Of a stretch of 59,801 nucleotides of DNA, positions 1 through 59,801 are shown piece by piece. Numbering within the stretch: position 1 is the stretch's first letter; each line of letters opens with the position of its first letter. The stretch is taken from the NCBI GenBank assembly GCA_035502055.1, contig DATJVB010000036.1, forward strand, positions 1-59,801. The letters are read 5' to 3'. The notes under the pieces were generated by a model that made no database searches, was not told the DNA's origin, and was given only the letters and a program-made list of their open reading frames with translations. The position numbers and the translations under genes were made by a program. The DNA comes from Thermoplasmata archaeon (GTDB lineage: Archaea; Thermoplasmatota; Thermoplasmata; Lutacidiplasmatales; UBA184).

Positions 1-390
1 GATCAGCGTCGCGACCGTCGTGTAGGACGACGCTTCGCCGATGTCCACCGCGCCGGAGCAAACCGCGAGGCGGCCCGCCCCGCTTCCGCCCTGGTTAACG
101 GAGATCACGATGTTGCTGTTGTTCTGCTGGAACTCCTTCGCGGCCTCCTGGGTGAACGGATAGACCGAGGTGCTGCCCCCGATCGTCACCGTGTACTGCG
201 CCGTCGGCGTGCCGATTCCGCCCGTGACCTGACCCTGCCACGCGACCAGCCAGAGATAGAGGGCCGCGGCCGCGGCGACCGCCACGAGGATCAAGATCAA
301 CGTGGCGACCACCGGCGACACCGCACGACCCTCACGGATCTGCTGGGCGCGTCGGCGCCGAAGCTTCGTTCGCATGTTCGTCGCTCTCAT
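1..390 (-). CDS. pstS: PstS-family phosphate-binding protein with an archaeal class III (type IV pilin-like) signal peptide; the C-terminus runs off the window
   Basis: Not in the ORF track because it is open at the window edge. Hand translation of the minus strand from ATG at 390 (alternative ATG at 375) gives MRATNMRTKLRRRRAQQIREGRAVSPVVATLILILVAVAAAAALYLWLVAWQGQ...TIGGSTSVYPFTQEAAKEF...VNQGGSGAGRLAVCSGAVDIGEASS. RAVSPVVATLILILVAV fits the archaeal pilin N-terminal consensus. GSTSVYP and GGSGAG..G.VDIG.AS are PstS/PBP_like_2 hallmarks. A purine-rich GGAAGGAAG lies just upstream. Confidence 0.7.
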   Translation of the reverse strand, partial: MRATNMRTKLRRRRAQQIREGRAVSPVVATLILILVAVAAAAALYLWLVAWQGQVTGGIGTPTAQYTVTIGGSTSVYPFTQEAAKEFQQNNSNIVISVNQGGSGAGRLAVCSGAVDIGEASSYTTVATLI

Positions 391-526
391 TTCTTCCTTC
401 CCTTCCCAACCGGTGTGGTTGTTTTCCCGCGGGGTTGGGGCCCCTTTGTCGGGCCCCGCGCCGCGGCCGAGCCATCCTGCGGGGGCGGCATATCCGTCGC
501 CGAAATAGAACCCGTAGCGCGCGCGA

Positions 527-2419
527 TTGCCGGGGAGGCGCGGTCCGCCAACGGTTGGGAGACGGGGCCCCCCGAGCCGCACCGAGATTACGAAATCTCC
601 GGGCGCGCCGCTTAACCGGGCCGGCCTTTCTCTCCGCCCGATGAACCAGGCTCCGGGGGCCGCGCCGGCGGTCCCGGGGCTCCGAGATCCCGAGCGACAG
701 CGGGACCTCCCGCGACGGCCCCCACCGGACGCGAAGCCCAAGGACCGCGCGACGCTCCGGCGGGAGTCGTCGGCGCTAGACTCCCGCTTCGTGCACCGGA
801 TGGAGGTCCCGGAGAAGGTCCTCGTCCAGGCCGAGCTCGCGTACATGCGCAACCAGCTCGACCGCGACCGCCGCACCGTCGACGTGACCTACCCGGTGAA
901 CCCCCCGTACGCGTTCGTCCACGTCGCGTTCGACGTGAAGAAGGCCGAATTCTCCTACACGGTGCTCGAGCCGTCGCTCAAGGAGGGAGAGCCGGAGAAG
1001 GTCCGCACCATCCGGGAGAAGATGGAGGCGATGATGTCCCAGGAGGAGATCCCGGTCACCGAGGGACTCAACCTCGACCACTCGCCGGAGCTCCAGGAAT
1101 ACCTCCGGAGCCGGTTCCTCTCGGTCCTGGACCTCTACGACATCGACGTCCCGGCGAAGCGTCGGCCGGTCCTCCTGTACTACCTGCTCCGGGAGTTCAT
1201 CGGCCTCGGGCGGACCGACCCGGTCCTCCGGGACCCGTTCCTCGAGGACGTGAGCTGCCTCGGCCCGGGCGTCCCGCTGTACGTCTTCCACCGGGTGTTC
1301 GGCTCGATGCGGACGAACGTCGAGTATGGCGGCGAGCTGGAGCTCAACAAGTACATCCTGCGCCTCGCCCAGATCTCCGGCAAGCACATCTCCATCTACC
1401 AGCCGATCCTGGACGCGACGCTCCGGGATGGGAGCCGGATCAACCTCACGCTCGGGACCGAGGTCACCCGCAAGGGCTCCACGTTCAGCGTGCGGAAGTT
1501 CTCCCAGGATCCCGTCTCCCCGATCGACCTGCTCCGGTTCGGGTCGGTCTCCTCCGCCCAGATGGCGTACTTTTGGACCCTCGTCGAGGCGCACCGGTCC
1601 ATCCTGATCTCGGGGGGGACGGCGAGCGGGAAGACGACGCTCCTCAACGCCATCTGCATGTTCGTCCGCCCGGAGGACAAGATCGTCTCGATCGAGGACA
1701 CCCCCGAGATCCACATCGACCACCAGAACTGGATCCAGTCGATCGCCCGGTCGGGCTACGGGATGCCCAGCGGGCTGACGGGCGCCTCCGGGATCTCCGG
1801 CATCAGCCACGGGACGATGCGGACCGCGGGGAGCGTCACGCTCTTCGATCTCCTGGTGGCGGCGCTCCGGCAGCGGCCGGAGTACGTCATCGTGGGGGAG
1901 GTGCGCGGCACCGAGGCGTTCACCCTCTTCCAGGCGATCTCCGTGGGCCACGCGTCGATGTCGACGATCCACGCCGGGACGATCGGGGAGCTCCTGCATC
2001 GGGTGGAGAACGAGCCGATGAACATCCCGAGGGTCCTCTTCCAGGCGCTCGACATGGTCGCCTTCCCGGCCCAGGTCGCGGTCCGGGACCAGCGGGTGCG
2101 CCGGGTCATGGGGATGACCGAGATCCTCGAGGTCGACGCCGGGACGAACGAGCTCCTGACGAACGACGTGTTCCGCTGGCAGCCCGGGCCGGACTCCTTC
2201 ACGTACCTGGGCCGCAGCTTCGTCCTGGAGAAGATCTCCACCACCTCGGGCCGGAGCCTGGACGAGCTGACCGAGGAGATGCGGCGCAAGGCCCGCTACC
2301 TCGAGATGATGAGCCACCTCGGGGTCACGTACTACAAGGACGTCGCCCAGACGATCGCCGCCTACTACGTGGACGCGGCCGCGGCGACCCGGCAGCTCGA
2401 GCGGCGGATCGCCCGGTAG
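527..2419 (+). CDS. Type IV filament assembly ATPase (archaeal FlaI/PilB/TadA family)
   Basis: 630-aa ORF with Walker A GGTASGKTTLLNA and the VGEVRGTEA and GHASMSTIHA motifs of secretion ATPases. It has an archaeal-type N-domain (YPVNPPYAFVHV..YTVLEPSL). The real start may be the internal ATG at 638 (MNQAPG). Confidence 0.9.
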   Translation: MPGRRGPPTVGRRGPPSRTEITKSPGAPLNRAGLSLRPMNQAPGAAPAVPGLRDPERQRDLPRRPPPDAKPKDRATLRRESSALDSRFVHRMEVPEKVLVQAELAYMRNQLDRDRRTVDVTYPVNPPYAFVHVAFDVKKAEFSYTVLEPSLKEGEPEKVRTIREKMEAMMSQEEIPVTEGLNLDHSPELQEYLRSRFLSVLDLYDIDVPAKRRPVLLYYLLREFIGLGRTDPVLRDPFLEDVSCLGPGVPLYVFHRVFGSMRTNVEYGGELELNKYILRLAQISGKHISIYQPILDATLRDGSRINLTLGTEVTRKGSTFSVRKFSQDPVSPIDLLRFGSVSSAQMAYFWTLVEAHRSILISGGTASGKTTLLNAICMFVRPEDKIVSIEDTPEIHIDHQNWIQSIARSGYGMPSGLTGASGISGISHGTMRTAGSVTLFDLLVAALRQRPEYVIVGEVRGTEAFTLFQAISVGHASMSTIHAGTIGELLHRVENEPMNIPRVLFQALDMVAFPAQVAVRDQRVRRVMGMTEILEVDAGTNELLTNDVFRWQPGPDSFTYLGRSFVLEKISTTSGRSLDELTEEMRRKARYLEMMSHLGVTYYKDVAQTIAAYYVDAAAATRQLERRIAR

Positions 2420-2420
2420 G

Positions 2421-3386
2421 GTGGGGGCGATGTGGCGAAGGCGTCGCGCCTTGGGCGAGTGGCACCCGACGGCGGAGGCCGGCCGGGAAGTCCCGTCGGC
2501 CCCGCGGCCGACGCTCCTGGTCCGGTACCGGACCTTCTGCTACCGCGTGCTCGGGCGCTACCTCGATGCGTCCGAGGGCCAGGACGTTCTCGCCGAACGG
2601 CTCCGCCAGGCGGGGGTCAACGTCACCCCGGGGATGCACCGGGCGGTCATCACGATCACGACCCTCGTCGGAGTCGCCGCCGCCGCCGTCCTGGGCGTGG
2701 TCCTCTTCGACCTCGCCCTGGGGATCCCGAATTGGTACCTCTACGCGCTCGTCCTGGTCGGGTTGACGGCCGCGTCGACGGTCGCGTCGTTCGCCTTCCT
2801 GATCAGCAGCCGCATCTCGAATCGGCGGGGGCAGCTGGAGCGGGAGCTCCCGTTCACCTTGAGCGAGCTATCGGTGCTGGCGAGCACGGGCACCCCCCCG
2901 ATCCAGCTGGTCCGCCGGATGGCCCATCGAGACCACGACCCGGCGATGACGCAGGAGTTCCAGAAGATCGTCTATAAGGCCGACATCCAAGGGAAGGACC
3001 TCATCACCGCCCTCGCGGAGACCGCGAAGGAGTCCCCCTCGAACTCGCTCCGGGAGTCGCTGTGGGACCTCGCGAACATCATCCACCAGGGCGGAAACCT
3101 CGACGAGTACCTCCGGACGAAGTCCGAGGACGTGCTGAAGCTCAAGCGACTCGGGCAGCGCGAGTTCATCGAGCAGCTGACGACGTACCTCGACATGTAC
3201 GTGAGCCTCGTCCTGATCGGGGTCCTGATGATCGCGGTCGGGGCCTACCTCATCAACGCCTTCGGGAGCACCGCCGCGGGCCTCGACGCGAACGAGCTCC
3301 TCTTGCTGCTCGCGTACGGGATCGTCCCGCTCGCGGTCGTCATGACCACGGTCCTCATCTCTGTCGCGTACGCGCGCGCCGAGTGA
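2421..3386 (+). CDS. Type IV filament platform protein, FlaJ/TadB-like, with a single T2SSF domain
   Basis: 321 aa, starting 1 nt after the ATPase stop. TM helices flank a cytoplasmic T2SSF-type helical domain (ELPFTLSELSVLASTGTPPIQLV...LWDLANIIHQGGNLDEYL). Confidence 0.75.
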   Translation: MGAMWRRRRALGEWHPTAEAGREVPSAPRPTLLVRYRTFCYRVLGRYLDASEGQDVLAERLRQAGVNVTPGMHRAVITITTLVGVAAAAVLGVVLFDLALGIPNWYLYALVLVGLTAASTVASFAFLISSRISNRRGQLERELPFTLSELSVLASTGTPPIQLVRRMAHRDHDPAMTQEFQKIVYKADIQGKDLITALAETAKESPSNSLRESLWDLANIIHQGGNLDEYLRTKSEDVLKLKRLGQREFIEQLTTYLDMYVSLVLIGVLMIAVGAYLINAFGSTAAGLDANELLLLLAYGIVPLAVVMTTVLISVAYARAE

Positions 3387-3388
3387 CC

Positions 3389-4840
3389 ATGCGGGCGGGC
3401 GGGGCGGTCGGACTCGCGCTCGCGCTGCTCCTGCTCGGGGGGGGACTCGCGAGCCCCTTCGTCGTGCCCGCGCGCGCGGTCCACCCGGCCGACGCGGGGA
3501 GCCCGATCACCATCGAGCTCACGAATCCGTCCCCGGGCTCGACCATTCGCACCGCGACGCCCACGATCTCCGCCTCGTTCTCGGACAGCGACGGGACGAT
3601 CGATGTGAACTCGGTCATCATGCTGGTCGACGGGCGGAACGTCACCGGCCTCGAGGAGGTCACGATCACCCCGACCGGGATCACCTACGCCGTGCCGATC
3701 ATCCTCAGCTTCCGGAACGGCGACCACATGGTCAACGTGACGGCCGCCGACGACTCCGGGCACGAAGCGAAGGCGTCGTGGACGTTCACCGTCAACACCG
3801 CCGCCCCGCCCCCGAGCGAGCTCTCCGGCTTCAGCCTCGAGACCCTCGTCCTCGAGATCGCGATCGGGGGAGCGATCGTCGCGGCCGGCGTCGGGGGGTA
3901 CGTCCTCTACCTCCGCCGGACGAGGAATTTCACGTTCCGGAAGTACTTCGCGACCCACCCGGTCAAGAAGGAGTACGTGACGCTCTACGTTCCGGCCGCC
4001 CTCGCCTTCGTCGTCGTCGTGCTCGGCCTCCTCTGGGTGACGACGACGCCGGGCCTTCCGTTGTTCGCGCCCGAGTACGTCGTCATGGCCGGCCTCTTCG
4101 TCGCACTGACCGCGTACGCCATCGACGCGCGGCGCGAAAAGCAGCGGATACGCACCTACGAGCGCGCGTTCGCCCAGTTCCTGTTCGAGATGGCCGACGC
4201 GATGCGGGGCGGGATCGACCCGGCCAAGGCCGTCGTCGAGCTGTCCAAGAGCAGCGCGAACATCCTTCGGAAGCCGCTCCGGATCGCCGCCGACGGGATC
4301 CTCCTGGGGAGGCCGTTCGACGAGGTGCTCCGGGACATGGTCGCTCCGATGAAGAGCCCTCTCGTCTCGCGGTACGCCCAGCTGATCACCGAGGCGTCGT
4401 CGATCGGGGGCGAGACGTCGGCGGTCGTGTACCGGGCCGCGAAGGACCTCGACGATTTCCTCAAGATCGACGTCGAGCGCGTGAAGCAGCTGATGATGCC
4501 CGTCGCGATCCTGTACGTCGCGTTTGGCGTGCTCGCCGCGGTCCTGTTCGCGCTGCTCTACATCGCCCCCACGCTCGGCTCGATCAACGTGTCGTTCTTC
4601 GGCACCAATCCGCTCGCGACGCCGGGGGTGGGGAACTCGGGCGCTTCCGGCGCGACGGTCCCGAAGCTCGACCCCACCATCCTGAAGCAGCGGTTCTTCG
4701 ATCTCCTGCTGATCGTCTCGCTGGGCACCGGGGCGATCATCGGGGCGTTCACGGAGGGGAAGGCCCGCTACGGTCTTCTCCACTCCCTCGCTCTCATGCT
4801 CGGGACCGCCGTTGCGTTCGCCATCATCTTCCCTGGGTAG
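3389..4840 (+). CDS. Second platform protein (FlaJ/TadC-like T2SSF domain) fused to an N-terminal signal peptide and an extracellular Ig-like domain
   Basis: ATG at 3389 lies in frame inside track ORF 3062..4840 and 2 nt after the upstream stop. It has a signal peptide (MRAGGAVGLALALLLLGGGLASPFVVPARA) and a beta-rich module (PITIELTNPSPGSTIRTATPTISASFSDSDG..WTFTVNT). TM helices and a T2SSF domain follow (FAQFLFEMADAMRGGIDPAKAVVELSK..ITEASSIGGETS). Confidence 0.75.
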   Translation: MRAGGAVGLALALLLLGGGLASPFVVPARAVHPADAGSPITIELTNPSPGSTIRTATPTISASFSDSDGTIDVNSVIMLVDGRNVTGLEEVTITPTGITYAVPIILSFRNGDHMVNVTAADDSGHEAKASWTFTVNTAAPPPSELSGFSLETLVLEIAIGGAIVAAGVGGYVLYLRRTRNFTFRKYFATHPVKKEYVTLYVPAALAFVVVVLGLLWVTTTPGLPLFAPEYVVMAGLFVALTAYAIDARREKQRIRTYERAFAQFLFEMADAMRGGIDPAKAVVELSKSSANILRKPLRIAADGILLGRPFDEVLRDMVAPMKSPLVSRYAQLITEASSIGGETSAVVYRAAKDLDDFLKIDVERVKQLMMPVAILYVAFGVLAAVLFALLYIAPTLGSINVSFFGTNPLATPGVGNSGASGATVPKLDPTILKQRFFDLLLIVSLGTGAIIGAFTEGKARYGLLHSLALMLGTAVAFAIIFPG

Positions 4841-4976
4841 ACGCTCGACGGCCGCCCGGAACCCAAACCGGGCCGGGCGCGGAGGCGTCGACCGGCCGGC
4901 TCGAACGACCGACGACTGGGTGCGGCCCGCTCGCCCACTCGGGGTTCGTGCGATCCGCCGTCCGGCGCCGGGGCGG

Positions 4977-5801
4977 CTAAGTGTAGACGAGCGGCGCGCT
5001 CACGCCGAGGAGGCCATCGCTGTTCGTCACGGTGAGAACGATCGAATCCCCGGAGTGGAGGCCCCCAGGGACCTCGGCGAGCTCGCCGGAATACATCGTG
5101 GTGGTTCCGCCGGACGTAACGGCCCAGCTCCACGAGACGATCGTCGCATTGCCCGACTGGAACGAGTGGCTTCCGTCCAGCACGGGGATGATCGTCAGCC
5201 CGCCTCCGGAGGAGCCGGTCTCGAGCTGGGTCACGATCGGTATCGCCGTCGGGGGGATGAACACCTTCGTGAAGTCGTTGTCGTAGTACGTGAAGGCGTC
5301 GAGCTGGACGTAGTCGGAGTCGTGCAGCACGAACCCCGGCGTGTAGGGCGAATAGTCCGCATCCGCGACGTTGAGGTCGACCCCGATGGTGATCTGGTCC
5401 CGGGCCCCGATATCGAGCTGCTCCCCGGATCCCACGACCCAGCTCTGGACCAGCCCGGTCGTGAGGTTGAGCCCGGTCGCGTTGTACCGCTCGAGCTCCT
5501 GGTGGTTGACGCTGATCGACGTGACATAGGAGGTGTCCAGCGATAGGCTCGCGAGGGTGAAGTCGAACTCGACGTAGTGGGACCCGTCCAACGACAGGGT
5601 CGGTTGCGCGTGGAGGACCACGAGCGACTCGAGGCTCCGCTCCTGGGTGACCTGCTGCTCCGCCTGCAGCTGCTTCTGGTACGACGCCGCGAACGCGGCG
5701 AACGCCGTCGCCGCCGAGACCACGATGAGCACCAGCATCAGGGCCCCGACGATCTCGGAGAGCCCCCACCGGTTGGGCCGGACGGCTCGCACCCGGCGCA
5801 T
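4977..5801 (-). CDS. Pilin-like protein with a class III signal peptide
   Basis: 274 aa. The N-terminus MRRVRAVRPNRWGLSEIVGALMLVLIVVSAATAFAAF has a basic stretch, then G, then LSEIVG and a hydrophobic helix, which is the archaeal prepilin pattern. The rest is beta-rich with NxT/S sequons and a PKD-like C-terminal module. Confidence 0.65.
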   Translation of the reverse strand: MRRVRAVRPNRWGLSEIVGALMLVLIVVSAATAFAAFAASYQKQLQAEQQVTQERSLESLVVLHAQPTLSLDGSHYVEFDFTLASLSLDTSYVTSISVNHQELERYNATGLNLTTGLVQSWVVGSGEQLDIGARDQITIGVDLNVADADYSPYTPGFVLHDSDYVQLDAFTYYDNDFTKVFIPPTAIPIVTQLETGSSGGGLTIIPVLDGSHSFQSGNATIVSWSWAVTSGGTTTMYSGELAEVPGGLHSGDSIVLTVTNSDGLLGVSAPLVYT

Positions 5802-5881
5802 CGCGCGCCGACGGGGCCGCGCACGGTTAGCCTAACCCCACGGAATCTCGGTAGCGGTACGATGTCCCCCGGACTCACCCC

Positions 5882-6547
5882 GTGGCACCATTAAACCGAA
5901 CTCTCTTCTGCCATGCCGTGGGACTTCCTGTCGAGGTGCCGGGTCTAGACACCATCATTCCCGAATTCGAGGAGGGTCGGCTCATTGTCGTGGAGAGCGG
6001 GGCCGACCCGGCCAAGAGCTATTTCGTGCGGCGCATCGCGCTCACGGCGCACCGGGAAGGGTGGCCCGTCACGTTCGTCACGAGCCGCGACCGGCGCGAG
6101 CTCGAGATGCAGCTCGCCGCCGAGGCCGGGGAGCATCCGTGGAACGAGGCGGAGATGACGATCGTGGAGCAGGACTCCGTCCGGGAGCTCGAGGGGCTCG
6201 GCGGCCTCGGGGGGCTCCTCGCGGTCGACTCGTTCTCCTTCCTCACCCTCGACACCGGGGGGCCCGCGGTCGCCCACCTGCTCCGCAACCTCCGCTCGGT
6301 GGGCCGGGACCAGCGGACGACGATCGTCCTCGCCACCGACCGGGGCATGTTCGATCCCCGGACGGCGGCGATCGTCTCCCATCTCGCCGACGGCGTGCTC
6401 GAATTCCACGCGAAGGAGGGGCCCGAGGGGCTTCTTAGGTTCATGCGCGTCCCCAAGTGGTTCGACGGGCGCATCATGGACCGCAACATCCACTACGAGT
6501 TCGACGGGAAGCGGATCGCCGTCGACCTGCGCCGTCGGGTGCTGTAG
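5882..6547 (+). CDS. RecA/KaiC-fold protein, FlaH-like, with a degenerate Walker A
   Basis: 221 aa, GTG start (alternative in-frame GTGs downstream). GLDTIIPEFEEGRLIVVESGADPAKSYFVRRIAL is the KaiC/FlaH P-loop region but reads GADPAKS. LLAVDSFSFL is Walker B-like. Confidence 0.6.
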   Translation: MAPLNRTLFCHAVGLPVEVPGLDTIIPEFEEGRLIVVESGADPAKSYFVRRIALTAHREGWPVTFVTSRDRRELEMQLAAEAGEHPWNEAEMTIVEQDSVRELEGLGGLGGLLAVDSFSFLTLDTGGPAVAHLLRNLRSVGRDQRTTIVLATDRGMFDPRTAAIVSHLADGVLEFHAKEGPEGLLRFMRVPKWFDGRIMDRNIHYEFDGKRIAVDLRRRVL

Positions 6548-6556
6548 GGAGCGGCG

Positions 6557-7600
6557 ATGGCGAAGGTCTCGTACGACCGGTACGGTCTCACCGCGAATCC
6601 GTTCCGGGACCTCGCGAGCGAGAGCCTCGAGGACGTGGAGATCTTCCACGTGCGTCTCCAGGTCGATGACGTGCTCCGGGGGGTCAAGGAGGAGGTCCTC
6701 GAGAAGGAGAACCGCGCCGTCATCGCGATCACGGGACCGTTGGGATCCGGGAAGACGCAGCGGCTCCGTCTCGCCGAGGCGGAGGGGAAGGAACGGGGCG
6801 CGTTCACGGCCCTCGTCGACGTGCCCGCTCGGTCGAAGCTCGCGGTGAAGGCGATCGCCGACGCCCTCTCCAAGGCGTCGAACGTCGGGGGATTCTCCGC
6901 CGCGCTCGGGGGACCGGCGTGGCTCCGGGAGCTCCACGGCGTCGCCGCGGGGAAGTCCGCGGAATGGGACGCCGGGCGGGCCGGGAAGGCGATCGCCCAG
7001 GCGCTCAACGAGCACGCTCCGGCGTTCCTCCTGCTCAACGACCTCCACAACCTCTCTCCCGCGGCCGAGGTCCAGCCGATCGCCCGGGTCCTCCAGGCCG
7101 TCGCCGACGCGATCCGACCGGGCGTCCTCGTGATGTTCGCCTGCTATCCGTCGTTCTTCGCCGCCCTCACGCAGGCGTACCCGGCCCTCGGCTCCCGGAT
7201 CAACCGGACCCTCGAGCTGCCGGTGATCTCCGACGACGAGGCCGGCCTCCTGCTCGCGAAGAAGCTCCTCGCGAAGCGGCTCGTCGAGGAGATGGACCCA
7301 CTCTATCCGTTCGACCGGGAGGCGGTCGAGGCGATGAACCAGGCCGCCGGCGGGAATCCCCGCCGGCTCCTCGAGACGGCCGACCGGGTCATGGAGGCCG
7401 CGGTCGCCCAGCGGGTGTACCGGATCGACGGGCCGTTCGCCCGCGCGACGCTCGAGAGCCTCGCTCCGCCGGCCCCGGCGGTCCGGCCGGTCGTTCCGAC
7501 GGCCCCCGGGAGCGGGGGGCCGGGGGCCGCCCGGGCGCCCCCGCCCGTCGCCGTCGTGGCGGCGGCCCCGCTCCGACCGGTGGTGCCGAAGGACCCGTAG
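6557..7600 (+). CDS. AAA+ ATPase, ExeA/GspA-like (ORC/Cdc6-related P-loop NTPase)
   Basis: 347 aa. The N-terminal YGLTANPF matches the ExeA-type FGL..PF motif. Walker A is GPLGSGKT, Walker B is FLLLNDLH, and GGNPRRLL is the sensor region. The C-terminal tail is Pro/Ala-rich. Confidence 0.65.
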   Translation: MAKVSYDRYGLTANPFRDLASESLEDVEIFHVRLQVDDVLRGVKEEVLEKENRAVIAITGPLGSGKTQRLRLAEAEGKERGAFTALVDVPARSKLAVKAIADALSKASNVGGFSAALGGPAWLRELHGVAAGKSAEWDAGRAGKAIAQALNEHAPAFLLLNDLHNLSPAAEVQPIARVLQAVADAIRPGVLVMFACYPSFFAALTQAYPALGSRINRTLELPVISDDEAGLLLAKKLLAKRLVEEMDPLYPFDREAVEAMNQAAGGNPRRLLETADRVMEAAVAQRVYRIDGPFARATLESLAPPAPAVRPVVPTAPGSGGPGAARAPPPVAVVAAAPLRPVVPKDP

Positions 7601-7619
7601 ACCGGATCGCCGGCGCCCG

Positions 7620-8648
7620 CTACGACGCCTTCCCGGCCGCCGGCTCCTCTTGGACCGCCACGTCGATCGCCTGCTCGGCGATGTCGGAGGCGTACCCGGC
7701 CGTCCGGGCGAGGCTGTCGACCACCGTCCCGAGGGCGAGGAGCTCCTCGCCTTTCTTCGTGGCGACCCGGTGCGAGAGCTGGTCGATGAGGCGCTGGTGG
7801 ACGACGCGGGCGTCGATCGACTCGTTCGCCGAGTCGATGTCCCGCGTGATGAAGGCGAGGAACGCCTTGTCGAGGATCGCCACGGCCGAGGCGTTCGCCT
7901 CGGCGAGATCCTTCGCGAGCTTCGGATCGAGGGTCGACTTGCCGCCCACGACCGTGGGGTAGGTCCGGGCGATGCGCTCGGCGTGGTCGCCGATCCGCTC
8001 GAGGAGCTTCGCGACCAGCCGGTGGTGGTCGATGCCGTTCGCGAGCGCCCGGCTCGCCCCGTCGGAGGGGCGCGTGTGGGCCGCGTGGAACTGCTTCGCG
8101 ACCATCCAGTAGAGGCGATCGACGTCCTGGTCGCGCTGGGAGACGTCCTGGGCGAGCGAGGCGACCCCCGTGGTCAGCGCCCCGATGGAGTCGTCGAGCA
8201 TCGCGTGGACGATGAGGTGCATCCTCCGGAGGCACTTCTCGGAGCTCAGGTCGGAGGCGTCCGACAGGTCCTGGATGAGGATCCCGTGCCGGCTCTCCTC
8301 GATCACCTCGGGGCCGATGACGAGACGGCAGAACTCCCGGGCCACCCGGCGGACGAACGGCCCCCGATCGGGCGGGAACCGGATCTCGATGAGGCCGTAT
8401 CCCGAGATGTACGCCCCGATCAGCTTCCGGAGCAGGTGGTCGCGGGCCTCCTCGCCCTTCTCCTCGAAGACCTTCCGACGAACGGACGGCTTCGCCTCCA
8501 TCCGGTGGCGCACCGACACCGATCCGTCGCTCTCGGTCTCGAGGAACAGCGTGTCCCCCGGCTTGAGACCCGCTGCCTGGACCCACCGCTTCGGCAGCGA
8601 GACGACGTAGGTCGATCCCCCGGCAAGTTGCAGTTTGCGGCCCTCCAT
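7620..8648 (-). CDS. phoU: Phosphate uptake regulator, PhoU family, with an N-terminal AbrB/SpoVT DNA-binding domain
   Basis: 342 aa. LAGGSTYVVSLPKRWVQAAGLKPGDTLFLE is an AbrB swapped hairpin. It is followed by PhoU-type helical repeats (DVDRLYWMVAKQF, ERIGDHAERIAR, ARTAGYASDIAEQA). Confidence 0.85.
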   Translation of the reverse strand: MEGRKLQLAGGSTYVVSLPKRWVQAAGLKPGDTLFLETESDGSVSVRHRMEAKPSVRRKVFEEKGEEARDHLLRKLIGAYISGYGLIEIRFPPDRGPFVRRVAREFCRLVIGPEVIEESRHGILIQDLSDASDLSSEKCLRRMHLIVHAMLDDSIGALTTGVASLAQDVSQRDQDVDRLYWMVAKQFHAAHTRPSDGASRALANGIDHHRLVAKLLERIGDHAERIARTYPTVVGGKSTLDPKLAKDLAEANASAVAILDKAFLAFITRDIDSANESIDARVVHQRLIDQLSHRVATKKGEELLALGTVVDSLARTAGYASDIAEQAIDVAVQEEPAAGKAS

Positions 8649-8681
8649 GGACGTTCTCTCCGGAGGGCCCCAGAAGCTTCC

Positions 8682-8692
8682 GGATTAAAAGG
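8682..8692 (-). promoter_or_regulatory. A/T box (CCTTTTAATCC on the minus strand), candidate TATA element for phoU
   Basis: This is the only A/T-rich stretch in the region, about 35-45 nt upstream of the ATG at 8648. Position was checked against the stop of track ORF 7650..8696. Confidence 0.35.
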
Positions 8693-8697
8693 ATAAT

Positions 8698-9693
8698 CTA
8701 TTGAGATTCCGTAGGTGCGTGGGCAGGGCGGGAGACGTCCTCGGAGGTGGTGGCCGCCGTCCCCCCCGGGGGTCGGCGGCGACCCGCGCGCCGGTAGGCC
8801 GCCACGGCCCCGAGGGCCGCGAGCGAGGCGACCGCGATCAGCGAGAGATACAGCACCGGTCCCTGGAACCAGGATCCGCCGGACGACGATGCGGCCGGAC
8901 TCCCGGTGACCGTGAGGTTCGTCGAGGCGTACGTGAAGGAACCGAACCCGTCGGTAACCTGCACGCGGACGATGAACGCGCCGGGCGCCTGAGGGACGCA
9001 GGTGAGGTCGGTCTGGTTGAAGCCCGCGCAGCCCGGCGGGAGGTCGAAGAAGAAGTACGAGAGCGAGAACGTCGGTGTCGAGCTCTGGGATTCGGCGACG
9101 ACGTGGAGGACCGTCGGGTGGTCCTCGGCGACGGTGGCCGGCTCGGCGACGAACTCCGTGATGAGGGGGGGCGAGCCCCGGCCGGTCGTCACGGTGAGGT
9201 TCGCCGAGGCGGTGGCGACCTCCCCGACCGCGTCCGTCACCTGGACGTCGACGACGTAGGTGCCGGTGGACGACGGGCTGCAGGGAAACGCGGACTTGTT
9301 CTCGCTGGAGCATCCGAACGGGAGGTTCCGGTAGGCGAACGTGATCGGAGGGGTCCCGCCGGTGATGTTCACCGTGACGTTCGTCGCGGAGGCGACCACG
9401 ACGGTCGCCGGCGAGATCGTGAACGAGCGGATCGCGAGCGCCGAGGAGTCGGCCGGGCGCAGGTTCATCCGCGAGTCCGCCGCGGGGGACCTTCCGAGCG
9501 CCGTTCCGTCGGGACTCGCGGCCGGCGACTTCCCCGCGCCATGAAGCGGGCCGGCCGGCGCCGGCCGGGCGGCGGTCGCCGCGAGGGACGAGGCGACGAG
9601 GAGGATCACGAGGAGGAATGCCGTGGGGGGAAGCAGCCGCTCGGGAAGCGAACGGTGCTCGCGCCCACGCGTCCTTCCCCGACCCTGCGGCAT
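8698..9693 (-). CDS. Surface protein with two Ig-like repeats and a C-terminal TM anchor
   Basis: This is track ORF 8698..9813. The likely start is ATG at 9693 (MPQGRG..), ahead of the signal/TM segment LLPPTAFLLVILLVASSLAATA. Two repeats have the form GG.PP..F.Y..LP.GC....C.P...G.Y.V.VQVTD..G....A.NLTV. There are many NxT/S sequons. The C-terminal TM is followed by an Arg-rich tail. Confidence 0.7.
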   Translation of the reverse strand: MPQGRGRTRGREHRSLPERLLPPTAFLLVILLVASSLAATAARPAPAGPLHGAGKSPAASPDGTALGRSPAADSRMNLRPADSSALAIRSFTISPATVVVASATNVTVNITGGTPPITFAYRNLPFGCSSENKSAFPCSPSSTGTYVVDVQVTDAVGEVATASANLTVTTGRGSPPLITEFVAEPATVAEDHPTVLHVVAESQSSTPTFSLSYFFFDLPPGCAGFNQTDLTCVPQAPGAFIVRVQVTDGFGSFTYASTNLTVTGSPAASSSGGSWFQGPVLYLSLIAVASLAALGAVAAYRRAGRRRPPGGTAATTSEDVSRPAHAPTESQ

Positions 9694-10097
9694 TCGCGGA
9701 GCGGGTGCCCTTCCCCGGATCGGGTCGCGGGTCCGGGTGTCGGGCCCCGGCCGGGCGAACGCCGTCCACGTCCTTGCGAACGGTGCGACCTTTCCCGCCG
9801 CTCTCGGGGACATCCGGGGGTTGGTGAGCCTCCCGGCGTGCGCAGACGGTCGCCTCGGCTTCTAGACGCGCCCCATATTCTCCGTAGCCGTCCGGGGCGG
9901 ACCGGACCCCGGGAGGGGCCTTCGGCGGGCGGAGGTCGGGGAGGACTGCGGTCGGATCGCGCCGGCCCACCCCGCACCCCCCGCCGGATGCTCCGGTCCT
10001 CCGATGCGGGCGATGCCCTCGTAGTTCCCCATAGACTCCGGGCCGAAGCTACATGCCGCTCCCGACGGGTGGCCCGGGGTCGGCGGTGCCCTAGGCG

Positions 10098-10970
10098 GTG
10101 GTTCGCGTGGGTTCTCTCCCCCTGGCGGTCCGTTTCGTGCTCGTCGGGGCGGCGGTGGTGGCGGTCGCGTTGGGGCTCGCGGGACTCGCCCCGCTGCCCG
10201 TCTCCGCGCCGTCGCCTTCCGTGTCCGCTCCGTCGACGTGGGAGAGCCCGAGCGCGGCTCCGCCCCGGGCGGGTCCCCCTCTCGATCCCCCGCCAGCGGC
10301 CGCCGCCGGTGACGGTCCCCGCGGAGTGACGAGCGACGTCGCGTCCCCCGTCTCGGTCTCGGCCACGCCGTCGAGCACCGAGCAGCTGCTCCCGGTGGCG
10401 TTCGCCGCGCACATCTCCGCCTCCGGTCCGTTCGTCTACGTCTGGGACTTCGGCGATGGGACGACGAGCGCCGACGCCGCTCCGGCGCACTCGTACATCG
10501 CGCCGGGGACGTTCACCACCGTCCTCCACGTGATCGGACCGAACGACACGATCGTCGGAAACGCCACGGTCTCGGTGGTCGTCGCGCCCATCCTGATCGC
10601 CGTGGGGCCCAACCTGCCGCTGGAAGGCAGCGTGGGCCAGACGTTCCACTTCTCGATCGACGTGTACCAAGGGGTGCCTCCGTACACCTTCTTCTGGGAG
10701 TTCGGGGACCTCAACACGAGCCACGTGCAGAACGCCACCCATGCCTACCGGCTACCGGGCTCGTACACGGCGACCGTGTGGGTCAACGATAGCGTGGGCG
10801 GCCAGAACATCCAGACCGTCTCCGTCGTCATTCCTCGGTCCACGCCTTCGGGATCGGGAGGCAGCCCGAGCGGAGGCTCGATCCCGTACGCGTGGATCGG
10901 CGCCGGGGTCGCCATCGTGGCGTTGGTCACCGGGGCCGGCCTGTGGCTCACCCGAGAACCCAAGCCCTAG
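10098..10970 (+). CDS. PKD-domain surface protein with a C-terminal TM anchor
   Basis: 290 aa with a signal peptide. Two PKD signatures are present (YVWDFGDGTTSADAAPAHSYIAPGTFTTVLHV and FFWEFGDLNTSHVQNATHAYRLPGSYTATVWVND). The C-terminal TM is WIGAGVAIVALVTGAGLWL. Confidence 0.8.
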   Translation: MVRVGSLPLAVRFVLVGAAVVAVALGLAGLAPLPVSAPSPSVSAPSTWESPSAAPPRAGPPLDPPPAAAAGDGPRGVTSDVASPVSVSATPSSTEQLLPVAFAAHISASGPFVYVWDFGDGTTSADAAPAHSYIAPGTFTTVLHVIGPNDTIVGNATVSVVVAPILIAVGPNLPLEGSVGQTFHFSIDVYQGVPPYTFFWEFGDLNTSHVQNATHAYRLPGSYTATVWVNDSVGGQNIQTVSVVIPRSTPSGSGGSPSGGSIPYAWIGAGVAIVALVTGAGLWLTREPKP

Positions 10971-11418
10971 CGACGGACCTTTCCGGTCGATCCGCCGGCA
11001 CCCCCGCTCCCCGCCGGCAGGGCCCCCCCGCGCCCCGGGGCGCCTCGGAGCTACTTCCGAGGTCCCGAGTCGGACTCCCGGGACCCCGGGTAAGCGAGAT
11101 AGAGGCGGGGGTGGGAGAAGGCGCGGTTGGCCCCACCCGGAGGGGTCGCCCGGTCGTTGGGTCTATCTCCCCCCGAAGCGTCGACCCAACGTTCCTGCCC
11201 GATATCGCGCAGGTCCGAGCGTGATCCTCTGGTTCTCCGCGCCCCCGAACGGTCGATGCCGGGCGACAGTATCTAGGTCGCCCTCGTACTCTCTGGTGAC
11301 CTATGGACGACTCCGCACTATCGGATGGGGACCGGGCGTCCCGCCCGCCCGAGGGTCCATCCTCCTCGGGAGCGGTCCCGTTCCTTCGATCGACGACCGC
11401 GGGTAGGCCGGCGGGTCC

Positions 11419-12087
11419 ATGACCACCGTCCGGACCGTGGCCGCCCACGAGGTCGTCCGGGCGACGTACCCCCGGCCCGAGGTGACGGAGCGGGACGAGC
11501 TGGGCATGGCCGTCGGGAAGGCGATCGACCACGCGCTCTCCCGCTACGCGAACGATGCCTCGCGCGGCCTGCGCCCGACGGCGGCGTCGACGCGGAGGAT
11601 CGCGGCCGAGGCGCTCGACGAGGAGCTGCGCGATATCGACCTCCGCCCGCCCGCCGCGGAACTCGACCGGATCCAGGCCCAGATCGGAGCCGTGATCGCC
11701 GCGTTCCGGAAGAGCCCCCTCTACGGGCTGCGGCGCCCCCAGAGCCGGCTCGTCCTGATCGGCGCCGAGGCGGGCGTGTACGCCCAGCCCGACTACTGGG
11801 ACGGCCGCTCGCGCTTCTTCGAGATGAAGAGCTACCGGGCGGTTCCCGCGCCGCCGGACGTCCGGCTGCAGCTGAGCCTGTTCCAACTCGCGTTCCCCGG
11901 CTTCGAGGCGCACCTCGTCTGCCTCAACCGGCACGCCGTCCCGGTAGAGGTGCTCGACGAGCGGATACCGCCGTTGTCGGAGGAGGAGGGCCGCGCCGTG
12001 TTGGACCGGGCCCGCGCGGTCGCGCTCGACGCGGGGGTCGAGAAGGTCCTCGAGTACGTCTCCAACCCGATCGTGCGGTACGCCTGA
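11419..12087 (+). CDS. Hypothetical protein, possible PD-(D/E)xK nuclease fold
   Basis: 222 aa with good GC3 coding signal. QPDYWDGRSRFFEMKSY fits PD..(D/E)xK. I recognise no other domain. Confidence 0.45.
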   Translation: MTTVRTVAAHEVVRATYPRPEVTERDELGMAVGKAIDHALSRYANDASRGLRPTAASTRRIAAEALDEELRDIDLRPPAAELDRIQAQIGAVIAAFRKSPLYGLRRPQSRLVLIGAEAGVYAQPDYWDGRSRFFEMKSYRAVPAPPDVRLQLSLFQLAFPGFEAHLVCLNRHAVPVEVLDERIPPLSEEEGRAVLDRARAVALDAGVEKVLEYVSNPIVRYA

Positions 12088-12108
12088 GCCGGGGGGCCCT
12101 CCCGGGGG

Positions 12109-13293
12109 TCAGTAGGCGAGGTGTGGCGCGGCGCTGATCGTGGCGAACGGGAACCCGCCGGTAAAGTACCCTCCCGGGACCGCGTTCTGCCAGTATCCGA
12201 TCATGTCCGCCGGATCGAGCTGGGAGAACACGTGGGAGGCGTGCGGCTCGAACACGAACCGGAACCGGAAGTCGTTGGGCGCCTGCTGGTGGAGGGTCTC
12301 CATCGTCGACGAGCACGTCGGCGGCTCGCCGAGCGACAGCGCCACGTTGCACGTCGCGTTCACGAACGTGTTGTTGATGTTGAGCCAGAACGGCCAGATC
12401 GAGACGTTGTCCGGCGCCCGGAAGTCGATCCCGCCCGCGGTCACGTAGATCGGCACGTGCCGGAACACCGTCGGGTCGAAGCGGAGGGGGCTCATCGCCT
12501 CGTAGACCGGCACGAGGGCGAGGGAGCTCGCGTTGCCGGTCCCCGGAAGGACGCCGCAGAACAGCTGCGCCTTCGCCGAGAGCGACGTCGCCGCCCACGA
12601 GACGTTCGGTCCCAGCGCGAGCCGGTACGCGACGTCCTCGAACAGGTCCGTGACGGGCGCGATGATCCCGATTCCGCTGAAGATCGGGTGCGCGGCGGCG
12701 AACGAGAGCGTCCCCTCGGTCCCCATGCTCATCCCGAAGAGATAGAGCCGCGAGATGTGGCGGAGCGACCGCTCGTGCTGGATCGCATCGAGCACGTCCT
12801 GCTGCTGCGGACCGCCGCACGGGCTGTTGATGTACCACCCGGAGCCCGACCGGCTGTTGAGCGCGATGAGGATGAACCCCTGGGCGGAGGCGGTGTTGAC
12901 GAGTCCCCGTACGGTGGTCCCGACCGGACTGGTCGCGTTGAGGTAGGACACGATGTCCGTGTCGAGCCCGCCCGGGATCCACGTCCCGTTCGTGTTCTCC
13001 TGGCCGTGAAGGTAGATGATCAGCGGGTACGTCCGGGACGCGTTGTACCCCGCCGGGAGCCACTCGTAGTAGGAGAGGTTCCAGCCGTCGACGCTGCTCG
13101 CGTAGGCGATCTTCGGCGGAAGCGCCGAGGCGCCGGGGGCCGGGGTCCCCCGCGCGGACGGAGGGCCCGACGGGAGGGCGCCGACGGCGGGAAGGACGAG
13201 GAGGAGAAGGATCGGCCCGAGGGCGTACAGGCCGTGCCGGGCGCGGGGACCGACGCGGGGGCCGGCGCGACGAGGGCGGTCCATGGAGCGCAT
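12109..13293 (-). CDS. Secreted alpha/beta hydrolase (esterase/depolymerase-like)
   Basis: 394 aa with a signal peptide (LGPILLLLVLPAVGALP). It has IIYLHGQ, a GMSMGT nucleophile elbow (GxSxG), and NxT/S sequons. Confidence 0.7.
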   Translation of the reverse strand: MRSMDRPRRAGPRVGPRARHGLYALGPILLLLVLPAVGALPSGPPSARGTPAPGASALPPKIAYASSVDGWNLSYYEWLPAGYNASRTYPLIIYLHGQENTNGTWIPGGLDTDIVSYLNATSPVGTTVRGLVNTASAQGFILIALNSRSGSGWYINSPCGGPQQQDVLDAIQHERSLRHISRLYLFGMSMGTEGTLSFAAAHPIFSGIGIIAPVTDLFEDVAYRLALGPNVSWAATSLSAKAQLFCGVLPGTGNASSLALVPVYEAMSPLRFDPTVFRHVPIYVTAGGIDFRAPDNVSIWPFWLNINNTFVNATCNVALSLGEPPTCSSTMETLHQQAPNDFRFRFVFEPHASHVFSQLDPADMIGYWQNAVPGGYFTGGFPFATISAAPHLAY

Positions 13294-13498
13294 GCGTCCT
13301 CCCCGGAAGGACGAACGGCCGGAGCCGTCGGACGGTTAACCTCTCCCTCCCCGGCTCGCGGTTCGGCTCATCGGCGCGGCTCCGCGGAGATGTCTCGGCC
13401 GGCCGGGGACGCCTCCGGACGGTTGGGGCGGGACTGGGGTGGGGCAGGGGCGACGTTCGGGCCCGGCTTGGCCCCGACTCGGGTCGGCCGCTGACGTA

Positions 13499-13509
13499 GC
13501 GATATACCC
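13499..13509 (+). promoter_or_regulatory. TATA-like box (GCGATATACCC) about 30 nt upstream of the ATG at 13534
   Basis: An isolated A/T box in a GC-rich divergent intergenic region. The spacing fits a leaderless archaeal transcript. Confidence 0.4.
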
Positions 13510-13533
13510 CGACCGGCGGGTCGGCGGACCGCC

Positions 13534-14694
13534 ATGAAGGCACCACGAGGCATCTGGCTCTTGACGACCGGCCTATTGATCGGACTGATGGTCCCGGCCC
13601 TCGCGCAGGGCGCGTCGGTCGCGCCGACCGCGACCACGACCCTCGCCGGAACCGGGACGACCCCGGCCGCGAGCGCGGTGTTCACGATGACGAACAACGC
13701 GAGCGGCAACTCGGTGATCGCCTACACCGTCGGGAGCACCGGGGCGCTCTCGGCCGCCGGCACGTTCCGGACGCACGGGCTCGGCACGGGCGCGAGCCTC
13801 GCCGATCAGGGCGCGCTCGCGCTCACCGCGGATTACCGGTGGCTCCTCGTCGTCGACGGCGGCAGCAACCAGATCTCCGTCTTCCACGTGAACCCGGCGA
13901 GCCGCTACGCGCCTATCCTCTCGTTCTCGGGCCGCGTTTCGTCCGGCGGCGTGATGCCGGTCAGCCTCGCGGTCCACGGCGCCTGGGTGTACGTCCTCAA
14001 CGCGGGCAACGCGACGGTCGCCGGGAACATCGCGGGATTCCGCCTCACGGCCGCGGGTCTCGTGACGCTCCCCGGGTCCCACGAGCCGCTCAGCTCGAGC
14101 GCGCCGACGGGTCCGGCCCAGGTGTCGTTCAATCCGGCCGGCACCGTCCTCGTCGTGGCCGAGAAGGCGACGAGCCTCCTCGACAGCTACACGGTCGACT
14201 CGCACGGCATCGCGTCGGCGCCCTGGACGACGAACTCGAGCGGCAGCACCCCGTACGGGTTCGCCTTCGCCCCGTCCGGTACCCTCGTCGTGAGCGAGGC
14301 GGGCCCGGGCGCCCTCTCCTCCTACTCGGTGAGCGGGACCGGCACCATCTCGGTGATCTCCCCGACGGTCCTCGACAACCAGTCGGCCCCGTGCTGGGTC
14401 GTCCTCGCGGGCGGCGGCCGGTGGGCGTACACCACCAACGCGCACAGCGATTCGATCTCGACCTACACCCTCGCCCGGAACGGCACCCTCGTCCTCCAGG
14501 CGTCGGTGGGGGCGACGACCGGCAGCGCCCCGACGGACATGGCCGTCACGACCTCGACCGGTCGGTACGTCCTCGTCTACGACGCGGGCGCGGGACAGAT
14601 CGACGAGTTCGCCGTCGGCGCCGGTGGCACGCTCACCGCCACCACGAGCGTCTACGGCCTCCCGCTCACCTCGGAGGGCCTCGTCGCGTTCTGA
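13534..14694 (+). CDS. Secreted beta-propeller protein, lactonase (7-bladed) family-like
   Basis: 386 aa with a signal peptide (MKAPRGIWLLTTGLLIGLMVPALAQG). Blade endings recur (NQISVFHV, LLDSYTV, ALSSYSV, DSISTYTL, GQIDEFAV), which is typical of the lactonase-type propeller family. Confidence 0.65.
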   Translation: MKAPRGIWLLTTGLLIGLMVPALAQGASVAPTATTTLAGTGTTPAASAVFTMTNNASGNSVIAYTVGSTGALSAAGTFRTHGLGTGASLADQGALALTADYRWLLVVDGGSNQISVFHVNPASRYAPILSFSGRVSSGGVMPVSLAVHGAWVYVLNAGNATVAGNIAGFRLTAAGLVTLPGSHEPLSSSAPTGPAQVSFNPAGTVLVVAEKATSLLDSYTVDSHGIASAPWTTNSSGSTPYGFAFAPSGTLVVSEAGPGALSSYSVSGTGTISVISPTVLDNQSAPCWVVLAGGGRWAYTTNAHSDSISTYTLARNGTLVLQASVGATTGSAPTDMAVTTSTGRYVLVYDAGAGQIDEFAVGAGGTLTATTSVYGLPLTSEGLVAF

Positions 14695-14754
14695 GGGAGC
14701 CCAACCCAACTCCGGGGGGCGACCCTCATTAGGGCCGTCCCCCTCGCCCAACTG

Positions 14755-15126
14755 GTGCCGATGAACCCCGCGTTCCGGTCCCTCCTGTGGTACCTCCTCG
14801 TCGGTACCCGCGGCGGGCCGAACCGGTGCCGCATCGTCGAACTCCTTCACCGGTCTCCCGCGAACGCGCACCAGGTCGCGAGCGCCCTCGAGCTCGACTA
14901 CCGAACGGTGCGCCACCACCTCCGGCTCCTGGAGCAGAACCAGGTCGTCACGCGGTCGGTCCCGGGCGCGTACGCCCCCCCGTACGAGCTCTCCCCGTAT
15001 CTCGCGGAGCAGTTCGAGGCGGTGGCCGAACTGATCCACCCCCCCGCGCCGGCGCCGGAGCGGCGCCGGCGGAGCCCCGCTCCGGCGCCTGGATGGGGGA
15101 CCCGGTCCGCCATCGGGGGTCCGTGA
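14755..15126 (+). CDS. ArsR-family winged-helix transcriptional regulator
   Basis: 123 aa. GGPNRCRIVELLHRSPANAHQVASALELDYRTVRHHLRLLEQNQVV is a classic ArsR/SmtB wHTH. An alternative ATG lies at 14761. Confidence 0.8.
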   Translation: MPMNPAFRSLLWYLLVGTRGGPNRCRIVELLHRSPANAHQVASALELDYRTVRHHLRLLEQNQVVTRSVPGAYAPPYELSPYLAEQFEAVAELIHPPAPAPERRRRSPAPAPGWGTRSAIGGP

Positions 15127-15410
15127 CCAGCCTCCTCATGGAGGCGAGCATCGTCGTCGGCGTGGCGAGCATCCTGCTCGCCGGCGGCCTGTTCGTCCTC
15201 TACCGGCGCCTCTACGCGGAGAACCGGAGCCGGTTCGGCCTCGCCCTGCTCGTCTTCGCGGGGGCGTTCGTCGCCCAGAGCGCCCTCACCGTCTATTCGT
15301 TCCTCTCCGCGATGCCGATCATCCCGGAGGCGTTCGTGCCGTTCCTGTTCGGCATCGGGCTGTGCGAGGCGACGGGCCTCGCCGCGATGGTCTGGACCGC
15401 CTCGCGGTGA
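15123..15410 (+). CDS. Small membrane protein coupled to the ArsR regulator
   Basis: It lies in frame within track ORF 14787..15410. GTG at 15123 overlaps the ArsR stop (GTGA); an alternative ATG lies at 15138. Three hydrophobic helices are present (IVVGVASILLAGGLFVL, LALLVFAGAFVAQSALTV, FLFGIGLCEATGLAAMVW). Confidence 0.55.
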   Translation: MTSLLMEASIVVGVASILLAGGLFVLYRRLYAENRSRFGLALLVFAGAFVAQSALTVYSFLSAMPIIPEAFVPFLFGIGLCEATGLAAMVWTASR

Positions 15411-15503
15411 TCCTCTCCCTCTGCGGACGTCCGATTTCGTCCCCCCCGATCCCCGTCCGGGACACTCGGACAGGGGGCGCTCTGTCAGCGTAGGCGGGCG
15501 TCC

Positions 15504-18500
15504 ATGAGCATCGGCGATCGCCGGACGGGCGGCGCTCCCCTTGCTGACGAGAGACGCGTGCCACACCGTAGCAACCCTAAAAGTGTCGGCCGCCGTGGAG
15601 GTCGCGTGCGGCGGGGGCGCTCCATCTTCTCGCTTGCCCTTCTCGCGGCGGCCGTCGCCGGCACAATCTTGGGATCCGCCGCCCCGTCGTTCGCGCACGG
15701 CGCGGGGATCCCGGCCGCGCCCCACGCGGCGGCCGGATTGATGGCGAGGGCCCGCAACGCCCCGGCGTCGTTCGCGCCCGCCGCCGGGCCGGCGGCTCCG
15801 GCGGACGCGGCGGGCTCGGGTCCGACCGGAGCGGCTCCCGGGGATTGGCCGACGCTCTTCCGAGATGGTAGCCGCACTAGCTTCGATCCCGACGAGAGCG
15901 TCCTCGCTCCGGCGAACGTAAGCGCCCTCCGCCTCCAATGGTCGAGCGACAGCCAGCGTCTCGGCGACCCGTGGTTCGACAGCTTCTTCCTGGGCGCCCC
16001 GATCATTGCGGACGGCCGAGGATACCTCACCACCCAGCTCGGGTACCTGGCGGCGTTCGACGCCGCGACAGGGGCCCCGATCTGGAATTTCTCGCTCTAC
16101 CACACCGGCGCCAAGAGCCACGGGATTGGACCGGACTGGCTCGTGTACGCGGGTTCCGCCGGCGTGCCGACGTACTGGAACGGGACGGTCTACGTCTCAG
16201 GCCCGACGCCGGGCCTGTTCGCCATCAACGCTTCGACCGGATCGGTCCTCTGGTGGCTCGACCTCGGCAACCTCACCGGGGCGACCACCCCCTGGGGGTT
16301 GTACGCCGCGAGCTGGTCCAGCCCGCTCGTCTTCGATGGGTCGATCTTCGTCGGGCTCACGAACCAGAGCGGGTCGGGGAAGCTCGTCCGGGGGGCGGTG
16401 GTCCAGATCGATCTCGCGACCCATGCGATCGAGCACGTCTTCTGGACGACCCCCGCCGGGACGGTCGGCGCGGGCGTCTGGGCCCCGCTCACCGCCGATG
16501 CCGCGGACGCGGCGGTGTGGGCGACGACCGGACCGTCGACGAACGGCTCCGTCGGCCTCCCCGGCTCTATCCTGGAGTTGAGCGCGTCCAACGTCTCCAC
16601 CCTCCTCGCGTCGGTCGCGGCGTCGACCTCCTCGGTCGGTTTCACGCGCAACGACGGGGTCGTCCTGACCCAATCGTCGACGGGCGTTCCGATGGTCGTC
16701 GCCGGCGATGCGGACGGCCACGTCGCCGCGTTCGATCGGAGCGCCCTCCGGGGCGACTCGCCTCCGGCCCCCGCGTGGACGCTCAACCTCTCCGCCGTCG
16801 AGACGAGCTCGCCCTCCTACGACGGCTCGACCCTCTGCATCGGCACCGCCGACGGCACCCTGTACGGCGACGGAGCCGGGAACCTGCGGTGCGTCGACCC
16901 GTCGACCGGGGCCGCCCGGTGGTTCGTCAACGGGTCGTCCGGGTGGTCCGGCTCGGCGATCGCGAACGGGCTCGTGTTCGGACCGAATCCCGCCGCCTTC
17001 CTCGAGGGGAACGGGACGAAGGCGGCGGACCTCTCCTGGACCACGGGAGGCACGGCCGAGTGGGACGGCGGGTTCTCGCCCGTGGTCGCGCAGGGGTTCG
17101 TCTACAGCGTCGCCGGTAACTGGGTGTCGGCGTACGACCTGCCGCTCATCGCGGGGAACGTCACCGTGAAGCAGATCCCAGATCCGGAGAGCGAGTACAG
17201 CTTCTCGACCTCGGCGACCGGCGGCGCCCCGACGTACACGTTTTGGTGGGACTTCGGCGACGGGACCACGGCCGTCGGCCCCACGGTCTCCCACGCCTAC
17301 TCCGCCGCGGGAGAGTACAACGTGACCCTGCAGGTGGAGGACGCCGCGGGGACCAGCGTCACCCAACTGCTCACCGTCCACGCCGACGTGCCCCTCGTCG
17401 GGTCCGGGCTCCTCCAGCCCGACCCGGTCCAGATCGGGGAGCCGGCCTGGATCAACCTCTCGGCGTCGGGGCCCGCGGGTCCGTACGCGATCACCTGGCT
17501 CGACCTGCCGCCGGACCTCAATCCCGACGTCCCGAGCCCGACCTCGATGTTCTTCGCGCCGACGATCGAGGGGCAGTACGACATCGTGGCGGAGGTCGCG
17601 GCTCCGTCGGGAGAGGTGACCGACATCGACTTCCCGACGCTCTGGGTCGACGGGCCGGGGTCGGTCGGCGTGGTCGCCACCCCGGCCGTCGGGACCATTC
17701 CGCTCGCGGTGGCGTTCCACGCCGATAGCTCCCTCGCGGGCTTCAACGCCTCCTACGCCTGGACGTTCGGGGACGGCGCGTCGTCGGCCCTTCCGGCCCC
17801 GACCCACACGTTCGTCGACGTGGGCCGGTACTTCGTCCACCTCGTGGTGACGTATCCCGGGGGGACGAGCGCCGACGCCGAGACGGCGATCACGACAGCG
17901 CGCCCGTTCTCGCTGTCGGCTCCCCCGTTCGTGGACGTCGACGTCGGCCTCGGGTCGACCGTGTCGGTCGACGCGGCCGGGGGCCTCGGGCCGTACACGA
18001 CCGTCTGGACCGGACTCCCGCCGGGATGCCCCGCGGCCGACGCGACCCAGATCGTGTGCCACGCGACGGTCCCCGGCGCGTACCGGGTGCAGGTCAAGGT
18101 GACCGACCCGGCCGCCGGGGCCCACGCGGTCGCCTTCTGGCTCCAGGTCCACGGGGCGCTCGCGGCGGCCCCCGCGGTCGTCGCGCGATCGATCGGAGCC
18201 TGCGGACCGACCGGCGCGACGGAGGAGTTCGAGCTCGAGGCGTCGATCTCGGGCGGCTGGGGACCGTACGGTATCGAGTGGATCGGGCCCGACGGCCGGA
18301 CGTCGGACGCGCCGGTCACCTTCTGGAACGTCTCCGCGCACGCGTCGGCCACCGTCGGCGCGACGACCATCGACCTCTTGGGCGACATCGCGAGCGGATC
18401 GATCACCCTCACCGGTTCCACGGGGAGCTGCGTCGCCGGTGCGGCGGAGGTCCCCTCGTCCTCCGCCGTGACCCCGCTCGACCTCCTCGGCGCGGGGGCG

Positions 18501-18566
18501 GCCCTGGCCGCGGCCGCCGCGCTCGCCGGGACGGTCTGGTGGACCTTCCGCCGGCCCCGCGGGTGA
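15504..18566 (+). CDS. Large surface protein: PQQ-like/BamB-type beta-propeller, PKD and Ig-like repeats, and a C-terminal TM anchor
   Basis: 1020 aa. A signal segment (IFSLALLAAAVAGTILGSAAPSFA) is followed by propeller repeats (GYLAAFDAATGAPIWNF, FAINASTGSVLWW, LRCVDPSTGAARWF). PKD signatures are present (WWDFGDGTTAVGPTVSHAYSAAGEYNVTLQVED and WTFGDGASSALPAPTHTFVDVGRYFVHLVV). Ig-like repeats with G.GPY...W.GLPPGC follow, then a terminal TM and RRPRG. The start is uncertain (internal GTGs). Confidence 0.8.
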   Translation: MSIGDRRTGGAPLADERRVPHRSNPKSVGRRGGRVRRGRSIFSLALLAAAVAGTILGSAAPSFAHGAGIPAAPHAAAGLMARARNAPASFAPAAGPAAPADAAGSGPTGAAPGDWPTLFRDGSRTSFDPDESVLAPANVSALRLQWSSDSQRLGDPWFDSFFLGAPIIADGRGYLTTQLGYLAAFDAATGAPIWNFSLYHTGAKSHGIGPDWLVYAGSAGVPTYWNGTVYVSGPTPGLFAINASTGSVLWWLDLGNLTGATTPWGLYAASWSSPLVFDGSIFVGLTNQSGSGKLVRGAVVQIDLATHAIEHVFWTTPAGTVGAGVWAPLTADAADAAVWATTGPSTNGSVGLPGSILELSASNVSTLLASVAASTSSVGFTRNDGVVLTQSSTGVPMVVAGDADGHVAAFDRSALRGDSPPAPAWTLNLSAVETSSPSYDGSTLCIGTADGTLYGDGAGNLRCVDPSTGAARWFVNGSSGWSGSAIANGLVFGPNPAAFLEGNGTKAADLSWTTGGTAEWDGGFSPVVAQGFVYSVAGNWVSAYDLPLIAGNVTVKQIPDPESEYSFSTSATGGAPTYTFWWDFGDGTTAVGPTVSHAYSAAGEYNVTLQVEDAAGTSVTQLLTVHADVPLVGSGLLQPDPVQIGEPAWINLSASGPAGPYAITWLDLPPDLNPDVPSPTSMFFAPTIEGQYDIVAEVAAPSGEVTDIDFPTLWVDGPGSVGVVATPAVGTIPLAVAFHADSSLAGFNASYAWTFGDGASSALPAPTHTFVDVGRYFVHLVVTYPGGTSADAETAITTARPFSLSAPPFVDVDVGLGSTVSVDAAGGLGPYTTVWTGLPPGCPAADATQIVCHATVPGAYRVQVKVTDPAAGAHAVAFWLQVHGALAAAPAVVARSIGACGPTGATEEFELEASISGGWGPYGIEWIGPDGRTSDAPVTFWNVSAHASATVGATTIDLLGDIASGSITLTGSTGSCVAGAAEVPSSSAVTPLDLLGAGAALAAAAALAGTVWWTFRRPRG

Positions 18567-18596
18567 CGACGCCGGCCCCCCCGGGCCGCGGCCGTC

Positions 18597-19088
18597 CTAC
18601 TGGGGTCGCCGCTGCCGCTCGATGACGAGCTTCCCGTGGAGGTTCGTCGCGACCTCGAGGTGCGTCGGTCCGACCTCGAGGATGACGACCTCGCCCGGCG
18701 CGAGCTTGTGCTGGATCGCCGCGGCGGCGACGGGCGGGCGGACGGTCTCGGCGACGGCGACCACCGAGGCCTTCGCGATCCTCGGCAGCCTCCTCGCGGC
18801 GCGCGCCTTCGAGAGGGCGGCGGACGCGGTACCCTTCGCGACCCCGGCGAGCCAGTAGACCCGCTCGCGGCCCTGCCGGCGGACGCTCAGCACTCTGCGC
18901 TTCACGAGGGTGCGCAGCGCCTGGTAGACCGAGTGCGGGGGGACCTTGGAGCCGGCGAGGTCGTCGACCTTCGCCTGGATCGTGGAGGTCGGCACCGGGC
19001 CGGTAGGTTTCAGCGACGCGAACGCGTTCTCGATCAGCTTGCGGGCGCCGTGCCGGGTCCGCGCGGTCGCCTTGGGGGGTTTCGCCAT
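18597..19088 (-). CDS. Winged-helix DNA-binding protein (hypothetical)
   Basis: This is track ORF 18597..19127; the likely start is ATG at 19088 (MAKPPK). The wHTH-like segment is STIQAKVDDLAGSKVPPHSVYQALRTLVKRRVLSVRRQGRERVYWL. An A/T box (GATTTAG on the minus strand) lies about 30 nt upstream. Confidence 0.5.
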   Translation of the reverse strand: MAKPPKATARTRHGARKLIENAFASLKPTGPVPTSTIQAKVDDLAGSKVPPHSVYQALRTLVKRRVLSVRRQGRERVYWLAGVAKGTASAALSKARAARRLPRIAKASVVAVAETVRPPVAAAAIQHKLAPGEVVILEVGPTHLEVATNLHGKLVIERQRRPQ

Positions 19089-19272
19089 CGGCGGACCGAC
19101 CCGAAGGAAGGCTAAATCAGTTCGCATCCCGGAGCCCGGTGGAAAGTGTAACTGTTCGCACCGACCGTTATAGGTCCGGAGCGGGAATTCTCCCTATTCC
19201 ATGACGCCGGGCCCGCGGGACCGGGGGGTCCGGACCCCCGGCGGGGCCCCGCCTCCGGCCCGGACCGGCCGG

Positions 19273-19575
19273 TCACGGGGAGGAGGGTGGGCCCGCCGGG
19301 ATCTGGTGGCCCCAGATCGGGAACACCGACCACCGGTGGCAGAGCGGGCAGGCCATGTATCGGGACCTGCCCAGCCGGATCGCGGAGAACGCGGCCCCGG
19401 GGACGAAATCGAGGTCGAACGTTCTGCCACATTTGGGACAGGTGAGCCTCGCCCGGGAGACGATCCCCGGGGTACCCAGCCGTCGGTTCCGGGAGTAGAC
19501 CCAGGCGTAGTACGCGACGGGGAACGCGACGAGGGCCACCGCGACGGCGATCCCGACGACGCCGGCGAGGCTCAT
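19273..19575 (-). CDS. Small membrane protein with a CPxC..CPxC zinc ribbon
   Basis: ATG at 19575 lies in frame in track ORF 19273..19875. The sequence MSLAGVVGIAVAVALVAFPVAYYAWVY is a TM helix, followed by CPKCGRTF...ACPLCHRW. The start overlaps the upstream stop (ATGA). Confidence 0.6.
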   Translation of the reverse strand: MSLAGVVGIAVAVALVAFPVAYYAWVYSRNRRLGTPGIVSRARLTCPKCGRTFDLDFVPGAAFSAIRLGRSRYMACPLCHRWSVFPIWGHQIPAGPPSSP

Positions 19576-19994
19576 CGGTCCACCTTCCTCCGGGGAAGTC
19601 GGGGAGGTCGACCGCGCGCGACGGACCGCCGGAAGAGCGCCTCGACCCGGCGGACGAGCACCGCCACCGGTTCCGCGACGAGTGGGATCTCGGGATCCGA
19701 TCCGGCCGAGGGTCGCACCCGCTCGTCGACGCGGGCGGCGTCGGTGTAGAGCGCCCAGTCCGCGGCGGCGGCGGCCGTCTTCCGTCGGATCCCCCACATG
19801 AGCTTCCGACGATAGACGGGGTTCGGGAACGCCCGTCGGAGCGCCCGTTGGGAGGGATCCCCCGCGCGATCGCACTCGACGACGAGCCCGAGGAAGGTGC
19901 GCTCCCGCCGGCTGAACACGCCGAGACCCCGAACGCCCACCGTCCGGGTGCGTATAACGTTACTGAAATCCGTAACGAACCCCGGCGGCCGCAC
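19572..19994 (-). CDS. Hypothetical protein, possibly a small HTH protein; start uncertain
   Basis: 140-aa track ORF with good GC3 bias. A TTATAC box on the minus strand around 19950 suggests the real start is an internal GTG (19940 or 19919; VFSRRERTFLGLVVE..). It is translationally coupled to the zinc-ribbon gene. Confidence 0.4.
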   Translation of the reverse strand: MRPPGFVTDFSNVIRTRTVGVRGLGVFSRRERTFLGLVVECDRAGDPSQRALRRAFPNPVYRRKLMWGIRRKTAAAAADWALYTDAARVDERVRPSAGSDPEIPLVAEPVAVLVRRVEALFRRSVARGRPPRLPRRKVDR

Positions 19995-20045
19995 CCCGTT
20001 CGGGGCGATCGGTTCCGACCGCCGGGCCGTCCCGTCGCCCCTGCC

Positions 20046-20366
20046 TCATACCGGTGCGCTCGCGTCTCGCGACCCGGGGATCGGCGTCGCGATCAGGACC
20101 CCGATCGCGAGGCCGACCAGGCCGACGAGCCCGCCGACCGTGACGAAGGCGGCGAGCGAGATCGGGAGGTCGCTCGCGATCCGCGCCGCCATCGCGTGGA
20201 GCGGAGCGAGCGCGGCGGGCTCGAAGACGGCGAGCAGTGCCAGACCGACCGCCCCCAGAACCAGGAGGACCGCGGCGAGGACGAGGAAGAAGCGCGCGAG
20301 GAGCCCGACGATCAGCCCCGCCAGGAAGAGGACGCCGTAGATGATGAGCCACGCCGGTACGACCAT
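20046..20366 (-). CDS. Small integral membrane protein
   Basis: ATG at 20366 lies in frame in track ORF 20046..21596. The sequence MVVPAWLIIYGVLFLAGLIVGLLARFFLVLAAVLLVLGAVGLALLAVF.. contains 3-4 TM helices. GGAGGGAGG lies upstream. Confidence 0.55.
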   Translation of the reverse strand: MVVPAWLIIYGVLFLAGLIVGLLARFFLVLAAVLLVLGAVGLALLAVFEPAALAPLHAMAARIASDLPISLAAFVTVGGLVGLVGLAIGVLIATPIPGSRDASAPV

Positions 20367-20476
20367 GGTCGCCTCCCTCCGCTCTCCGTGGTGGTGGAAG
20401 GGCCGGGATGCGGGGTAAGCCCTTGTCCAACCGGGCCCGGGAACAACGGGACCACCGCCCCGCGCGCCCGGGCGGA

Positions 20477-21592
20477 TCAGGTGGTCCGCGGTGGATGCTC
20501 GGCGTAGAACCGGGCGACGGCCCGGAACGACTCCTTCGGCTCCCAGGGCATCCCCGGGTACGTCGGCCCGCGTCGCCCGTCCATCGCGGTCTTCACGAGG
20601 CTGTAGCGCGGGAGGTCGGGATCGAAGGAGAGCTCGGGTAGCCTCCGGCGGTGCTCCGGGTCCAGGGCAACCCCCGGCTCGACGAAGGTGAAGACGAACG
20701 CCGCGTCGACCCCCAGCTCCTCGTTGACGCGGAGGAGGTCCGCGACCTCCCGCGCCTGCGCCTCCTGGTCGTAGACGTACTCGCCGGTGAGCCGGGGTGG
20801 GAACGTCGAGAAGTCCACGACCTGCCAGCCCCGTCCGCCGAGGAGCTCCGCGCCGCGGAACGTGCAGCAGCCGAACTCGAGGTTCGCGACCGGCTTTCCG
20901 AACGCGAGGTACCGCCGCACGGAGTCGGGGTACTGGGCGTAGGACCGCCCGTCCCGGTAGAGGTCGGCGCCGACGAAGTCGAACGGCGTCCAGTCGACGG
21001 CCTCGAACGGCAGCGATGCGTAAGTGAGCGGGCCGCCGAACGTCTCCCGGACGATCCGGCTCGCCGCGCCCAAGAATTCGTTGAGCGGCGCGTTGTGGGC
21101 GCCGCTCCGCACCCGGTCCCGTAACTCCGGGTGGGCCAGCCGCTCGAGGACGTTCGCTCCCGGAAGGAACCCCGCCGAGAAGAGGGTGACCTCGCTGCCG
21201 ACGCTCATCACGAGCCGGTCCCCGTGCTGCCGGCGCAGCCGCCCCGCCCGCTCCGCCGCCCGGCCCAGGTACTGGAGGGTCTCTTCCGGCGCCCGGTCCC
21301 ACATCTCGGGGGAGAACCACACCTCGAGGCCCTCTTCCAGGGCGAACTCCGACGCGCGCGCGAGGCGGTCGAGGTCGAACGCTTGGATGCGGACCGCGTT
21401 GCAGTGGAGGTCCCGGTGGATGATCTCGAGCTCGCCCCGGACGACGGCCGGGTCGAAATCGGGCCGCCAGTTCTGGCCGAGCATTTCGCGGCCGACGTCG
21501 AAGCAGACCCCGTTCCTCTGCACGGGGGACGCGAGCCCCGGGCCCCCAAAAAGAGCCGGGCCCGCTCCGGCGCCCGGCGGGGCGGGCGGCAC
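20477..21592 (-). CDS. TIM-barrel glycoside-hydrolase-like protein (GH5-like clan)
   Basis: 371 aa. A (beta/alpha)8-like alternation carries candidate catalytic acids in VGSEV and NLEFGCC, and a DLHCNAVRIQ strand. The assignment is by pattern only. Confidence 0.5.
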   Translation of the reverse strand: MPPAPPGAGAGPALFGGPGLASPVQRNGVCFDVGREMLGQNWRPDFDPAVVRGELEIIHRDLHCNAVRIQAFDLDRLARASEFALEEGLEVWFSPEMWDRAPEETLQYLGRAAERAGRLRRQHGDRLVMSVGSEVTLFSAGFLPGANVLERLAHPELRDRVRSGAHNAPLNEFLGAASRIVRETFGGPLTYASLPFEAVDWTPFDFVGADLYRDGRSYAQYPDSVRRYLAFGKPVANLEFGCCTFRGAELLGGRGWQVVDFSTFPPRLTGEYVYDQEAQAREVADLLRVNEELGVDAAFVFTFVEPGVALDPEHRRRLPELSFDPDLPRYSLVKTAMDGRRGPTYPGMPWEPKESFRAVARFYAEHPPRTT

Positions 21593-21644
21593 GCATGAGG
21601 GGGGCCGCGCGTCGCGCTCGGGGTGACCTTATCGTGGGCCCGGG

Positions 21645-22850
21645 ATGGGAACGCCCAGGATGTCCCGCCGCTGGGCGATGGCCGGGATCATGGTCGTCGC
21701 GCTCGTCGTGCTGCCGACGGTTCTAGGGGGACCGATCCACTCCGCGTCGGCGGCGCCGAGCGACGAATTCCGCGCGTGGTGGAACGTGTCGCACGGACCG
21801 GCCCCGCCGGCGGCCGCGGGCAACATGATGGCGTACGACGGCGCGGTCGACCGGTTCGTCTACTTCGGCGGCTGGAACGGAAGCGTCCCGCTGAACGGGA
21901 CGTGGCTCCTCGACCCGGCGAACGGCTCCTGGAGCCCGCGCCATCCCGCGATCGCGCCGCTCGCGCGGGCCGATGCGGCGATGGTCTACGATCCCGTCGA
22001 CGACCTCGTGTACCTCTTCGGAGGCTGGGCCCAGTACGCGAACGGCACGATCTACCGGCTCAACGACACCTGGTCGTACTCCGTCGGCCTCGACGCGTGG
22101 ACCGAGCTGCCCAACGGCGAGGCGCCATCGCCGCGTTCCGACTCTGGGATCACCTTCGATCCGACGGGCGGTGTGGTCCTCTTGTTCGGGGGCTTCTCGG
22201 GAACCGTCTACCTCGGCGGCACCTGGTCGTACGACCCGGACCGGCACGTCTGGTCCCAACTCACCGTGGCGGGTCCCTCGCCGGGGAACCGGGCCGACGG
22301 GCGGCTCAGCTTCGATCCCGCCCTCGGCGCGAGCCTCCTGTTCGCCGGGAACGACTTCTCGGGTCCCAACCTCACCTTCCACCACCTCAACGATACGTGG
22401 CGGTTCAACTACACCGACCGGACCTGGTCGCGCGTCGCGACCGCGAGCTCCCCGCCGGCGCGGGACTACGCCATCCAGGGCGTCGATCCCCGGTCGGGAT
22501 GGCTCATCGTCTTCTCCGGGTACGGCAACCGGACGATCCTCAACGACCTCTGGGCGTTCGCCCCCGGGAACGCAACGTGGTGGCCGATCGCGCTGCCGTC
22601 CCCGCCGCCCCCCCGGTACGCCGGCACCGGCGGCTTCGAGGACGCGGGCGAGCGGTTCGTCGCGTTTGGCGGAGCGGGGAACACGGGGCTGCTCAACGAC
22701 ACCTGGACGCTCAACGGGACGCCGGCGCCTACGACCGGGGGCACGGCGACCGGGTCGCTCCTCGTCCTCGTGGCGATCGGACCAACCGTCGGGGCGATCG
22801 CGGTCGTGGCGGCGGTCGGTCTCCGGCAGCGAGGACGGAGACGCGACTGA
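21645..22850 (+). CDS. Kelch-repeat beta-propeller surface protein with a C-terminal TM anchor
   Basis: 401 aa with a signal peptide. The repeated units are MAYDGAVDRFVYFGGWNG, MVYDPVDDLVYLFGGW, ITFDPTGGVVLLFGGF, LSFDPALGASLLFAGN and FEDAGERFVAFGGAG, each followed by NDTW. The terminal TM is followed by RQRGRRRD. Confidence 0.8.
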   Translation: MGTPRMSRRWAMAGIMVVALVVLPTVLGGPIHSASAAPSDEFRAWWNVSHGPAPPAAAGNMMAYDGAVDRFVYFGGWNGSVPLNGTWLLDPANGSWSPRHPAIAPLARADAAMVYDPVDDLVYLFGGWAQYANGTIYRLNDTWSYSVGLDAWTELPNGEAPSPRSDSGITFDPTGGVVLLFGGFSGTVYLGGTWSYDPDRHVWSQLTVAGPSPGNRADGRLSFDPALGASLLFAGNDFSGPNLTFHHLNDTWRFNYTDRTWSRVATASSPPARDYAIQGVDPRSGWLIVFSGYGNRTILNDLWAFAPGNATWWPIALPSPPPPRYAGTGGFEDAGERFVAFGGAGNTGLLNDTWTLNGTPAPTTGGTATGSLLVLVAIGPTVGAIAVVAAVGLRQRGRRRD

Positions 22851-24108
22851 CCGTCGGCACGGCCGGCCCCGACGCCGGAGGCGGATCCGCCGGCGCGCGC
22901 CCGGTCTGGGGGGAGGAGAGCCCGGAGGCGAACAGCGGGGTGAGGTTCCCCGCCTCCGCGACGCGGGCGTTGAGGGCGGGAAGTCCCCAGTCCTCGTCGA
23001 TGAAGCGGAGGATCGACGTGTGGTCCAGCACCGACGAGTCGACCCCGCCGCCGCGGGTGAACGGCGAGACGATGAGGAGCGGCACGCGAAGCCCGTACCC
23101 GAGGGCATCGATCGCGGGCGGCGCGACGCTGTCGTAGTAGCCGCCCCCCTCGTCCCACGTGAGGAAGATCGCGGTCGACGGCCAATCGGGGTTCGCCTCG
23201 ATCGTCGCCAGGACGGAGAGCGTCCAGTCCTGGCCCACGGTCACGTTCTCCGGCGGATGCTCGCTCACGGTCGGCGACGCCTCGGGATCGATGTACGTGA
23301 CGTTCGCAAGCGGACTCTGCGCGAGCTCGGAGAGGAGGTCCGTGTCGGGCGCGACGTTCGCGACCTCGCTCGGCGACTGTCGGAGCGGGGCGACGTCGAG
23401 CACGATCGGCGTCTCGTTCCCCTCGGCGTCGTAGTAGTACCGCCAGCTGAGCCCGGCGTTCGACAGCTGGTCGAAGATCGTGGGGAGGTCGACCCCGGCG
23501 GCCGGCATCGCGTCGGAGTCGAGCCCGGCCGAGCTCCCGGCGATCGCGTAGAGCCGGTTCGGGACCGTCGGCCCGAGGACCGACGCGAAGTAGTGGTCGC
23601 AGAGGACGTACGTCCCCGCGAGCGCCCAGTATCCCGGGATCTGGGTCGCGTTGTAGTACCCCATCGGGGTCGCTTCGAGCGACCGGTTGTACGCCGCCAT
23701 CTGCTCGACGAACCCGTCCATCGCACCGCCGTCGACATCGGCGATTTCGCTCGGCCGGTCGTGCGGCAGGTCCGGCGTGCTCGTGCCGTTGATCCAGTAG
23801 GGCCCGACGGACGCCCCGCTCCCGTCCGGGAGGCGGACATCCGCCGGGAGCCCGAGGACGCCGGGGAACGTGCCGAAGTAGTTGTCGAAGCCATGGTTCT
23901 CCATCATGATCTCGACGACGTGGCGGACCGGGGTCCGCGCCGCCGGCGGGGGCCCGGGCTCCGCGGCCCGGGGGAACCACTCCGGCAGGGTGGCGAACAG
24001 GAGGAGCCCGACCGCGAGGACCCCTCCGAGGAGCACGATCCGCCGCGTCCGGCTCGCTCCCCGCCGGTCAAGGGACCGATCGGATGCCCCAGCCCCGCCG
24101 AGCGTCAC
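22729..24108 (-). CDS. Phosphoesterase-family protein (phospholipase C / acid phosphatase AcpA type), membrane-anchored or secreted
   Basis: 459 aa with an N-terminal TM. It has VVEIMMENHGFDNYFGTFPG, GPTVPNRLY, and LTWDEGGGYYDSV..GYGLRVPLLIVSPF..DHTSILRFIE-like motifs of the PF04185-type phosphoesterases. Confidence 0.85.
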   Translation of the reverse strand: MTLGGAGASDRSLDRRGASRTRRIVLLGGVLAVGLLLFATLPEWFPRAAEPGPPPAARTPVRHVVEIMMENHGFDNYFGTFPGVLGLPADVRLPDGSGASVGPYWINGTSTPDLPHDRPSEIADVDGGAMDGFVEQMAAYNRSLEATPMGYYNATQIPGYWALAGTYVLCDHYFASVLGPTVPNRLYAIAGSSAGLDSDAMPAAGVDLPTIFDQLSNAGLSWRYYYDAEGNETPIVLDVAPLRQSPSEVANVAPDTDLLSELAQSPLANVTYIDPEASPTVSEHPPENVTVGQDWTLSVLATIEANPDWPSTAIFLTWDEGGGYYDSVAPPAIDALGYGLRVPLLIVSPFTRGGGVDSSVLDHTSILRFIDEDWGLPALNARVAEAGNLTPLFASGLSSPQTGRAPADPPPASGPAVPTVSRVSVLAAGDRPPPRPRSPRRLVRSPRGRGATRSPCPRS

Positions 24109-24130
24109 GGCCGCGTACGCCCGATCGGGG

Positions 24131-24358
24131 TCACGGGCCCGCGGGGTACGAGGTCCGGATGAGCTCGAGCGCGCCGGGGGCGGAGTAGCCGGCTCGCGCG
24201 ACGATCCGGTCGGCGGTCCGGATCTTCTTGACGCCGAAGAATCGCCGCGTGACGAACAGCAGGTAGGAGTACCGCTTCATCGTGAACGCCACGATCGCCC
24301 CCTGCGGCTCGATGAGCACCTTCACGGTGTGGTGCTCGGAGATCCAGCGGCGCGCCAC
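24131..24358 (-). CDS. Small ORF resembling the C-terminal third of a GNAT acetyltransferase (possible remnant)
   Basis: 75-aa track ORF. In frame just upstream of its GTG the sequence reads PYFRRRGLATAVARRW, which is GNAT motif A-like (R-x-x-G-x-A). This is followed by VKVLIEPQGAIVAFTMKRYSY. The frame further upstream is junk that overlaps the methyltransferase 3' end. Confidence 0.3.
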   Translation of the reverse strand: MARRWISEHHTVKVLIEPQGAIVAFTMKRYSYLLFVTRRFFGVKKIRTADRIVARAGYSAPGALELIRTSYPAGP

Positions 24359-24380
24359 GGCCGTCGCCAGCCCGCGCCGC

Positions 24381-25577
24381 CTAAAATACGGCCCGGTCGC
24401 CGACGGTCTCCGCGTCCGCCCTCCGGAACGTGAGGGCGAGGTGCTCGGCCGACGCCTCCGCGAGCCACCGGTGCGAGTCGAGCCGACGGTCGAGCGCGGC
24501 GAGCCGGGCGAGCCCGGCCGGTCCGAAGATCCTCTCGAGCCGCGCGGAGGGGAACGGGGGGACGAGGATCGAGATCGCCTCGCCGGTCGACCTCCGGAAC
24601 CAGGGGGCGAGCGTTCGGGCGAGCCGCCGCGGCGAGAGGGGCCGGGTCGGGAGCCCGCCGACGGCGATCGACCGACCGGCGATCAGGCGGGCCCGGTCCC
24701 GTGCGGCGGGCCGGTCGGCCGCGGCGAGGAGGAACGCGAGCGGGGCGAACGAGAGCCGGTTCGAGAACCCCGCGACGAACGGGGCCCCGGGAACGAGGCG
24801 CCGCGCGAGCGGCTCCGCCCCATCCGCGACCCGGGGATCGAGGTTCAGCGCCCCGAACATCGAGTACGCCCCGTCGAACCGGGCATCGGGGTTCTCGACG
24901 GGGAGCGCCCCGAGTCGACCGAAGGTCCCAAGGTGCGTCGTGAGCCGGCCCGCGACGCCCGCGGCGTCCGCCGCCCGGCGGAGCTCGCCGAGCATCCGCT
25001 CCGAGGGATCGATGGCGGTCACCTCGTGGCCCGCGAGCAGCATCGGGACGGTTTGCGCGCCGGAGCCGGGGCCGAACTCGAGGAGACGGGCGGGGGTCGG
25101 GAACGTCCTCCGAAGGATATCTAGGGCCCGCGCCCGGAGGTACCGCTGGAACGGCTCGCGCGCGATGCGCGCGCCGTAAGTCGGGGCGAGCGCGTCGAAC
25201 GCGACACGCGCAGCCTCCTCGGCAGACCCCCCGGATTCGTCCGGGACGGCCAGCCGGACCGCGAGGATCCGCGTGCCGTCCCCGAAGTGACGGGCCCACG
25301 CCACCTCGCCGACCTGCCGTCGGGCGTCGGCGAGGAGCTCGGTCCTCTCGTCCGGGTCGACGGGGGCCCGCAGTTGCGCCCGCCGCCAGACTCCGTCGGG
25401 AAGGCGGAAGGCGACGTCGCCTCGCCGCTCGGCCGCCATCGCCCACCGGGGCGTCCGGGGCTGGACGAGGAGGTAGAGATCCGTCGGGGTCCTGAGTCCC
25501 CGCACCGGCAGCTCCTCCCCGTCGGCTCCCTCCACCTCGACAAGGAGGAGGATCGCCGGGGCGCGTCCGTCCGGCAC
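24381..25577 (-). CDS. Class I SAM-dependent methyltransferase with an about 130-aa N-terminal domain of unknown function
   Basis: GTG at 25577 lies in frame in track ORF 24381..26030, with AGGGGG 7 nt upstream. Motif I is LLEFGPGSGAQT. It also has EVTAIDPSERML and FDGAYSMFGALN. The track ORF N-terminus overlaps the divergent gene and is discounted. Confidence 0.8.
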   Translation of the reverse strand: MPDGRAPAILLLVEVEGADGEELPVRGLRTPTDLYLLVQPRTPRWAMAAERRGDVAFRLPDGVWRRAQLRAPVDPDERTELLADARRQVGEVAWARHFGDGTRILAVRLAVPDESGGSAEEAARVAFDALAPTYGARIAREPFQRYLRARALDILRRTFPTPARLLEFGPGSGAQTVPMLLAGHEVTAIDPSERMLGELRRAADAAGVAGRLTTHLGTFGRLGALPVENPDARFDGAYSMFGALNLDPRVADGAEPLARRLVPGAPFVAGFSNRLSFAPLAFLLAAADRPAARDRARLIAGRSIAVGGLPTRPLSPRRLARTLAPWFRRSTGEAISILVPPFPSARLERIFGPAGLARLAALDRRLDSHRWLAEASAEHLALTFRRADAETVGDRAVF

Positions 25578-25677
25578 CGACGACCCCCTTAACGGCGTAG
25601 GACCGGGCGGGATGAAGGCTCGCCGAGAGCCGTGCGGGGGTATTTTGACCCCGCCGCCGTCGGTCCCTCCGCGAACG

Positions 25678-26685
25678 ATGGCGTCGGACGCGGGGGCCAC
25701 GGTCCCGATCGGGACGGAGATCCCGGCGCAGACGTGGATCGCGACGTGCCTCGAGCTCGCCGCCGAGCACGAGACCGGCGTCCCGATCGACGAGCTCGCG
25801 TCGCTCCTGCCCCCCGAGGGTCGCATGTCGGAGACCGAGCTCGCCCGCTGGCTCGCCGGCCGCCCGGAGCTCGCCGAGCTGCGCGGCGGATGGGCGTTCG
25901 CTCCCGGTCGGGCCGGCGCGGAGTTCCTCGAGCGGCGGGAGCGGGCGGAGGGATTCGTCCGCGCGGCGCGCGAGCTCGTCGAAGGGCCGCTCCGCGGGAC
26001 GCTGCCGTGGCTCCGGTGCGTCGGGATCACCGGGTCGACCGCGTACGGGTCGGCCGACGCAGCGGACGACCTCGACTTCCTGATCGTCGCGCGCGACGGC
26101 TACCTCTGGCTCGCCGTCCTGCGGATCTACCTCGCGGTCCGCCGTCCGGCCCGGAACGGCGGGGGCGCGCCGAGGCCGCGTTTGTGCTTCAACTACGTCC
26201 GCGACGATGCGACCGTCCGCGCGGAGTTCGCCGCCGCGCGGGACCGGCTGTTCGCGCGGGAGGCGCTCACCGCCCGGATCCTCGAGGGCGACGCGTACTA
26301 CGCGGATCTCCTCGCGTCGGCGAGCTGGATCGGGGACCATCTCCCCGTCGTGTACGCCCGTCGCCGAAGGGGCCCGGGTCCGAGCGCCCCGACCCCCCCG
26401 CGGGCGCCGTGGCTCGTCCGCGCCGCGAACGCGGCCGCGTTCTTCGCCATCGCGACGTACCTCCAGGTCGTGGGGCTCCGCCGGAACGCGCGGCTCCGGC
26501 GCGACGGACGGCCCGAGGCGGTGTTCCGGACCTCGACGGCGCTCGGCGGGCTCTCGTTCGACTCGATCAGGTTTGAGACGATCCGCGCTCGCTACCGGTC
26601 GGCCACGCCGCCACCGTCTCCACCCGTCGCCACCGGACGTGGCTCCGACGCGGTGGGAGCTCGTCCCATAGCGCGAGGGCGATAG
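25678..26685 (+). CDS. Nucleotidyltransferase-fold protein (Pol-beta-like minimal NTase motif), function unknown
   Basis: This is track ORF 25612..26685; the likely start is ATG at 25678 (MASDAG). GITGSTAYGSADAADDLDFLIV matches G[ST]..G..x(n)D.D of the NTase fold. The C-terminus is low complexity. Confidence 0.5.
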   Translation: MASDAGATVPIGTEIPAQTWIATCLELAAEHETGVPIDELASLLPPEGRMSETELARWLAGRPELAELRGGWAFAPGRAGAEFLERRERAEGFVRAARELVEGPLRGTLPWLRCVGITGSTAYGSADAADDLDFLIVARDGYLWLAVLRIYLAVRRPARNGGGAPRPRLCFNYVRDDATVRAEFAAARDRLFAREALTARILEGDAYYADLLASASWIGDHLPVVYARRRRGPGPSAPTPPRAPWLVRAANAAAFFAIATYLQVVGLRRNARLRRDGRPEAVFRTSTALGGLSFDSIRFETIRARYRSATPPPSPPVATGRGSDAVGARPIARGR

Positions 26686-27544
26686 CGGCGGCCTCGAGGC
26701 TCACGAGGACGGGGAGGGCGCCCCACCGGCCGGAGTCGGCGGCGCACCGCCCCACGAGCCGCGCCGCGCGCGCCGGCGCGCGCAGGGCGACGCTCACGAG
26801 CGTCGTCGGGACCCGGCCCATCACGCGCGCCTGCCGGGCGTGGCCCGCGTAGATCCGCCGCCGCTGGGCGAGGTAGTCGCCGACGGTCGTGGGGACCCGG
26901 ATCCGGACCCGGGCCGCCGGGGCGTACGCGAGGCGGCCGTCGGCCTCCCCGAGGATCGCCCCCAGGTACGCCCCGTCGTTGATCGTCCCCTCGGCGAACC
27001 GGCACGGGACCGGCAGGCTCACGAGGAGGAGCTCGTCCGATAGGTGGTTGCCTTCCCCGTGGGAGAGGGTCTCCGCGTGGAGGGCGTCGTGGATCCTCCA
27101 GAGGAGGCCGATCGCCCCGGCGACGGCGCCGGTCCCGTGGTCGGGGGGCGGCACCGGCTGGCCCATGATCGCGAACGGCGCGGGCAGCCCCCGGGCGACC
27201 GCGAGGAGGGCGGCGATGGCGCCCGGCTCGGCGACCGCGTCCCCGTTCACGAGGACGAGGAGATCCCCGAGCGCCGAATCGAAGATGGTGTTGAGCGCGT
27301 CGGCCTTCCCCCGCCGGTCCCGCTGCTCGACGATTGCCACGCGCGGGTCGCCGTTCGCCGCCTCGCGGGCGCGCTCGACGGTGCGGTCGGTGCATCCGCT
27401 CGCGACGACCCAGATCGTGCGCCAGACGGCCCGGTCGCCGAGATCCTGCTCCAGGAGGGCGCGCAGCGCCGGCCCGACGGTCTCCTCCTCGTTGTGGGCG
27501 ACGATGCCCCCGACGAGAGCGATCGGCGGGTCGGGACCGGTCAA
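26567..27544 (-). CDS. Glycosyltransferase family 2
   Basis: 325 aa. VGGIVAHNEEETVGPALRALLEQ, VVASGCTDRT, and LVLVNGDAV (DxD-like) give the typical GT-A N-terminal layout. Confidence 0.85.
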   Translation of the reverse strand: MTGPDPPIALVGGIVAHNEEETVGPALRALLEQDLGDRAVWRTIWVVASGCTDRTVERAREAANGDPRVAIVEQRDRRGKADALNTIFDSALGDLLVLVNGDAVAEPGAIAALLAVARGLPAPFAIMGQPVPPPDHGTGAVAGAIGLLWRIHDALHAETLSHGEGNHLSDELLLVSLPVPCRFAEGTINDGAYLGAILGEADGRLAYAPAARVRIRVPTTVGDYLAQRRRIYAGHARQARVMGRVPTTLVSVALRAPARAARLVGRCAADSGRWGALPVLVSLEAAAIALALWDELPPRRSHVRWRRVETVAAWPTGSERGSSQT

Positions 27545-27623
27545 CGCCTCTTCCCGCCGTCTGAGCGGGGTGGTGTAACTTAAGACCCCACGTCAAGACC
27601 CACGCCGTGGGGACACGTCCGCC

Positions 27624-29003
27624 ATGAACGCCCGCCCCGCGGAGCCGACGGCCGGCCCCGGGGGTCCGCCGGCGCGGAGGCCGTTCGGCGGCCTCCCCGC
27701 CGCGGCGTGGCGGGCCGTCGTTCTCGGTCTCCTCATCCGCGAGGGGTTCTCCTTCTGGACCGGACATCCGTACGACTTCGAGGTCTGGATCCGGACCGGC
27801 CACGCCGTCGCGGCCGGAACAAACCCGTACGCGTTCTGGCCGTCGATCCCGGGCGTCTCGATTTCGTACATCGGGGTTCCGCTTCCGTCGGCCGCGTACC
27901 TTCCGTTCTGGCCCCTCGTCACCGGCGGTCTCTACCGGCTCTGGGAGGCGGTCGGCGGCGGCAACCGGTTCGTCCTGTACTTCCTCCTCAAGCAGCCGCC
28001 GATCCTCGGCGACACGGCCACCGCGCTCCTCCTCTATCGGGCGGTCGTCGCGTGGCGGGGCGACGCCGCGACCGCGTTGCGGGCCGTCCGCGGCTGGTCG
28101 TTCTTCCCGTACGCGATCCTGATCGGGGCGGTGTGGGGCCAGTTCGACTCGCTCGTCGTCGCGTCGATCGTCGCCGGGCTGCTCGCCCGCCGCTCGTGGG
28201 GCCGCGTCGCCTCGCACGGGTGGGGGATCTTCGTGAAGTGGGTGACCGCGATCTTCCTGCCGCTGGAAGCGTTCGCCGCCCGCGGCCTGCGTCGCGCGGA
28301 GTTCCTCCTCGGCCTCGCGATCCCCGCCGTCGCGACGGTCGCCGTGTTCGTCGTCTTCGGCTGGGGGTTCACCAACGTCGTCGCCGCCTCGACGTCGCAG
28401 AGCCGCGGCGGGGGCGGGGGGATGAACTGGGTCGGCGTCCTCACCTCGCCGCCGATCAACCCGTTCCTCGCGGCCCATCCGGCCGTCGGCTTCGCCCTTA
28501 GCTACCTCTGGGTCCCGGCGGTCCTCCTCGCGGGGTGGCTCGGGGCCCGGTGGATGGCGACGGGGCGTCCCGAGGCGGTGCTCCGGGCGATGATCCTCGT
28601 GACGCTCGCGTTCCTCCTGTTCCGCTGGGGCCTCTACGAGCAGTACATGCTCTACCTGTTCGTGCTCCTGTGGCTCGATATCCTCCTGTTCCATCCGGAC
28701 CGGGGGAGCCTGTGGCGCTGGACGAACGCCGTCGCGTGGGCGTACCTCCTCATCAACAACGACCTCGCCATCCGCTTCCTCTCCCCCCTGAGCCCGTCGG
28801 TCACTGCGTTCACGGACACGCTCGACGCGAGCCCGGCGTACGGGACCGTCCGAGTCTACGCCGGGATCGCGGTCGCGATCCTGATGACCGTCCTCCTGGC
28901 CCGTCTCGTCCTCGTCTACCTCCGGGACGAGCGGTCCGCCGACCCGTGGTGGCGGTTCGGCCGGCCCCGTCCTCCGACGACCCTCGCGACGGCCCCGGGG
29001 TGA
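27624..29003 (+). CDS. Polytopic membrane protein, GT-C-like glycosyltransferase (DUF2029/mannosyltransferase-like)
   Basis: 459 aa with at least 10 predicted TM helices and an early loop with acidic residues (HPYDFEVW). It sits in a GT cluster. There is no AglB WWDYG motif. Confidence 0.55.
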   Translation: MNARPAEPTAGPGGPPARRPFGGLPAAAWRAVVLGLLIREGFSFWTGHPYDFEVWIRTGHAVAAGTNPYAFWPSIPGVSISYIGVPLPSAAYLPFWPLVTGGLYRLWEAVGGGNRFVLYFLLKQPPILGDTATALLLYRAVVAWRGDAATALRAVRGWSFFPYAILIGAVWGQFDSLVVASIVAGLLARRSWGRVASHGWGIFVKWVTAIFLPLEAFAARGLRRAEFLLGLAIPAVATVAVFVVFGWGFTNVVAASTSQSRGGGGGMNWVGVLTSPPINPFLAAHPAVGFALSYLWVPAVLLAGWLGARWMATGRPEAVLRAMILVTLAFLLFRWGLYEQYMLYLFVLLWLDILLFHPDRGSLWRWTNAVAWAYLLINNDLAIRFLSPLSPSVTAFTDTLDASPAYGTVRVYAGIAVAILMTVLLARLVLVYLRDERSADPWWRFGRPRPPTTLATAPG

Positions 29004-29028
29004 GCGGGGTCCCCCGGGGGTTCCGGCG

Positions 29029-30174
29029 ATGCGTGTCCTCGAGCTGTCGCAGCGGTACCCCCCTGCCCTCGGCGGGGTCGAGGCGACGCTCGAGGAGCTC
29101 GCCCTCGGGCTCCGTCGGGCCGGCGTCGACGTGGGCGTCGTCACGACGGACGTCGAGCGGGACCGCCCGTTCACGCGCCGGACGTTCGACGACTCCCGCT
29201 CCCCCGTCCCGATCACGCGGGTCCGGGCGCACCGGCTCGCGCCGCTCCCGCTCGGGCTCGGCATCGTGGCGCCGGGGATGCTGTTCGCCGCCGCCGAGGC
29301 GGAGGCGGACCTCGTGCACGCCCACGCCTTCGGCTACGCCCCCACCTGGATCGGCGCCCTCCTCCGGCGCGCCCGCCGCCGACCGTTCGTCGTCACCCCC
29401 CACGCCGACCCTGGGCGAGGGCTCGCGTTCTCCCGGCTGTACCACCGGATGGTCGCCGGGTGGACCCTCGGTCCCGCCGACCGGGTCATCGTGCAGAGCG
29501 GGATCGAACGGGCCTTCCTCCTCGGTCTCGGGGTCCCGGAGGATCGGCTCGTCCGGATCCCGACGGGGATCTCGCTCGCGCCGTTCGCAGGAATGCCCGG
29601 CTCGGCCGGCGACGATCGCCTCCGTCTCCTCACGGTGGGGCGGCTCGACGTCGTGCAGAAGGGGCTCGCGACGCTCGTCGAGGCCCTGGCCCAGCTGCCG
29701 GCGAGCGTCCGCTGGGAGGCCCGGCTCCTCGGCGACGATTGGGGCGGCGCCGCGGTCCTGCGGGACCTCGCGGGCCGGCGCGGCGTCGGCGACCGCATCC
29801 GCATCGAGGGCCCCGCGACCCGGGCCGAGATCCTGGCGGCGTACCGGGACGCGGACGTGTTCGTCCTTCCTTCCCGGTTCGAATCGTTCCCGCGGTCCGT
29901 GCTGGAGGCGATGGCGGCGGGTCTCCCGATCGTCGCGACGCGGGTCGGCGGCGTCCCCGAGATCGTCGCCGAGGGGTCGAACGCGCTCCTCGTCCCGCCG
30001 GACGACCCCGGGGCGCTCGCTCGCGGCATGGCCGAGATCGCGTCGGACGCGGGCCGTCGCCGGGCGTTCGGGCGGGTCAGCCGGAGCCGCGCGTCCGAGT
30101 ACTCCTGGGAGAACCTCATCCCGAGGTACGTCGCCCTGTTCCAGGAACTCCTCGCCCGCGATCGGTCCCGGTGA
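29029..30174 (+). CDS. Glycosyltransferase family 4 (GT-B)
   Basis: 381 aa. MRVLELSQRYPPALGGVEATLEEL is the N-terminal Gly-rich loop. The sequence SRFESFPRSVLEAMAAGLPIVATRVGGVPEIV contains the E-x7-E motif. Confidence 0.9.
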   Translation: MRVLELSQRYPPALGGVEATLEELALGLRRAGVDVGVVTTDVERDRPFTRRTFDDSRSPVPITRVRAHRLAPLPLGLGIVAPGMLFAAAEAEADLVHAHAFGYAPTWIGALLRRARRRPFVVTPHADPGRGLAFSRLYHRMVAGWTLGPADRVIVQSGIERAFLLGLGVPEDRLVRIPTGISLAPFAGMPGSAGDDRLRLLTVGRLDVVQKGLATLVEALAQLPASVRWEARLLGDDWGGAAVLRDLAGRRGVGDRIRIEGPATRAEILAAYRDADVFVLPSRFESFPRSVLEAMAAGLPIVATRVGGVPEIVAEGSNALLVPPDDPGALARGMAEIASDAGRRRAFGRVSRSRASEYSWENLIPRYVALFQELLARDRSR

Positions 30175-30354
30175 AGCCTGCCGGCCCGACCGTCGAGGGG
30201 ACTGGCCTGTAGCGGCGGTTCGACCGGCGGTCGGAGACCCTCCTCCCCATCCTCGACCGGGGACCGACCGGGATCCCCGGTGGGCCGAACGAGGCCGGGC
30301 GAAGAGGGAGGGATCAGGGGGCGGAGTCCCCGCCGGGGCCCGACCGGCCCGCGG

Positions 30355-31761
30355 CTACGTCGGGGGCTTCTTCTGGGAGGGGAGCGGCGGAGGGACGTAC
30401 GTCCTGCCCGGGCCCGAGGAGGGATCGCCGCCGTGCCCCGCGCCGGTACCCGCGGCCGGCATCGGTCCGGGGATGAGGTTCTCCGGCGAGAAGGCGATCA
30501 GGAGCGCCCCCGCGTCCTCGCCCGTGTCGAACGGCGACGCGTACTCGGCCATCGGACGAGAGGCGTACATCGCGACCGTCATCCCCACGTTCGTCCCGAC
30601 GATGAGGAGGAGCGCGGGGAAGAACAGGATCGCGCTGTTCGGAATCGCGCGCAGGGAGACGATGAGGAGGACCGCCGAGGTGAGGCCCCGACCGTACATC
30701 GCGGCGAGGGGCGTCGCCCACGACTCCGGGAACGTCTTCGCGTCGGCGACCAGCCGGAACGCGCCGTACCGGACGAGGAGGAGCGCCACGACGACGAGCG
30801 CGATCGCCACGCCGGCCGCGAGGGACGGGAAGGCGAGCGTGACGAGGACCCCGATCATGACGAGGAAGAACGTCCGGAGCACGAAGGCGATCTCGACCTC
30901 GACGCGTCGCAGCTCGGCGGAGACCCGGAACGGGCGGGCCCGCCGGAGGAACCGGCGGACGATCACCTCGTTCCCGATCACGACGCCGAAGACGAGCGCC
31001 GCGACGATCCCCGACCCGCCGAGCCCCTGCGCGGCGGCGTACGCGACGAAGAGGAAGCCGAGGGTCGCGAGCGTCGCGAACGGACGGTCCTGCCAGCGGT
31101 ACAGGAACGGCAGCCACGCGAGCCCCGCGATCAGGCCGACCGCGATGCCGACCGGGAACGGGAGGATCAGCGCCGTCGTGACGTCGATCGCGAGGGCGCC
31201 GCCGACCGGGGTCACGAGGGCGAGGAGCGTCGTGACCATCACGATCGCGATGGCGTCCTCGAGGGCGGCGTCGAGCTGGAGGACCCCCCGGATGCCCCCC
31301 GGAAAGCCGAACCGCGCGGCGAGGGGGATGACGACCGCGCCGGACGTGCACCCGAGGGCCGCGCCGAACAGGATCGACAGGATCGGATGGCCCGGGAACA
31401 GCACGAGGGCGCCGACGAGGGAGAGGACGGCCGTGCTCGCGAAGTAGCAGAGCGCGGAGGAGAGGATCGCCGACCGGGCGAGCGGCCGGAGGAGGAAGAG
31501 ATCGAGGTCGATGCCGGCGTCGAAGAGGATGAGGACGAGCGCGGCCGTCCCGAGGACGGGAGCGAGCAGGAGGAGGTCGGACTCGGGGAGGAGCCCGAGG
31601 ACCGGTCCGGCGAGGATGCCGAGGGCGATGAGCCAGAGGACATCGGGGATCCGGAACCGGTTCGCGAGCCAGTCCGCCCCGAACCCGACGAGCAGGGTGA
31701 CGCCGAGGAGAAGGAGGAGGATCGAGGTGCTCCCGAGGGTGAAGAGCGTCACGGGCCCCAT
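30355..31761 (-). CDS. Cation:proton antiporter (Na+/H+ exchanger, CPA1/NhaP-like)
   Basis: 468 aa with about 12 TM helices. It has the N-terminal FRIPDVLWLIALGILAGP and an LFDAGIDLD motif, plus a soluble C-terminal tail. Confidence 0.85.
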   Translation of the reverse strand: MGPVTLFTLGSTSILLLLLGVTLLVGFGADWLANRFRIPDVLWLIALGILAGPVLGLLPESDLLLLAPVLGTAALVLILFDAGIDLDLFLLRPLARSAILSSALCYFASTAVLSLVGALVLFPGHPILSILFGAALGCTSGAVVIPLAARFGFPGGIRGVLQLDAALEDAIAIVMVTTLLALVTPVGGALAIDVTTALILPFPVGIAVGLIAGLAWLPFLYRWQDRPFATLATLGFLFVAYAAAQGLGGSGIVAALVFGVVIGNEVIVRRFLRRARPFRVSAELRRVEVEIAFVLRTFFLVMIGVLVTLAFPSLAAGVAIALVVVALLLVRYGAFRLVADAKTFPESWATPLAAMYGRGLTSAVLLIVSLRAIPNSAILFFPALLLIVGTNVGMTVAMYASRPMAEYASPFDTGEDAGALLIAFSPENLIPGPMPAAGTGAGHGGDPSSGPGRTYVPPPLPSQKKPPT

Positions 31762-32021
31762 CCCGCGCCGACCGCAAGGTCGCCCATGTCAGGCCCCCGT
31801 TCGCGCGATGGCCCTCCGGGGAGCCGTGTGGGGAGATAAACCGGTGGCCGCTCGAGACGATCCGGCCGGCGGCGTCACGGGTCGCGGGGGTTAGGCTCTA
31901 TCCCTCGCGCCGGGGCGTCCCGCCGGGGTCCCTTTCCCGGCGGGCCCGGGCCATCGCGAAGCGACCCTCCACGGTACCCGGCGAGCGGCGAGGGGCGGCG
32001 GCGACGGGCGTTGGACGTGCG

Positions 32022-32028
32022 TATATAT
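32022..32028 (+). promoter_or_regulatory. TATATAT box upstream of the processive GT2 gene
   Basis: An isolated perfect A/T heptamer about 105 nt upstream of the ATG at 32133. That ATG has a GGGGAGG Shine-Dalgarno-like element 5 nt upstream, implying a leadered mRNA. Confidence 0.35.
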
Positions 32029-32132
32029 GGGGTCTCGCCGCGTCGCGCCGGCACCGGCGGGCCGGGTTCGGGCCTCCCGAACGTCCGGGCGACTTCGACC
32101 GGGCCGCCGTCGGTCAGCAAGAGGGGAGGCGC

Positions 32133-34379
32133 ATGCTCGACGGACCGTGGGCCAGCTGGGTCGCGTGGCTCACCGTCTCGGTCGCGCTCACCTGGCTCGT
32201 GGCGGGGATCGTCCTCCTCGTCGTCGGATGGCTCTCGCTCCCGCGCCGGAAGGATCCGAACGCTCCGGCGGCCGGGTCCCGGGGCGGGGGGCGGGGCGTC
32301 CGGATCGCCGGCGGGATCGTCGCGGCCGTCGGCGCGGTGGCGGCCGCTTCGTACCTGCTGGCCCACGGGGCGCCGTGGGAATCCCAGCTTCTCGGGCTGC
32401 CGGTCGTCTCCGTCGGCGGAACCCTCCTCGGGGACCTGTGGGCGGGGTTCGGGTGGCTCGGGGCGGGACTCGCGACCTCCCCGTCCTGGCTTCCCCGGAT
32501 CGTCGGCCAGTTCTTCGCCGCCGTCGACGCGCGCGTCTCCTGGCTCGGCGGCGAGCTTCGCGGCGCGGTCGGGTGGATCACCGCCCGGGCCGACCCGGTC
32601 GTCGCCCCGGCATCGAACGCCGCGTGGGCGGGGATGCTCGGCCTCTTCTGGGGGACGTACGGGACCCTCAACCTGTTCGCCCTCGCGACCGCCGTCGCCG
32701 TCGGCGCGTTCGCCGGATGGATGAGCGGCTCGTCGCGGTGGAAGTTCTCCGGGATCGTCACGTACCTCGGCCTCGATCTGCTCGCCCTCGGCCTCATAGC
32801 ACTCTCGCTCCTCGTGGTCGAGACGTCCCGGAGTCTCTGGGTGGACGCGCTCGGCCTCTGGCTCGTCGGCGTCGAGCTGTTCGGCTTCCTCCTGTTCCTC
32901 GCGTACCAGTTCTACACCCTCGAGTACATCGCCGGCCAGGGACCGCGCCCGGACGCGGTCCCGGCGCCGATCGACGACCGGTGGACGCCGTTCGTCCTGG
33001 TCCAGGTGGCGTCGTTCAACGAGCCCGTCGAGATCGTCGCGCGCTGCCTCGCCTCGGTCGCGCGCCTCGATTACCCGCGCGACCGGTTCGCAGTCCAGCT
33101 CCTCGACGATTCGACGGACCGCGGGACCGTCGCCGAGCTCGAGGCGCTCTGTCAACGACTGGGGGTCGCGTTCCTCCACCGGACCCATCGGCGCGGCTTC
33201 AAGGGCGGGGCCCTCAACGACGGTCTCGCAGCGTTCCCCGGCCGCCCCGACCTCATCGCGATCGTCGACTCTGACTACGTCGTGACCCCGGCGTTCCTTC
33301 GCACCGCGGTCCCGCCGTTCCGCGCGCCGGCCGTCGGGTTCGTCCAGACCCCCCAGGCGTACCGGAACGCGCAGCGGAGCGCGTTCGCCCGCTGGTACGC
33401 GCTGGCGGACGCGTACTTCTACCGCGTCGTCCAGCCGGTGCGCGCGCGCGTCCAATCCCTCATCTTCTGCGGGACGATGGGACTCGTGCGACGGTCGGCC
33501 CTCCGGAGCGCCGGCGGATGGTCGGAGACGTGCGTCACGGAGGACGCGGAGCTCTCGCTCCGGCTGCTCGCCCTTGGTTGGAAGGGGGTCTACCTGCCCA
33601 CGACCGTCGGGTGGGGGCTCGCGCCGGATCTCATGAGCGCGGTCCGGTCCCAGCACCGCCGGTGGGCGTTCGGCGGGCTCCAGATGCTCCGCTCCGGCCG
33701 GACCGACCTGCGCCGGGCGCGCCTCACGCTCCGCCAGCGGATCGACTTCCGCATGGGGGGCCTCTTCTGGGTCGACGGCCTCTTCCTCCTCGGGGTGACG
33801 AGCGCCCTCGCGGCGCTCATGCTCGCGACGTGGTTCGGCGTCACCCTGCGGCTGAGCTCGATCGGGGCCCTCACGCTCCTCGCGCTCGCCCCGTTCCTCC
33901 TCATGCTCGACGGGATCGTGAAGCTCCGCGTCGCGCTCCGCACCACCACGCGCGTCTCGTATCGGGACGTCTTCGGAGTGATGGCGTTCTGGTACGCGAT
34001 CAAGCTCAACGACCTCCGCGCCGCCCTCCGGGGCTGGGCCGGCGCGCGCCTTCCGTTCGTGCGCACCCCGAAGACGTCCGGCCCGCGGCCCAGCCGGGCG
34101 AGCGCGCTCCGGGCGGCCGCGGCCGGCTCGCCGCTCGAGACGGTCCTCGCTTCCGCGATGACCGGCCTCACCGTCGCGACGGCTTACCGCTGGGGCCTCT
34201 TCGACGGCCGGTGGCCCTCGTTCGCGGGCGGCATCCTGCTCGGGTGGGGGGCCTACTACGCGGCCGCGTACTACTCGGCCCTCGGATTCGACTACTTCTC
34301 CCGCCGGACGACGCCCGCGGCGCCGCCTGCGCGCGCCCGAGCTCCGACAGGTCCCACGCCGGGCGCCGTGGGATCGTGA
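32133..34379 (+). CDS. Membrane-embedded processive family-2 glycosyltransferase (cellulose/chitin-synthase-like)
   Basis: 748 aa. An N-terminal multi-TM region precedes a GT-A core with LLDDSTD, IVDSDYV, VQTPQAY, TEDAELSLRL and the Q-x-x-R-W motif (QHRRW). Further TM helices follow. Confidence 0.85.
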   Translation: MLDGPWASWVAWLTVSVALTWLVAGIVLLVVGWLSLPRRKDPNAPAAGSRGGGRGVRIAGGIVAAVGAVAAASYLLAHGAPWESQLLGLPVVSVGGTLLGDLWAGFGWLGAGLATSPSWLPRIVGQFFAAVDARVSWLGGELRGAVGWITARADPVVAPASNAAWAGMLGLFWGTYGTLNLFALATAVAVGAFAGWMSGSSRWKFSGIVTYLGLDLLALGLIALSLLVVETSRSLWVDALGLWLVGVELFGFLLFLAYQFYTLEYIAGQGPRPDAVPAPIDDRWTPFVLVQVASFNEPVEIVARCLASVARLDYPRDRFAVQLLDDSTDRGTVAELEALCQRLGVAFLHRTHRRGFKGGALNDGLAAFPGRPDLIAIVDSDYVVTPAFLRTAVPPFRAPAVGFVQTPQAYRNAQRSAFARWYALADAYFYRVVQPVRARVQSLIFCGTMGLVRRSALRSAGGWSETCVTEDAELSLRLLALGWKGVYLPTTVGWGLAPDLMSAVRSQHRRWAFGGLQMLRSGRTDLRRARLTLRQRIDFRMGGLFWVDGLFLLGVTSALAALMLATWFGVTLRLSSIGALTLLALAPFLLMLDGIVKLRVALRTTTRVSYRDVFGVMAFWYAIKLNDLRAALRGWAGARLPFVRTPKTSGPRPSRASALRAAAAGSPLETVLASAMTGLTVATAYRWGLFDGRWPSFAGGILLGWGAYYAAAYYSALGFDYFSRRTTPAAPPARARAPTGPTPGAVGS

Positions 34380-34430
34380 TCCCGTGCGGCGGTCGATGCC
34401 CGCTTCCCCCCGGCCACCGCGAGAGTGTGC

Positions 34431-34754
34431 TCACCGCCGGATCGGCGCGGAGGGGTCCGGATTCCCACCTCGGCCGACGGGACTTACCCATAGGCTGAGT
34501 TCGTCCCGGCTCCACAATCTCCCCGGCGGTCGGAACGCCCAACTCTCGAGGATCTGAATGAGGCCCTCGCGCTCACCCACTTGATCGATGTCACCGGAAA
34601 CGTACCAACCGCTCGTCTAGACCTCGATGGCCGAACCCCCAACAATCAGGATCGGCCGACCAAGCTCAGTTCCGAGAATCGCGCCAAACCACAGGGTCCT
34701 TTCTGCGCTGTTCCGTGCCTTACGGAGCGCAGACTCAAGATCGAGCGCGTTCAC
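34431..34754 (-). pseudogene. Possible remnant of a nucleotidyltransferase (AbiEii/MNT-like) toxin gene with an in-frame TAG
   Basis: Hand translation gives VNALDLESALRKARNSAERTLWFGAILGTELGRPILIVGGSAIEV*TSGWYVSGDIDQVGEREGLIQILESW.. The GG.A..x(n)..DID pattern resembles the NTase motif. It lies directly 3' of a wHTH gene (20-nt overlap). It is truncated at about 107 codons. Confidence 0.25.
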
Positions 34755-35226
34755 CGGACTTCCGGACCGAGGTCGGAGCACCGGCCCTCGCCAGCACCTG
34801 ATCCTTGCGTCGGCGGCGCCGGAGATCGGCCGCCGTGCGCCTCCGCCCTGGCTCGAACCTCGACAGGTCAATCGGATCGTCCGCGTTCCGGCGGATCGCG
34901 GCCACTGCCCGAAGCTCGCGGCCGCGCGCGCTCGAGACGAGGTCCTCGGACCACGTTACCCGCATGCGCGCTCGGAAGAACCTTCGCAGGTCGGCCTCCC
35001 GCAGTTGCCAGACCGTCGAGCCGTCCCTCCGGGTCGTCTTTGTGACCACGTCGCCCCTGAGAAGCCGCTTCAGTTCCCGGTACACGTTGGGGGGCCTCAT
35101 CTCCACAATCTTGGCGACTCGGTACGCGGTCAGCGGCGAGCTGGAATTGGCCAGGGCGGCGAGTGTGCGGACTCGATCCTCCGAGCCGAAGAGCGCGGCC
35201 AGGCCAGCGTCCACGGGCGTCGGCAT
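34735..35226 (-). CDS. Winged-helix (ArsR/MarR-like) DNA-binding protein, possible antitoxin/regulator
   Basis: ATG at 35226 lies in frame in track ORF 34735..35343. The sequence is MPTPVDAGLAALFGSEDRVRTLAALANSSSPLTAYRVAKIVEMRPPNVYRELKRLLRGDVV. An A/T-rich stretch lies immediately upstream. Confidence 0.6.
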   Translation of the reverse strand: MPTPVDAGLAALFGSEDRVRTLAALANSSSPLTAYRVAKIVEMRPPNVYRELKRLLRGDVVTKTTRRDGSTVWQLREADLRRFFRARMRVTWSEDLVSSARGRELRAVAAIRRNADDPIDLSRFEPGRRRTAADLRRRRRKDQVLARAGAPTSVRKSGERARS

Positions 35227-35354
35227 GTTCCGATAATAGTCAAATCGGCTAATAATGCTGTCTGGCCCGCTCGGACTCCGTCTCCCCCGGCCTCCTAGGC
35301 GCCACCGATGGGCCCGAGTGCTCGGGCCGGCCCGCCGCCCCACAAACGAATGAT

Positions 35355-35369
35355 TGCTCCCGGCAGGGA
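35355..35369 (-). repeat. Degenerate copy of the tRNA-Glu 3' end core (TGCTCCCGGCAGGGA on the plus strand)
   Basis: 13 of 15 identity (or one indel) to the core at 37806. Position verified against the codons of track ORF 35308..35577. Confidence 0.6.
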
Positions 35370-35573
35370 CTTCAGGAAGTTCGAATCCGATCGCGCTGCT
35401 GCGCCAGGCAGGGCGCGGTCCGGTAAGGTGAACAGGTACCCTCTCACGGTCGATCCACGCTTGATCGGAGTCGACCTGCTCTCCGCGGAGGGTGAATGCG
35501 ACATCCGGCGGGAGCCTTCGTCGGGGCAGTCGCCCGATTCAATGATAAATACCATGATAACCATTAGCAGGCG

Positions 35574-35804
35574 GTGAGCGCCAATCCGATGACCAGCATT
35601 CCGGTCCACGCGGACGTTCTCCGTCGTCTGCAGGATCGAAAGACCGGGGGCAAGACCTGGGACGAGTTCCTCCTCGATCTTGTCGAAGACTACGATCCGC
35701 CCGAATGGATCGATGAGATGGAACGGCGGAGGCGGAGTGGTCGGGACATTTCAGGGGCAGCCATCGAGCGGCTGCATTCGGAGTTGAAGCGGCAGGGCCG
35801 ATAG
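35574..35804 (+). CDS. Putative antitoxin of the adjacent RelE-like toxin
   Basis: 76 aa, ending 3 nt before the toxin start. It is a paralog of 37413..37628: compare SIPVHADVLRRLQDRKTGGKTWDEFLLDLVEDYDPPEWIDEMERR with TIQVRSSTRRLLETYRIGGKTYDDVVLDLMEENPPESFFREIERR. Confidence 0.6.
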   Translation: MSANPMTSIPVHADVLRRLQDRKTGGKTWDEFLLDLVEDYDPPEWIDEMERRRRSGRDISGAAIERLHSELKRQGR

Positions 35805-35807
35805 GCT

Positions 35808-36110
35808 GTGCCCGCCCGGTACCTCTTCCGCGGGAAGGCCAGGGACGAGTTCGTGGAACTCCCGGTGAAGGTCCGGGAAGAGTTCCTGTACGCGATACAC
35901 GGCCTGCTCTTCCAGCCGTTCCGGCCCGGCCCGGGCTACCGGGTGAAGGAGCTCCGCGAGGCGGCAGGGCTCTGGCGGCTCCGGCTAAGCGCGTACCCGG
36001 GCGTCCGGGCCTACTACAGCGTGGACGGGGACGTCCTCCGAGTGTACGGCTTCGGCCCCCGACGCGAGTTCTACGACAAGCTACGTGAGAAGGATCGACT
36101 GCAGCGATAG
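35808..36110 (+). CDS. relE: RelE/ParE-superfamily toxin (archaeal RelE-like)
   Basis: 100 aa. LREAAGLWRLRLSAYPGVRAYYSVDGDVLRVYGFGPRREFY matches the RelE core pattern (W/YR.R.G.YR..Y.V....v.v....pR...Y). Confidence 0.8.
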   Translation: MPARYLFRGKARDEFVELPVKVREEFLYAIHGLLFQPFRPGPGYRVKELREAAGLWRLRLSAYPGVRAYYSVDGDVLRVYGFGPRREFYDKLREKDRLQR

Positions 36111-36151
36111 ACCGGAGGAGACTGCGACCGGGCAGGCCCTGGGCTTCTCGT

Positions 36152-36189
36152 GAGAGTCCTCCAGCCGAGCTACCTGCTCCCGGCGGGAA
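36152..36189 (-). repeat. Cassette-boundary repeat: GAGAGTCCTCC box plus the TGCTCCCGGCGGGAA core (copy 2)
   Basis: The core at 36175..36189 is identical to the tRNA 3' end. The 11-nt box at 36152..36162 is identical to the one at 37028..37038. Positions verified with track ORF 36150..36473. Confidence 0.75.
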
Positions 36190-36311
36190 GCACACCCATT
36201 CGAGTCGGAAGCGAACCCATCGACTCCCGCGACGGCGGGCGGGGACTCTCCGGACGATCGCGGGTGGCGCGCCGAGAGGGTGCGAGCGCCGGGCGGCCCT
36301 TCCGGCCCAAC

Positions 36312-36728
36312 TCAGGATCGACCCGCCTTCCTCATCCGGTACGTGCGAATCGGAACGCCGTGTCCGATGTCCATCAGCAGCCGGTCGCCCGTGGCCAACG
36401 CCTCCGATCGTGCCAGGGCCATTCCCGCGAGCTGCGCGTCCACGGTTCCCAGCGCCCGTCCCGCCCGACGTAGGGTCGACTGAAGGGCACCTGCCGAGCG
36501 GGCGTCGGCCGCATCGAACTCCACGGCTTCGTAGGAGGTCTCGAGCAGCTCGAGCTGCTGGCGGTCGCGCGTTCGACCCCCGGCCCGGGAGGTGCCCACC
36601 CAGAGCTCAAAGAGCACGGGGGCGGGCAGTCGAAGCCGATCGCCCTCCGCGTCGATCGCCGCGGCCAGAGCCACGGCCTCGGGCTGGCCCTCCATCAGAT
36701 CGATGAGGAAGCTCGCGTCGAGCAGCAT
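36312..36728 (-). CDS. vapC: PIN-domain toxin VapC
   Basis: 138 aa. MLLDASFLIDLMEG (first acidic residue), PAPVLFELWVG and LATGDRLL are typical PIN/VapC motifs. Confidence 0.85.
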   Translation of the reverse strand: MLLDASFLIDLMEGQPEAVALAAAIDAEGDRLRLPAPVLFELWVGTSRAGGRTRDRQQLELLETSYEAVEFDAADARSAGALQSTLRRAGRALGTVDAQLAGMALARSEALATGDRLLMDIGHGVPIRTYRMRKAGRS

Positions 36729-36729
36729 C

Positions 36730-36942
36730 CTACCGGTCCAGACGTCGGCGCTCCGCTCGATCCTCTGCGACGGCGGCCCTCAGCGCGGCGGCGGCTTCAT
36801 GGCTCAAGACGCCGGCGAAATCCGAAAGTGGCTTCCGACGGGTCAGTCGGAGGACGACTTCGGAGAAGCTTTCGGCCTCTCCCTTCTGGGCCCGAAGTCG
36901 ACGATAGGCCTCGTCGGTTACGGTGATGGTCCGTACCGCCAT
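36730..36942 (-). CDS. vapB: VapB-type antitoxin (archaeal VapB/DUF217-like)
   Basis: 70 aa, ending 1 nt before the vapC start. MAVRTITVTDEAYRRLRAQKGEAESFSEVVLRL matches the archaeal VapB antitoxin pattern (KTI.V.DE.Y.RL...K...ESFS.VI.RL). Confidence 0.8.
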   Translation of the reverse strand: MAVRTITVTDEAYRRLRAQKGEAESFSEVVLRLTRRKPLSDFAGVLSHEAAAALRAAVAEDRAERRRLDR

Positions 36943-37027
36943 GTGTGTTTAAACGTAAACAGGGTATTTGAGCCCACCGAAGCCCCGATCGTAGGAGATG
37001 GACTCCCCGGATCTGGATGGTCATCGG

Positions 37028-37065
37028 GAGAGTCCTCCGGCGTGGGTTCATGCTCCCGGCGGGAA
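37028..37065 (-). repeat. Cassette-boundary repeat: GAGAGTCCTCC box plus the TGCTCCCGGCGGGAA core (copy 3)
   Basis: CATGCTCCCGGCGGGA at 37049..37064 is a 16-nt perfect match to 37804..37819. Positions verified with track ORF 36998..37249. Confidence 0.8.
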
Positions 37066-37132
37066 CCATCCCAAAGATGGTTCAAATCCGGGCTACCGGC
37101 GTATCTGGCTCGGTCCCGGAAAGGGGGGCCCC

Positions 37133-37411
37133 CTAGAACCCCTTCAGCTCGTGGTAGGCGCTCGCCCGGTGGCGGAAGGCGACGATCCGGATCAGGTCCC
37201 CATCCACGCGGTAGAAAGCTCGCCACCGGCCCACGGCCAGGCGCCATAGCCCGGATCGCCCCACCACGGGCCGAAGGTTCAGCTCCGGGTCCCATCCCGT
37301 CGGGTTGCGGACCAGGAGGTCGAACGCACGCCCGAAGGCCAGCTGCCCCCGGCGCGGAAGCCGGGCCAGCTCCCCGTCCGCCCCGCGCTTGAAGCGCAGG
37401 GAGTACGCCAT
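37133..37411 (-). CDS. relE: RelE/ParE-superfamily toxin (archaeal RelE-like)
   Basis: 92 aa. GRSGLWRLAVGRWRAFYRVDGDLIRIVAFRHRASAY is the RelE core pattern. Confidence 0.8.
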   Translation of the reverse strand: MAYSLRFKRGADGELARLPRRGQLAFGRAFDLLVRNPTGWDPELNLRPVVGRSGLWRLAVGRWRAFYRVDGDLIRIVAFRHRASAYHELKGF

Positions 37412-37412
37412 C

Positions 37413-37628
37413 CTACAGCTTCAGGCGCTTGCGCACCCGCTCCCAGGGGACGTCCGGTTCTTCGCGCAGCCTGCGTTCGATCTCCCGGAAGAACGACTCC
37501 GGAGGGTTTTCCTCCATGAGATCGAGCACGACATCGTCGTACGTCTTTCCCCCGATTCGGTAGGTCTCCAGGAGCCGGCGGGTCGAGGAACGCACCTGGA
37601 TGGTGGTGGGCGGGTCGGCCGCAGCCAT
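37413..37628 (-). CDS. Putative antitoxin of the adjacent RelE-like toxin
   Basis: 71 aa, ending 1 nt before the toxin start. It is a paralog of 35574..35804. A CTTAAG A/T box lies about 26 nt upstream. Confidence 0.65.
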   Translation of the reverse strand: MAAADPPTTIQVRSSTRRLLETYRIGGKTYDDVVLDLMEENPPESFFREIERRLREEPDVPWERVRKRLKL

Positions 37629-37805
37629 GAGCGTTCTATGGCCGCTATGGACTTAAGCCTGCCTCTGTCGGTGGGAGCTGCCGGCCCTTCGCCGTCCTGC
37701 CCCCGGACCGCCTTGGCCCCGGTCCAACGTGGGGCCCGGGAATCGAGGGCGAATCGGTTCATGATCGGCCCTCGCGGTCCGCACTCCGCCTGGGAAGGGT
37801 GGCCA

Positions 37806-37880
37806 TGCTCCCGGCGGGATTCGAACCCGCGTTGTCGGGTCGAAGGCCCGATATCCTTGACCGGACTAGACTACGGGAGC
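37806..37880 (-). tRNA. tRNA-Glu (anticodon UUC), 75 nt, no encoded CCA
   Basis: Hand-folded cloverleaf. Acceptor GCUCCCG pairs with CGGGAGC. The D arm is GUCU-AGUCCGGUCAA-GGAU. The anticodon arm is UCGGG-CCUUCGA-CCCGA. The T arm is GCGGG-UUCGAAU-CCCGC, with discriminator A. The sequence was cross-checked against the codons of track ORF 37799..38083. The anticodon loop has C, not U, at position 33. Confidence 0.8.
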
Positions 37881-38158
37881 GCCTCCGGTCCGGAGCCCCC
37901 CGGCCCATGAGGCTTTCTAGGGACCGCGGGAACGGGGCGGCGCGGGTCGAACGAAGACGGCGCCGGCGCTCGATCGGCCGGAGACGATGTCGGTCGTCCG
38001 CGGCGCCGACCGGGGATCGTTTCTCTACCGGACACCCCGTGTGCCTCGGAAACCTACGGTTTATACGGGGGGCCCGCGCATAACCTGCCGTGCGTGGCGC
38101 TGTCGCGCCGCACGACCCCCCCGGCGCGTCCCCCCGCGCGTCCCGCCTGCTTCGCCGG

Positions 38159-38446
38159 ATGGGCACGGCGGCGGCAACGTTCGTCCTGGTCGACCTTCTC
38201 GCGGGGTTCGTGGCGTTCTCGCTGATCGTCCTCGGCACGCTCTGGTACTTCGCCTACTCCTGGACCGTCCTCGCCGGGGAAGCGGCGTCGGCGGGCGGGG
38301 CGTTCGGCACGGCGGCGCAGCTGGCGGACGCGACGGGCCTCCTGTTCGTCCTCCCGATGGCCATCGCCCTCGTCCTGTACCTCGCCCGGTCGGCCTTCCA
38401 GCTCCCGAAGCGCCTCTGGCGGGCCGGGATGGGCACGCCGGGCTAG
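38159..38446 (+). CDS. Small membrane protein
   Basis: This is track ORF 38090..38446; the likely start is ATG at 38159 (MGTAAATFVLVDLLAGFVAFSLIVLGTLWYF). It has 2-3 TM helices. Confidence 0.5.
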   Translation: MGTAAATFVLVDLLAGFVAFSLIVLGTLWYFAYSWTVLAGEAASAGGAFGTAAQLADATGLLFVLPMAIALVLYLARSAFQLPKRLWRAGMGTPG

Positions 38447-38481
38447 GCGATCCTCCGCCCGGCCCGACGACGTCCCGCGCG

Positions 38482-39786
38482 CTAGCCGACGCGCTCCCAC
38501 CGCTCGAGCTTCTGCACGCTCGAGAGCGTCGATCCGCGCCGGATCTCCTCCCGGACGCGGTTCTCGTGCTCCAGCACGTCGAGCGCCCGGTTCGCCACCT
38601 CGCTCGCCCGCTCCCTCGGCACCACCACGAGCCCGCTCGCGTCGCCGACGATCCAGTCCCCGGGGCGGACCTTCTGCCCCCCGACGACGACCTCGACGCC
38701 GATCTCCCCGTGGCCCTTCGGCTCGCCGGCGTTCGGCGAGACGTGCCGGCTGAAGACGGGGAACCCGAGGGCGAGGATCGCGTCGAGGTCGCGGGCCGCC
38801 CCGTCGATCACGACGGCGGCGAGGCCCCGACCGTGGGCGCTCCACGACGCGAGCTCCCCCCAGACCGCCGTCGTGCCGCCGCCCGCGTCGATGACGAGGA
38901 CGTCGCCCGCGTTCGCCCGGTCGATCGCCTCGACCGGCTTCGCCCAGTCGCCGTCGCGGGTGACGACGGTGACGGCCGGCCCGGCGAACCGGACCGTCGC
39001 GTCGGGGAACCTCGGCAGGAGGCCGTGGAGCGCCCCCTGCCGCTGGAGGGCGTCGGAGAGGTTCGGCGTGGAGACCTTGAGGAGCGCCTCGCGGATCCGG
39101 TCCGGACCGTACCGGTGGAACTCGGTCGTCGGGACCGCCTCGCGCGTCTCGATCGCGGTGCGGAGCGCGCGCGTCGCGGCGGCGATGTCGGGGCTCTTCG
39201 TGATCGCGCCGCCGACGATCAGGATCTGGGCCCCGGCCGCGACGGCCGGGGCGACGGTCTCGCTCGTGAGGCCGCCGGCGACCGCGACCGGTACCGGCGA
39301 CGCGTCGGCGAGCGCCTTGAGCTCGGCGAACGGCGTCCGAGCCTGCATCTGCATGTCGATGCCGATGTGCAGGCAGACGGCGGCCGCCCCGAGCGTCGCG
39401 ACCCGTCGGGCCCGGGCCGGGGGGTCGGGGACGTTGAGGAGGTCGACCACGACCTCGGCGCCGTACTTCTCCCCCCCGCGGACCGCCTCGGCGATCGTGT
39501 CGTCATCGGCCGCGCCGAGGACCGTCACCATGTCCGCGCCGGCCTTCGCCGCGATCTCGACCTCGAAGGCGCCGGTGTCCATCACCTTCATGTCGGCGAC
39601 GATCCGGCGACCCGGGCACGCCTTCTTGAGCTCGCGGACCGCGTCGAGCCCCTCGCTCTTGATGAGCGGCGTCCCGGCCTCGACCCAGTCGACGCCCCCG
39701 GCGACCGCCTCCCGGGCGGCGGCGAGCGCCCGGGAGAGGTTCTCGAAGTCGAGGGCGACCTGGAGGACCGGCCGGTCGAGCCGCAT
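38482..39786 (-). CDS. Bifunctional 3-hexulose-6-phosphate synthase (OMP-decarboxylase fold) fused to an RraA-like domain
   Basis: 434 aa. The N-terminal half (LQVALDFENL..WVEAGTPLIKSEG..ADMKVMDTG..AVAGGL..IVGGAITKS) is HPS/KGPDC-like. The C-terminal half (NLSDALQRQGALHG..GDVLVID..AVWGELAS..GLAAVVIDGAARD) is RraA/HMG-aldolase-like. Confidence 0.85.
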   Translation of the reverse strand: MRLDRPVLQVALDFENLSRALAAAREAVAGGVDWVEAGTPLIKSEGLDAVRELKKACPGRRIVADMKVMDTGAFEVEIAAKAGADMVTVLGAADDDTIAEAVRGGEKYGAEVVVDLLNVPDPPARARRVATLGAAAVCLHIGIDMQMQARTPFAELKALADASPVPVAVAGGLTSETVAPAVAAGAQILIVGGAITKSPDIAAATRALRTAIETREAVPTTEFHRYGPDRIREALLKVSTPNLSDALQRQGALHGLLPRFPDATVRFAGPAVTVVTRDGDWAKPVEAIDRANAGDVLVIDAGGGTTAVWGELASWSAHGRGLAAVVIDGAARDLDAILALGFPVFSRHVSPNAGEPKGHGEIGVEVVVGGQKVRPGDWIVGDASGLVVVPRERASEVANRALDVLEHENRVREEIRRGSTLSSVQKLERWERVG

Positions 39787-39807
39787 CCGGCGAACGAACG
39801 GGGGCGA

Positions 39808-39816
39808 GTATTAACC
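39808..39816. promoter_or_regulatory. A/T box (GTATTAACC) in a 56-nt divergent intergenic region; candidate bidirectional TATA element
   Basis: It lies about 30 nt from the ATG at 39843 (plus strand) and about 25 nt from the ATG at 39786 (minus strand). It is the only A/T-rich element between the two starts. Confidence 0.4.
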
Positions 39817-39842
39817 GTCCATGGCCTCGAGGGAAGGGCGGG

Positions 39843-40679
39843 ATGCCGCGGCGCCGGGGCACCATCCGGGTCATCGAGGGCGACGCCCGCCGGCTCGACG
39901 GCCTCGGGGAGGGATCGGTCCATCTCGTCGTCACCTCGCCCCCGTACCCGATGATCCCCGTCTGGGACGCGCTGTTCGCGTCGTGGGGGGCCCGGGGGTT
40001 CGAGGCGATGCACGCCGCCCTCGACGCGGCGTGGGCGGAGGCGGCCCGGGTCCTCGTCCCCGGCGGGCTCCTCGCGATCAACGTGGGCGACGCGCTGCGC
40101 CGGGTCGACGGCGAGTTCCGGCTCTGGCCGAACCAGGCCCGCGTCACCGCGGCGGCGACCCGGCTCGGACTGTCGCCGCTCCCGTACGTCCTGTGGCAGA
40201 AGCCGACGAACCGGCCGAACGCCTACCTCGGATCGGGGTTCCTCCCGCCGAACGCGTACGTCACCCTCGACTGCGAGTACGTCCTCCTCTTCCGGAAGGG
40301 GCCGCCCCGGCGGTACCCTCCCCACGACCCGGACCGGACCGCGAGCCGCTACTCGCGGGCGGACCGGGACGTCTGGTTCAGCCAGGTCTGGACCGGCGTG
40401 ACGGGGGCCCGGCAGGGCCCCGACGGGAACCGGACGAGCGCCTTCCCGGCCGAGCTCCCGCGCCGGCTCGTCCGGATGTTCTCGGTCGTCGGCGAGACGG
40501 TCCTGGACCCGTTCGCCGGCACCGGCACCACCCTGTTCGCCGCGGCCGAAGAGGGCCGGGAGGCGATCGGGGTCGAGCTCGACCCGGTCCGCGCCGAGGC
40601 GCTCAGCCGGCGGGCGGCGGCGTGGAACCGTTTGGCGGCCGCTCGCGCCCCGCGAGCTCCTCGTCGACGGCGCGCTTGA
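39843..40679 (+). CDS. DNA methyltransferase, beta-class N4-cytosine/N6-adenine type
   Basis: 278 aa. Motif IV TSPPY precedes motif I DPFAGTGTT, which is the beta-class order. The FPAELP region is also present. The SPPY form is more typical of N4-cytosine enzymes. Confidence 0.85.
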   Translation: MPRRRGTIRVIEGDARRLDGLGEGSVHLVVTSPPYPMIPVWDALFASWGARGFEAMHAALDAAWAEAARVLVPGGLLAINVGDALRRVDGEFRLWPNQARVTAAATRLGLSPLPYVLWQKPTNRPNAYLGSGFLPPNAYVTLDCEYVLLFRKGPPRRYPPHDPDRTASRYSRADRDVWFSQVWTGVTGARQGPDGNRTSAFPAELPRRLVRMFSVVGETVLDPFAGTGTTLFAAAEEGREAIGVELDPVRAEALSRRAAAWNRLAAARAPRAPRRRRA

Positions 40680-41148
40680 GATAGCCGAGGGCGTGGTCGC
40701 TCAGCCGGTCCATGTGCAGTAAGAGGTAGTGGAGGTACACCCGCTCGGGCCGGCGCGACGGGCCCGGCGGATGGCTCCGCACCCCCGGTCCGCCCGCCGT
40801 CCGCTCCGCCCCCGCTTCCAGCGTCGTCGGGTCGTGCTGGTGCTCCGGTCCGTGGAAGGCGCGTCCGGTGCCCCGCGTGAGCGGCGGGTACACCCGGTCG
40901 ACCGGATCGAGGGCCGCCGCTGGGTCCGCCGCGGCGCCCGCGGGTCCCATGCGCCCCGGGTTCGGACCCTTCGCCGAGACCGGCGGGAGGTGGCCGAGCT
41001 TGTGGGCGAGGTACGGGTGGACGGGCCGCGACGGGTCCTGGAAGTCGGTGATCGGCCGGCCGGCGACGCGCTCGACGATCGTGGTGAGGCTCCAGCTCTC
41101 CCGCCGGCGCGCCGGACCGTCGGCCGTCGACGAGTCCGCCCCCGCCAC
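40603..41148 (-). CDS. Hypothetical protein, last gene of the VirB4 operon
   Basis: GTG at 41148 lies in frame in track ORF 40603..42708, with strong GC3 bias. The sequence is VAGADSS..SWSLTTIVERVAGRPITDFQDPSRPVHPYLAHKLGHLPP...RVYLHYLLLHMDRLSDHALGYLKRAVDEEL. I recognise no domain. The opposite-strand ORF is Arg-rich junk. Confidence 0.4.
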   Translation of the reverse strand: MAGADSSTADGPARRRESWSLTTIVERVAGRPITDFQDPSRPVHPYLAHKLGHLPPVSAKGPNPGRMGPAGAAADPAAALDPVDRVYPPLTRGTGRAFHGPEHQHDPTTLEAGAERTAGGPGVRSHPPGPSRRPERVYLHYLLLHMDRLSDHALGYLKRAVDEELAGRERPPNGSTPPPAG

Positions 41149-41170
41149 GGGCGACCCTCGGCCGCGCCTC

Positions 41171-41177
41171 TGATAAA
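41171..41177 (-). promoter_or_regulatory. TTTATCA box 26 nt upstream of the GTG at 41148
   Basis: An isolated A/T heptamer in the 53-nt gap after the VirB4-like stop. The same TTTATC hexamer occurs upstream of the antiporter gene at 31835..31840. Confidence 0.3.
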
Positions 41178-41201
41178 CGTGCCGTTCGACGGGCACGCGC
41201 G

Positions 41202-42857
41202 CTACGCGGGCCCCGTCGGACGGACGAGGGTCCCCTCGAGCAGCTCGACCTCGGGGGTCGACGCGACGAACGCGAGCGGCAGGTGCGCCGGGCCGACGCG
41301 CAGGAGGCCCTCCGAGTAGCCGACGTCCCGGGCGACCCGGGCCCGCGGAACCCACTCCGCCTCGGCGTCGGTGAGCCGGAAGATCGCCCGGGCCGCGTCC
41401 GAGACGTGCGGGAGGCGCAGGAGGGTGACGTCGCCCAGGTTCCTGAGGAGCGCGCGACCCGGGTCGGTCGTCGCGAAGTCGTCCGGGTCCTGGCTCGCGA
41501 GGACGAGCCCGCCCGCGAAGTGCCGGACGTGGCGCACGAGCCGGTCGAGGAGCGAGAGCGCGGCCGGGTCCCGGGCCAAGAGGTGCGCCTCGTCGACGAG
41601 GACGAGCTTGGGACCGGGCCGGCGGGCGAGCCGGCCCGCGACGGCGTCGAGCAGGAAGGCGAGATGGTACGGCCGGTGCCCGTCGGCGACGTGGCGGAGA
41701 TCGATCGCGACGGGCCCCTCGGACCACCGGACGGTCGTCGGACCGTTGAGCCCGCGGAGCGATCCCGAGACCACGAGCTCGAGGAGGCCGGGGAGCGCGC
41801 CCGGACGGGCGTCGCGCGCGACGCGGTCCTGTAGGTCCGCGAACGTCGGCTCCGCGAGCTCCGCGTACGCCCGGGCGAGCGCCCGGTCGAGGGCGCCCAT
41901 CTCCTCGTCGTTCAGCGACGGGAACAGCGTCCGCAGCTCGAGCGCGGCGCGCGCCGCCTTCTCGGTCCGGTCCCCGAGCGTCGTCGCCGGGTCGAGCGGG
42001 TTGAGCCGGCCCCCGTCGGGGCTCCCGAGGGCGACCACGTCGCCGCCGATCGCGCGCACGAACGGCCCGAACTCGCCGAGCGGGTCGAGGACGACGAGGT
42101 CGAGGTCCGGGTATCGCCAGCGGCTCCGGAGCATCGTCACGGCGGCGAGGAACGACTTCCCCGACCCGGTCGCCCCGAAGATCGCCGACGAGTGGCTCGC
42201 CCGCGCGAACCGGTTGAGGAAGACGGGGGCGGCGTCGTCGAGCGACAGCCCGACGAGGATCCCGCCGGGCTCGGCGACCGCCTCCTCGATGAACGGGAAG
42301 AACGCGGCGACGCCGTCGGTGTGGAGGGTGTGCCAGAACCCCGCCGGCCGGTCCTCCGGGCCCGCGAGCGCCGGGCCGGCGAGGGCGGGGGTCGTCTCGA
42401 ACCGGGGCGGCCGGACGCCGAACCCGAGAGCCGCCGCCCGGCGGGCGACCGTCGACCGGAGCCGCTCCGCCGCCGCGCGCGTCGCGGCGCGCGCCGTGAG
42501 GACCCAGCCGACTCGGTAGAGCCCCTGCTCCCGCGCGGCGACCCGGTCCCCGAGCGCCGTGGCGCTCGCCCGTTCGACCTCGAGGGCGCTCGTCGATCCG
42601 GGGCCGCCGTCGTCCGGCGCGGCGAGCTCGACCGACGCGACCGAGCGGGCCCGTCCGAGCAGCTCGAGCGCCTGCGGACGCGCGATCGGATGCAGGTGCA
42701 TCCGCCACTCGGCCCGGGAGCCGCTCGGCAGGATCCGGCCGACGACCCCGAACGGCACCTCGCTCGGCAGCGAGGAGAGGAGGATCGGCGCCTCGATCCC
42801 CGAGGGGTCCGTCCGGGTGGTCGCGCCCTCGCGTCCCGGGCCGCGTCGCGCGCTCAT
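41202..42857 (-). CDS. VirB4/TrbE/CedB-like conjugation-type ATPase
   Basis: ATG at 42857 lies in frame in track ORF 41202..43199 (MSARRGPG..). Walker A is IFGATGSGKSFLAAV and Walker B is KLVLVDEAHLL. The VLASQDP region is present. The about 230-aa N-terminal domain is of the VirB4 type (FWHTLHTDGVAAFFPFIEE..GILVGLS). The start overlaps the upstream stop (ATGA). Confidence 0.8.
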   Translation of the reverse strand: MSARRGPGREGATTRTDPSGIEAPILLSSLPSEVPFGVVGRILPSGSRAEWRMHLHPIARPQALELLGRARSVASVELAAPDDGGPGSTSALEVERASATALGDRVAAREQGLYRVGWVLTARAATRAAAERLRSTVARRAAALGFGVRPPRFETTPALAGPALAGPEDRPAGFWHTLHTDGVAAFFPFIEEAVAEPGGILVGLSLDDAAPVFLNRFARASHSSAIFGATGSGKSFLAAVTMLRSRWRYPDLDLVVLDPLGEFGPFVRAIGGDVVALGSPDGGRLNPLDPATTLGDRTEKAARAALELRTLFPSLNDEEMGALDRALARAYAELAEPTFADLQDRVARDARPGALPGLLELVVSGSLRGLNGPTTVRWSEGPVAIDLRHVADGHRPYHLAFLLDAVAGRLARRPGPKLVLVDEAHLLARDPAALSLLDRLVRHVRHFAGGLVLASQDPDDFATTDPGRALLRNLGDVTLLRLPHVSDAARAIFRLTDAEAEWVPRARVARDVGYSEGLLRVGPAHLPLAFVASTPEVELLEGTLVRPTGPA

Positions 42858-43189
42858 ACGGCCGTCCGGCCGCGGACCCATCCGGCGATCGGGAGCCCCC
42901 CCAGGCCGAGGATCGGTCCGCCGAGGTGGAGCGCGCCGACGGCCGGCACGGCGAGCGCGACCCAGCCGAGGCCGTAGGCGGCGACGCCCACGGCGGTCCA
43001 TCGGGGGTCCCGCGGGAGCGCTCCGCGGTCCCGGGCGAGCCGCAGGACGATCGTCGCCCCCAGGAGCGCGGCGAGCGCCTCGGCGAGCCCGAGGAAGTAC
43101 GGGACCGCCGCGGCGACGAGCCCGCTCGCGAGCGCCGCGACGGCGATCGTTCCCGGACCGACGGGGCGGTCCCCTCCGCCGTCCGTCAT
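42854..43189 (-). CDS. Small polytopic membrane protein (3-4 TM), unknown; possible VirB3/CedA2-like role
   Basis: ATG at 43189 lies in frame in track ORF 42854..43939. The sequence is MTDGGGDRPVGPGTIAVAALASGLVAAAVPYFLGLAEALAALLGATIVLRL..AVGVAAYGLGWVALAVPAVGALHLGGPILGLGGLPIAGW. There are ATGA overlaps at both ends. Confidence 0.55.
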   Translation of the reverse strand: MTDGGGDRPVGPGTIAVAALASGLVAAAVPYFLGLAEALAALLGATIVLRLARDRGALPRDPRWTAVGVAAYGLGWVALAVPAVGALHLGGPILGLGGLPIAGWVRGRTAV

Positions 43190-43959
43190 GCGCGGCCACC
43201 CGACGGAAAGCCGGCCCGCTCGACGGCGGTCCGAAGGACGGGCCCCGCGAGCCGCGTCGCCGGCACGCCGAGCGTGGCGAGGCGTTCCTCGATCCCCCGC
43301 GCCCGGGACTCGAGCGGGTCGTCCGGCCCCCCCGACGGGCCCGACCAGATCGCGATCTCGATCCGCCGGCGCCGCCGCCGCTGGCAGAGGAGCCGGACGA
43401 GGGCGTCGTACCCCGCGCGTGCGGCCCGCTCGCCCTCCGAGACGGCCGGCCCGGCCGGCAGCCGGAACGCCCGGTCCGACCACGGCTCGCTCGTCACCCG
43501 TACGAAGATCGGCCCGTCGAGGCTCCGCAGGAGCTCGACGTACCCGTCGAACAGCGCCCGGGCATCGGGCGGCGGCAGGTAGGCGACGGGGATCCCGCCC
43601 GCGGCGATGACCACGAGGCGGTGGCCGTCCGGAAGACGGACGACGCGCTCGAGCGGCCGCGCCGGACCCCGCGCGCGGGGGCCCGGGCTCCGGCGTCGCC
43701 GGCGCACCTCGTACGCGACGCGGTCGAGGAGCCGTTCGTCGAGGGTCCGCCCGTCCGATTCGCGCGTCGTGAGGAGGAATCCGCCTCCGAGGAACGGCAG
43801 CCACGCGATCGGACCGACGGCGAGCGCGGCGAGGAGGCCCGCAGTTGCGACGGCGGCGAACCGGAGCGCCGCCCCGGCCGTCGGGAACGGACCGAACCGG
43901 GGTCGCCGCCCGACGGGCGCGGGCAGCGGGATCGCCCACGGACCCGGCGCTTCGCTCAC
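43186..43959 (-). CDS. Membrane-anchored protein (N-terminal TM hairpin plus about 180-aa cytoplasmic domain), unknown
   Basis: GTG at 43959 lies in frame in track ORF 43186..44649 and overlaps the VirB6-like stop (GTGA). The TM hairpin is ALRFAAVATAGLLAALAVGPIAWLPFLGGGFLL. The soluble part is ..VVIAAGGIPVAYLPPPDARALFDGYVELLRSLDGPIFVRVTSEPW... Confidence 0.55.
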   Translation of the reverse strand: MSEAPGPWAIPLPAPVGRRPRFGPFPTAGAALRFAAVATAGLLAALAVGPIAWLPFLGGGFLLTTRESDGRTLDERLLDRVAYEVRRRRRSPGPRARGPARPLERVVRLPDGHRLVVIAAGGIPVAYLPPPDARALFDGYVELLRSLDGPIFVRVTSEPWSDRAFRLPAGPAVSEGERAARAGYDALVRLLCQRRRRRRIEIAIWSGPSGGPDDPLESRARGIEERLATLGVPATRLAGPVLRTAVERAGFPSGGRA

Positions 43960-45083
43960 GGAGCCCCCGAGGGAGGCGGGCTGCTCCGGCCGAACCGCGG
44001 CATCGGCGCCGCCCGACGCTCGATCCGACGGCCGAGATGGCGGACCAGGTGGACCGCGCCCCGGCCGACGATCTCCGCGCCGACGAGGGGGATCGTCGCC
44101 GGGAAGCCGGCCCGCCCGCCGACCTCGCCGAGCCGGCCGGCGACGCGCGCGGCCGTCGAACCGGCGCCTCCGATGCGGGCGCCGGACCGGAGAAGACCGC
44201 CCGTCGCGGAGGACCCGGCGGCGAGTCCGCGCTGGATGCCGCCCACGAGCGCCGAGTGCGCCGACGGGTAGCCGACCCCGGTGAGGTGGCTCCCGGCGAG
44301 CGAGACGAGCGACGGGGCGCCGAGGGCGATGGTGAGGAAGCCGAGCAGCAGGAGGACGCTCGGCGCCCCGACGGCGAGCTTGAGGGGCACGACGATGACG
44401 CACGGGAGGAACGCCGCCTCCACGAGCCAGAGCCAGGCCCGCCGGGCGATCGGGGCGAACGTCGGGATCGGATAGAGGAGGGTGAACGCCGGCAGGAGGA
44501 CGAGGAGGACCGCGAGCAGGGCGTCCCGGAGCGCGACGGCGGCGGCGAGGAGGAGGACGACGGAGAAAAGGGCGAACGAGACGACGAACGCGAGGACCCC
44601 GTTGTCCCACGAGAAGCCGACGCCGCCGACCCCCGCGAGATCGACCCACTGCTGCCAGGCGACGCCGTCGAGCCCCTGGACCGTCGCGTACGTCGCGCCG
44701 GCGATCGATAGGATCCCGCCGGCGACGGGGACGGCGAGGTTCGCGAGGACGATCGAGACGACCAGCTTCGGGAGCGCGGCCTCGAACTGGACCGCCCGGG
44801 GACCGAAAGTCGACCGGGCGAGGTACAGGAGCGCGACGCCCGCCCCGACCACCACGATCGCGGGGTCGACGAGCCCGACGACGACCAGATCGCTCAGCCG
44901 GGCGGCCTCGGCGAGGAACCCCGACGCCGGTCCGAACGGCGGGAGCGAGGGATAGAGCGACCCGGTGGCGAGCTCGGGGACCAGGAGATGGTCGTACGTC
45001 GGGCCGATCACGGCCGCCAGGAGCGCCGTGAGCGTCGAGAACATCGCGAAGAGGAGCGCCTGGAGGAGGACGGTCGGGTCCAT
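43956..45083 (-). CDS. VirB6/TrbL/CedA-like polytopic membrane protein
   Basis: 375 aa with about 7 TM helices over the first 280 aa, then a Gly/Ala-rich soluble tail. Size, topology and position between the pilin-like and VirB4-like genes fit VirB6/CedA. There is no sequence-level proof. Confidence 0.55.
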   Translation of the reverse strand: MDPTVLLQALLFAMFSTLTALLAAVIGPTYDHLLVPELATGSLYPSLPPFGPASGFLAEAARLSDLVVVGLVDPAIVVVGAGVALLYLARSTFGPRAVQFEAALPKLVVSIVLANLAVPVAGGILSIAGATYATVQGLDGVAWQQWVDLAGVGGVGFSWDNGVLAFVVSFALFSVVLLLAAAVALRDALLAVLLVLLPAFTLLYPIPTFAPIARRAWLWLVEAAFLPCVIVVPLKLAVGAPSVLLLLGFLTIALGAPSLVSLAGSHLTGVGYPSAHSALVGGIQRGLAAGSSATGGLLRSGARIGGAGSTAARVAGRLGEVGGRAGFPATIPLVGAEIVGRGAVHLVRHLGRRIERRAAPMPRFGRSSPPPSGAP

Positions 45084-45093
45084 CGACCGCTCC

Positions 45094-45474
45094 TCAGGTG
45101 CCCGTCAGCACCCAGTGGGCGAGCCCCCAGACGAGGCCCGAGAGCGCGGCGACGAAGAGGAGCGTCCCGACGAGCGCGTCCCGGGCCCGGTCCCGGGCCT
45201 GGATCTTCTTCGTCAGGTCGTGCGAGAACCAGCTGAGGGCGACGCGCGCCCAGGCGATCGCCAGGAGTCCGCTCCCCGCGACGCCCAGCAGGGTCACGAT
45301 CCGGTTCACGGACGCGGTGAAGTTCTCGACCGGCGTCCCCGAGGCGCTCGCGCCGACCCCGGCCGCGTCCGCGGCGCCCGGAGGGCCCGACGGACGCCCC
45401 GGCGACGGGAGACCGGCGGGGACCAGGAGGACGGCGGCGAGGAGGATCGTGCCCGCCACGCCGGCCGGCCTCAT
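45094..45474 (-). CDS. VirB2/TrbC-like pilin candidate (CedA1/TedC-like)
   Basis: ATG at 45474 lies in frame in track ORF 45094..46317 and overlaps the upstream stop (ATGA). The protein is 126 aa. A signal peptide (MRPAGVAGTILLAAVLLVPAGL) is followed by two hydrophobic helices (IVTLLGVAGSGLLAIAWARVALSWF and ALVGTLLFVAALSGLVWGLAHWVL). A basic loop (SHDLTKKIQARDRARD) separates them. Confidence 0.55.
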   Translation of the reverse strand: MRPAGVAGTILLAAVLLVPAGLPSPGRPSGPPGAADAAGVGASASGTPVENFTASVNRIVTLLGVAGSGLLAIAWARVALSWFSHDLTKKIQARDRARDALVGTLLFVAALSGLVWGLAHWVLTGT

Positions 45475-47078
45475 GCGGCCTCCGGGGGGCGGGCGGCCGC
45501 CTCCCTTGGGGTCGGGACGATCGCGAGCTTCTCCGACTCCCCGGAGCCGACGACCCGGATCCGGCCGCGCGCGAGGCCGGTCTCGATCGCGCGCTGGGCG
45601 GAGTCGACGTCGACGCCGGCCTCCTGCGCGAGGTACTCGAGGTCCTCCCGTCCCACGGGCCCGTCCTCGGCGAGGATCCGCTCGACCGTCGACTCCGGGC
45701 CGGGAGGCGGCATCGACAGGGCCGGCGGCCCGGGGCGTCGGGGGAGGAACCGGACCGCGACCGCGCCGGCACCGGCCCCGATCGCGAACGCGGCGACCGC
45801 CCACACCATCGCGTCGTCGCCGGCAGGCGCCCCGCCGCCGCCCGTCGGCGAGGGGACGGATCGGGCGGGCAGCTCGATCGTGGAGGCGGCGGACGCGGAC
45901 CGGCCCGCGGCGTCGGTGGCGACGACCGTCGCGGTGAGGTAGCCTCCCGCGTCGGGATTGGCCGTCCAGTCGACGGCGCCGGGCCCGGAACGGTTCCCGT
46001 GCGTCGCCTCCCCGTCGGACAGGGCGATCGCGTAGGCGTACGGCGCGAACCCTCCCGACAGGACGACGGAGACCGAGACGCTCCCGTTCGCCGCGGCGGG
46101 GAGCGTGTCGAACGCGAGCCCGACGCCGACGGCCGGGACGACCTCGACCGAGACGTTCGCCGACCGCTCGACGCCGATCGCGTCGGCGACGGTCGCGACG
46201 AGCGTGAAGTTCCCCGCGGTCGGGAACGTCCCCGCCCAGGCGATCGGGCCGGGCCCGGCTTCGGTGCCGTTGGGCGGTGTCGTCGCCTCGACCGGGCCGT
46301 CGACGCCGAACGACCACCGGATCGGCGGCGCCCCGCCGACGGCGAGGAGGTCGAGCGCGACCGGCGCGGCGACCTCGGTCTCGACCGCTGCTTCAGGGGC
46401 GATGAGGTCGAGCGCGGCGCCGACGGTCGCGACGTCCGCGGTCGCGCTGGCCGCGCCGCCGACCGAGTCGGTCACCGTCGCCGCGACCCACAACGGCCCG
46501 GACCCGTTCGCGGCGACGGGTTCCGTGAGCGACCCCGCCTTCGGCACGCTCGCGGTCCCGCCGTCGTCGCCGCCGGAGACGGTCCAGGTTAGCGAGTACG
46601 GCGCGACCCCGCCCGTGATCGCGAACGTCGCGGGGACCGGAACGCCGACGTCCGTCGCGTCGTCCCCCGCGGCGATGGAGAGCGCGGGAGACGGGACCGT
46701 CGTCACCGTGCAGTTCGCCGTCGCGTAGTCGGAGGCGCCGTCGCCGGCGGCGAGGGAGATCGTCACGGAGGCGTTCGGGGAGAGCGTGACCGTCCAGTTG
46801 GCCGACCGGCCGACGCCGAGCCCGTCGCCCGTCCACAGGTAGGTGAACGGCGGCAGCCCGCCGATCGGATCGGCCGACAGGACGAACGGAACGAACGGGT
46901 CGGCCGACGGTCCGGGTCCCGCGATCGTGACCGCGAACCCGTCGGCGGGACGGACCGCCGTCCGGACCGAGGCGGATCCGGGGCCGGAGTCGAGCGGCGT
47001 CGCTGCGACCGCGGGCGACGCCGCGACCAGGCCGGCGGCGAGCAGAAGAGCGACCGTCGCCGCGCACGGACCCCGCAT
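45471..47078 (-). CDS. Surface protein with 4-5 Ig-like repeats, a single TM, and a cytoplasmic wHTH-like C-terminal domain
   Basis: ATG at 47078 lies in frame in track ORF 45471..47795, with GGGAGGG 5 nt upstream. The signal peptide is MRGPCAATVALLLAAGLVAASPAVA. Repeats carry GG.PP(Y/F).Y.W motifs. The TM is MVWAVAAFAIGAGAGAVAV. The tail is STVERILAEDGPVGREDLEYLAQEAGVDVDSAQRAIETGLARGRIRVV. Confidence 0.7.
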   Translation of the reverse strand: MRGPCAATVALLLAAGLVAASPAVAATPLDSGPGSASVRTAVRPADGFAVTIAGPGPSADPFVPFVLSADPIGGLPPFTYLWTGDGLGVGRSANWTVTLSPNASVTISLAAGDGASDYATANCTVTTVPSPALSIAAGDDATDVGVPVPATFAITGGVAPYSLTWTVSGGDDGGTASVPKAGSLTEPVAANGSGPLWVAATVTDSVGGAASATADVATVGAALDLIAPEAAVETEVAAPVALDLLAVGGAPPIRWSFGVDGPVEATTPPNGTEAGPGPIAWAGTFPTAGNFTLVATVADAIGVERSANVSVEVVPAVGVGLAFDTLPAAANGSVSVSVVLSGGFAPYAYAIALSDGEATHGNRSGPGAVDWTANPDAGGYLTATVVATDAAGRSASAASTIELPARSVPSPTGGGGAPAGDDAMVWAVAAFAIGAGAGAVAVRFLPRRPGPPALSMPPPGPESTVERILAEDGPVGREDLEYLAQEAGVDVDSAQRAIETGLARGRIRVVGSGESEKLAIVPTPREAAARPPEAA

Positions 47079-47152
47079 GACGACCCTCCCGGTCGCCCGA
47101 CCGTCCGGGCGTATTTCGGGGCCGGCGGAGGTACGAACGCTGGAACCTGGGC

Positions 47153-47809
47153 CTACGCGTCGAGGCGCATGGCGAGGTGCTCCCGGGAGAGCGGCGCGAG
47201 GTCGACGGTTCCGCGGACGACGTGCCCGGCGGCGGTGAGGATCCGGCGCGCCTCGTCGAGCACCGCCGCGGCGGGGCGGGCCTGCGTCACCGAGCGGACC
47301 TTGAGCATGAGGAGGCCGCGGCCGCGAGCGGCGAGGCACGCGCGGGAGTTCTCGACGAAGATGCTCGCCTGGGTCCGCTGCGCCACGTCCTGGTACAGGA
47401 GTTCCGCCCGCCCCACGTCCGCCGCGTACCGCTCGGGCAGCTGCGCGTCGGCGAGGATCGGCCGGAGGTTCGGCCGGTCCTGGGCGAGGGCGAGGAGCGG
47501 CGCGAACGCGAGAGGGCTCTTCTCGACGACGACGATCCGGGCGTCGGGGAGGATGTCCGACAGGTGGCTCACCGTCGTCCCGTGGCCGCCGCCGAGGTAG
47601 AGGACCGTTCCGACGTCCTCGAAGAGGGCGTGCGGCCGGGCCCGCAGGAGGTACGCGGCGAGCTTCGAGCGGAACGGGTCCCACCGGCGGTACTCGACCC
47701 CGTCCTCGGTGTGGACGTCCTCGCCGTAGACCCGCCGCCCGGGGGTGAGGTTCCGCGTGTACAGGTCCCGCCCGCGCCGGTAGACCTCCTTCCACCCGGA
47801 CGGCTGCAT
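47153..47809 (-). CDS. flpA: Fibrillarin-like rRNA/tRNA 2'-O-methyltransferase
   Basis: 218 aa. It has RNLTPGRRVYGE, WDPFRSKLAA, YLGGGHGTTVSHLSD (SAM motif I) and YQDVAQ, giving full-length similarity to archaeal fibrillarin. Confidence 0.9.
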   Translation of the reverse strand: MQPSGWKEVYRRGRDLYTRNLTPGRRVYGEDVHTEDGVEYRRWDPFRSKLAAYLLRARPHALFEDVGTVLYLGGGHGTTVSHLSDILPDARIVVVEKSPLAFAPLLALAQDRPNLRPILADAQLPERYAADVGRAELLYQDVAQRTQASIFVENSRACLAARGRGLLMLKVRSVTQARPAAAVLDEARRILTAAGHVVRGTVDLAPLSREHLAMRLDA

Positions 47810-47817
47810 CTTCCCTC

Positions 47818-48288
47818 CTACCGGGCCCCCACCGACGCGAGGAGCTCGACCTCGACCGGGGCGCCCAGCGGAAGCGACGCGACCCCGACGGTCGCGCGCG
47901 CCGGTCGGACGTCGGGCCCGAACAGCTCGGCGAGGAGCTCCGTCGCCCCGTTCGCGACCTCGTGGGTCCGGTCGAACCCGGGCGACGCGGCGACGAAGAC
48001 GCCGACCCGGACGATCCGGCGGACCCGGTCGACGTCCCCGAGGGCGGCGCCGAGGGCGCTCAGCCCTTGGAGGGTCGCGTCGCGGGCGACGGTCCGGGCC
48101 GTCGACAGGTCCACCTCCCGGTCGACGGTCCCCGCGGGGTCGGCGCGACCGGCGCGCGTGACGATCTGGCCCGAGACCCAGGCGAGCGTTCCCTCGACGA
48201 CGACCGACGCATAGGTTCCGACCGGCGCGGGCGGGGGCGGGAGGCGGAGCCCGATCCTCTCGAGCCGGGCGCCGACGCCGTCGTCCAC
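47818..48288 (-). CDS. RidA/YjgF-family protein
   Basis: 156 aa. YASVVVEGTLAWVSGQI, the VGVFVAASPGF region and ARATVGVASLPLGAPVEVE are RidA-family hallmarks. Confidence 0.8.
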   Translation of the reverse strand: MDDGVGARLERIGLRLPPPPAPVGTYASVVVEGTLAWVSGQIVTRAGRADPAGTVDREVDLSTARTVARDATLQGLSALGAALGDVDRVRRIVRVGVFVAASPGFDRTHEVANGATELLAELFGPDVRPARATVGVASLPLGAPVEVELLASVGAR

Positions 48289-48380
48289 GACCGGTCCCGA
48301 ACCGGGGAAGGGAGAAAACGGTACGGGACGGTTCCGCTCCGCCGGAAGCCTATTTCCGCCGCCGGGCGTCCCCCCGGAGG

Positions 48381-48851
48381 ATGAGCGGGTTCCTGCGCCG
48401 GCTTAGGCGTCGCCCGGCCAAGGAGGAGCCGGAGGCGGAGGAGGAGCCCGAGGAGGTCCCCGAGCCGCCGGCGTTCGTCCCGTTCCCCGAGGACCGGCGG
48501 GCGCCGCCCGAGGAGCCCGAGTACCCTCCCCCCCTCGAGGTGGAATCGCCCCCCGAGGCGAACCCCCCCGCGACCTCCGAGGCCGCCCCCGCGGCCGATC
48601 TCGCTCCCGAGCCGCTCCCCGACGCGCCGACGGCCGAGCCCCCGCCGACGGCCCCGTCCCGTCCCGAGGCGCCCCCGCCGGTCGCCGCGGCCGAACCGCC
48701 GCCGCTCGGGCCGCCGCCGTTGCCGCCCACCGACCTCGACTCCGTCCGCGCGGCGACGCCGGCCCGGTCCGGGTCGACGCGGTGCTTCATCTGCGGCACC
48801 GAGCTCGTGGGGACGTACTGTCCCACGTGCCGGATGGCGTGGAACGAGTAG
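48381..48851 (+). CDS. Pro/Glu/Ala-rich disordered protein ending in a CxxC..CxxC zinc ribbon
   Basis: 156 aa with a basic N-terminus (MSGFLRRLRRRPAK). About 110 aa of P/E/A low complexity follow, then CFICGTELVGTYCPTCRMAWNE. Confidence 0.5.
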   Translation: MSGFLRRLRRRPAKEEPEAEEEPEEVPEPPAFVPFPEDRRAPPEEPEYPPPLEVESPPEANPPATSEAAPAADLAPEPLPDAPTAEPPPTAPSRPEAPPPVAAAEPPPLGPPPLPPTDLDSVRAATPARSGSTRCFICGTELVGTYCPTCRMAWNE

Positions 48852-48911
48852 CGCCGCCGCGCCGCGCGACCCGGCAGGTTATACCCCTCCTCCCCTCCCA
48901 ACGTCCCCTCC

Positions 48912-50561
48912 ATGAGCGGTCCCCCCCGCCCTCCCCCGGACCCGCTCGCGCCGGTCGAGAGCGCGATCGTCGACCACCTGTTCGTGCTCCAGCCCGGCTA
49001 TGCGGTGTTCCTCGGCCTCCACCGGTACGACGGGCTCCTCCCCGATCTCACCCGGGAGGGGACGGACCGATGGGTCGGCCGGGCGCGGGAGCTCCTCAAG
49101 GAGCTCGCGGCCGTCCCCCTCGACGGGCTGCCGCCGGGGCGCCGCCTCGACGCGCAGCTCCTCGGCCTCCTCCTCGAGAGCCCGCTGTTCGACCTCGTCG
49201 ACGCCCGCGAGCTCGAGCGGAACCCCATGTCGTACGCGGGAGCGCTGTCGCTCACGGCGTACATCGCCCGGGAGTACGCCCCGCTCCCCCAGCGCGTCGA
49301 CGCGATCGTCCGCCTCCTCGACGCCGCGCCCGGGTTCCTCGCCGCCGGCAGGGCCCGCCTCGACGAGCGGATCCCGGAGCCGTTCCTCACGCTCACCCAG
49401 TCGATCGCGAGCGGCCTCCCGGCGCACTTCGCCGAGACGGAGGCGATCGCCCGCGCCGGGTCCGCCGCCCTCGGCGATCGGGTCGCCGCGGCCCGCGGGC
49501 CGGCGGAGGCGGCGGTCGCCGACTTCCTATCGGCCCTCGAGCGGGAGTACTTTCCGCGACGGATCCCCGACTTCGCGCTCGGCGCGGAGAAGTTCCAGCG
49601 GCTCCTCTGGGTCCGCGAGGGGCTCACGACGCCGTTCGACCAGATCGAGGAGGCCGGGTGGGCCGACCTGCGCCGGAACCAGGCCCGGCTCGACGCCCTC
49701 GCCGCCGGCGCGTCGCCCCCGGGGACCGTCGACGATCTCCTCGAGTCGCTGTACCGGAAGCACCGGCCCGCGTCCGCGCTCGTCCCGTTCGCGCAGGGAT
49801 GCGTCGAGGAGGCGCGCACGTTCGTCGTCGAGCACGCCCTCGCGACGATCCCCGAGCCCGACCTCTGCCGCGTCGAGGAGACCCCCGTCTACGGCCGGGC
49901 CCTCTCGACGGCGAGCATGAACCCCCCCGGTCCGTTCGACACGTCGACGGACGAGGGGATCTACTACGTGACGCCGGTCGACCCCGCGTGGCCCGCGCCG
50001 CGCCAGGAGGAGTGGCTCCGGTCGCTCAACGACGCGATGCTGCGGAACATCACGGTCCACGAGGTCTACCCGGGCCACTACCTGCAGTTCCTCCACTTCC
50101 GGCGCCAGCGCAACGCGTCGCTCGCCCGGAAGGTGTTCTTCTCCGCGTCGTTCGTCGAGGGGTGGGCGCACTACTGCGAGCAGCTCGCGATCGAGGCCGG
50201 GTTCGGGCGCGGCGGGCCCGAGGCGGAGGCGGCGCAGCTCCACGACGCCCTCCTCCGCAACTGCCGGCTCCTCGCGGCGATCGCGCTCCACGCCCGCGGC
50301 GGCTCGGTGGAGGCCGCGACGGAGCTGTTCATGCGCGAGGCGCACATGGAGCGCCTCCCCGCGGAGCGCGAGGCGATCCGCGGGACGTTCAACCCGGAGT
50401 ACTTCTGCTACACCTTGGGGAAGCTCGCGATCCTCGACGCGCGCGCGGGCCTCCTCGCGAGCCGGTACGCGGGCTCCCTGCGCCGGTTCCACGACACGCT
50501 GCTCGGCTTCGGCGCTCCGCCGGTCGGCGTCCTGCCGGCCCTCCTCGCGTCGGCGGCGTAG
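48912..50561 (+). CDS. DUF885-family protein (putative metallopeptidase-like)
   Basis: 549 aa. The HEVYPGHYLQF (HExxPGH) motif and the EGWAHYCEQL motif are typical of DUF885. Confidence 0.8.
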   Translation: MSGPPRPPPDPLAPVESAIVDHLFVLQPGYAVFLGLHRYDGLLPDLTREGTDRWVGRARELLKELAAVPLDGLPPGRRLDAQLLGLLLESPLFDLVDARELERNPMSYAGALSLTAYIAREYAPLPQRVDAIVRLLDAAPGFLAAGRARLDERIPEPFLTLTQSIASGLPAHFAETEAIARAGSAALGDRVAAARGPAEAAVADFLSALEREYFPRRIPDFALGAEKFQRLLWVREGLTTPFDQIEEAGWADLRRNQARLDALAAGASPPGTVDDLLESLYRKHRPASALVPFAQGCVEEARTFVVEHALATIPEPDLCRVEETPVYGRALSTASMNPPGPFDTSTDEGIYYVTPVDPAWPAPRQEEWLRSLNDAMLRNITVHEVYPGHYLQFLHFRRQRNASLARKVFFSASFVEGWAHYCEQLAIEAGFGRGGPEAEAAQLHDALLRNCRLLAAIALHARGGSVEAATELFMREAHMERLPAEREAIRGTFNPEYFCYTLGKLAILDARAGLLASRYAGSLRRFHDTLLGFGAPPVGVLPALLASAA

Positions 50562-50570
50562 GGCGCGCCC

Positions 50571-51347
50571 CTACGCGGTGATCCGCTGCGGGGCGGTCTC
50601 CACCGACCGGACGACGATCGCCGCGGCGGCGACGAACGCGACCGCGACGCCCACGAGCCCGGCGACGGCCGCCGGCAGGGAGACGACCGTCGGGAAGGCG
50701 TGGAGCGGCCCCGACGCGGTCAACCGGGCGCCGACGCTGAGGAGATAGTACAGCACCGTCACCCGCGGGAACGATCCCGGCAGGAGGAGGACGAGCTCCT
50801 CCCAGAGGAAGCCAAAGAGGAGCCCCAGGACGAGGGCGCTCGGGCTCAGGAGGCCGAGGAGGAGGTAGATCGCGCCGTACGCCGCGGCGGCGAGGACGGT
50901 GATCGCGGCGATCGCGACCGGGTCGGCGATCGGCGGCGCGGTCCCGCCGCCGAGTGCGGCGACGCCGAGGGGGAGGAGCGCCGCCGGCGCGAGGATCGCG
51001 AGAGCGGCCGCGAGGGCGCCCGCGTACTTGCCGACGGCGACGCCGGCCCGGTCAATCGAGCGCGTCGTGAGGTACGTGAGCGTGTCGAGCTCGATCTCGG
51101 AGCGGAACGCGGAGGCGAAGACGACGAGCAGGACGAGGACGTCGATCACCCGCAGGGTGAGCGACAGGAAGAGGCCCTCCGCCGTCGCCGTCGTCGCGGC
51201 GTCGCCCGGGTCCGCGAGCGCGATGGCGGCGACGATCCCCGTCGGGGCGAGCGCGAGGACGACGAGGGCGACCCCCCGAAGGCCGGTGAGGCTCGCACGG
51301 AACGCGAGCCGGGCGACGACCGGGATCCGGCCGAGCGTCCCATTCAT
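50571..51347 (-). CDS. ABC-2-type transporter permease
   Basis: ATG at 51347 lies in frame in track ORF 50571..52403, with an ATGA overlap to the upstream ATPase stop. The protein is 258 aa with about 6 TM helices. Confidence 0.65.
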   Translation of the reverse strand: MNGTLGRIPVVARLAFRASLTGLRGVALVVLALAPTGIVAAIALADPGDAATTATAEGLFLSLTLRVIDVLVLLVVFASAFRSEIELDTLTYLTTRSIDRAGVAVGKYAGALAAALAILAPAALLPLGVAALGGGTAPPIADPVAIAAITVLAAAAYGAIYLLLGLLSPSALVLGLLFGFLWEELVLLLPGSFPRVTVLYYLLSVGARLTASGPLHAFPTVVSLPAAVAGLVGVAVAFVAAAAIVVRSVETAPQRITA

Positions 51348-52273
51348 CCCCGGCCCTCCGTCAGGTACCGGAAGACCGCGTCCAGGTTGTCGTCCACGCT
51401 CCGCATCGCCGTCACGCGGATCCCCTCCGCGACTACGACGCCGGGGAGGTCCCGGTAGAATGTCTCCGGGGCCCGGGACCGGACGGTGAGGCGGCCGTCG
51501 GCGGGGAACTCGACGGCCACGACGTGGTCCCAGCCCGAGAGGACGCGCGCCAAGCCCCGGGGGTCGGGCGTCGCGAGGTCGATCGTGTGCGGCCGGGCGT
51601 CGAGGAGGTCCCGGATCCGGTGGAAGTCCCCCTGCGCGAGCGCGCGGCCGTTCGAGATCATGACGATCGACTCGGTGAGCCGCTCCACCTCGTACAGCAC
51701 GTGGCTGCTGACGAGGAGGTGGCGGCCGTCGCGGGCGAGCCGCTCGAACAGGTCGATGAGGTGCGCCCGGCCGACCGGGTCGACGCCGTTGAGCGGCTCG
51801 TCGAGCAGGAGGAGCTCCGGGTCGTGGGCGATCGCCTGGGCGAGCTTCACCCGCTGGCGCATCCCGCGGCTGTAGACCCGGATCCGGCGGTGTGCGGCGT
51901 CGGCGAGCCCCACCGTCTCGATCGCGGCGCCCGCCCGGCCGCGCGCCTCCGCGCGGCCGAAGCCGTCGACGCGCAGGAGCCCCGTCACGAACTCGAGCCC
52001 CGTCATCCAGTCGTAGAGGGCGAAATGCTCCGGGCAGTAGCCGACCCGCCGGCGGAACTCGCCCTGCGCCCCGGCGGGGTGGCCCAACAGCTCGAGGCGG
52101 CCCCGGTCGAGGTGGAGCTGGCCCACGAGGAGCCGGAACAGCGTCGACTTCCCGGCGCCGTTCGGGCCGATGAGGCCCGTCGTGCCGGGGCCGACCGTCG
52201 CGGTGAACCCGTTGAGGCCCAGCACCTCCCCGTAGCTCTTCGTCGCGTCGACCGCCTCCAGGACGGCCGTCAT
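51344..52273 (-). CDS. ABC transporter ATP-binding protein
   Basis: ATG at 52273 lies in frame in track ORF 51344..52984. Walker A is GPNGAGKST, the signature is YSRGMRQR, and Walker B is LLLLDEP. It has a C-terminal accessory domain. Confidence 0.9.
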   Translation of the reverse strand: MTAVLEAVDATKSYGEVLGLNGFTATVGPGTTGLIGPNGAGKSTLFRLLVGQLHLDRGRLELLGHPAGAQGEFRRRVGYCPEHFALYDWMTGLEFVTGLLRVDGFGRAEARGRAGAAIETVGLADAAHRRIRVYSRGMRQRVKLAQAIAHDPELLLLDEPLNGVDPVGRAHLIDLFERLARDGRHLLVSSHVLYEVERLTESIVMISNGRALAQGDFHRIRDLLDARPHTIDLATPDPRGLARVLSGWDHVVAVEFPADGRLTVRSRAPETFYRDLPGVVVAEGIRVTAMRSVDDNLDAVFRYLTEGRG

Positions 52274-53097
52274 TCCCCGACGACCTCGACGCGCGTGAGC
52301 CGGAGGAAGGCGACGACGCCGAGGACGACCGACGCGCCCAGCAGCACCGCGAGCGCGCCGAGCGCGGAGATCGGGTCCGCGGCCCCGGTCGAGAACGCCG
52401 CATCGGCGACGGTGAGGAGGTCGGTGATCGGGCTCAGGTAGAGGACCCCGTTCGCGCCCGTCGCGCCCGAGACTGCGAGCGCCGCGAGGTGCGCCGAGAG
52501 CGTCGCCCCGAAGAGCGCCACGCCCGCGAACAGCGCCCGGCTCGTGAGCGTGGAGAGCGCGATCCCGAGCGTCGTGAAGAACCCCGTCGTGAGGAGGCCG
52601 ACGGCGACGAACGCGCCGATCCCCTCGAGGCTCACCGTCGCCGGCAGGAGCCCGAGCCCCGCCGCGATGACGACCCCGACGACCCCGGGACCGATCGACG
52701 GCAGCGCGACCCAGACCGCGACGGCCGCCGTCTTCGCCCCGAGGTAGTCGGTGAGGTGGATCGGACGGCTGAGGTAGAGGGTGATCGACCGGTTCCCAAG
52801 GTCGTCGGCGATCGCGCCGGAGGCGACGGCCGTCGCGACGATCAGGACCAGGTACGGCCAGATCACCGAGGCGTACGGCGCGTGGAGCGTCGAGAGCGAG
52901 ACGGTCCCGAGGAGCGAGGAGAATTCGGCCGTGAGGACGACGATGATCACGACCGCGGCGTAGCTGAAGCCGACGACGGTCCACGTCCCCCAGCCGGCCC
53001 GGGCGCGGAGCTCGTGGAGGAAGAGGCCGAGGACGCGTCCGGAGCGGCCGACGCGGGGGAACGTCCCGCCGGCGTAGCGGGGCGCGCTGATGCTCAT
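52270..53097 (-). CDS. ABC-2-type transporter permease
   Basis: ATG at 53097 lies in frame in track ORF 52270..53421, with ATGA overlaps at both ends. The protein is 275 aa with about 6 TM helices. Confidence 0.65.
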   Translation of the reverse strand: MSISAPRYAGGTFPRVGRSGRVLGLFLHELRARAGWGTWTVVGFSYAAVVIIVVLTAEFSSLLGTVSLSTLHAPYASVIWPYLVLIVATAVASGAIADDLGNRSITLYLSRPIHLTDYLGAKTAAVAVWVALPSIGPGVVGVVIAAGLGLLPATVSLEGIGAFVAVGLLTTGFFTTLGIALSTLTSRALFAGVALFGATLSAHLAALAVSGATGANGVLYLSPITDLLTVADAAFSTGAADPISALGALAVLLGASVVLGVVAFLRLTRVEVVGE

Positions 53098-54026
53098 GGG
53101 GTCTCCGGATGCGCGGCCGCCTCGACGCGGGCGAGGAACAATTCCTCGACGGAGGCGACCGCCCGGTCGAGGTACCGGACCTGCGTGCCGGTCTCCCGGG
53201 CCGCCTCGAAGATCGTCCGGTCCCCCTCGGGCGGGAGGACGAGCCGAAGCTCGTCGCGCCGGCGGCGCGCGGCGAGGCCCCGGGCCGAGAGCGCCGCCTC
53301 GAACGCCGCGCCGTCGCCCTTGATCCGGACCACCGTCTCGCCGCCGTGCTCGGCGAGGAGCGGGCCGAGCGGGCCCGAGGCGAGGAGGCGTCCCGCGTTC
53401 AGGAGGACGATCTGGTCGCACAGCCCCTCGATGTCCGGGAGGAGGTGCGTCGAGAGGAGGAAGCTGCGCCCGGGGATCGCCGAGAGGGTCCTAAGGAGAC
53501 CCAGCATCTCGGCCCGCCCCGACGGGTCGAGCCCCGCCGTCGGCTCGTCGAGGAGGCAGAGCGGCGGGTCGTGCACGATCGCCTGCGCGAGCTTGATCCG
53601 CTGCCGCATCCCGACGGAGTACTCCTGGATCCGGCGGTACCGCTCCTCGTGGAGCCCCACGAACTGGATCACGTCGTGGGCCCGGCTGAGGGCGACCTCC
53701 CGGGGAAGGCCGCTCAACCGGCCCATGAACGCGACGAAGCCGATCCCCGTCATCGACGGGATGAGGCAGTCGTGCTCCGGCATGTAGCCGACGCGTTCCC
53801 GGATCGCGAGCGGGTCCGCGAGCGTGTCCCGGCCGAAGACCCGGAGCCTCCCGGCCGACGGCGGGAGGAGCCCGAGCAGGAGGCGCAGCAGGGTCGTCTT
53901 GCCGGCCCCGTTCGGTCCCACGAGGCCGATCGTTCCCGGCCGCAACCGGGCCGAGACGCCGGTGAGGGCGGGATGGACCCCGAACGACTTCGACACCTCG
54001 TCGATCTCGACGAGCGCGGACTCCAC
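53094..54026 (-). CDS. ABC transporter ATP-binding protein
   Basis: GTG at 54026 lies in frame in track ORF 53094..54449. Walker A is GPNGAGKTT, the signature is YSVGMRQR, and Walker B is LCLLDEP. It is a paralog of 51344..52273. Confidence 0.9.
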   Translation of the reverse strand: MESALVEIDEVSKSFGVHPALTGVSARLRPGTIGLVGPNGAGKTTLLRLLLGLLPPSAGRLRVFGRDTLADPLAIRERVGYMPEHDCLIPSMTGIGFVAFMGRLSGLPREVALSRAHDVIQFVGLHEERYRRIQEYSVGMRQRIKLAQAIVHDPPLCLLDEPTAGLDPSGRAEMLGLLRTLSAIPGRSFLLSTHLLPDIEGLCDQIVLLNAGRLLASGPLGPLLAEHGGETVVRIKGDGAAFEAALSARGLAARRRRDELRLVLPPEGDRTIFEAARETGTQVRYLDRAVASVEELFLARVEAAAHPETP

Positions 54027-54237
54027 GGCCCCGGACCCACGTCGGGGATGTAAGCGTTCGGCCGGGCCCCAAGCGCCCGCGGGCCGGGCCGGCGGACGAG
54101 AGGGCCGCCCGCCGGCCGGGGGCCGGTTTCTCACCCGGACCCCGGCCGCACCGGCGGTGTCCCCCGGAGCTTTGTAGTGCGTCGTCCTGCGGCCCGTCGT
54201 CGGGCGGGGCTGCCCCACCGACGGGCGGCAAGGTACC

Positions 54238-55005
54238 ATGCGGTGGCCACGGGGGTGGGGGGCGCGACGCGGGGCGGGGCGCTGGATCGGATTCGGATCG
54301 GTCCCGATCGTCGGGGTCGTCCTCCTCCTGGCCCTCCCGCCGGCCGGCGCGTTCCATCCTCCGCTGACCCCGTCCTTCACCGCGGGCTGCCAGGGGCAGT
54401 CGACCGGCGCCAAGATCTTCTCCCAGAGCGGGACGACCGGCCGAGGCACCTACACCGCGAGCAACTCCAACGGGGTCTCGGACGGCTCCTCGTACGCCCG
54501 ATCGCCGCGCTCGTCGTCCGCGATCGACGCCGGCGCGTACTACTTCGTCGGACCGTCCTCGTCCGGCTGCTCGTCGCCGTCGACGACGACGGGCGGTCTC
54601 CGCGCGACGTTCATCTGGAACGTCTCCTGGACCCCGTACCTGTCGGTCAACTGCTCCGGCGACCAGTCGGCCGCCATTGCCGAGTACCAGATGTACGCGC
54701 TCGGGAACGTCCACTGGGCCTCCTCGCCGTACTACCTGTTCATCCCGCACGTGCACTCGCACACCTACCAGTACATGGTCGACTGCCACGGCGTGGGCTC
54801 GTCGACGTACTCGCCCGGAACGTTCGGCCCGATCACCCTCAAGTTCAACTCGACGACGTTCACGGAGTCGTCGGGCGTGAGCTACGACTACTACTCGTCG
54901 ATCTGGGGCCAGGACGAGACGCGCGCGACGCCGGGAAGCACCGCGTACTCGAGCATCGCGATCAACGCGACCCTCGAGGAGATCTCCTGCCCGCTCTGCC
55001 CGTAG
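54238..55005 (+). CDS. Secreted Ser/Thr/Tyr-rich protein with 7 Cys, unknown function
   Basis: 255 aa with a signal/TM segment (IVGVVLLLALPPAGA). The mature part has no recognisable domain, several NxS/T sequons, and a C-terminal CPLCP. GC3 bias is good. Confidence 0.55.
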   Translation: MRWPRGWGARRGAGRWIGFGSVPIVGVVLLLALPPAGAFHPPLTPSFTAGCQGQSTGAKIFSQSGTTGRGTYTASNSNGVSDGSSYARSPRSSSAIDAGAYYFVGPSSSGCSSPSTTTGGLRATFIWNVSWTPYLSVNCSGDQSAAIAEYQMYALGNVHWASSPYYLFIPHVHSHTYQYMVDCHGVGSSTYSPGTFGPITLKFNSTTFTESSGVSYDYYSSIWGQDETRATPGSTAYSSIAINATLEEISCPLCP

Positions 55006-55051
55006 GGCGCCCGCGGGACGGATTCGCGCCGGAGGGGCCGGGTCCCCTCCC

Positions 55052-55819
55052 CTATTCCATCGACACGTCGGACCGCAGGTAGGCGCGCGTCGCGAGGACG
55101 AGGAGGACGACGGTCTCGACGGCGAGGAGGAGGAAGCCGAGGGCGTCGCTCGCCTGGAACCCGCCCGCGTACCCGTGCCGGACGGCGTCGGCGATGTACG
55201 TGAGCGGGTTCGCGACGAACATGGCCTTGAGGCCGATCGGGAGACCGCTCGAGAGCGGGTAGAAGACGGTGCTCGCGAAGTTGACGACGAAGATGAGGAG
55301 GATCTGGAGGCTGTTGTAGGCGTTGTTCGACTTCACCAGCGCGGCGAGCAGCAGCATGAGCCCGCCGAACAATACCGACCCCAGGGCGATCGCCCCGAGC
55401 ATCGACGCGACGCCGACGGTCGTGAGCGTCGTCGTCCCCAGGAGCCCCACCGCGAGCGCGAGCATGAGGACCGCGCCGCCGAGCCCGAACAGCGCCGACG
55501 TGACGATAATCCCGAGGAGGTACTCGACGCGCGAGAACGGCCCCACGAGGAGCTGGGCGAGCATCCCCCACCGGCGGTCGGCCCACAGGATGGATCCCGC
55601 GACGGTGCCGGCCATCACGGACTGGAACGCCATGATGCCCGGCGCGAGGAAGGCGAGGTACCCGGTCCCGGAACCGCCGGACGACGCGAGGGAGGAGAAC
55701 CCGTAGCCGAAGAAGATGAGGTACATCGCCGGGAGCCCGAGCAGGATGATGAGCGTCGCCGGGTCGGCGTTGACCCGGACGTTCCGGTAGACGAGCCTAG
55801 CGAGCGTCGGCGCCGCCAC
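55052..55819 (-). CDS. ABC-2-type transporter permease
   Basis: 255 aa with 6 TM helices and a typical ABC-2 N-terminus (YRNVRVNADPATLIILLGLPAMYLIFFG). Confidence 0.8.
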   Translation of the reverse strand: MAAPTLARLVYRNVRVNADPATLIILLGLPAMYLIFFGYGFSSLASSGGSGTGYLAFLAPGIMAFQSVMAGTVAGSILWADRRWGMLAQLLVGPFSRVEYLLGIIVTSALFGLGGAVLMLALAVGLLGTTTLTTVGVASMLGAIALGSVLFGGLMLLLAALVKSNNAYNSLQILLIFVVNFASTVFYPLSSGLPIGLKAMFVANPLTYIADAVRHGYAGGFQASDALGFLLLAVETVVLLVLATRAYLRSDVSME

Positions 55820-56852
55820 GTTCCTCCGCCTCCGGTCCCACCGTCTGGAGGAAGACGTCCTCCAGGGTCTTCTCGCGCACCGTGAGCCATTCGAGCGACG
55901 TCCCGGTGGTCCGCGCGACGTCGAGGATCGCGTCGAGGCCCGCCTTCGCGCCGTCCGTGAGGACCGTCGCCGACGTCCCCCGGACGGTCACCGTCGCGGC
56001 GTCGCCGAGCGCCGGCCCGAGGGCGCGGAAGAACGCTTCCGCGTGGTCCGCGTCGGCCGTGACGTCGATCGTCTTCTTCCCCGAGTACCGGCGCTTGAGC
56101 GCGGCCACCGAGTCCTCGACGACGATCCGGCCCGCCTCGATGACGGCGACCCGGTCGCACAGGTAGTCCGCCTCCTCGAGGTTGTGCGTCGTGAAGACGA
56201 CGGTGAGCCCGCGCCGGACCTCGTCGCGGATCGAGTCGAGGAGCGTCCGGCGCATCAGCACGTCGAGGCCGACCGTCGGCTCGTCGAGGAAGAGGAGGTC
56301 CATGTCGTGCATGAACTCCCGCGCGACCTGGACGCGCCGCTTCTGCCCGCCGGAGAGGTCGAACGACCGGCGGGCGCGCAGGTCGGTAAGCCCGAACTTC
56401 CGGAGGAGCGCCTCGCGGCGCCGGACCCGCTCGTCCCGCGGAACGCCCCACAGGATCCCGTAGATGTCGAGGTTCCCCTGGACGGAGCTAAAGTCGAACG
56501 ACTCGCCCTGCTGGACGACGCCGATCCGCTCGCGGATCCGGCGCCCGTCGTGCCGGGGGTCGAGGCCGAGGATGGAGAGCCGGCCGCCGGTCGGCGCGAT
56601 GAGCGTCGTCATCGCCTTGATGAGCGTCGATTTCCCCGCGCCGTTCCGGCCGAGGAGGCCGTACACCTCCCCCCGTCGGACCGAGAAGCTCACGCCGTCG
56701 AGGGCGCGGGTCCGTCCGTCGTAGGAATGGACGATCCGGTCGGCGACGATCGGGTCCTCGGAACGGAGTCCCGCCAACGGGGCCGGGGACCCGGCGGCGT
56801 CGTGACCGGCGGCCATGGGGGCGGCGAGCGAGGACGCAGGGAAGAAGGTCAC
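55797..56852 (-). CDS. ABC transporter ATP-binding protein (DrrA/CcmA-like)
   Basis: 351 aa. Walker A is GRNGAGKST, the signature is LSGGQKRR, and Walker B is LLFLDEP. It overlaps the permease start by 23 nt. An alternative start lies at 56816. Confidence 0.9.
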   Translation of the reverse strand: MTFFPASSLAAPMAAGHDAAGSPAPLAGLRSEDPIVADRIVHSYDGRTRALDGVSFSVRRGEVYGLLGRNGAGKSTLIKAMTTLIAPTGGRLSILGLDPRHDGRRIRERIGVVQQGESFDFSSVQGNLDIYGILWGVPRDERVRRREALLRKFGLTDLRARRSFDLSGGQKRRVQVAREFMHDMDLLFLDEPTVGLDVLMRRTLLDSIRDEVRRGLTVVFTTHNLEEADYLCDRVAVIEAGRIVVEDSVAALKRRYSGKKTIDVTADADHAEAFFRALGPALGDAATVTVRGTSATVLTDGAKAGLDAILDVARTTGTSLEWLTVREKTLEDVFLQTVGPEAEERGGADAR

Positions 56853-56865
56853 GCACCCGGCGTGC

Positions 56866-57852
56866 TCACCCGGGCGGAGTCCCTTCGGGCGGCGACCAAG
56901 CGCCCACGCGCGAGAGCACGGTGAGCGCGGTGAGCGTGATCATCTTGCTCGGCGCCCCGGCGGTCTCGAGGGCGAGGGGCGTCGGCCGGTCCTTCGGATG
57001 CGCCGCGAACCACCGGGCCATCCCCGCGTCGACGTCGGGGTGGACCGCATCGAGGTTCCACCGGCCGTCCGGTCGGCGCCGGTCCGCCAGGAGCCCGAGG
57101 GCGAAGCCAAGCCGCGGATCGTCCCCGCGGCCCAGGGCGGTGAGGATGTCGAGCCCGACCAGCACGTCGTAGTAGTAGTGGACCGGGTAGTGGAAGCGGT
57201 ACCACGGCGGATACTCCGCTCCCTGACGGTGCAGCTCCCGCTCGAGGAAGAACTCCGTTCCGCGGTCGACGCAGTCGGTCATCGCGCGAGTCCACCGGGA
57301 CCGGGGATACGCGGCGAAGGCGCTCAGTCCCTCCCAGGAGTCGAGGTTCCGGCCCCGGCCGAAGCACGACCAGCCGCCCTTCGGGTCGGCGGTCTCGACG
57401 AGCCAGTCGAGCGTCGGGCGGATCCGCGGATCGTCGATGTAGCCGAACCGGAGGAGCGCCCGGGCCATGTTCCCGACGAAGCAGTGGTGCCCGTTCCCCT
57501 TCGAGTTGCCGCCGACGCCGCCGCCGCGCAGGACGGCGCGGGCCGTCCAGACGTCGCACGACGCAGCGATCGGCGGGTCCTCCTTCGCGAGGCCGAGATC
57601 GCTCAGGACGAGCATCCTCCAGTTCGTGGACGTGTACTTGGGCCGGTAGAAGTCGTCGCCGCTCCCCCACCAGCCTTCGGGACTCCTCTCGGCGAGGATC
57701 TCCGCCGCCCAGCCGCGACGCGGAATCGCCCGCCGGGCCTCCTCGACGTCGGGGTCTGCGGCCGGACGGCCGAGGAGCTCGCGGAGCGTCCGGTACCGCA
57801 TCGCGGGCTGGCTCGGCTCGAGGAGCCAGTCGAGGACCGGGTCGCGTCGCAT
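56866..57852 (-). CDS. Alpha/alpha-toroid protein with prenyltransferase/squalene-oxidase-like repeats
   Basis: 328 aa with repeated ..P.GGW-type motifs (SPEGWWGS, DPKGGWSCF, RPDGRWNL) at the spacing seen in terpenoid cyclase/prenyltransferase beta-subunit repeats. Confidence 0.55.
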   Translation of the reverse strand: MRRDPVLDWLLEPSQPAMRYRTLRELLGRPAADPDVEEARRAIPRRGWAAEILAERSPEGWWGSGDDFYRPKYTSTNWRMLVLSDLGLAKEDPPIAASCDVWTARAVLRGGGVGGNSKGNGHHCFVGNMARALLRFGYIDDPRIRPTLDWLVETADPKGGWSCFGRGRNLDSWEGLSAFAAYPRSRWTRAMTDCVDRGTEFFLERELHRQGAEYPPWYRFHYPVHYYYDVLVGLDILTALGRGDDPRLGFALGLLADRRRPDGRWNLDAVHPDVDAGMARWFAAHPKDRPTPLALETAGAPSKMITLTALTVLSRVGAWSPPEGTPPG

Positions 57853-58009
57853 CGCCCTCGCTCAGCCGCCGGGCCCGTATCCCTGCGGCGGGAGTGCCCC
57901 GAGAACGTTCCCGCCCACCGGAGGGCCCCTGTTTCGCCACCCCTCCCGGCCCCTTATCTGTGGGCACCCGAAGCCGGGACAGGGCGTCCCGGACGCCCGA
58001 AGGAGCACC

Positions 58010-58393
58010 ATGACCGATCCGAAGCCCGGCGCCGTCGTGCACGTCGAACTGAGCTCGACCGATCTGCCCGCCACCCGGAAGTTCCTCGAGACCGTCTTCG
58101 GGTGGAAGTTCAAGAAGGAGTCGATGAGTACCGACATGGAGTACTGGACGTTCGACGCGGGGTCGGGTCCGGGCGGCGGGCTCACGACCCCGATGGGCGG
58201 GATGCCGCCGGGATCCCTCAACTACGTGCTCGTCGCGTCGGTCGACGCCGCGGTGAAGAAGATCTCGCAGCATGGCGGCAAGATCCTGATGCCGAAGACC
58301 GAGATCCCGAAGGTCGGCTGGTTCGCGATCTACGAGGTGCCGGGCGGGATCGTGCAGGCGGTCTACCAACCTCAGGCGCCGGCGCGTCCGTAG
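58010..58393 (+). CDS. VOC-family (glyoxalase/bleomycin-resistance fold) protein
   Basis: 127 aa. VHVELSSTDLPATRKFLETVFGWKF is followed by a second beta-alpha-beta-beta-beta half (GGKILMPKTEIPKVGWFAIYEVPGGIV). Confidence 0.8.
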   Translation: MTDPKPGAVVHVELSSTDLPATRKFLETVFGWKFKKESMSTDMEYWTFDAGSGPGGGLTTPMGGMPPGSLNYVLVASVDAAVKKISQHGGKILMPKTEIPKVGWFAIYEVPGGIVQAVYQPQAPARP

Positions 58394-58523
58394 GGGGCCG
58401 CCCGAGCGAGCGGCCCCGACGGGGCGGCGGTTCGGCCGGCGCACCGCCGCCCCCCCCGGGGAGGGATCCTCCCCGGGGTCGCGGGTCGTTCCGTCGCTCG
58501 CGCTCTCCGAGGTTCCCGCCCCC

Positions 58524-59303
58524 TCACCCGATCGTGAGCGCCACGAGGCTGCTCGCGAGGGGTCCGCCGAGCTGGCACCAGCCGGTTGCCGTCGTCGTCG
58601 TGTGGACCGCGCCGATCGTCTGGACGACGATCGTGATCGAGACGTACGACGTGAGCAGGTAGGTGGTGCCGCCGGCGAGGACGACGGGCGCCGCGTTGAG
58701 GGCGACCGGCGCCGGGGGATGGGCCAGGGCGTACGAGCCCATCGTGAGCCCCTTCTGGAAGAGGACCACGGTCATCTGGCTGCCGGGCACCACGAGTCCG
58801 GTCGTCTGCTCCACGAGGTAGCTCGTCGCCGCCACCGAGACCGTCACCGCGCCGAGTCCGCCGCCGGGCGCGCCGGAGGTGATCGCGAGCCCCGCCTGGA
58901 AGCCGACGATCCAGGACGCGGCGAGGACCGCGGGACCCGTGGCGCTCGGGGTGTACGCGAGGCCCGACACGCCGACGTGGGCGGTGTACACGACCGAGGC
59001 CGGCCGCGGCGCCACGGTCGTGGTGGTCGCTGTGGCGAGGACGCTCGCGCGAACCGCGCCGGTCATCAACGAGACCGTCGGAGGCACGAGGACCGAGACC
59101 GACGCGCCGTGGGGCGAGACGATCGCGTTGCCGGACTGGACCGCCGTCGCCGTCATGTACGGGGCGGTGAACGCCGTCCCGGCCGCCGCCGCCATCGGGG
59201 CGGCGAGGACGAGGAAGGCGATCAGTCCGAGGCCCAGGGTCGCTCCGACTCCCAGCGGGAGCTTGGCCGTTCGGGATCCGTGTCGCTGCTCTTCTGGCGT
59301 CAT
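58524..59303 (-). CDS. Secreted Ala/Thr/Val-rich beta protein, unknown function
   Basis: This is track ORF 58524..59462; the likely start is ATG at 59303 (MTPEEQRHGSRTAKLPLGVGATLGLGLIAFLVLAAPMAAAAG). I recognise no domain. Confidence 0.5.
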   Translation of the reverse strand: MTPEEQRHGSRTAKLPLGVGATLGLGLIAFLVLAAPMAAAAGTAFTAPYMTATAVQSGNAIVSPHGASVSVLVPPTVSLMTGAVRASVLATATTTTVAPRPASVVYTAHVGVSGLAYTPSATGPAVLAASWIVGFQAGLAITSGAPGGGLGAVTVSVAATSYLVEQTTGLVVPGSQMTVVLFQKGLTMGSYALAHPPAPVALNAAPVVLAGGTTYLLTSYVSITIVVQTIGAVHTTTTATGWCQLGGPLASSLVALTIG

Positions 59304-59665
59304 GTTCTTTCCTTCCGGGCGTTCCCGCGCCCGGATCGGATCGGCGGGCCGGTCCTCCTCCCCCCCGACCGGGGGGAGGGGGGCCGCCTCGCGACTCAAG
59401 GGGGGCCGGGATTCGCCACTGTTCCGCGCAACCCGGCCGGCCCGATGAGAAAGGGGCCGCATGGATGCGGGGGTCTCCCGCGGGGTCGTCGACGGTCCGC
59501 TCGTCGGCGCGGACGGGGCGAGGATCCGGTTCGAGGCGGGACCAGGCCGCTATCCTTCGAGGAAAGCCCTTCCCCGGGTCCGCCGTTGAGGTGCTTGGGC
59601 GAGCGCGACCCGAGCTTCCCCTGCGGACGGGATGGCCTCGGTCCTGGCGGCGACGCTTCGGCCGC

Positions 59666-59801
59666 TCAGGCGTCGACGATCGGTCCGTAGGCGTCGAGGT
59701 TCGGGGTGGGAACCCGGAGGCGGTGCCCGGTCTCGACCACCTCGTCGTAGATGCGCCGGAACTCGCCGACGTACTCGGGCCGGGTCTGGGCCATGCGCCG
59801 G
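59666..59801 (-). CDS. 3' end of an unidentified gene (or a 42-codon ORF from ATG at 59794)
   Basis: Hand translation gives ..RRMAQTRPEYVGEFRRIYDEVVETGHRLRVPTPNLDAYGPIVDA*. The frame is open to the window edge. It is too short to assign. Confidence 0.3.
   Translation of the reverse strand, partial: RRMAQTRPEYVGEFRRIYDEVVETGHRLRVPTPNLDAYGPIVDA

What the first reader, a model, noticed from the sequence alone, without database searches (positions are those of the whole stretch)
45094..45474. 126-aa protein with the VirB2/TrbC conjugative-pilin architecture
The protein has a signal peptide (MRPAGVAGTILLAAVLLVPAGL) and a Gly/Ala/Pro linker. Two hydrophobic helices are joined by a strongly basic loop (SHDLTKKIQARDRARD). 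This helix-loop-helix hairpin with a basic loop is the defining layout of VirB2/TrbC/TraA pilins and of the archaeal CedA1/TedC subunits. The gene sits immediately 5' of the VirB6-like gene, as in many T4SS operons.
Basis: inference. Interest (0 to 1): 0.7.

Follow-up and report, generated by a model that had tools for sequence, protein, structure and literature searches.

The report
Conjugative-type pilin gene in Thermoplasmata archaeon
This small archaeal membrane protein belongs to the pilin family of DNA-transfer (type IV secretion) machines and sits in a chromosomal operon kept in at least 143 Thermoplasmata species, which suggests a third "domesticated" conjugation-like apparatus in archaea.

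Summary
The ORF is real but lies on the minus strand (45474->45094, 126 aa). It is translationally coupled to both neighbouring genes.

AlphaFold2 predicts an N-terminal hydrophobic leader, a disordered linker, and a two-helix hairpin (helices 48-91 and 96-124).

The window protein has no direct Pfam, NCBIfam or PDB hit. Its subfamily profile matches a divergent branch at hhalign probability 99.5% (E 1e-22). Members of that branch score above threshold on Pfam PF18895 (T4SS_pilin), and 17 of 35 close homologues hit PF18895 below threshold.

The gene is the second of a seven-gene operon:
- Ig-repeat surface protein
- pilin
- polytopic protein whose top five PDB fold hits are all VirB6
- VirB3/PrgI-like protein
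- small membrane protein
- VirB4-like ATPase
- unknown

Synteny is fixed next to fibrillarin: 67 of 67 assessable loci upstream and 54 of 54 downstream. No relaxase, coupling protein or integrase was seen.

Relatives occur in a true conjugative element and in chromosomes of cultured Ferroplasma.

Pilus assembly and DNA exchange remain inferred. I rate it a new variant of a known kind (Ced/Ted-like domestication, outside Thermoproteota).

The parts
45094..45474 (-). G2: 126-aa precursor of a T4SS_pilin-superfamily (VirB2-class) helical-hairpin protein
   Evidence: Translation, coding frame by GC3, AF2 hairpin, profile link to PF18895-positive relatives.
45415..45474 (-). Residues 1-20: Sec-type signal-peptide-like leader (R2, then a hydrophobic core). 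The sequence is variable among homologues.
   Evidence: Hydropathy segment 2-26. AF2 helix 5-20. All 136 family members of 100-170 aa have an N-terminal hydrophobic core, and 115 have a net-positive n-region. Divergent homologues show AxA-like sites such as AFA|HG and VYA|ES. Cleavage was not predicted with a dedicated tool.
45316..45324 (-). N51-F-T53 N-glycosylation sequon at the start of helix 1
   Evidence: N51 is invariant in A1. An N-x-S/T sequon lies within 40 aa upstream of the invariant Trp in 136 of 138 members: 24 aa upstream in 123, 27-28 aa in 12 and 21 aa in 1.
45202..45333 (-). Helix 1 (residues 48-91), including hydrophobic span 58-83
   Evidence: AF2, pLDDT 86-89 in this block; hydropathy.
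45178..45225 (-). Charged connector, residues 84-99 (SHDLTKKIQARDRARD), with the turn at 92-95
   Evidence: AF2 turn at 92-95. Net charge +2. Invariant residues D86, K89, K90, Q92, R96, R98 and D99.
45103..45189 (-). Helix 2 (residues 96-124); the protein ends ...LTGT with G125 invariant
   Evidence: AF2. G125 is invariant even in the mixed alignment A3.
45471..47078 (-). G1: 535-aa surface protein with a signal peptide, Ig/PKD-like repeats, a C-terminal TM helix and a cytoplasmic tail. Candidate adhesin or recognition subunit.
   Evidence: Big_9 and SprB repeats. The same architecture heads the distant cluster in L009. It is the most variable gene of the operon, median 27% identity.
43956..45083 (-). 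G3: 375-aa polytopic membrane protein, VirB6-like candidate
   Evidence: AF2 all-helical model, pLDDT 73. The Foldseek PDB top five are all TrwI/VirB6 of R388, best E 0.38, probability 0.72. There is no Pfam hit. It is present in 80 of 80 related loci.
43186..43959 (-). G4: 257-aa protein with a VirB3/PrgI-like N-terminal membrane segment plus a cytoplasmic domain
   Evidence: NCBIfam SCO6880_fam, 5e-4, on residues 32-91. PrgI hit in 4 of 32 homologues, best 0.0099. In Ferroplasma the corresponding N-terminus is fused to the VirB4-like ATPase.
42854..43189 (-). G5: 111-aa small membrane protein of unknown role, fast-evolving
   Evidence: Coding frame. An ORF of 80-170 aa occupies this position in 52 of the 54 loci in which a G4 homologue could be delimited. 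tblastn at 1e-5 finds no similarity. It is absent from the L094 and Ferroplasma clusters.
41202..42857 (-). G6: 551-aa VirB4-like ATPase, lacking most of the canonical VirB4 N-terminal domain
   Evidence: NCBIfam CD1110 family 2.7e-33, aligning residues 90-528 to model positions 286-734 of 752. Mbov_0397 family 1.2e-26, VirB4_CagE 2.2e-19, CedB only 0.12. Pfam DUF87 and AAA_10.
40603..41196 (-). G7: 197-aa conserved protein of unknown function, last gene of the operon
   Evidence: Coding frame. Found in 61 related loci, median 54% identity. No family hit.
39843..40679 (+). Convergent N4/N6 DNA methyltransferase overlapping G7 by 77 bp. Its link to the system is uncertain.
   Evidence: N6_N4_Mtase in the equivalent genes. 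Conserved in 58 loci. Unrelated DNA methyltransferases also flank the L009 and Ferroplasma clusters.

Best explanation
G2 is a divergent member of the T4SS_pilin (VirB2-class) superfamily. It is the small hairpin subunit of a minimal, chromosomally fixed type IV secretion-like apparatus in a high-GC Thermoplasmata archaeon.

Shown here:
- The gene is real and translationally coupled.
- The protein has a variable hydrophobic leader and linker, followed by a very conserved domain of about 79 aa predicted to be a two-helix hairpin.
- That domain is homologous to proteins that pass the Pfam T4SS_pilin threshold.
- The gene is always found with a polytopic VirB6-like candidate, a VirB3/PrgI-like protein and a VirB4-like ATPase.

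Inferred steps:
1. The precursor is inserted by Sec and the leader is removed.
2. The hairpin sits in the membrane with both ends outside and the charged connector in the cytoplasm.
3. Asn51 is N-glycosylated on the outer face.
4. The VirB4-like ATPase, anchored by G4, extracts subunits at the G3 platform and stacks them, probably with lipids, into a pilus or short conduit. The termini and glycan face outward and the charged connector lines the lumen.
5. The variable Ig-repeat protein G1 provides cell-cell recognition.

The operon lies at a fixed chromosomal site and no relaxase, coupling protein or integrase was seen. The apparatus is therefore most likely a domesticated conjugation machine used for exchange or uptake of cellular DNA between cells, like Ced and Ted. 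This functional step is the least certain.
For: Gene reality: frame-specific GC3, ATGA overlap and an SD-like GGAGG.

Fold: helices 48-91 and 96-124 with a turn at 92-95, block pLDDT 82-89.

Homology:
- Exhaustive profile search finds only 33 clusters, all small hairpin proteins or hairpin C-termini apart from one low-complexity false hit.
- PF18895 is the top hit in 9 of 10 divergent members and above the gathering score in 5.
- A1 versus A2 hhalign: probability 99.5%, E 1.1e-22 over the whole hairpin.
- PF18895 is the commonest family among close homologues, 17 of 35.
- Weak recurrent hits to other VirB2-type families: CagC, TrbC and DUF2976.

Context:
- VirB4-like G6.
- G3 fold hits are all VirB6.
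- G4 resembles PrgI/SCO6880, and its counterpart is fused to VirB4 in Ferroplasma.
- Synteny holds in 54 of 54 and 67 of 67 assessable loci, including megabase contigs and a complete chromosome.

Conjugation link: a family member lies next to a T4CP (TrwB_AAD_bind 1.5e-36), a weak relaxase hit and an integrase in L093.

Outer-face sequon: conserved in 136 of 138 members.
Against: - The window protein has no direct hit in Pfam, NCBIfam, PHROGs or PDB sequences.
- Foldseek with the G2 model finds no pilin.
- hhalign against single T-pilin and F-pilin sequences finds nothing.
- The G3-VirB6 fold matches are not significant (E 0.38), and the precomputed TrbL_3 tags were not reproduced.
- The connector is about 16 residues, longer than the loops of VirB2 or TraA, and only net +2.
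- No PF18895-family protein has been shown to form a pilus.
- The mature domain is more conserved (median 69%) than fibrillarin (64%), which is unusual for an exposed filament subunit.
- Some relatives carry N-terminal domains of 200 aa or more, and the Ferroplasma form has no leader.
- No VirB5, VirB1, VirB8, VirD4 or relaxase was seen here.
Confidence: 0.72

Rival explanations
1. Same family and same apparatus, but no extended pilus. G2 stays in the membrane as a structural or channel-lining subunit of a VirB4/VirB6-type translocon. This would resemble VirB2 homologues that are required in T4SSs with no visible pili, or wall-less minimal systems such as mycoplasma ICEs.
For: - The mature domain is very strongly conserved.
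- Cultured Thermoplasmatales such as Thermoplasma and Ferroplasma are wall-less (own knowledge), so contact may not need a long pilus.
- G6's best matches are monoderm and mycoplasma VirB4 families, and those classes generally lack pilins (PMC12102498; PMC12857230).
- Some paralogues have bulky N-terminal domains that are hard to pack in a filament.
Against: - The closest archaeal analogues with the same gene set, CedA1 and TedC, were once thought to be membrane proteins but do form pili (PMC9905601).
- The conserved external sequon and cleavable-looking leader fit an exported, surface-exposed subunit.
Confidence: 0.2
2. The apparatus is real, but it is not used for DNA exchange. It could secrete proteins, mediate adhesion or recognition, or exchange material with partner cells, as proposed for the Patescibacteria T4SS with its pilin arrays.
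For: - No relaxase or coupling protein was seen in the operon or in the window genes scanned.
- A large variable Ig-repeat surface protein heads the operon.
- Pilin paralogue arrays in L009 resemble the Patescibacteria arrays (PMC12857230).
Against: - Ced and Ted also lack relaxase and T4CP, yet Ced imports DNA (PMC9905601).
- Family members occur in a genuine conjugative element.
- DNA methyltransferases of three different families flank three independent clusters.
Confidence: 0.3
3. G2 is an unrelated small membrane protein (for example a VirB3-like anchor, a holin-like protein or a type IV pilin with a class III signal peptide), and the pilin-like layout is coincidental.
For: - Two-TM hairpins are common and low in information.
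- The window protein has no direct HMM hit.
- Foldseek is uninformative.
Against: - The profile-profile link to PF18895-positive proteins has E 1e-22.
- The VirB3/PrgI signal belongs to G4, not G2.
- The N-terminal hydrophobic segment is the least conserved part, the opposite of type IV pilins, and no conserved class III cleavage motif is present.
- The link with VirB4 holds in every context examined.
Confidence: 0.04

Closest known systems
Pfam PF18895 T4SS_pilin (VirB2-like pilins used as a VirB2 profile for Patescibacteria T4SSs; PMC12102498)
   Same: - Hairpin domain of about 70 aa after a leader.
- Encoded next to VirB4, VirB6 and VirB3-like genes of the monoderm type.
- Divergent relatives of G2 pass the model's threshold, and G2's subfamily is homologous to them.
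- Paralogue arrays exist in related archaeal clusters.
   Different: - The window protein does not reach the model.
- The host is an archaeon.
- There is a single copy in a fixed chromosomal operon.
- It has a longer charged connector and a conserved N-glycosylation sequon.
TedC pilin of the Ted system (Pyrobaculum calidifontis; PMC9905601)
   Same: - Archaeal and chromosomal ('domesticated').
- Signal-peptide-bearing precursor with a disordered stretch before the hairpin.
- The gene sits immediately upstream of a polytopic VirB6/CedA-like gene, with a VirB4-like ATPase nearby and no relaxase.
   Different: - No detectable sequence similarity was found.
- The phylum differs: Thermoplasmatota MAGs of about 68-76% GC in the loci examined, versus hyperthermophilic Thermoproteales.
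- The partner ATPase is closest to bacterial monoderm VirB4 families.
- No HerA, Rad50 or ParA neighbours were seen.
CedA1 pilin of the Ced DNA-import system (Sulfolobales, Aeropyrum)
   Same: Small two-helix membrane protein encoded with CedA (polytopic) and CedB (VirB4-like) on the chromosome. The Ferroplasma relative, like CedA1, has no leader.
   Different: - G6 scores only 0.12 against the NCBIfam CedB model.
- G2 shows no profile similarity to the N-terminus of G3, whereas CedA1 resembles the CedA N-terminus (PMC9905601).
- The window protein has a leader.
TrbC/VirB2 (PF04956) and F-type TraA conjugative pilins
   Same: - Leader plus two hydrophobic helices joined by a charged connector.
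- Mature size about 70-80 aa.
- Gene order is pilin before VirB3/VirB4/VirB6-type genes.
- The C-terminus ends ...LTG(T), against ...LTGGG in VirB2.
   Different: - No HMM or hhalign similarity was found.
- The connector is much longer.
- There is no outer membrane, no VirB5/7/9/10, and no evidence for cyclisation.
'Type IV secretion components' cluster noted in Cuniculiplasma genomes (arCOG05340 membrane protein, arCOG04034 VirB4, arCOG05369 multipass protein, plus a Thermoplasmatales-only membrane protein; PMC5155288)
   Same: By its description this is probably the same kind of chromosomal cluster in cultured Thermoplasmatales: a VirB4 plus multipass and small membrane proteins.
   Different: That paper only listed the genes and made no pilin assignment. 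I could not fetch the Cuniculiplasma locus to confirm orthology. A separate VirD4-family ATPase is reported there, and none was seen in this window.
Minimal T4SS of mycoplasma ICEs (wall-less bacteria)
   Same: The cells are wall-less and the gene set is reduced to VirB4, a VirB6-like protein and VirB3-like proteins, with no VirB1 or VirB8. G6's second-best NCBIfam match is the Mbov_0397 ICE ATPase family.
   Different: Those systems are on mobile ICEs with T4CP and relaxase functions, and no pilin is described for them.

Membership tests
Pfam PF18895 T4SS_pilin | Match to the family HMM at or above the gathering score (26.6 bits) | tested here: not met
   The window protein has 0 Pfam hits at E<=10. 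17 of 35 close homologues hit below threshold, best E 0.0014. Five divergent relatives score 28.0-33.9 bits.
Pfam PF18895 T4SS_pilin | Homology to bona fide family members at profile level | tested here: met
   hhalign A1 versus A2: probability 99.5%, E 1.1e-22, 74 columns spanning both helices. The A1 profile finds P0139, P0140, P0144 and P0151 at library-wide E values from 4.6e-11 to 3.4e-5.
Pfam PF18895 T4SS_pilin | Encoded with a VirB4-type ATPase | tested here: met
   54 of 54 assessable loci, plus L007, L009, L094 and Ferroplasma. L093 carries a T4CP-type ATPase instead.
VirB2-class conjugative pilins (structural class: VirB2, TraA, CedA1, TedC) | Antiparallel hairpin of two hydrophobic helices in a mature protein of about 70-80 aa | tested here: met
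   AF2 model: helices 48-91 and 96-124, turn at 92-95; hydropathy. This is a prediction only, and Foldseek gave no pilin match.
VirB2-class conjugative pilins (structural class: VirB2, TraA, CedA1, TedC) | Polymerises with stoichiometric lipid into a hollow pilus whose lumen is lined by the connector | not testable with these tools
   Needs cryo-EM of filaments or at least multimer modelling.
VirB2-class conjugative pilins (structural class: VirB2, TraA, CedA1, TedC) | Cleavable Sec signal peptide (true of VirB2, TraA and TedC, not CedA1) | tested here: inconclusive
   A hydrophobic leader with a positive n-region is present and variable. Divergent homologues have AxA-type sites. No SignalP-type predictor was available, and the window protein's own c-region (VPAGL) is not canonical.
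TrbC/VirB2 Pfam PF04956 | HMM match or profile similarity to VirB2 | tested here: not met
   No hit for G2. Only P0137 scores, at 0.056. hhalign against mature T-pilin gives probability below 1%.
Ced system (CedA1) | Partner ATPase orthologous to CedB, and pilin similar to the N-terminus of CedA | tested here: not met
   CedB model E 0.12 against CD1110 2.7e-33. G2 versus G3 profile comparison gives probability 1%.
Ced/Ted-type domesticated T4SS (functional class) | Chromosomal, vertically inherited locus with pilin, polytopic protein and VirB4-like ATPase, and without relaxase, T4CP or integrase | tested here: met
   Fixed synteny between fibrillarin and the MTase/OMP-decarboxylase genes in 67 of 67 and 54 of 54 loci, on contigs up to 2.18 Mb. 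No such genes were seen in the operon or in the 20 other window genes scanned. The rest of the genome was not examined.
Ced/Ted-type domesticated T4SS (functional class) | Mediates import or exchange of cellular DNA | not testable with these tools
   Needs genetics in a cultured carrier.
Archaeal type IV pilins (class III signal peptide) | Conserved N-terminal hydrophobic helix preceded by a PibD/FlaK cleavage motif | tested here: not met
   The N-terminus is the least conserved region and has no shared cleavage motif. Conservation starts at residue 48.
VirB3 / PrgI | Small 1-2 TM protein directly upstream of VirB4 and matching VirB3/PrgI/TraL profiles | tested here: not met
   G2 has no such hits. 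The PrgI and SCO6880 signal lies in G4, whose counterpart is fused to VirB4 in Ferroplasma.

The most novel reading that the evidence does not exclude
This operon is a third, independently domesticated archaeal conjugation machine, after Ced in Sulfolobales and Desulfurococcales and Ted in Thermoproteales. It derives from a monoderm-type (MPF-FATA-like) T4SS and is core-genomic across Thermoplasmata, from high-GC UBA184-type MAGs to cultured Ferroplasma. It builds an N-glycosylated VirB2-class pilus used for chromosomal DNA exchange between wall-less cells, with the hypervariable Ig-repeat protein setting mating specificity.
Probability: 0.35. Interest if true: 0.8.

Novelty: new variant of a known kind. 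Interest (0 to 1): 0.6.

Why it matters
Domesticated conjugation machines that move cellular DNA are so far documented only in hyperthermophilic Thermoproteota (Ced, Ted). A December 2025 T4SS review lists no euryarchaeal pilin, only VirB4 and VirD4 on Thermococcus plasmid pT33-3.

This locus would extend the principle in two ways:
- to Thermoplasmatota, where a relative was found in 143 species-representative genomes, all but one labelled Thermoplasmata or Thermoplasmatales archaeon;
- to a machine whose ATPase is closest to the T4SSs of monoderm and wall-less bacteria.

Relatives are present in cultivated Ferroplasma, and a similar cluster is reported in Cuniculiplasma. Whether these archaea make conjugative-type pili and exchange DNA therefore becomes directly testable. 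The family also links the poorly characterised Pfam T4SS_pilin group, whose pilus formation is still hypothetical even in Patescibacteria, to tractable organisms.

Tried and rejected
1. Plus-strand reading of the given coordinates: unrelated translation. The overlapping plus-strand ORF 45098..45937 shares the GC3 phase but has the wrong GC1/GC2 order.
2. Direct family scans of G2 against Pfam, NCBIfam and PHROGs: nothing.
3. PDB sequence searches with G2, A1 and A2: only chance hits.
4. Foldseek of the G2 model against PDB: one meaningless hit. Simple hairpins with a disordered N-terminus are poorly handled, so this is uninformative rather than negative.
5. hhalign of A1, A2 and a merged alignment against single mature VirB2 and F TraA sequences: no signal. 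The VirB2 sequence was verified against 8cue and 8exh. Even VirB2 itself finds no other pilin in the PDB by sequence.
6. Test of a CedA1/CedA-like relationship between G2 and the N-terminus of G3: probability 1%.
7. Precomputed 'TrbL_3 (weak)' tags on G3 homologues: not reproduced by hmmscan on 32 members, so not used as evidence.
8. A genome scan with the mixed alignment A3 failed for lack of a conserved stretch and was repeated with A1.
9. The supplement of PMC9905601 was read to obtain CedA1 and TedC sequences for profile tests, but the text was illegible.
10. Type IV pilin (class III signal) and VirB3 readings of G2 were considered and rejected; see the membership table.
11. P0134, a 634-aa repeat protein, is a low-complexity false hit.
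Full report
**1. Observation**

The plus-strand translation of those coordinates is unrelated.

- The ATG (45474-45472) overlaps the TGA of the upstream gene (ATGA). It is preceded by GGAGG at 45483-45479.
- The next gene starts 11 nt after the stop codon and has its own GGAG.
- In this roughly 76% GC stretch, third-position GC is 0.92-0.98 in exactly this frame. The order GC1 > GC2 identifies the minus strand rather than the overlapping plus-strand ORF.
- A hydropathy scan gives three hydrophobic segments: 2-26, 58-83 and 97-122.
- The connector SHDLTKKIQARDRARD has 5 K/R and 3 D/E, net +2. It is highly charged, but 'strongly basic' overstates it.

The gene is real. It has 747 homologues at E<=0.01, and the exact sequence is annotated as a hypothetical protein in a Thermoplasmata archaeon MAG. 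The neighbouring fibrillarin gene confirms an archaeal host.

**2. Anatomy of the protein**

Homologues share almost nothing in the first 45 or so residues except a hydrophobic leader. From residue 48 onwards they are 60-85% identical, with 33 invariant columns.

AlphaFold2, using a 35-sequence alignment, predicts the following:
- a leader helix at 5-20;
- a disordered linker at 21-47;
- helix 48-91, a turn at 92-95, and helix 96-124;
- block pLDDT of 82-89 in most of the two helices, dipping to 60-72 around the connector; mean pLDDT 72; pTM 0.35 because of the disordered N-terminus.

Two further features stand out. An N-x-S/T sequon (N51-F-T) lies within 40 aa upstream of the invariant Trp in 136 of 138 family members: 24 residues upstream in 123 of them, 27-28 in 12 and 21 in one. 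Gly125, next to the C-terminus, is invariant even among distant members.

**3. Homology**

The window protein has no hit in Pfam, NCBIfam, PHROGs or PDB sequences. Foldseek with its model is uninformative.

An exhaustive profile search of 1.8 billion cluster representatives finds only 33 clusters. Apart from one low-complexity false hit, all are small hairpin proteins or larger proteins with the hairpin at the C-terminus.

Evidence linking the family to T4SS_pilin:
- In 9 of 10 divergent members tested, the top Pfam family is PF18895 'Type IV secretion system pilin'.
- Five of those exceed the gathering score (28.0-33.9 bits against 26.6). Weak extra hits go to CagC, TrbC and DUF2976.
- The window's own subfamily profile aligns to these members over the whole hairpin with hhalign probability 99.5% and E 1.1e-22.
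- Among 35 close homologues, PF18895 is the commonest family (17 members, best E 0.0014), all below threshold.
- PF18895 is one of the profiles used in the literature to call VirB2-like pilins (PMC12102498).

No similarity to mature T-pilin or F-pilin is detectable. That is also true among the experimentally solved conjugative pilins themselves (PMC9905601).

**4. Context in the window**

GC3 phasing and start-codon analysis define seven translationally coupled minus-strand genes (independently called in the ENA copy).

- **G1** (47078-45471) is a signal-peptide-bearing protein with Ig/PKD-like repeats, a C-terminal TM helix and a cytoplasmic tail.
- **G2** is the pilin candidate.
- **G3** (45083-43956) is a polytopic protein. 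Its AF2 model (pLDDT 73) has as its five best PDB matches only TrwI/VirB6 chains of the R388 T4SS. The scores are not significant (best E 0.38, probability 0.72, TM 0.28-0.37).
- **G4** (43959-43186) has an N-terminal membrane segment. It hits NCBIfam SCO6880_fam (5e-4), and in 4 of 32 homologues it hits PrgI, the monoderm VirB3 family.
- **G5** (43189-42854) is a small, fast-evolving membrane protein.
- **G6** (42857-41202) is a VirB4-like ATPase. It is closest to the CD1110 (2.7e-33) and mycoplasma Mbov_0397 (1.2e-26) families, and far from CedB (0.12). It lacks most of the canonical N-terminal domain.
- **G7** (41196-40603) is conserved but unassigned.

A DNA methyltransferase converges on G7. 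No relaxase, coupling protein or integrase was found in the operon or in 20 other window genes scanned. The only tRNA, at 37806-37880, does not flank the cluster.

**5. Comparative context**

One scan of species-representative genomes found 143 genomes with a relative. Of the 80 loci retrieved, 79 are labelled Thermoplasmata or Thermoplasmatales archaeon and one 'bacterium'. They include UBA184, UBA61 and a complete 2.18-Mb chromosome.

- In the 80 loci retrieved, G3 and G6 lie downstream in 54 of 54 assessable cases.
- Fibrillarin lies upstream on the same strand in 67 of 67 assessable cases.
- Median identities to the window proteins: G2 69%, fibrillarin 64%, methyltransferase 66%, G7 54%, G6 53%, G3 50%, G4 38%, G1 27%.

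The operon is therefore a vertically inherited chromosomal locus. Its pilin is the most conserved component and its surface protein the most variable.

More distant family members show the same core in other settings.

- A Thermoplasmataceae MAG has a minimal cluster (pilin, 353 aa, 250 aa, VirB4) between housekeeping genes.
- Ferroplasma, a cultured genus, has a leaderless 85-aa pilin homologue on contigs up to 1.9 Mb. It is followed by a 307-aa polytopic protein and a 680-aa ATPase. The first ~70 residues of that ATPase align to the G4-like proteins, and the rest aligns to VirB4. This supports G4 as the VirB3-like partner.
- L009 and L010 carry four paralogous hairpin genes behind a G1-like protein. 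One passes PF18895, and three have β-rich N-terminal domains with Gly/Trp-rich linkers.
- L093 places a family member beside a coupling protein (TrwB_AAD_bind 1.5e-36), a weak relaxase hit and an integrase. That is a genuine conjugative element.
- L007 adds a second, T4CP-like ATPase.

**6. Mechanism**

What is shown: a VirB2-class, T4SS_pilin-superfamily hairpin protein that is obligatorily linked to VirB4-like, VirB3-like and VirB6-like candidate proteins.

What is inferred:
1. Sec insertion and removal of the leader.
2. A topology with both termini outside and the connector inside, consistent with the positive-inside rule and the conserved external sequon.
3. N-glycosylation of Asn51.
4. 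ATPase-driven extraction at the G3 platform and assembly into a pilus or short conduit, with the charged connector lining the lumen, as in the T-, F-, Ced and Ted pili (PMC9905601).
5. G1 acting as the recognition or adhesion module.

The locus is chromosomally fixed and no relaxase or T4CP was seen. This parallels Ced and Ted, so the most likely role is exchange or uptake of cellular DNA.

DNA methyltransferases of three unrelated families flank three independent clusters: N6_N4 in this window, C5 in L009 and D12 in Ferroplasma. I treat this as a weak hint in the same direction.

The main rivals are a non-piliated membrane role for G2 and a non-DNA function for the apparatus.

**7. Comparison and novelty**

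G2 works like VirB2, TedC and CedA1. By sequence it belongs to the PF18895 superfamily only through intermediates. It is not a member of TrbC/VirB2 (PF04956) or of the Ced family: those membership tests were run and not met.

The system resembles Ted most closely: a leader-bearing pilin directly upstream of the polytopic gene, on the chromosome. Its ATPase, however, points to an independent origin from monoderm-type T4SSs.

Prior literature in the searchable library does not describe it.
- A 2016 Cuniculiplasma genome paper lists a VirB4 gene plus membrane proteins as 'type IV secretion components', with no pilin assignment.
- The 2023 Ced/Ted paper has no match for 'Thermoplasmat'.
- The archaeal-systems section of the 2025 T4SS review and a word search of the Patescibacteria T4SS paper show no mention of Thermoplasmata.
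- Further searches with Thermoplasmatota and PF18895 terms found nothing relevant.

I therefore rate it a new variant of a known kind. Interest is about 0.6: it is not categorically new, but it extends domesticated conjugation-type pili to a second archaeal phylum and to cultivable hosts.

Noticed in passing
window 45316-45324 (N51-F-T53) and family-wide: An N-glycosylation sequon lies within 40 aa upstream of the invariant Trp in 136 of 138 family members (24 aa upstream in 123), including low-GC distant members. This suggests a glycan on the outer face of the mature protein.
   Followed up: partly
window 45471-47078 (G1); L009:6215-8446: The first gene of the operon is a surface protein with Ig-like repeats, a C-terminal TM helix and a short cytoplasmic tail that may be winged-helix-like. 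The only support for the winged-helix idea is weak DUF5817_CT and EAP30 hits in one homologue. The same architecture heads a distant low-GC cluster. It is by far the most variable gene (median 27% identity, against 69% for the pilin), as expected for a specificity determinant.
   Followed up: partly
window 39843-40679 (+); L009:19190-20410; L095:6342-7115: DNA methyltransferases of three unrelated families (N6_N4, C5 and D12) lie next to three independent versions of the cluster. In the window the MTase converges on G7 and overlaps it by 77 bp. This could be coincidence or a link to DNA handling.
   Followed up: no
window 43186-43959 (G4) and 41202-42857 (G6); L095:9162-11204: The VirB4-like ATPase lacks most of the canonical N-terminal domain. 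In Ferroplasma a single 680-aa protein combines a G4-like N-terminus with the ATPase. This suggests a split VirB3-VirB4 arrangement in the window, with an extra small membrane gene (G5) inserted between the two parts.
   Followed up: partly
L009:8451-12203 (also L010): Four tandem paralogous hairpin genes of 177, 339, 326 and 406 aa. Three carry β-rich N-terminal domains of about 200-330 aa joined to the hairpin by Gly/Trp-rich linkers (GGGSWWGGGG...). This pilin array resembles the arrays described in Patescibacteria.
   Followed up: partly
window 641-4840 (+): Genes of a type IV pilus or archaellum-type assembly system: a T2SSE ATPase (3.8e-33) followed by two T2SSF/TadC-like membrane proteins. 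They lie about 40 kb from the T4SS-like operon. In Sulfolobales the Ced system works together with Ups type IV pili.
   Followed up: no
window 26567-34379: A cluster of glycosyltransferases (GT2, GT4 and a 748-aa cellulose-synthase-like GT2), interrupted at 30355-31761 by a Na+/H+ exchanger gene. There is also a phosphoesterase at 22729-24108. These may make surface glycans or exopolysaccharide.
   Followed up: no
window 8698-9609 (-), 16143-18566 (+): Further PKD-domain surface proteins. One of 807 aa has two PKD_4 repeats and a PQQ-like β-propeller segment.
   Followed up: no
window 7620-8648 (-): A protein combining an N-terminal MazE/AbrB-type antitoxin-like domain with a PhoU domain.
   Followed up: no
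window 48381-48851 (+): A 156-aa Pro/Glu-rich protein ending in a CxxC...CxxC zinc-ribbon-like motif (CFICGTELVGTYCPTC). It is conserved in position between DUF885 and the YjgF-fibrillarin pair in related genomes.
   Followed up: no
L093:2214-2831, 10001-14058: A pilin-family member (P0139) lies in an apparent integrated or plasmid conjugative element, with an integrase, a 2183-aa surface protein, a coupling protein and a weak relaxase-like hit. It may resemble the mobile ancestor of the chromosomal operon.
   Followed up: partly
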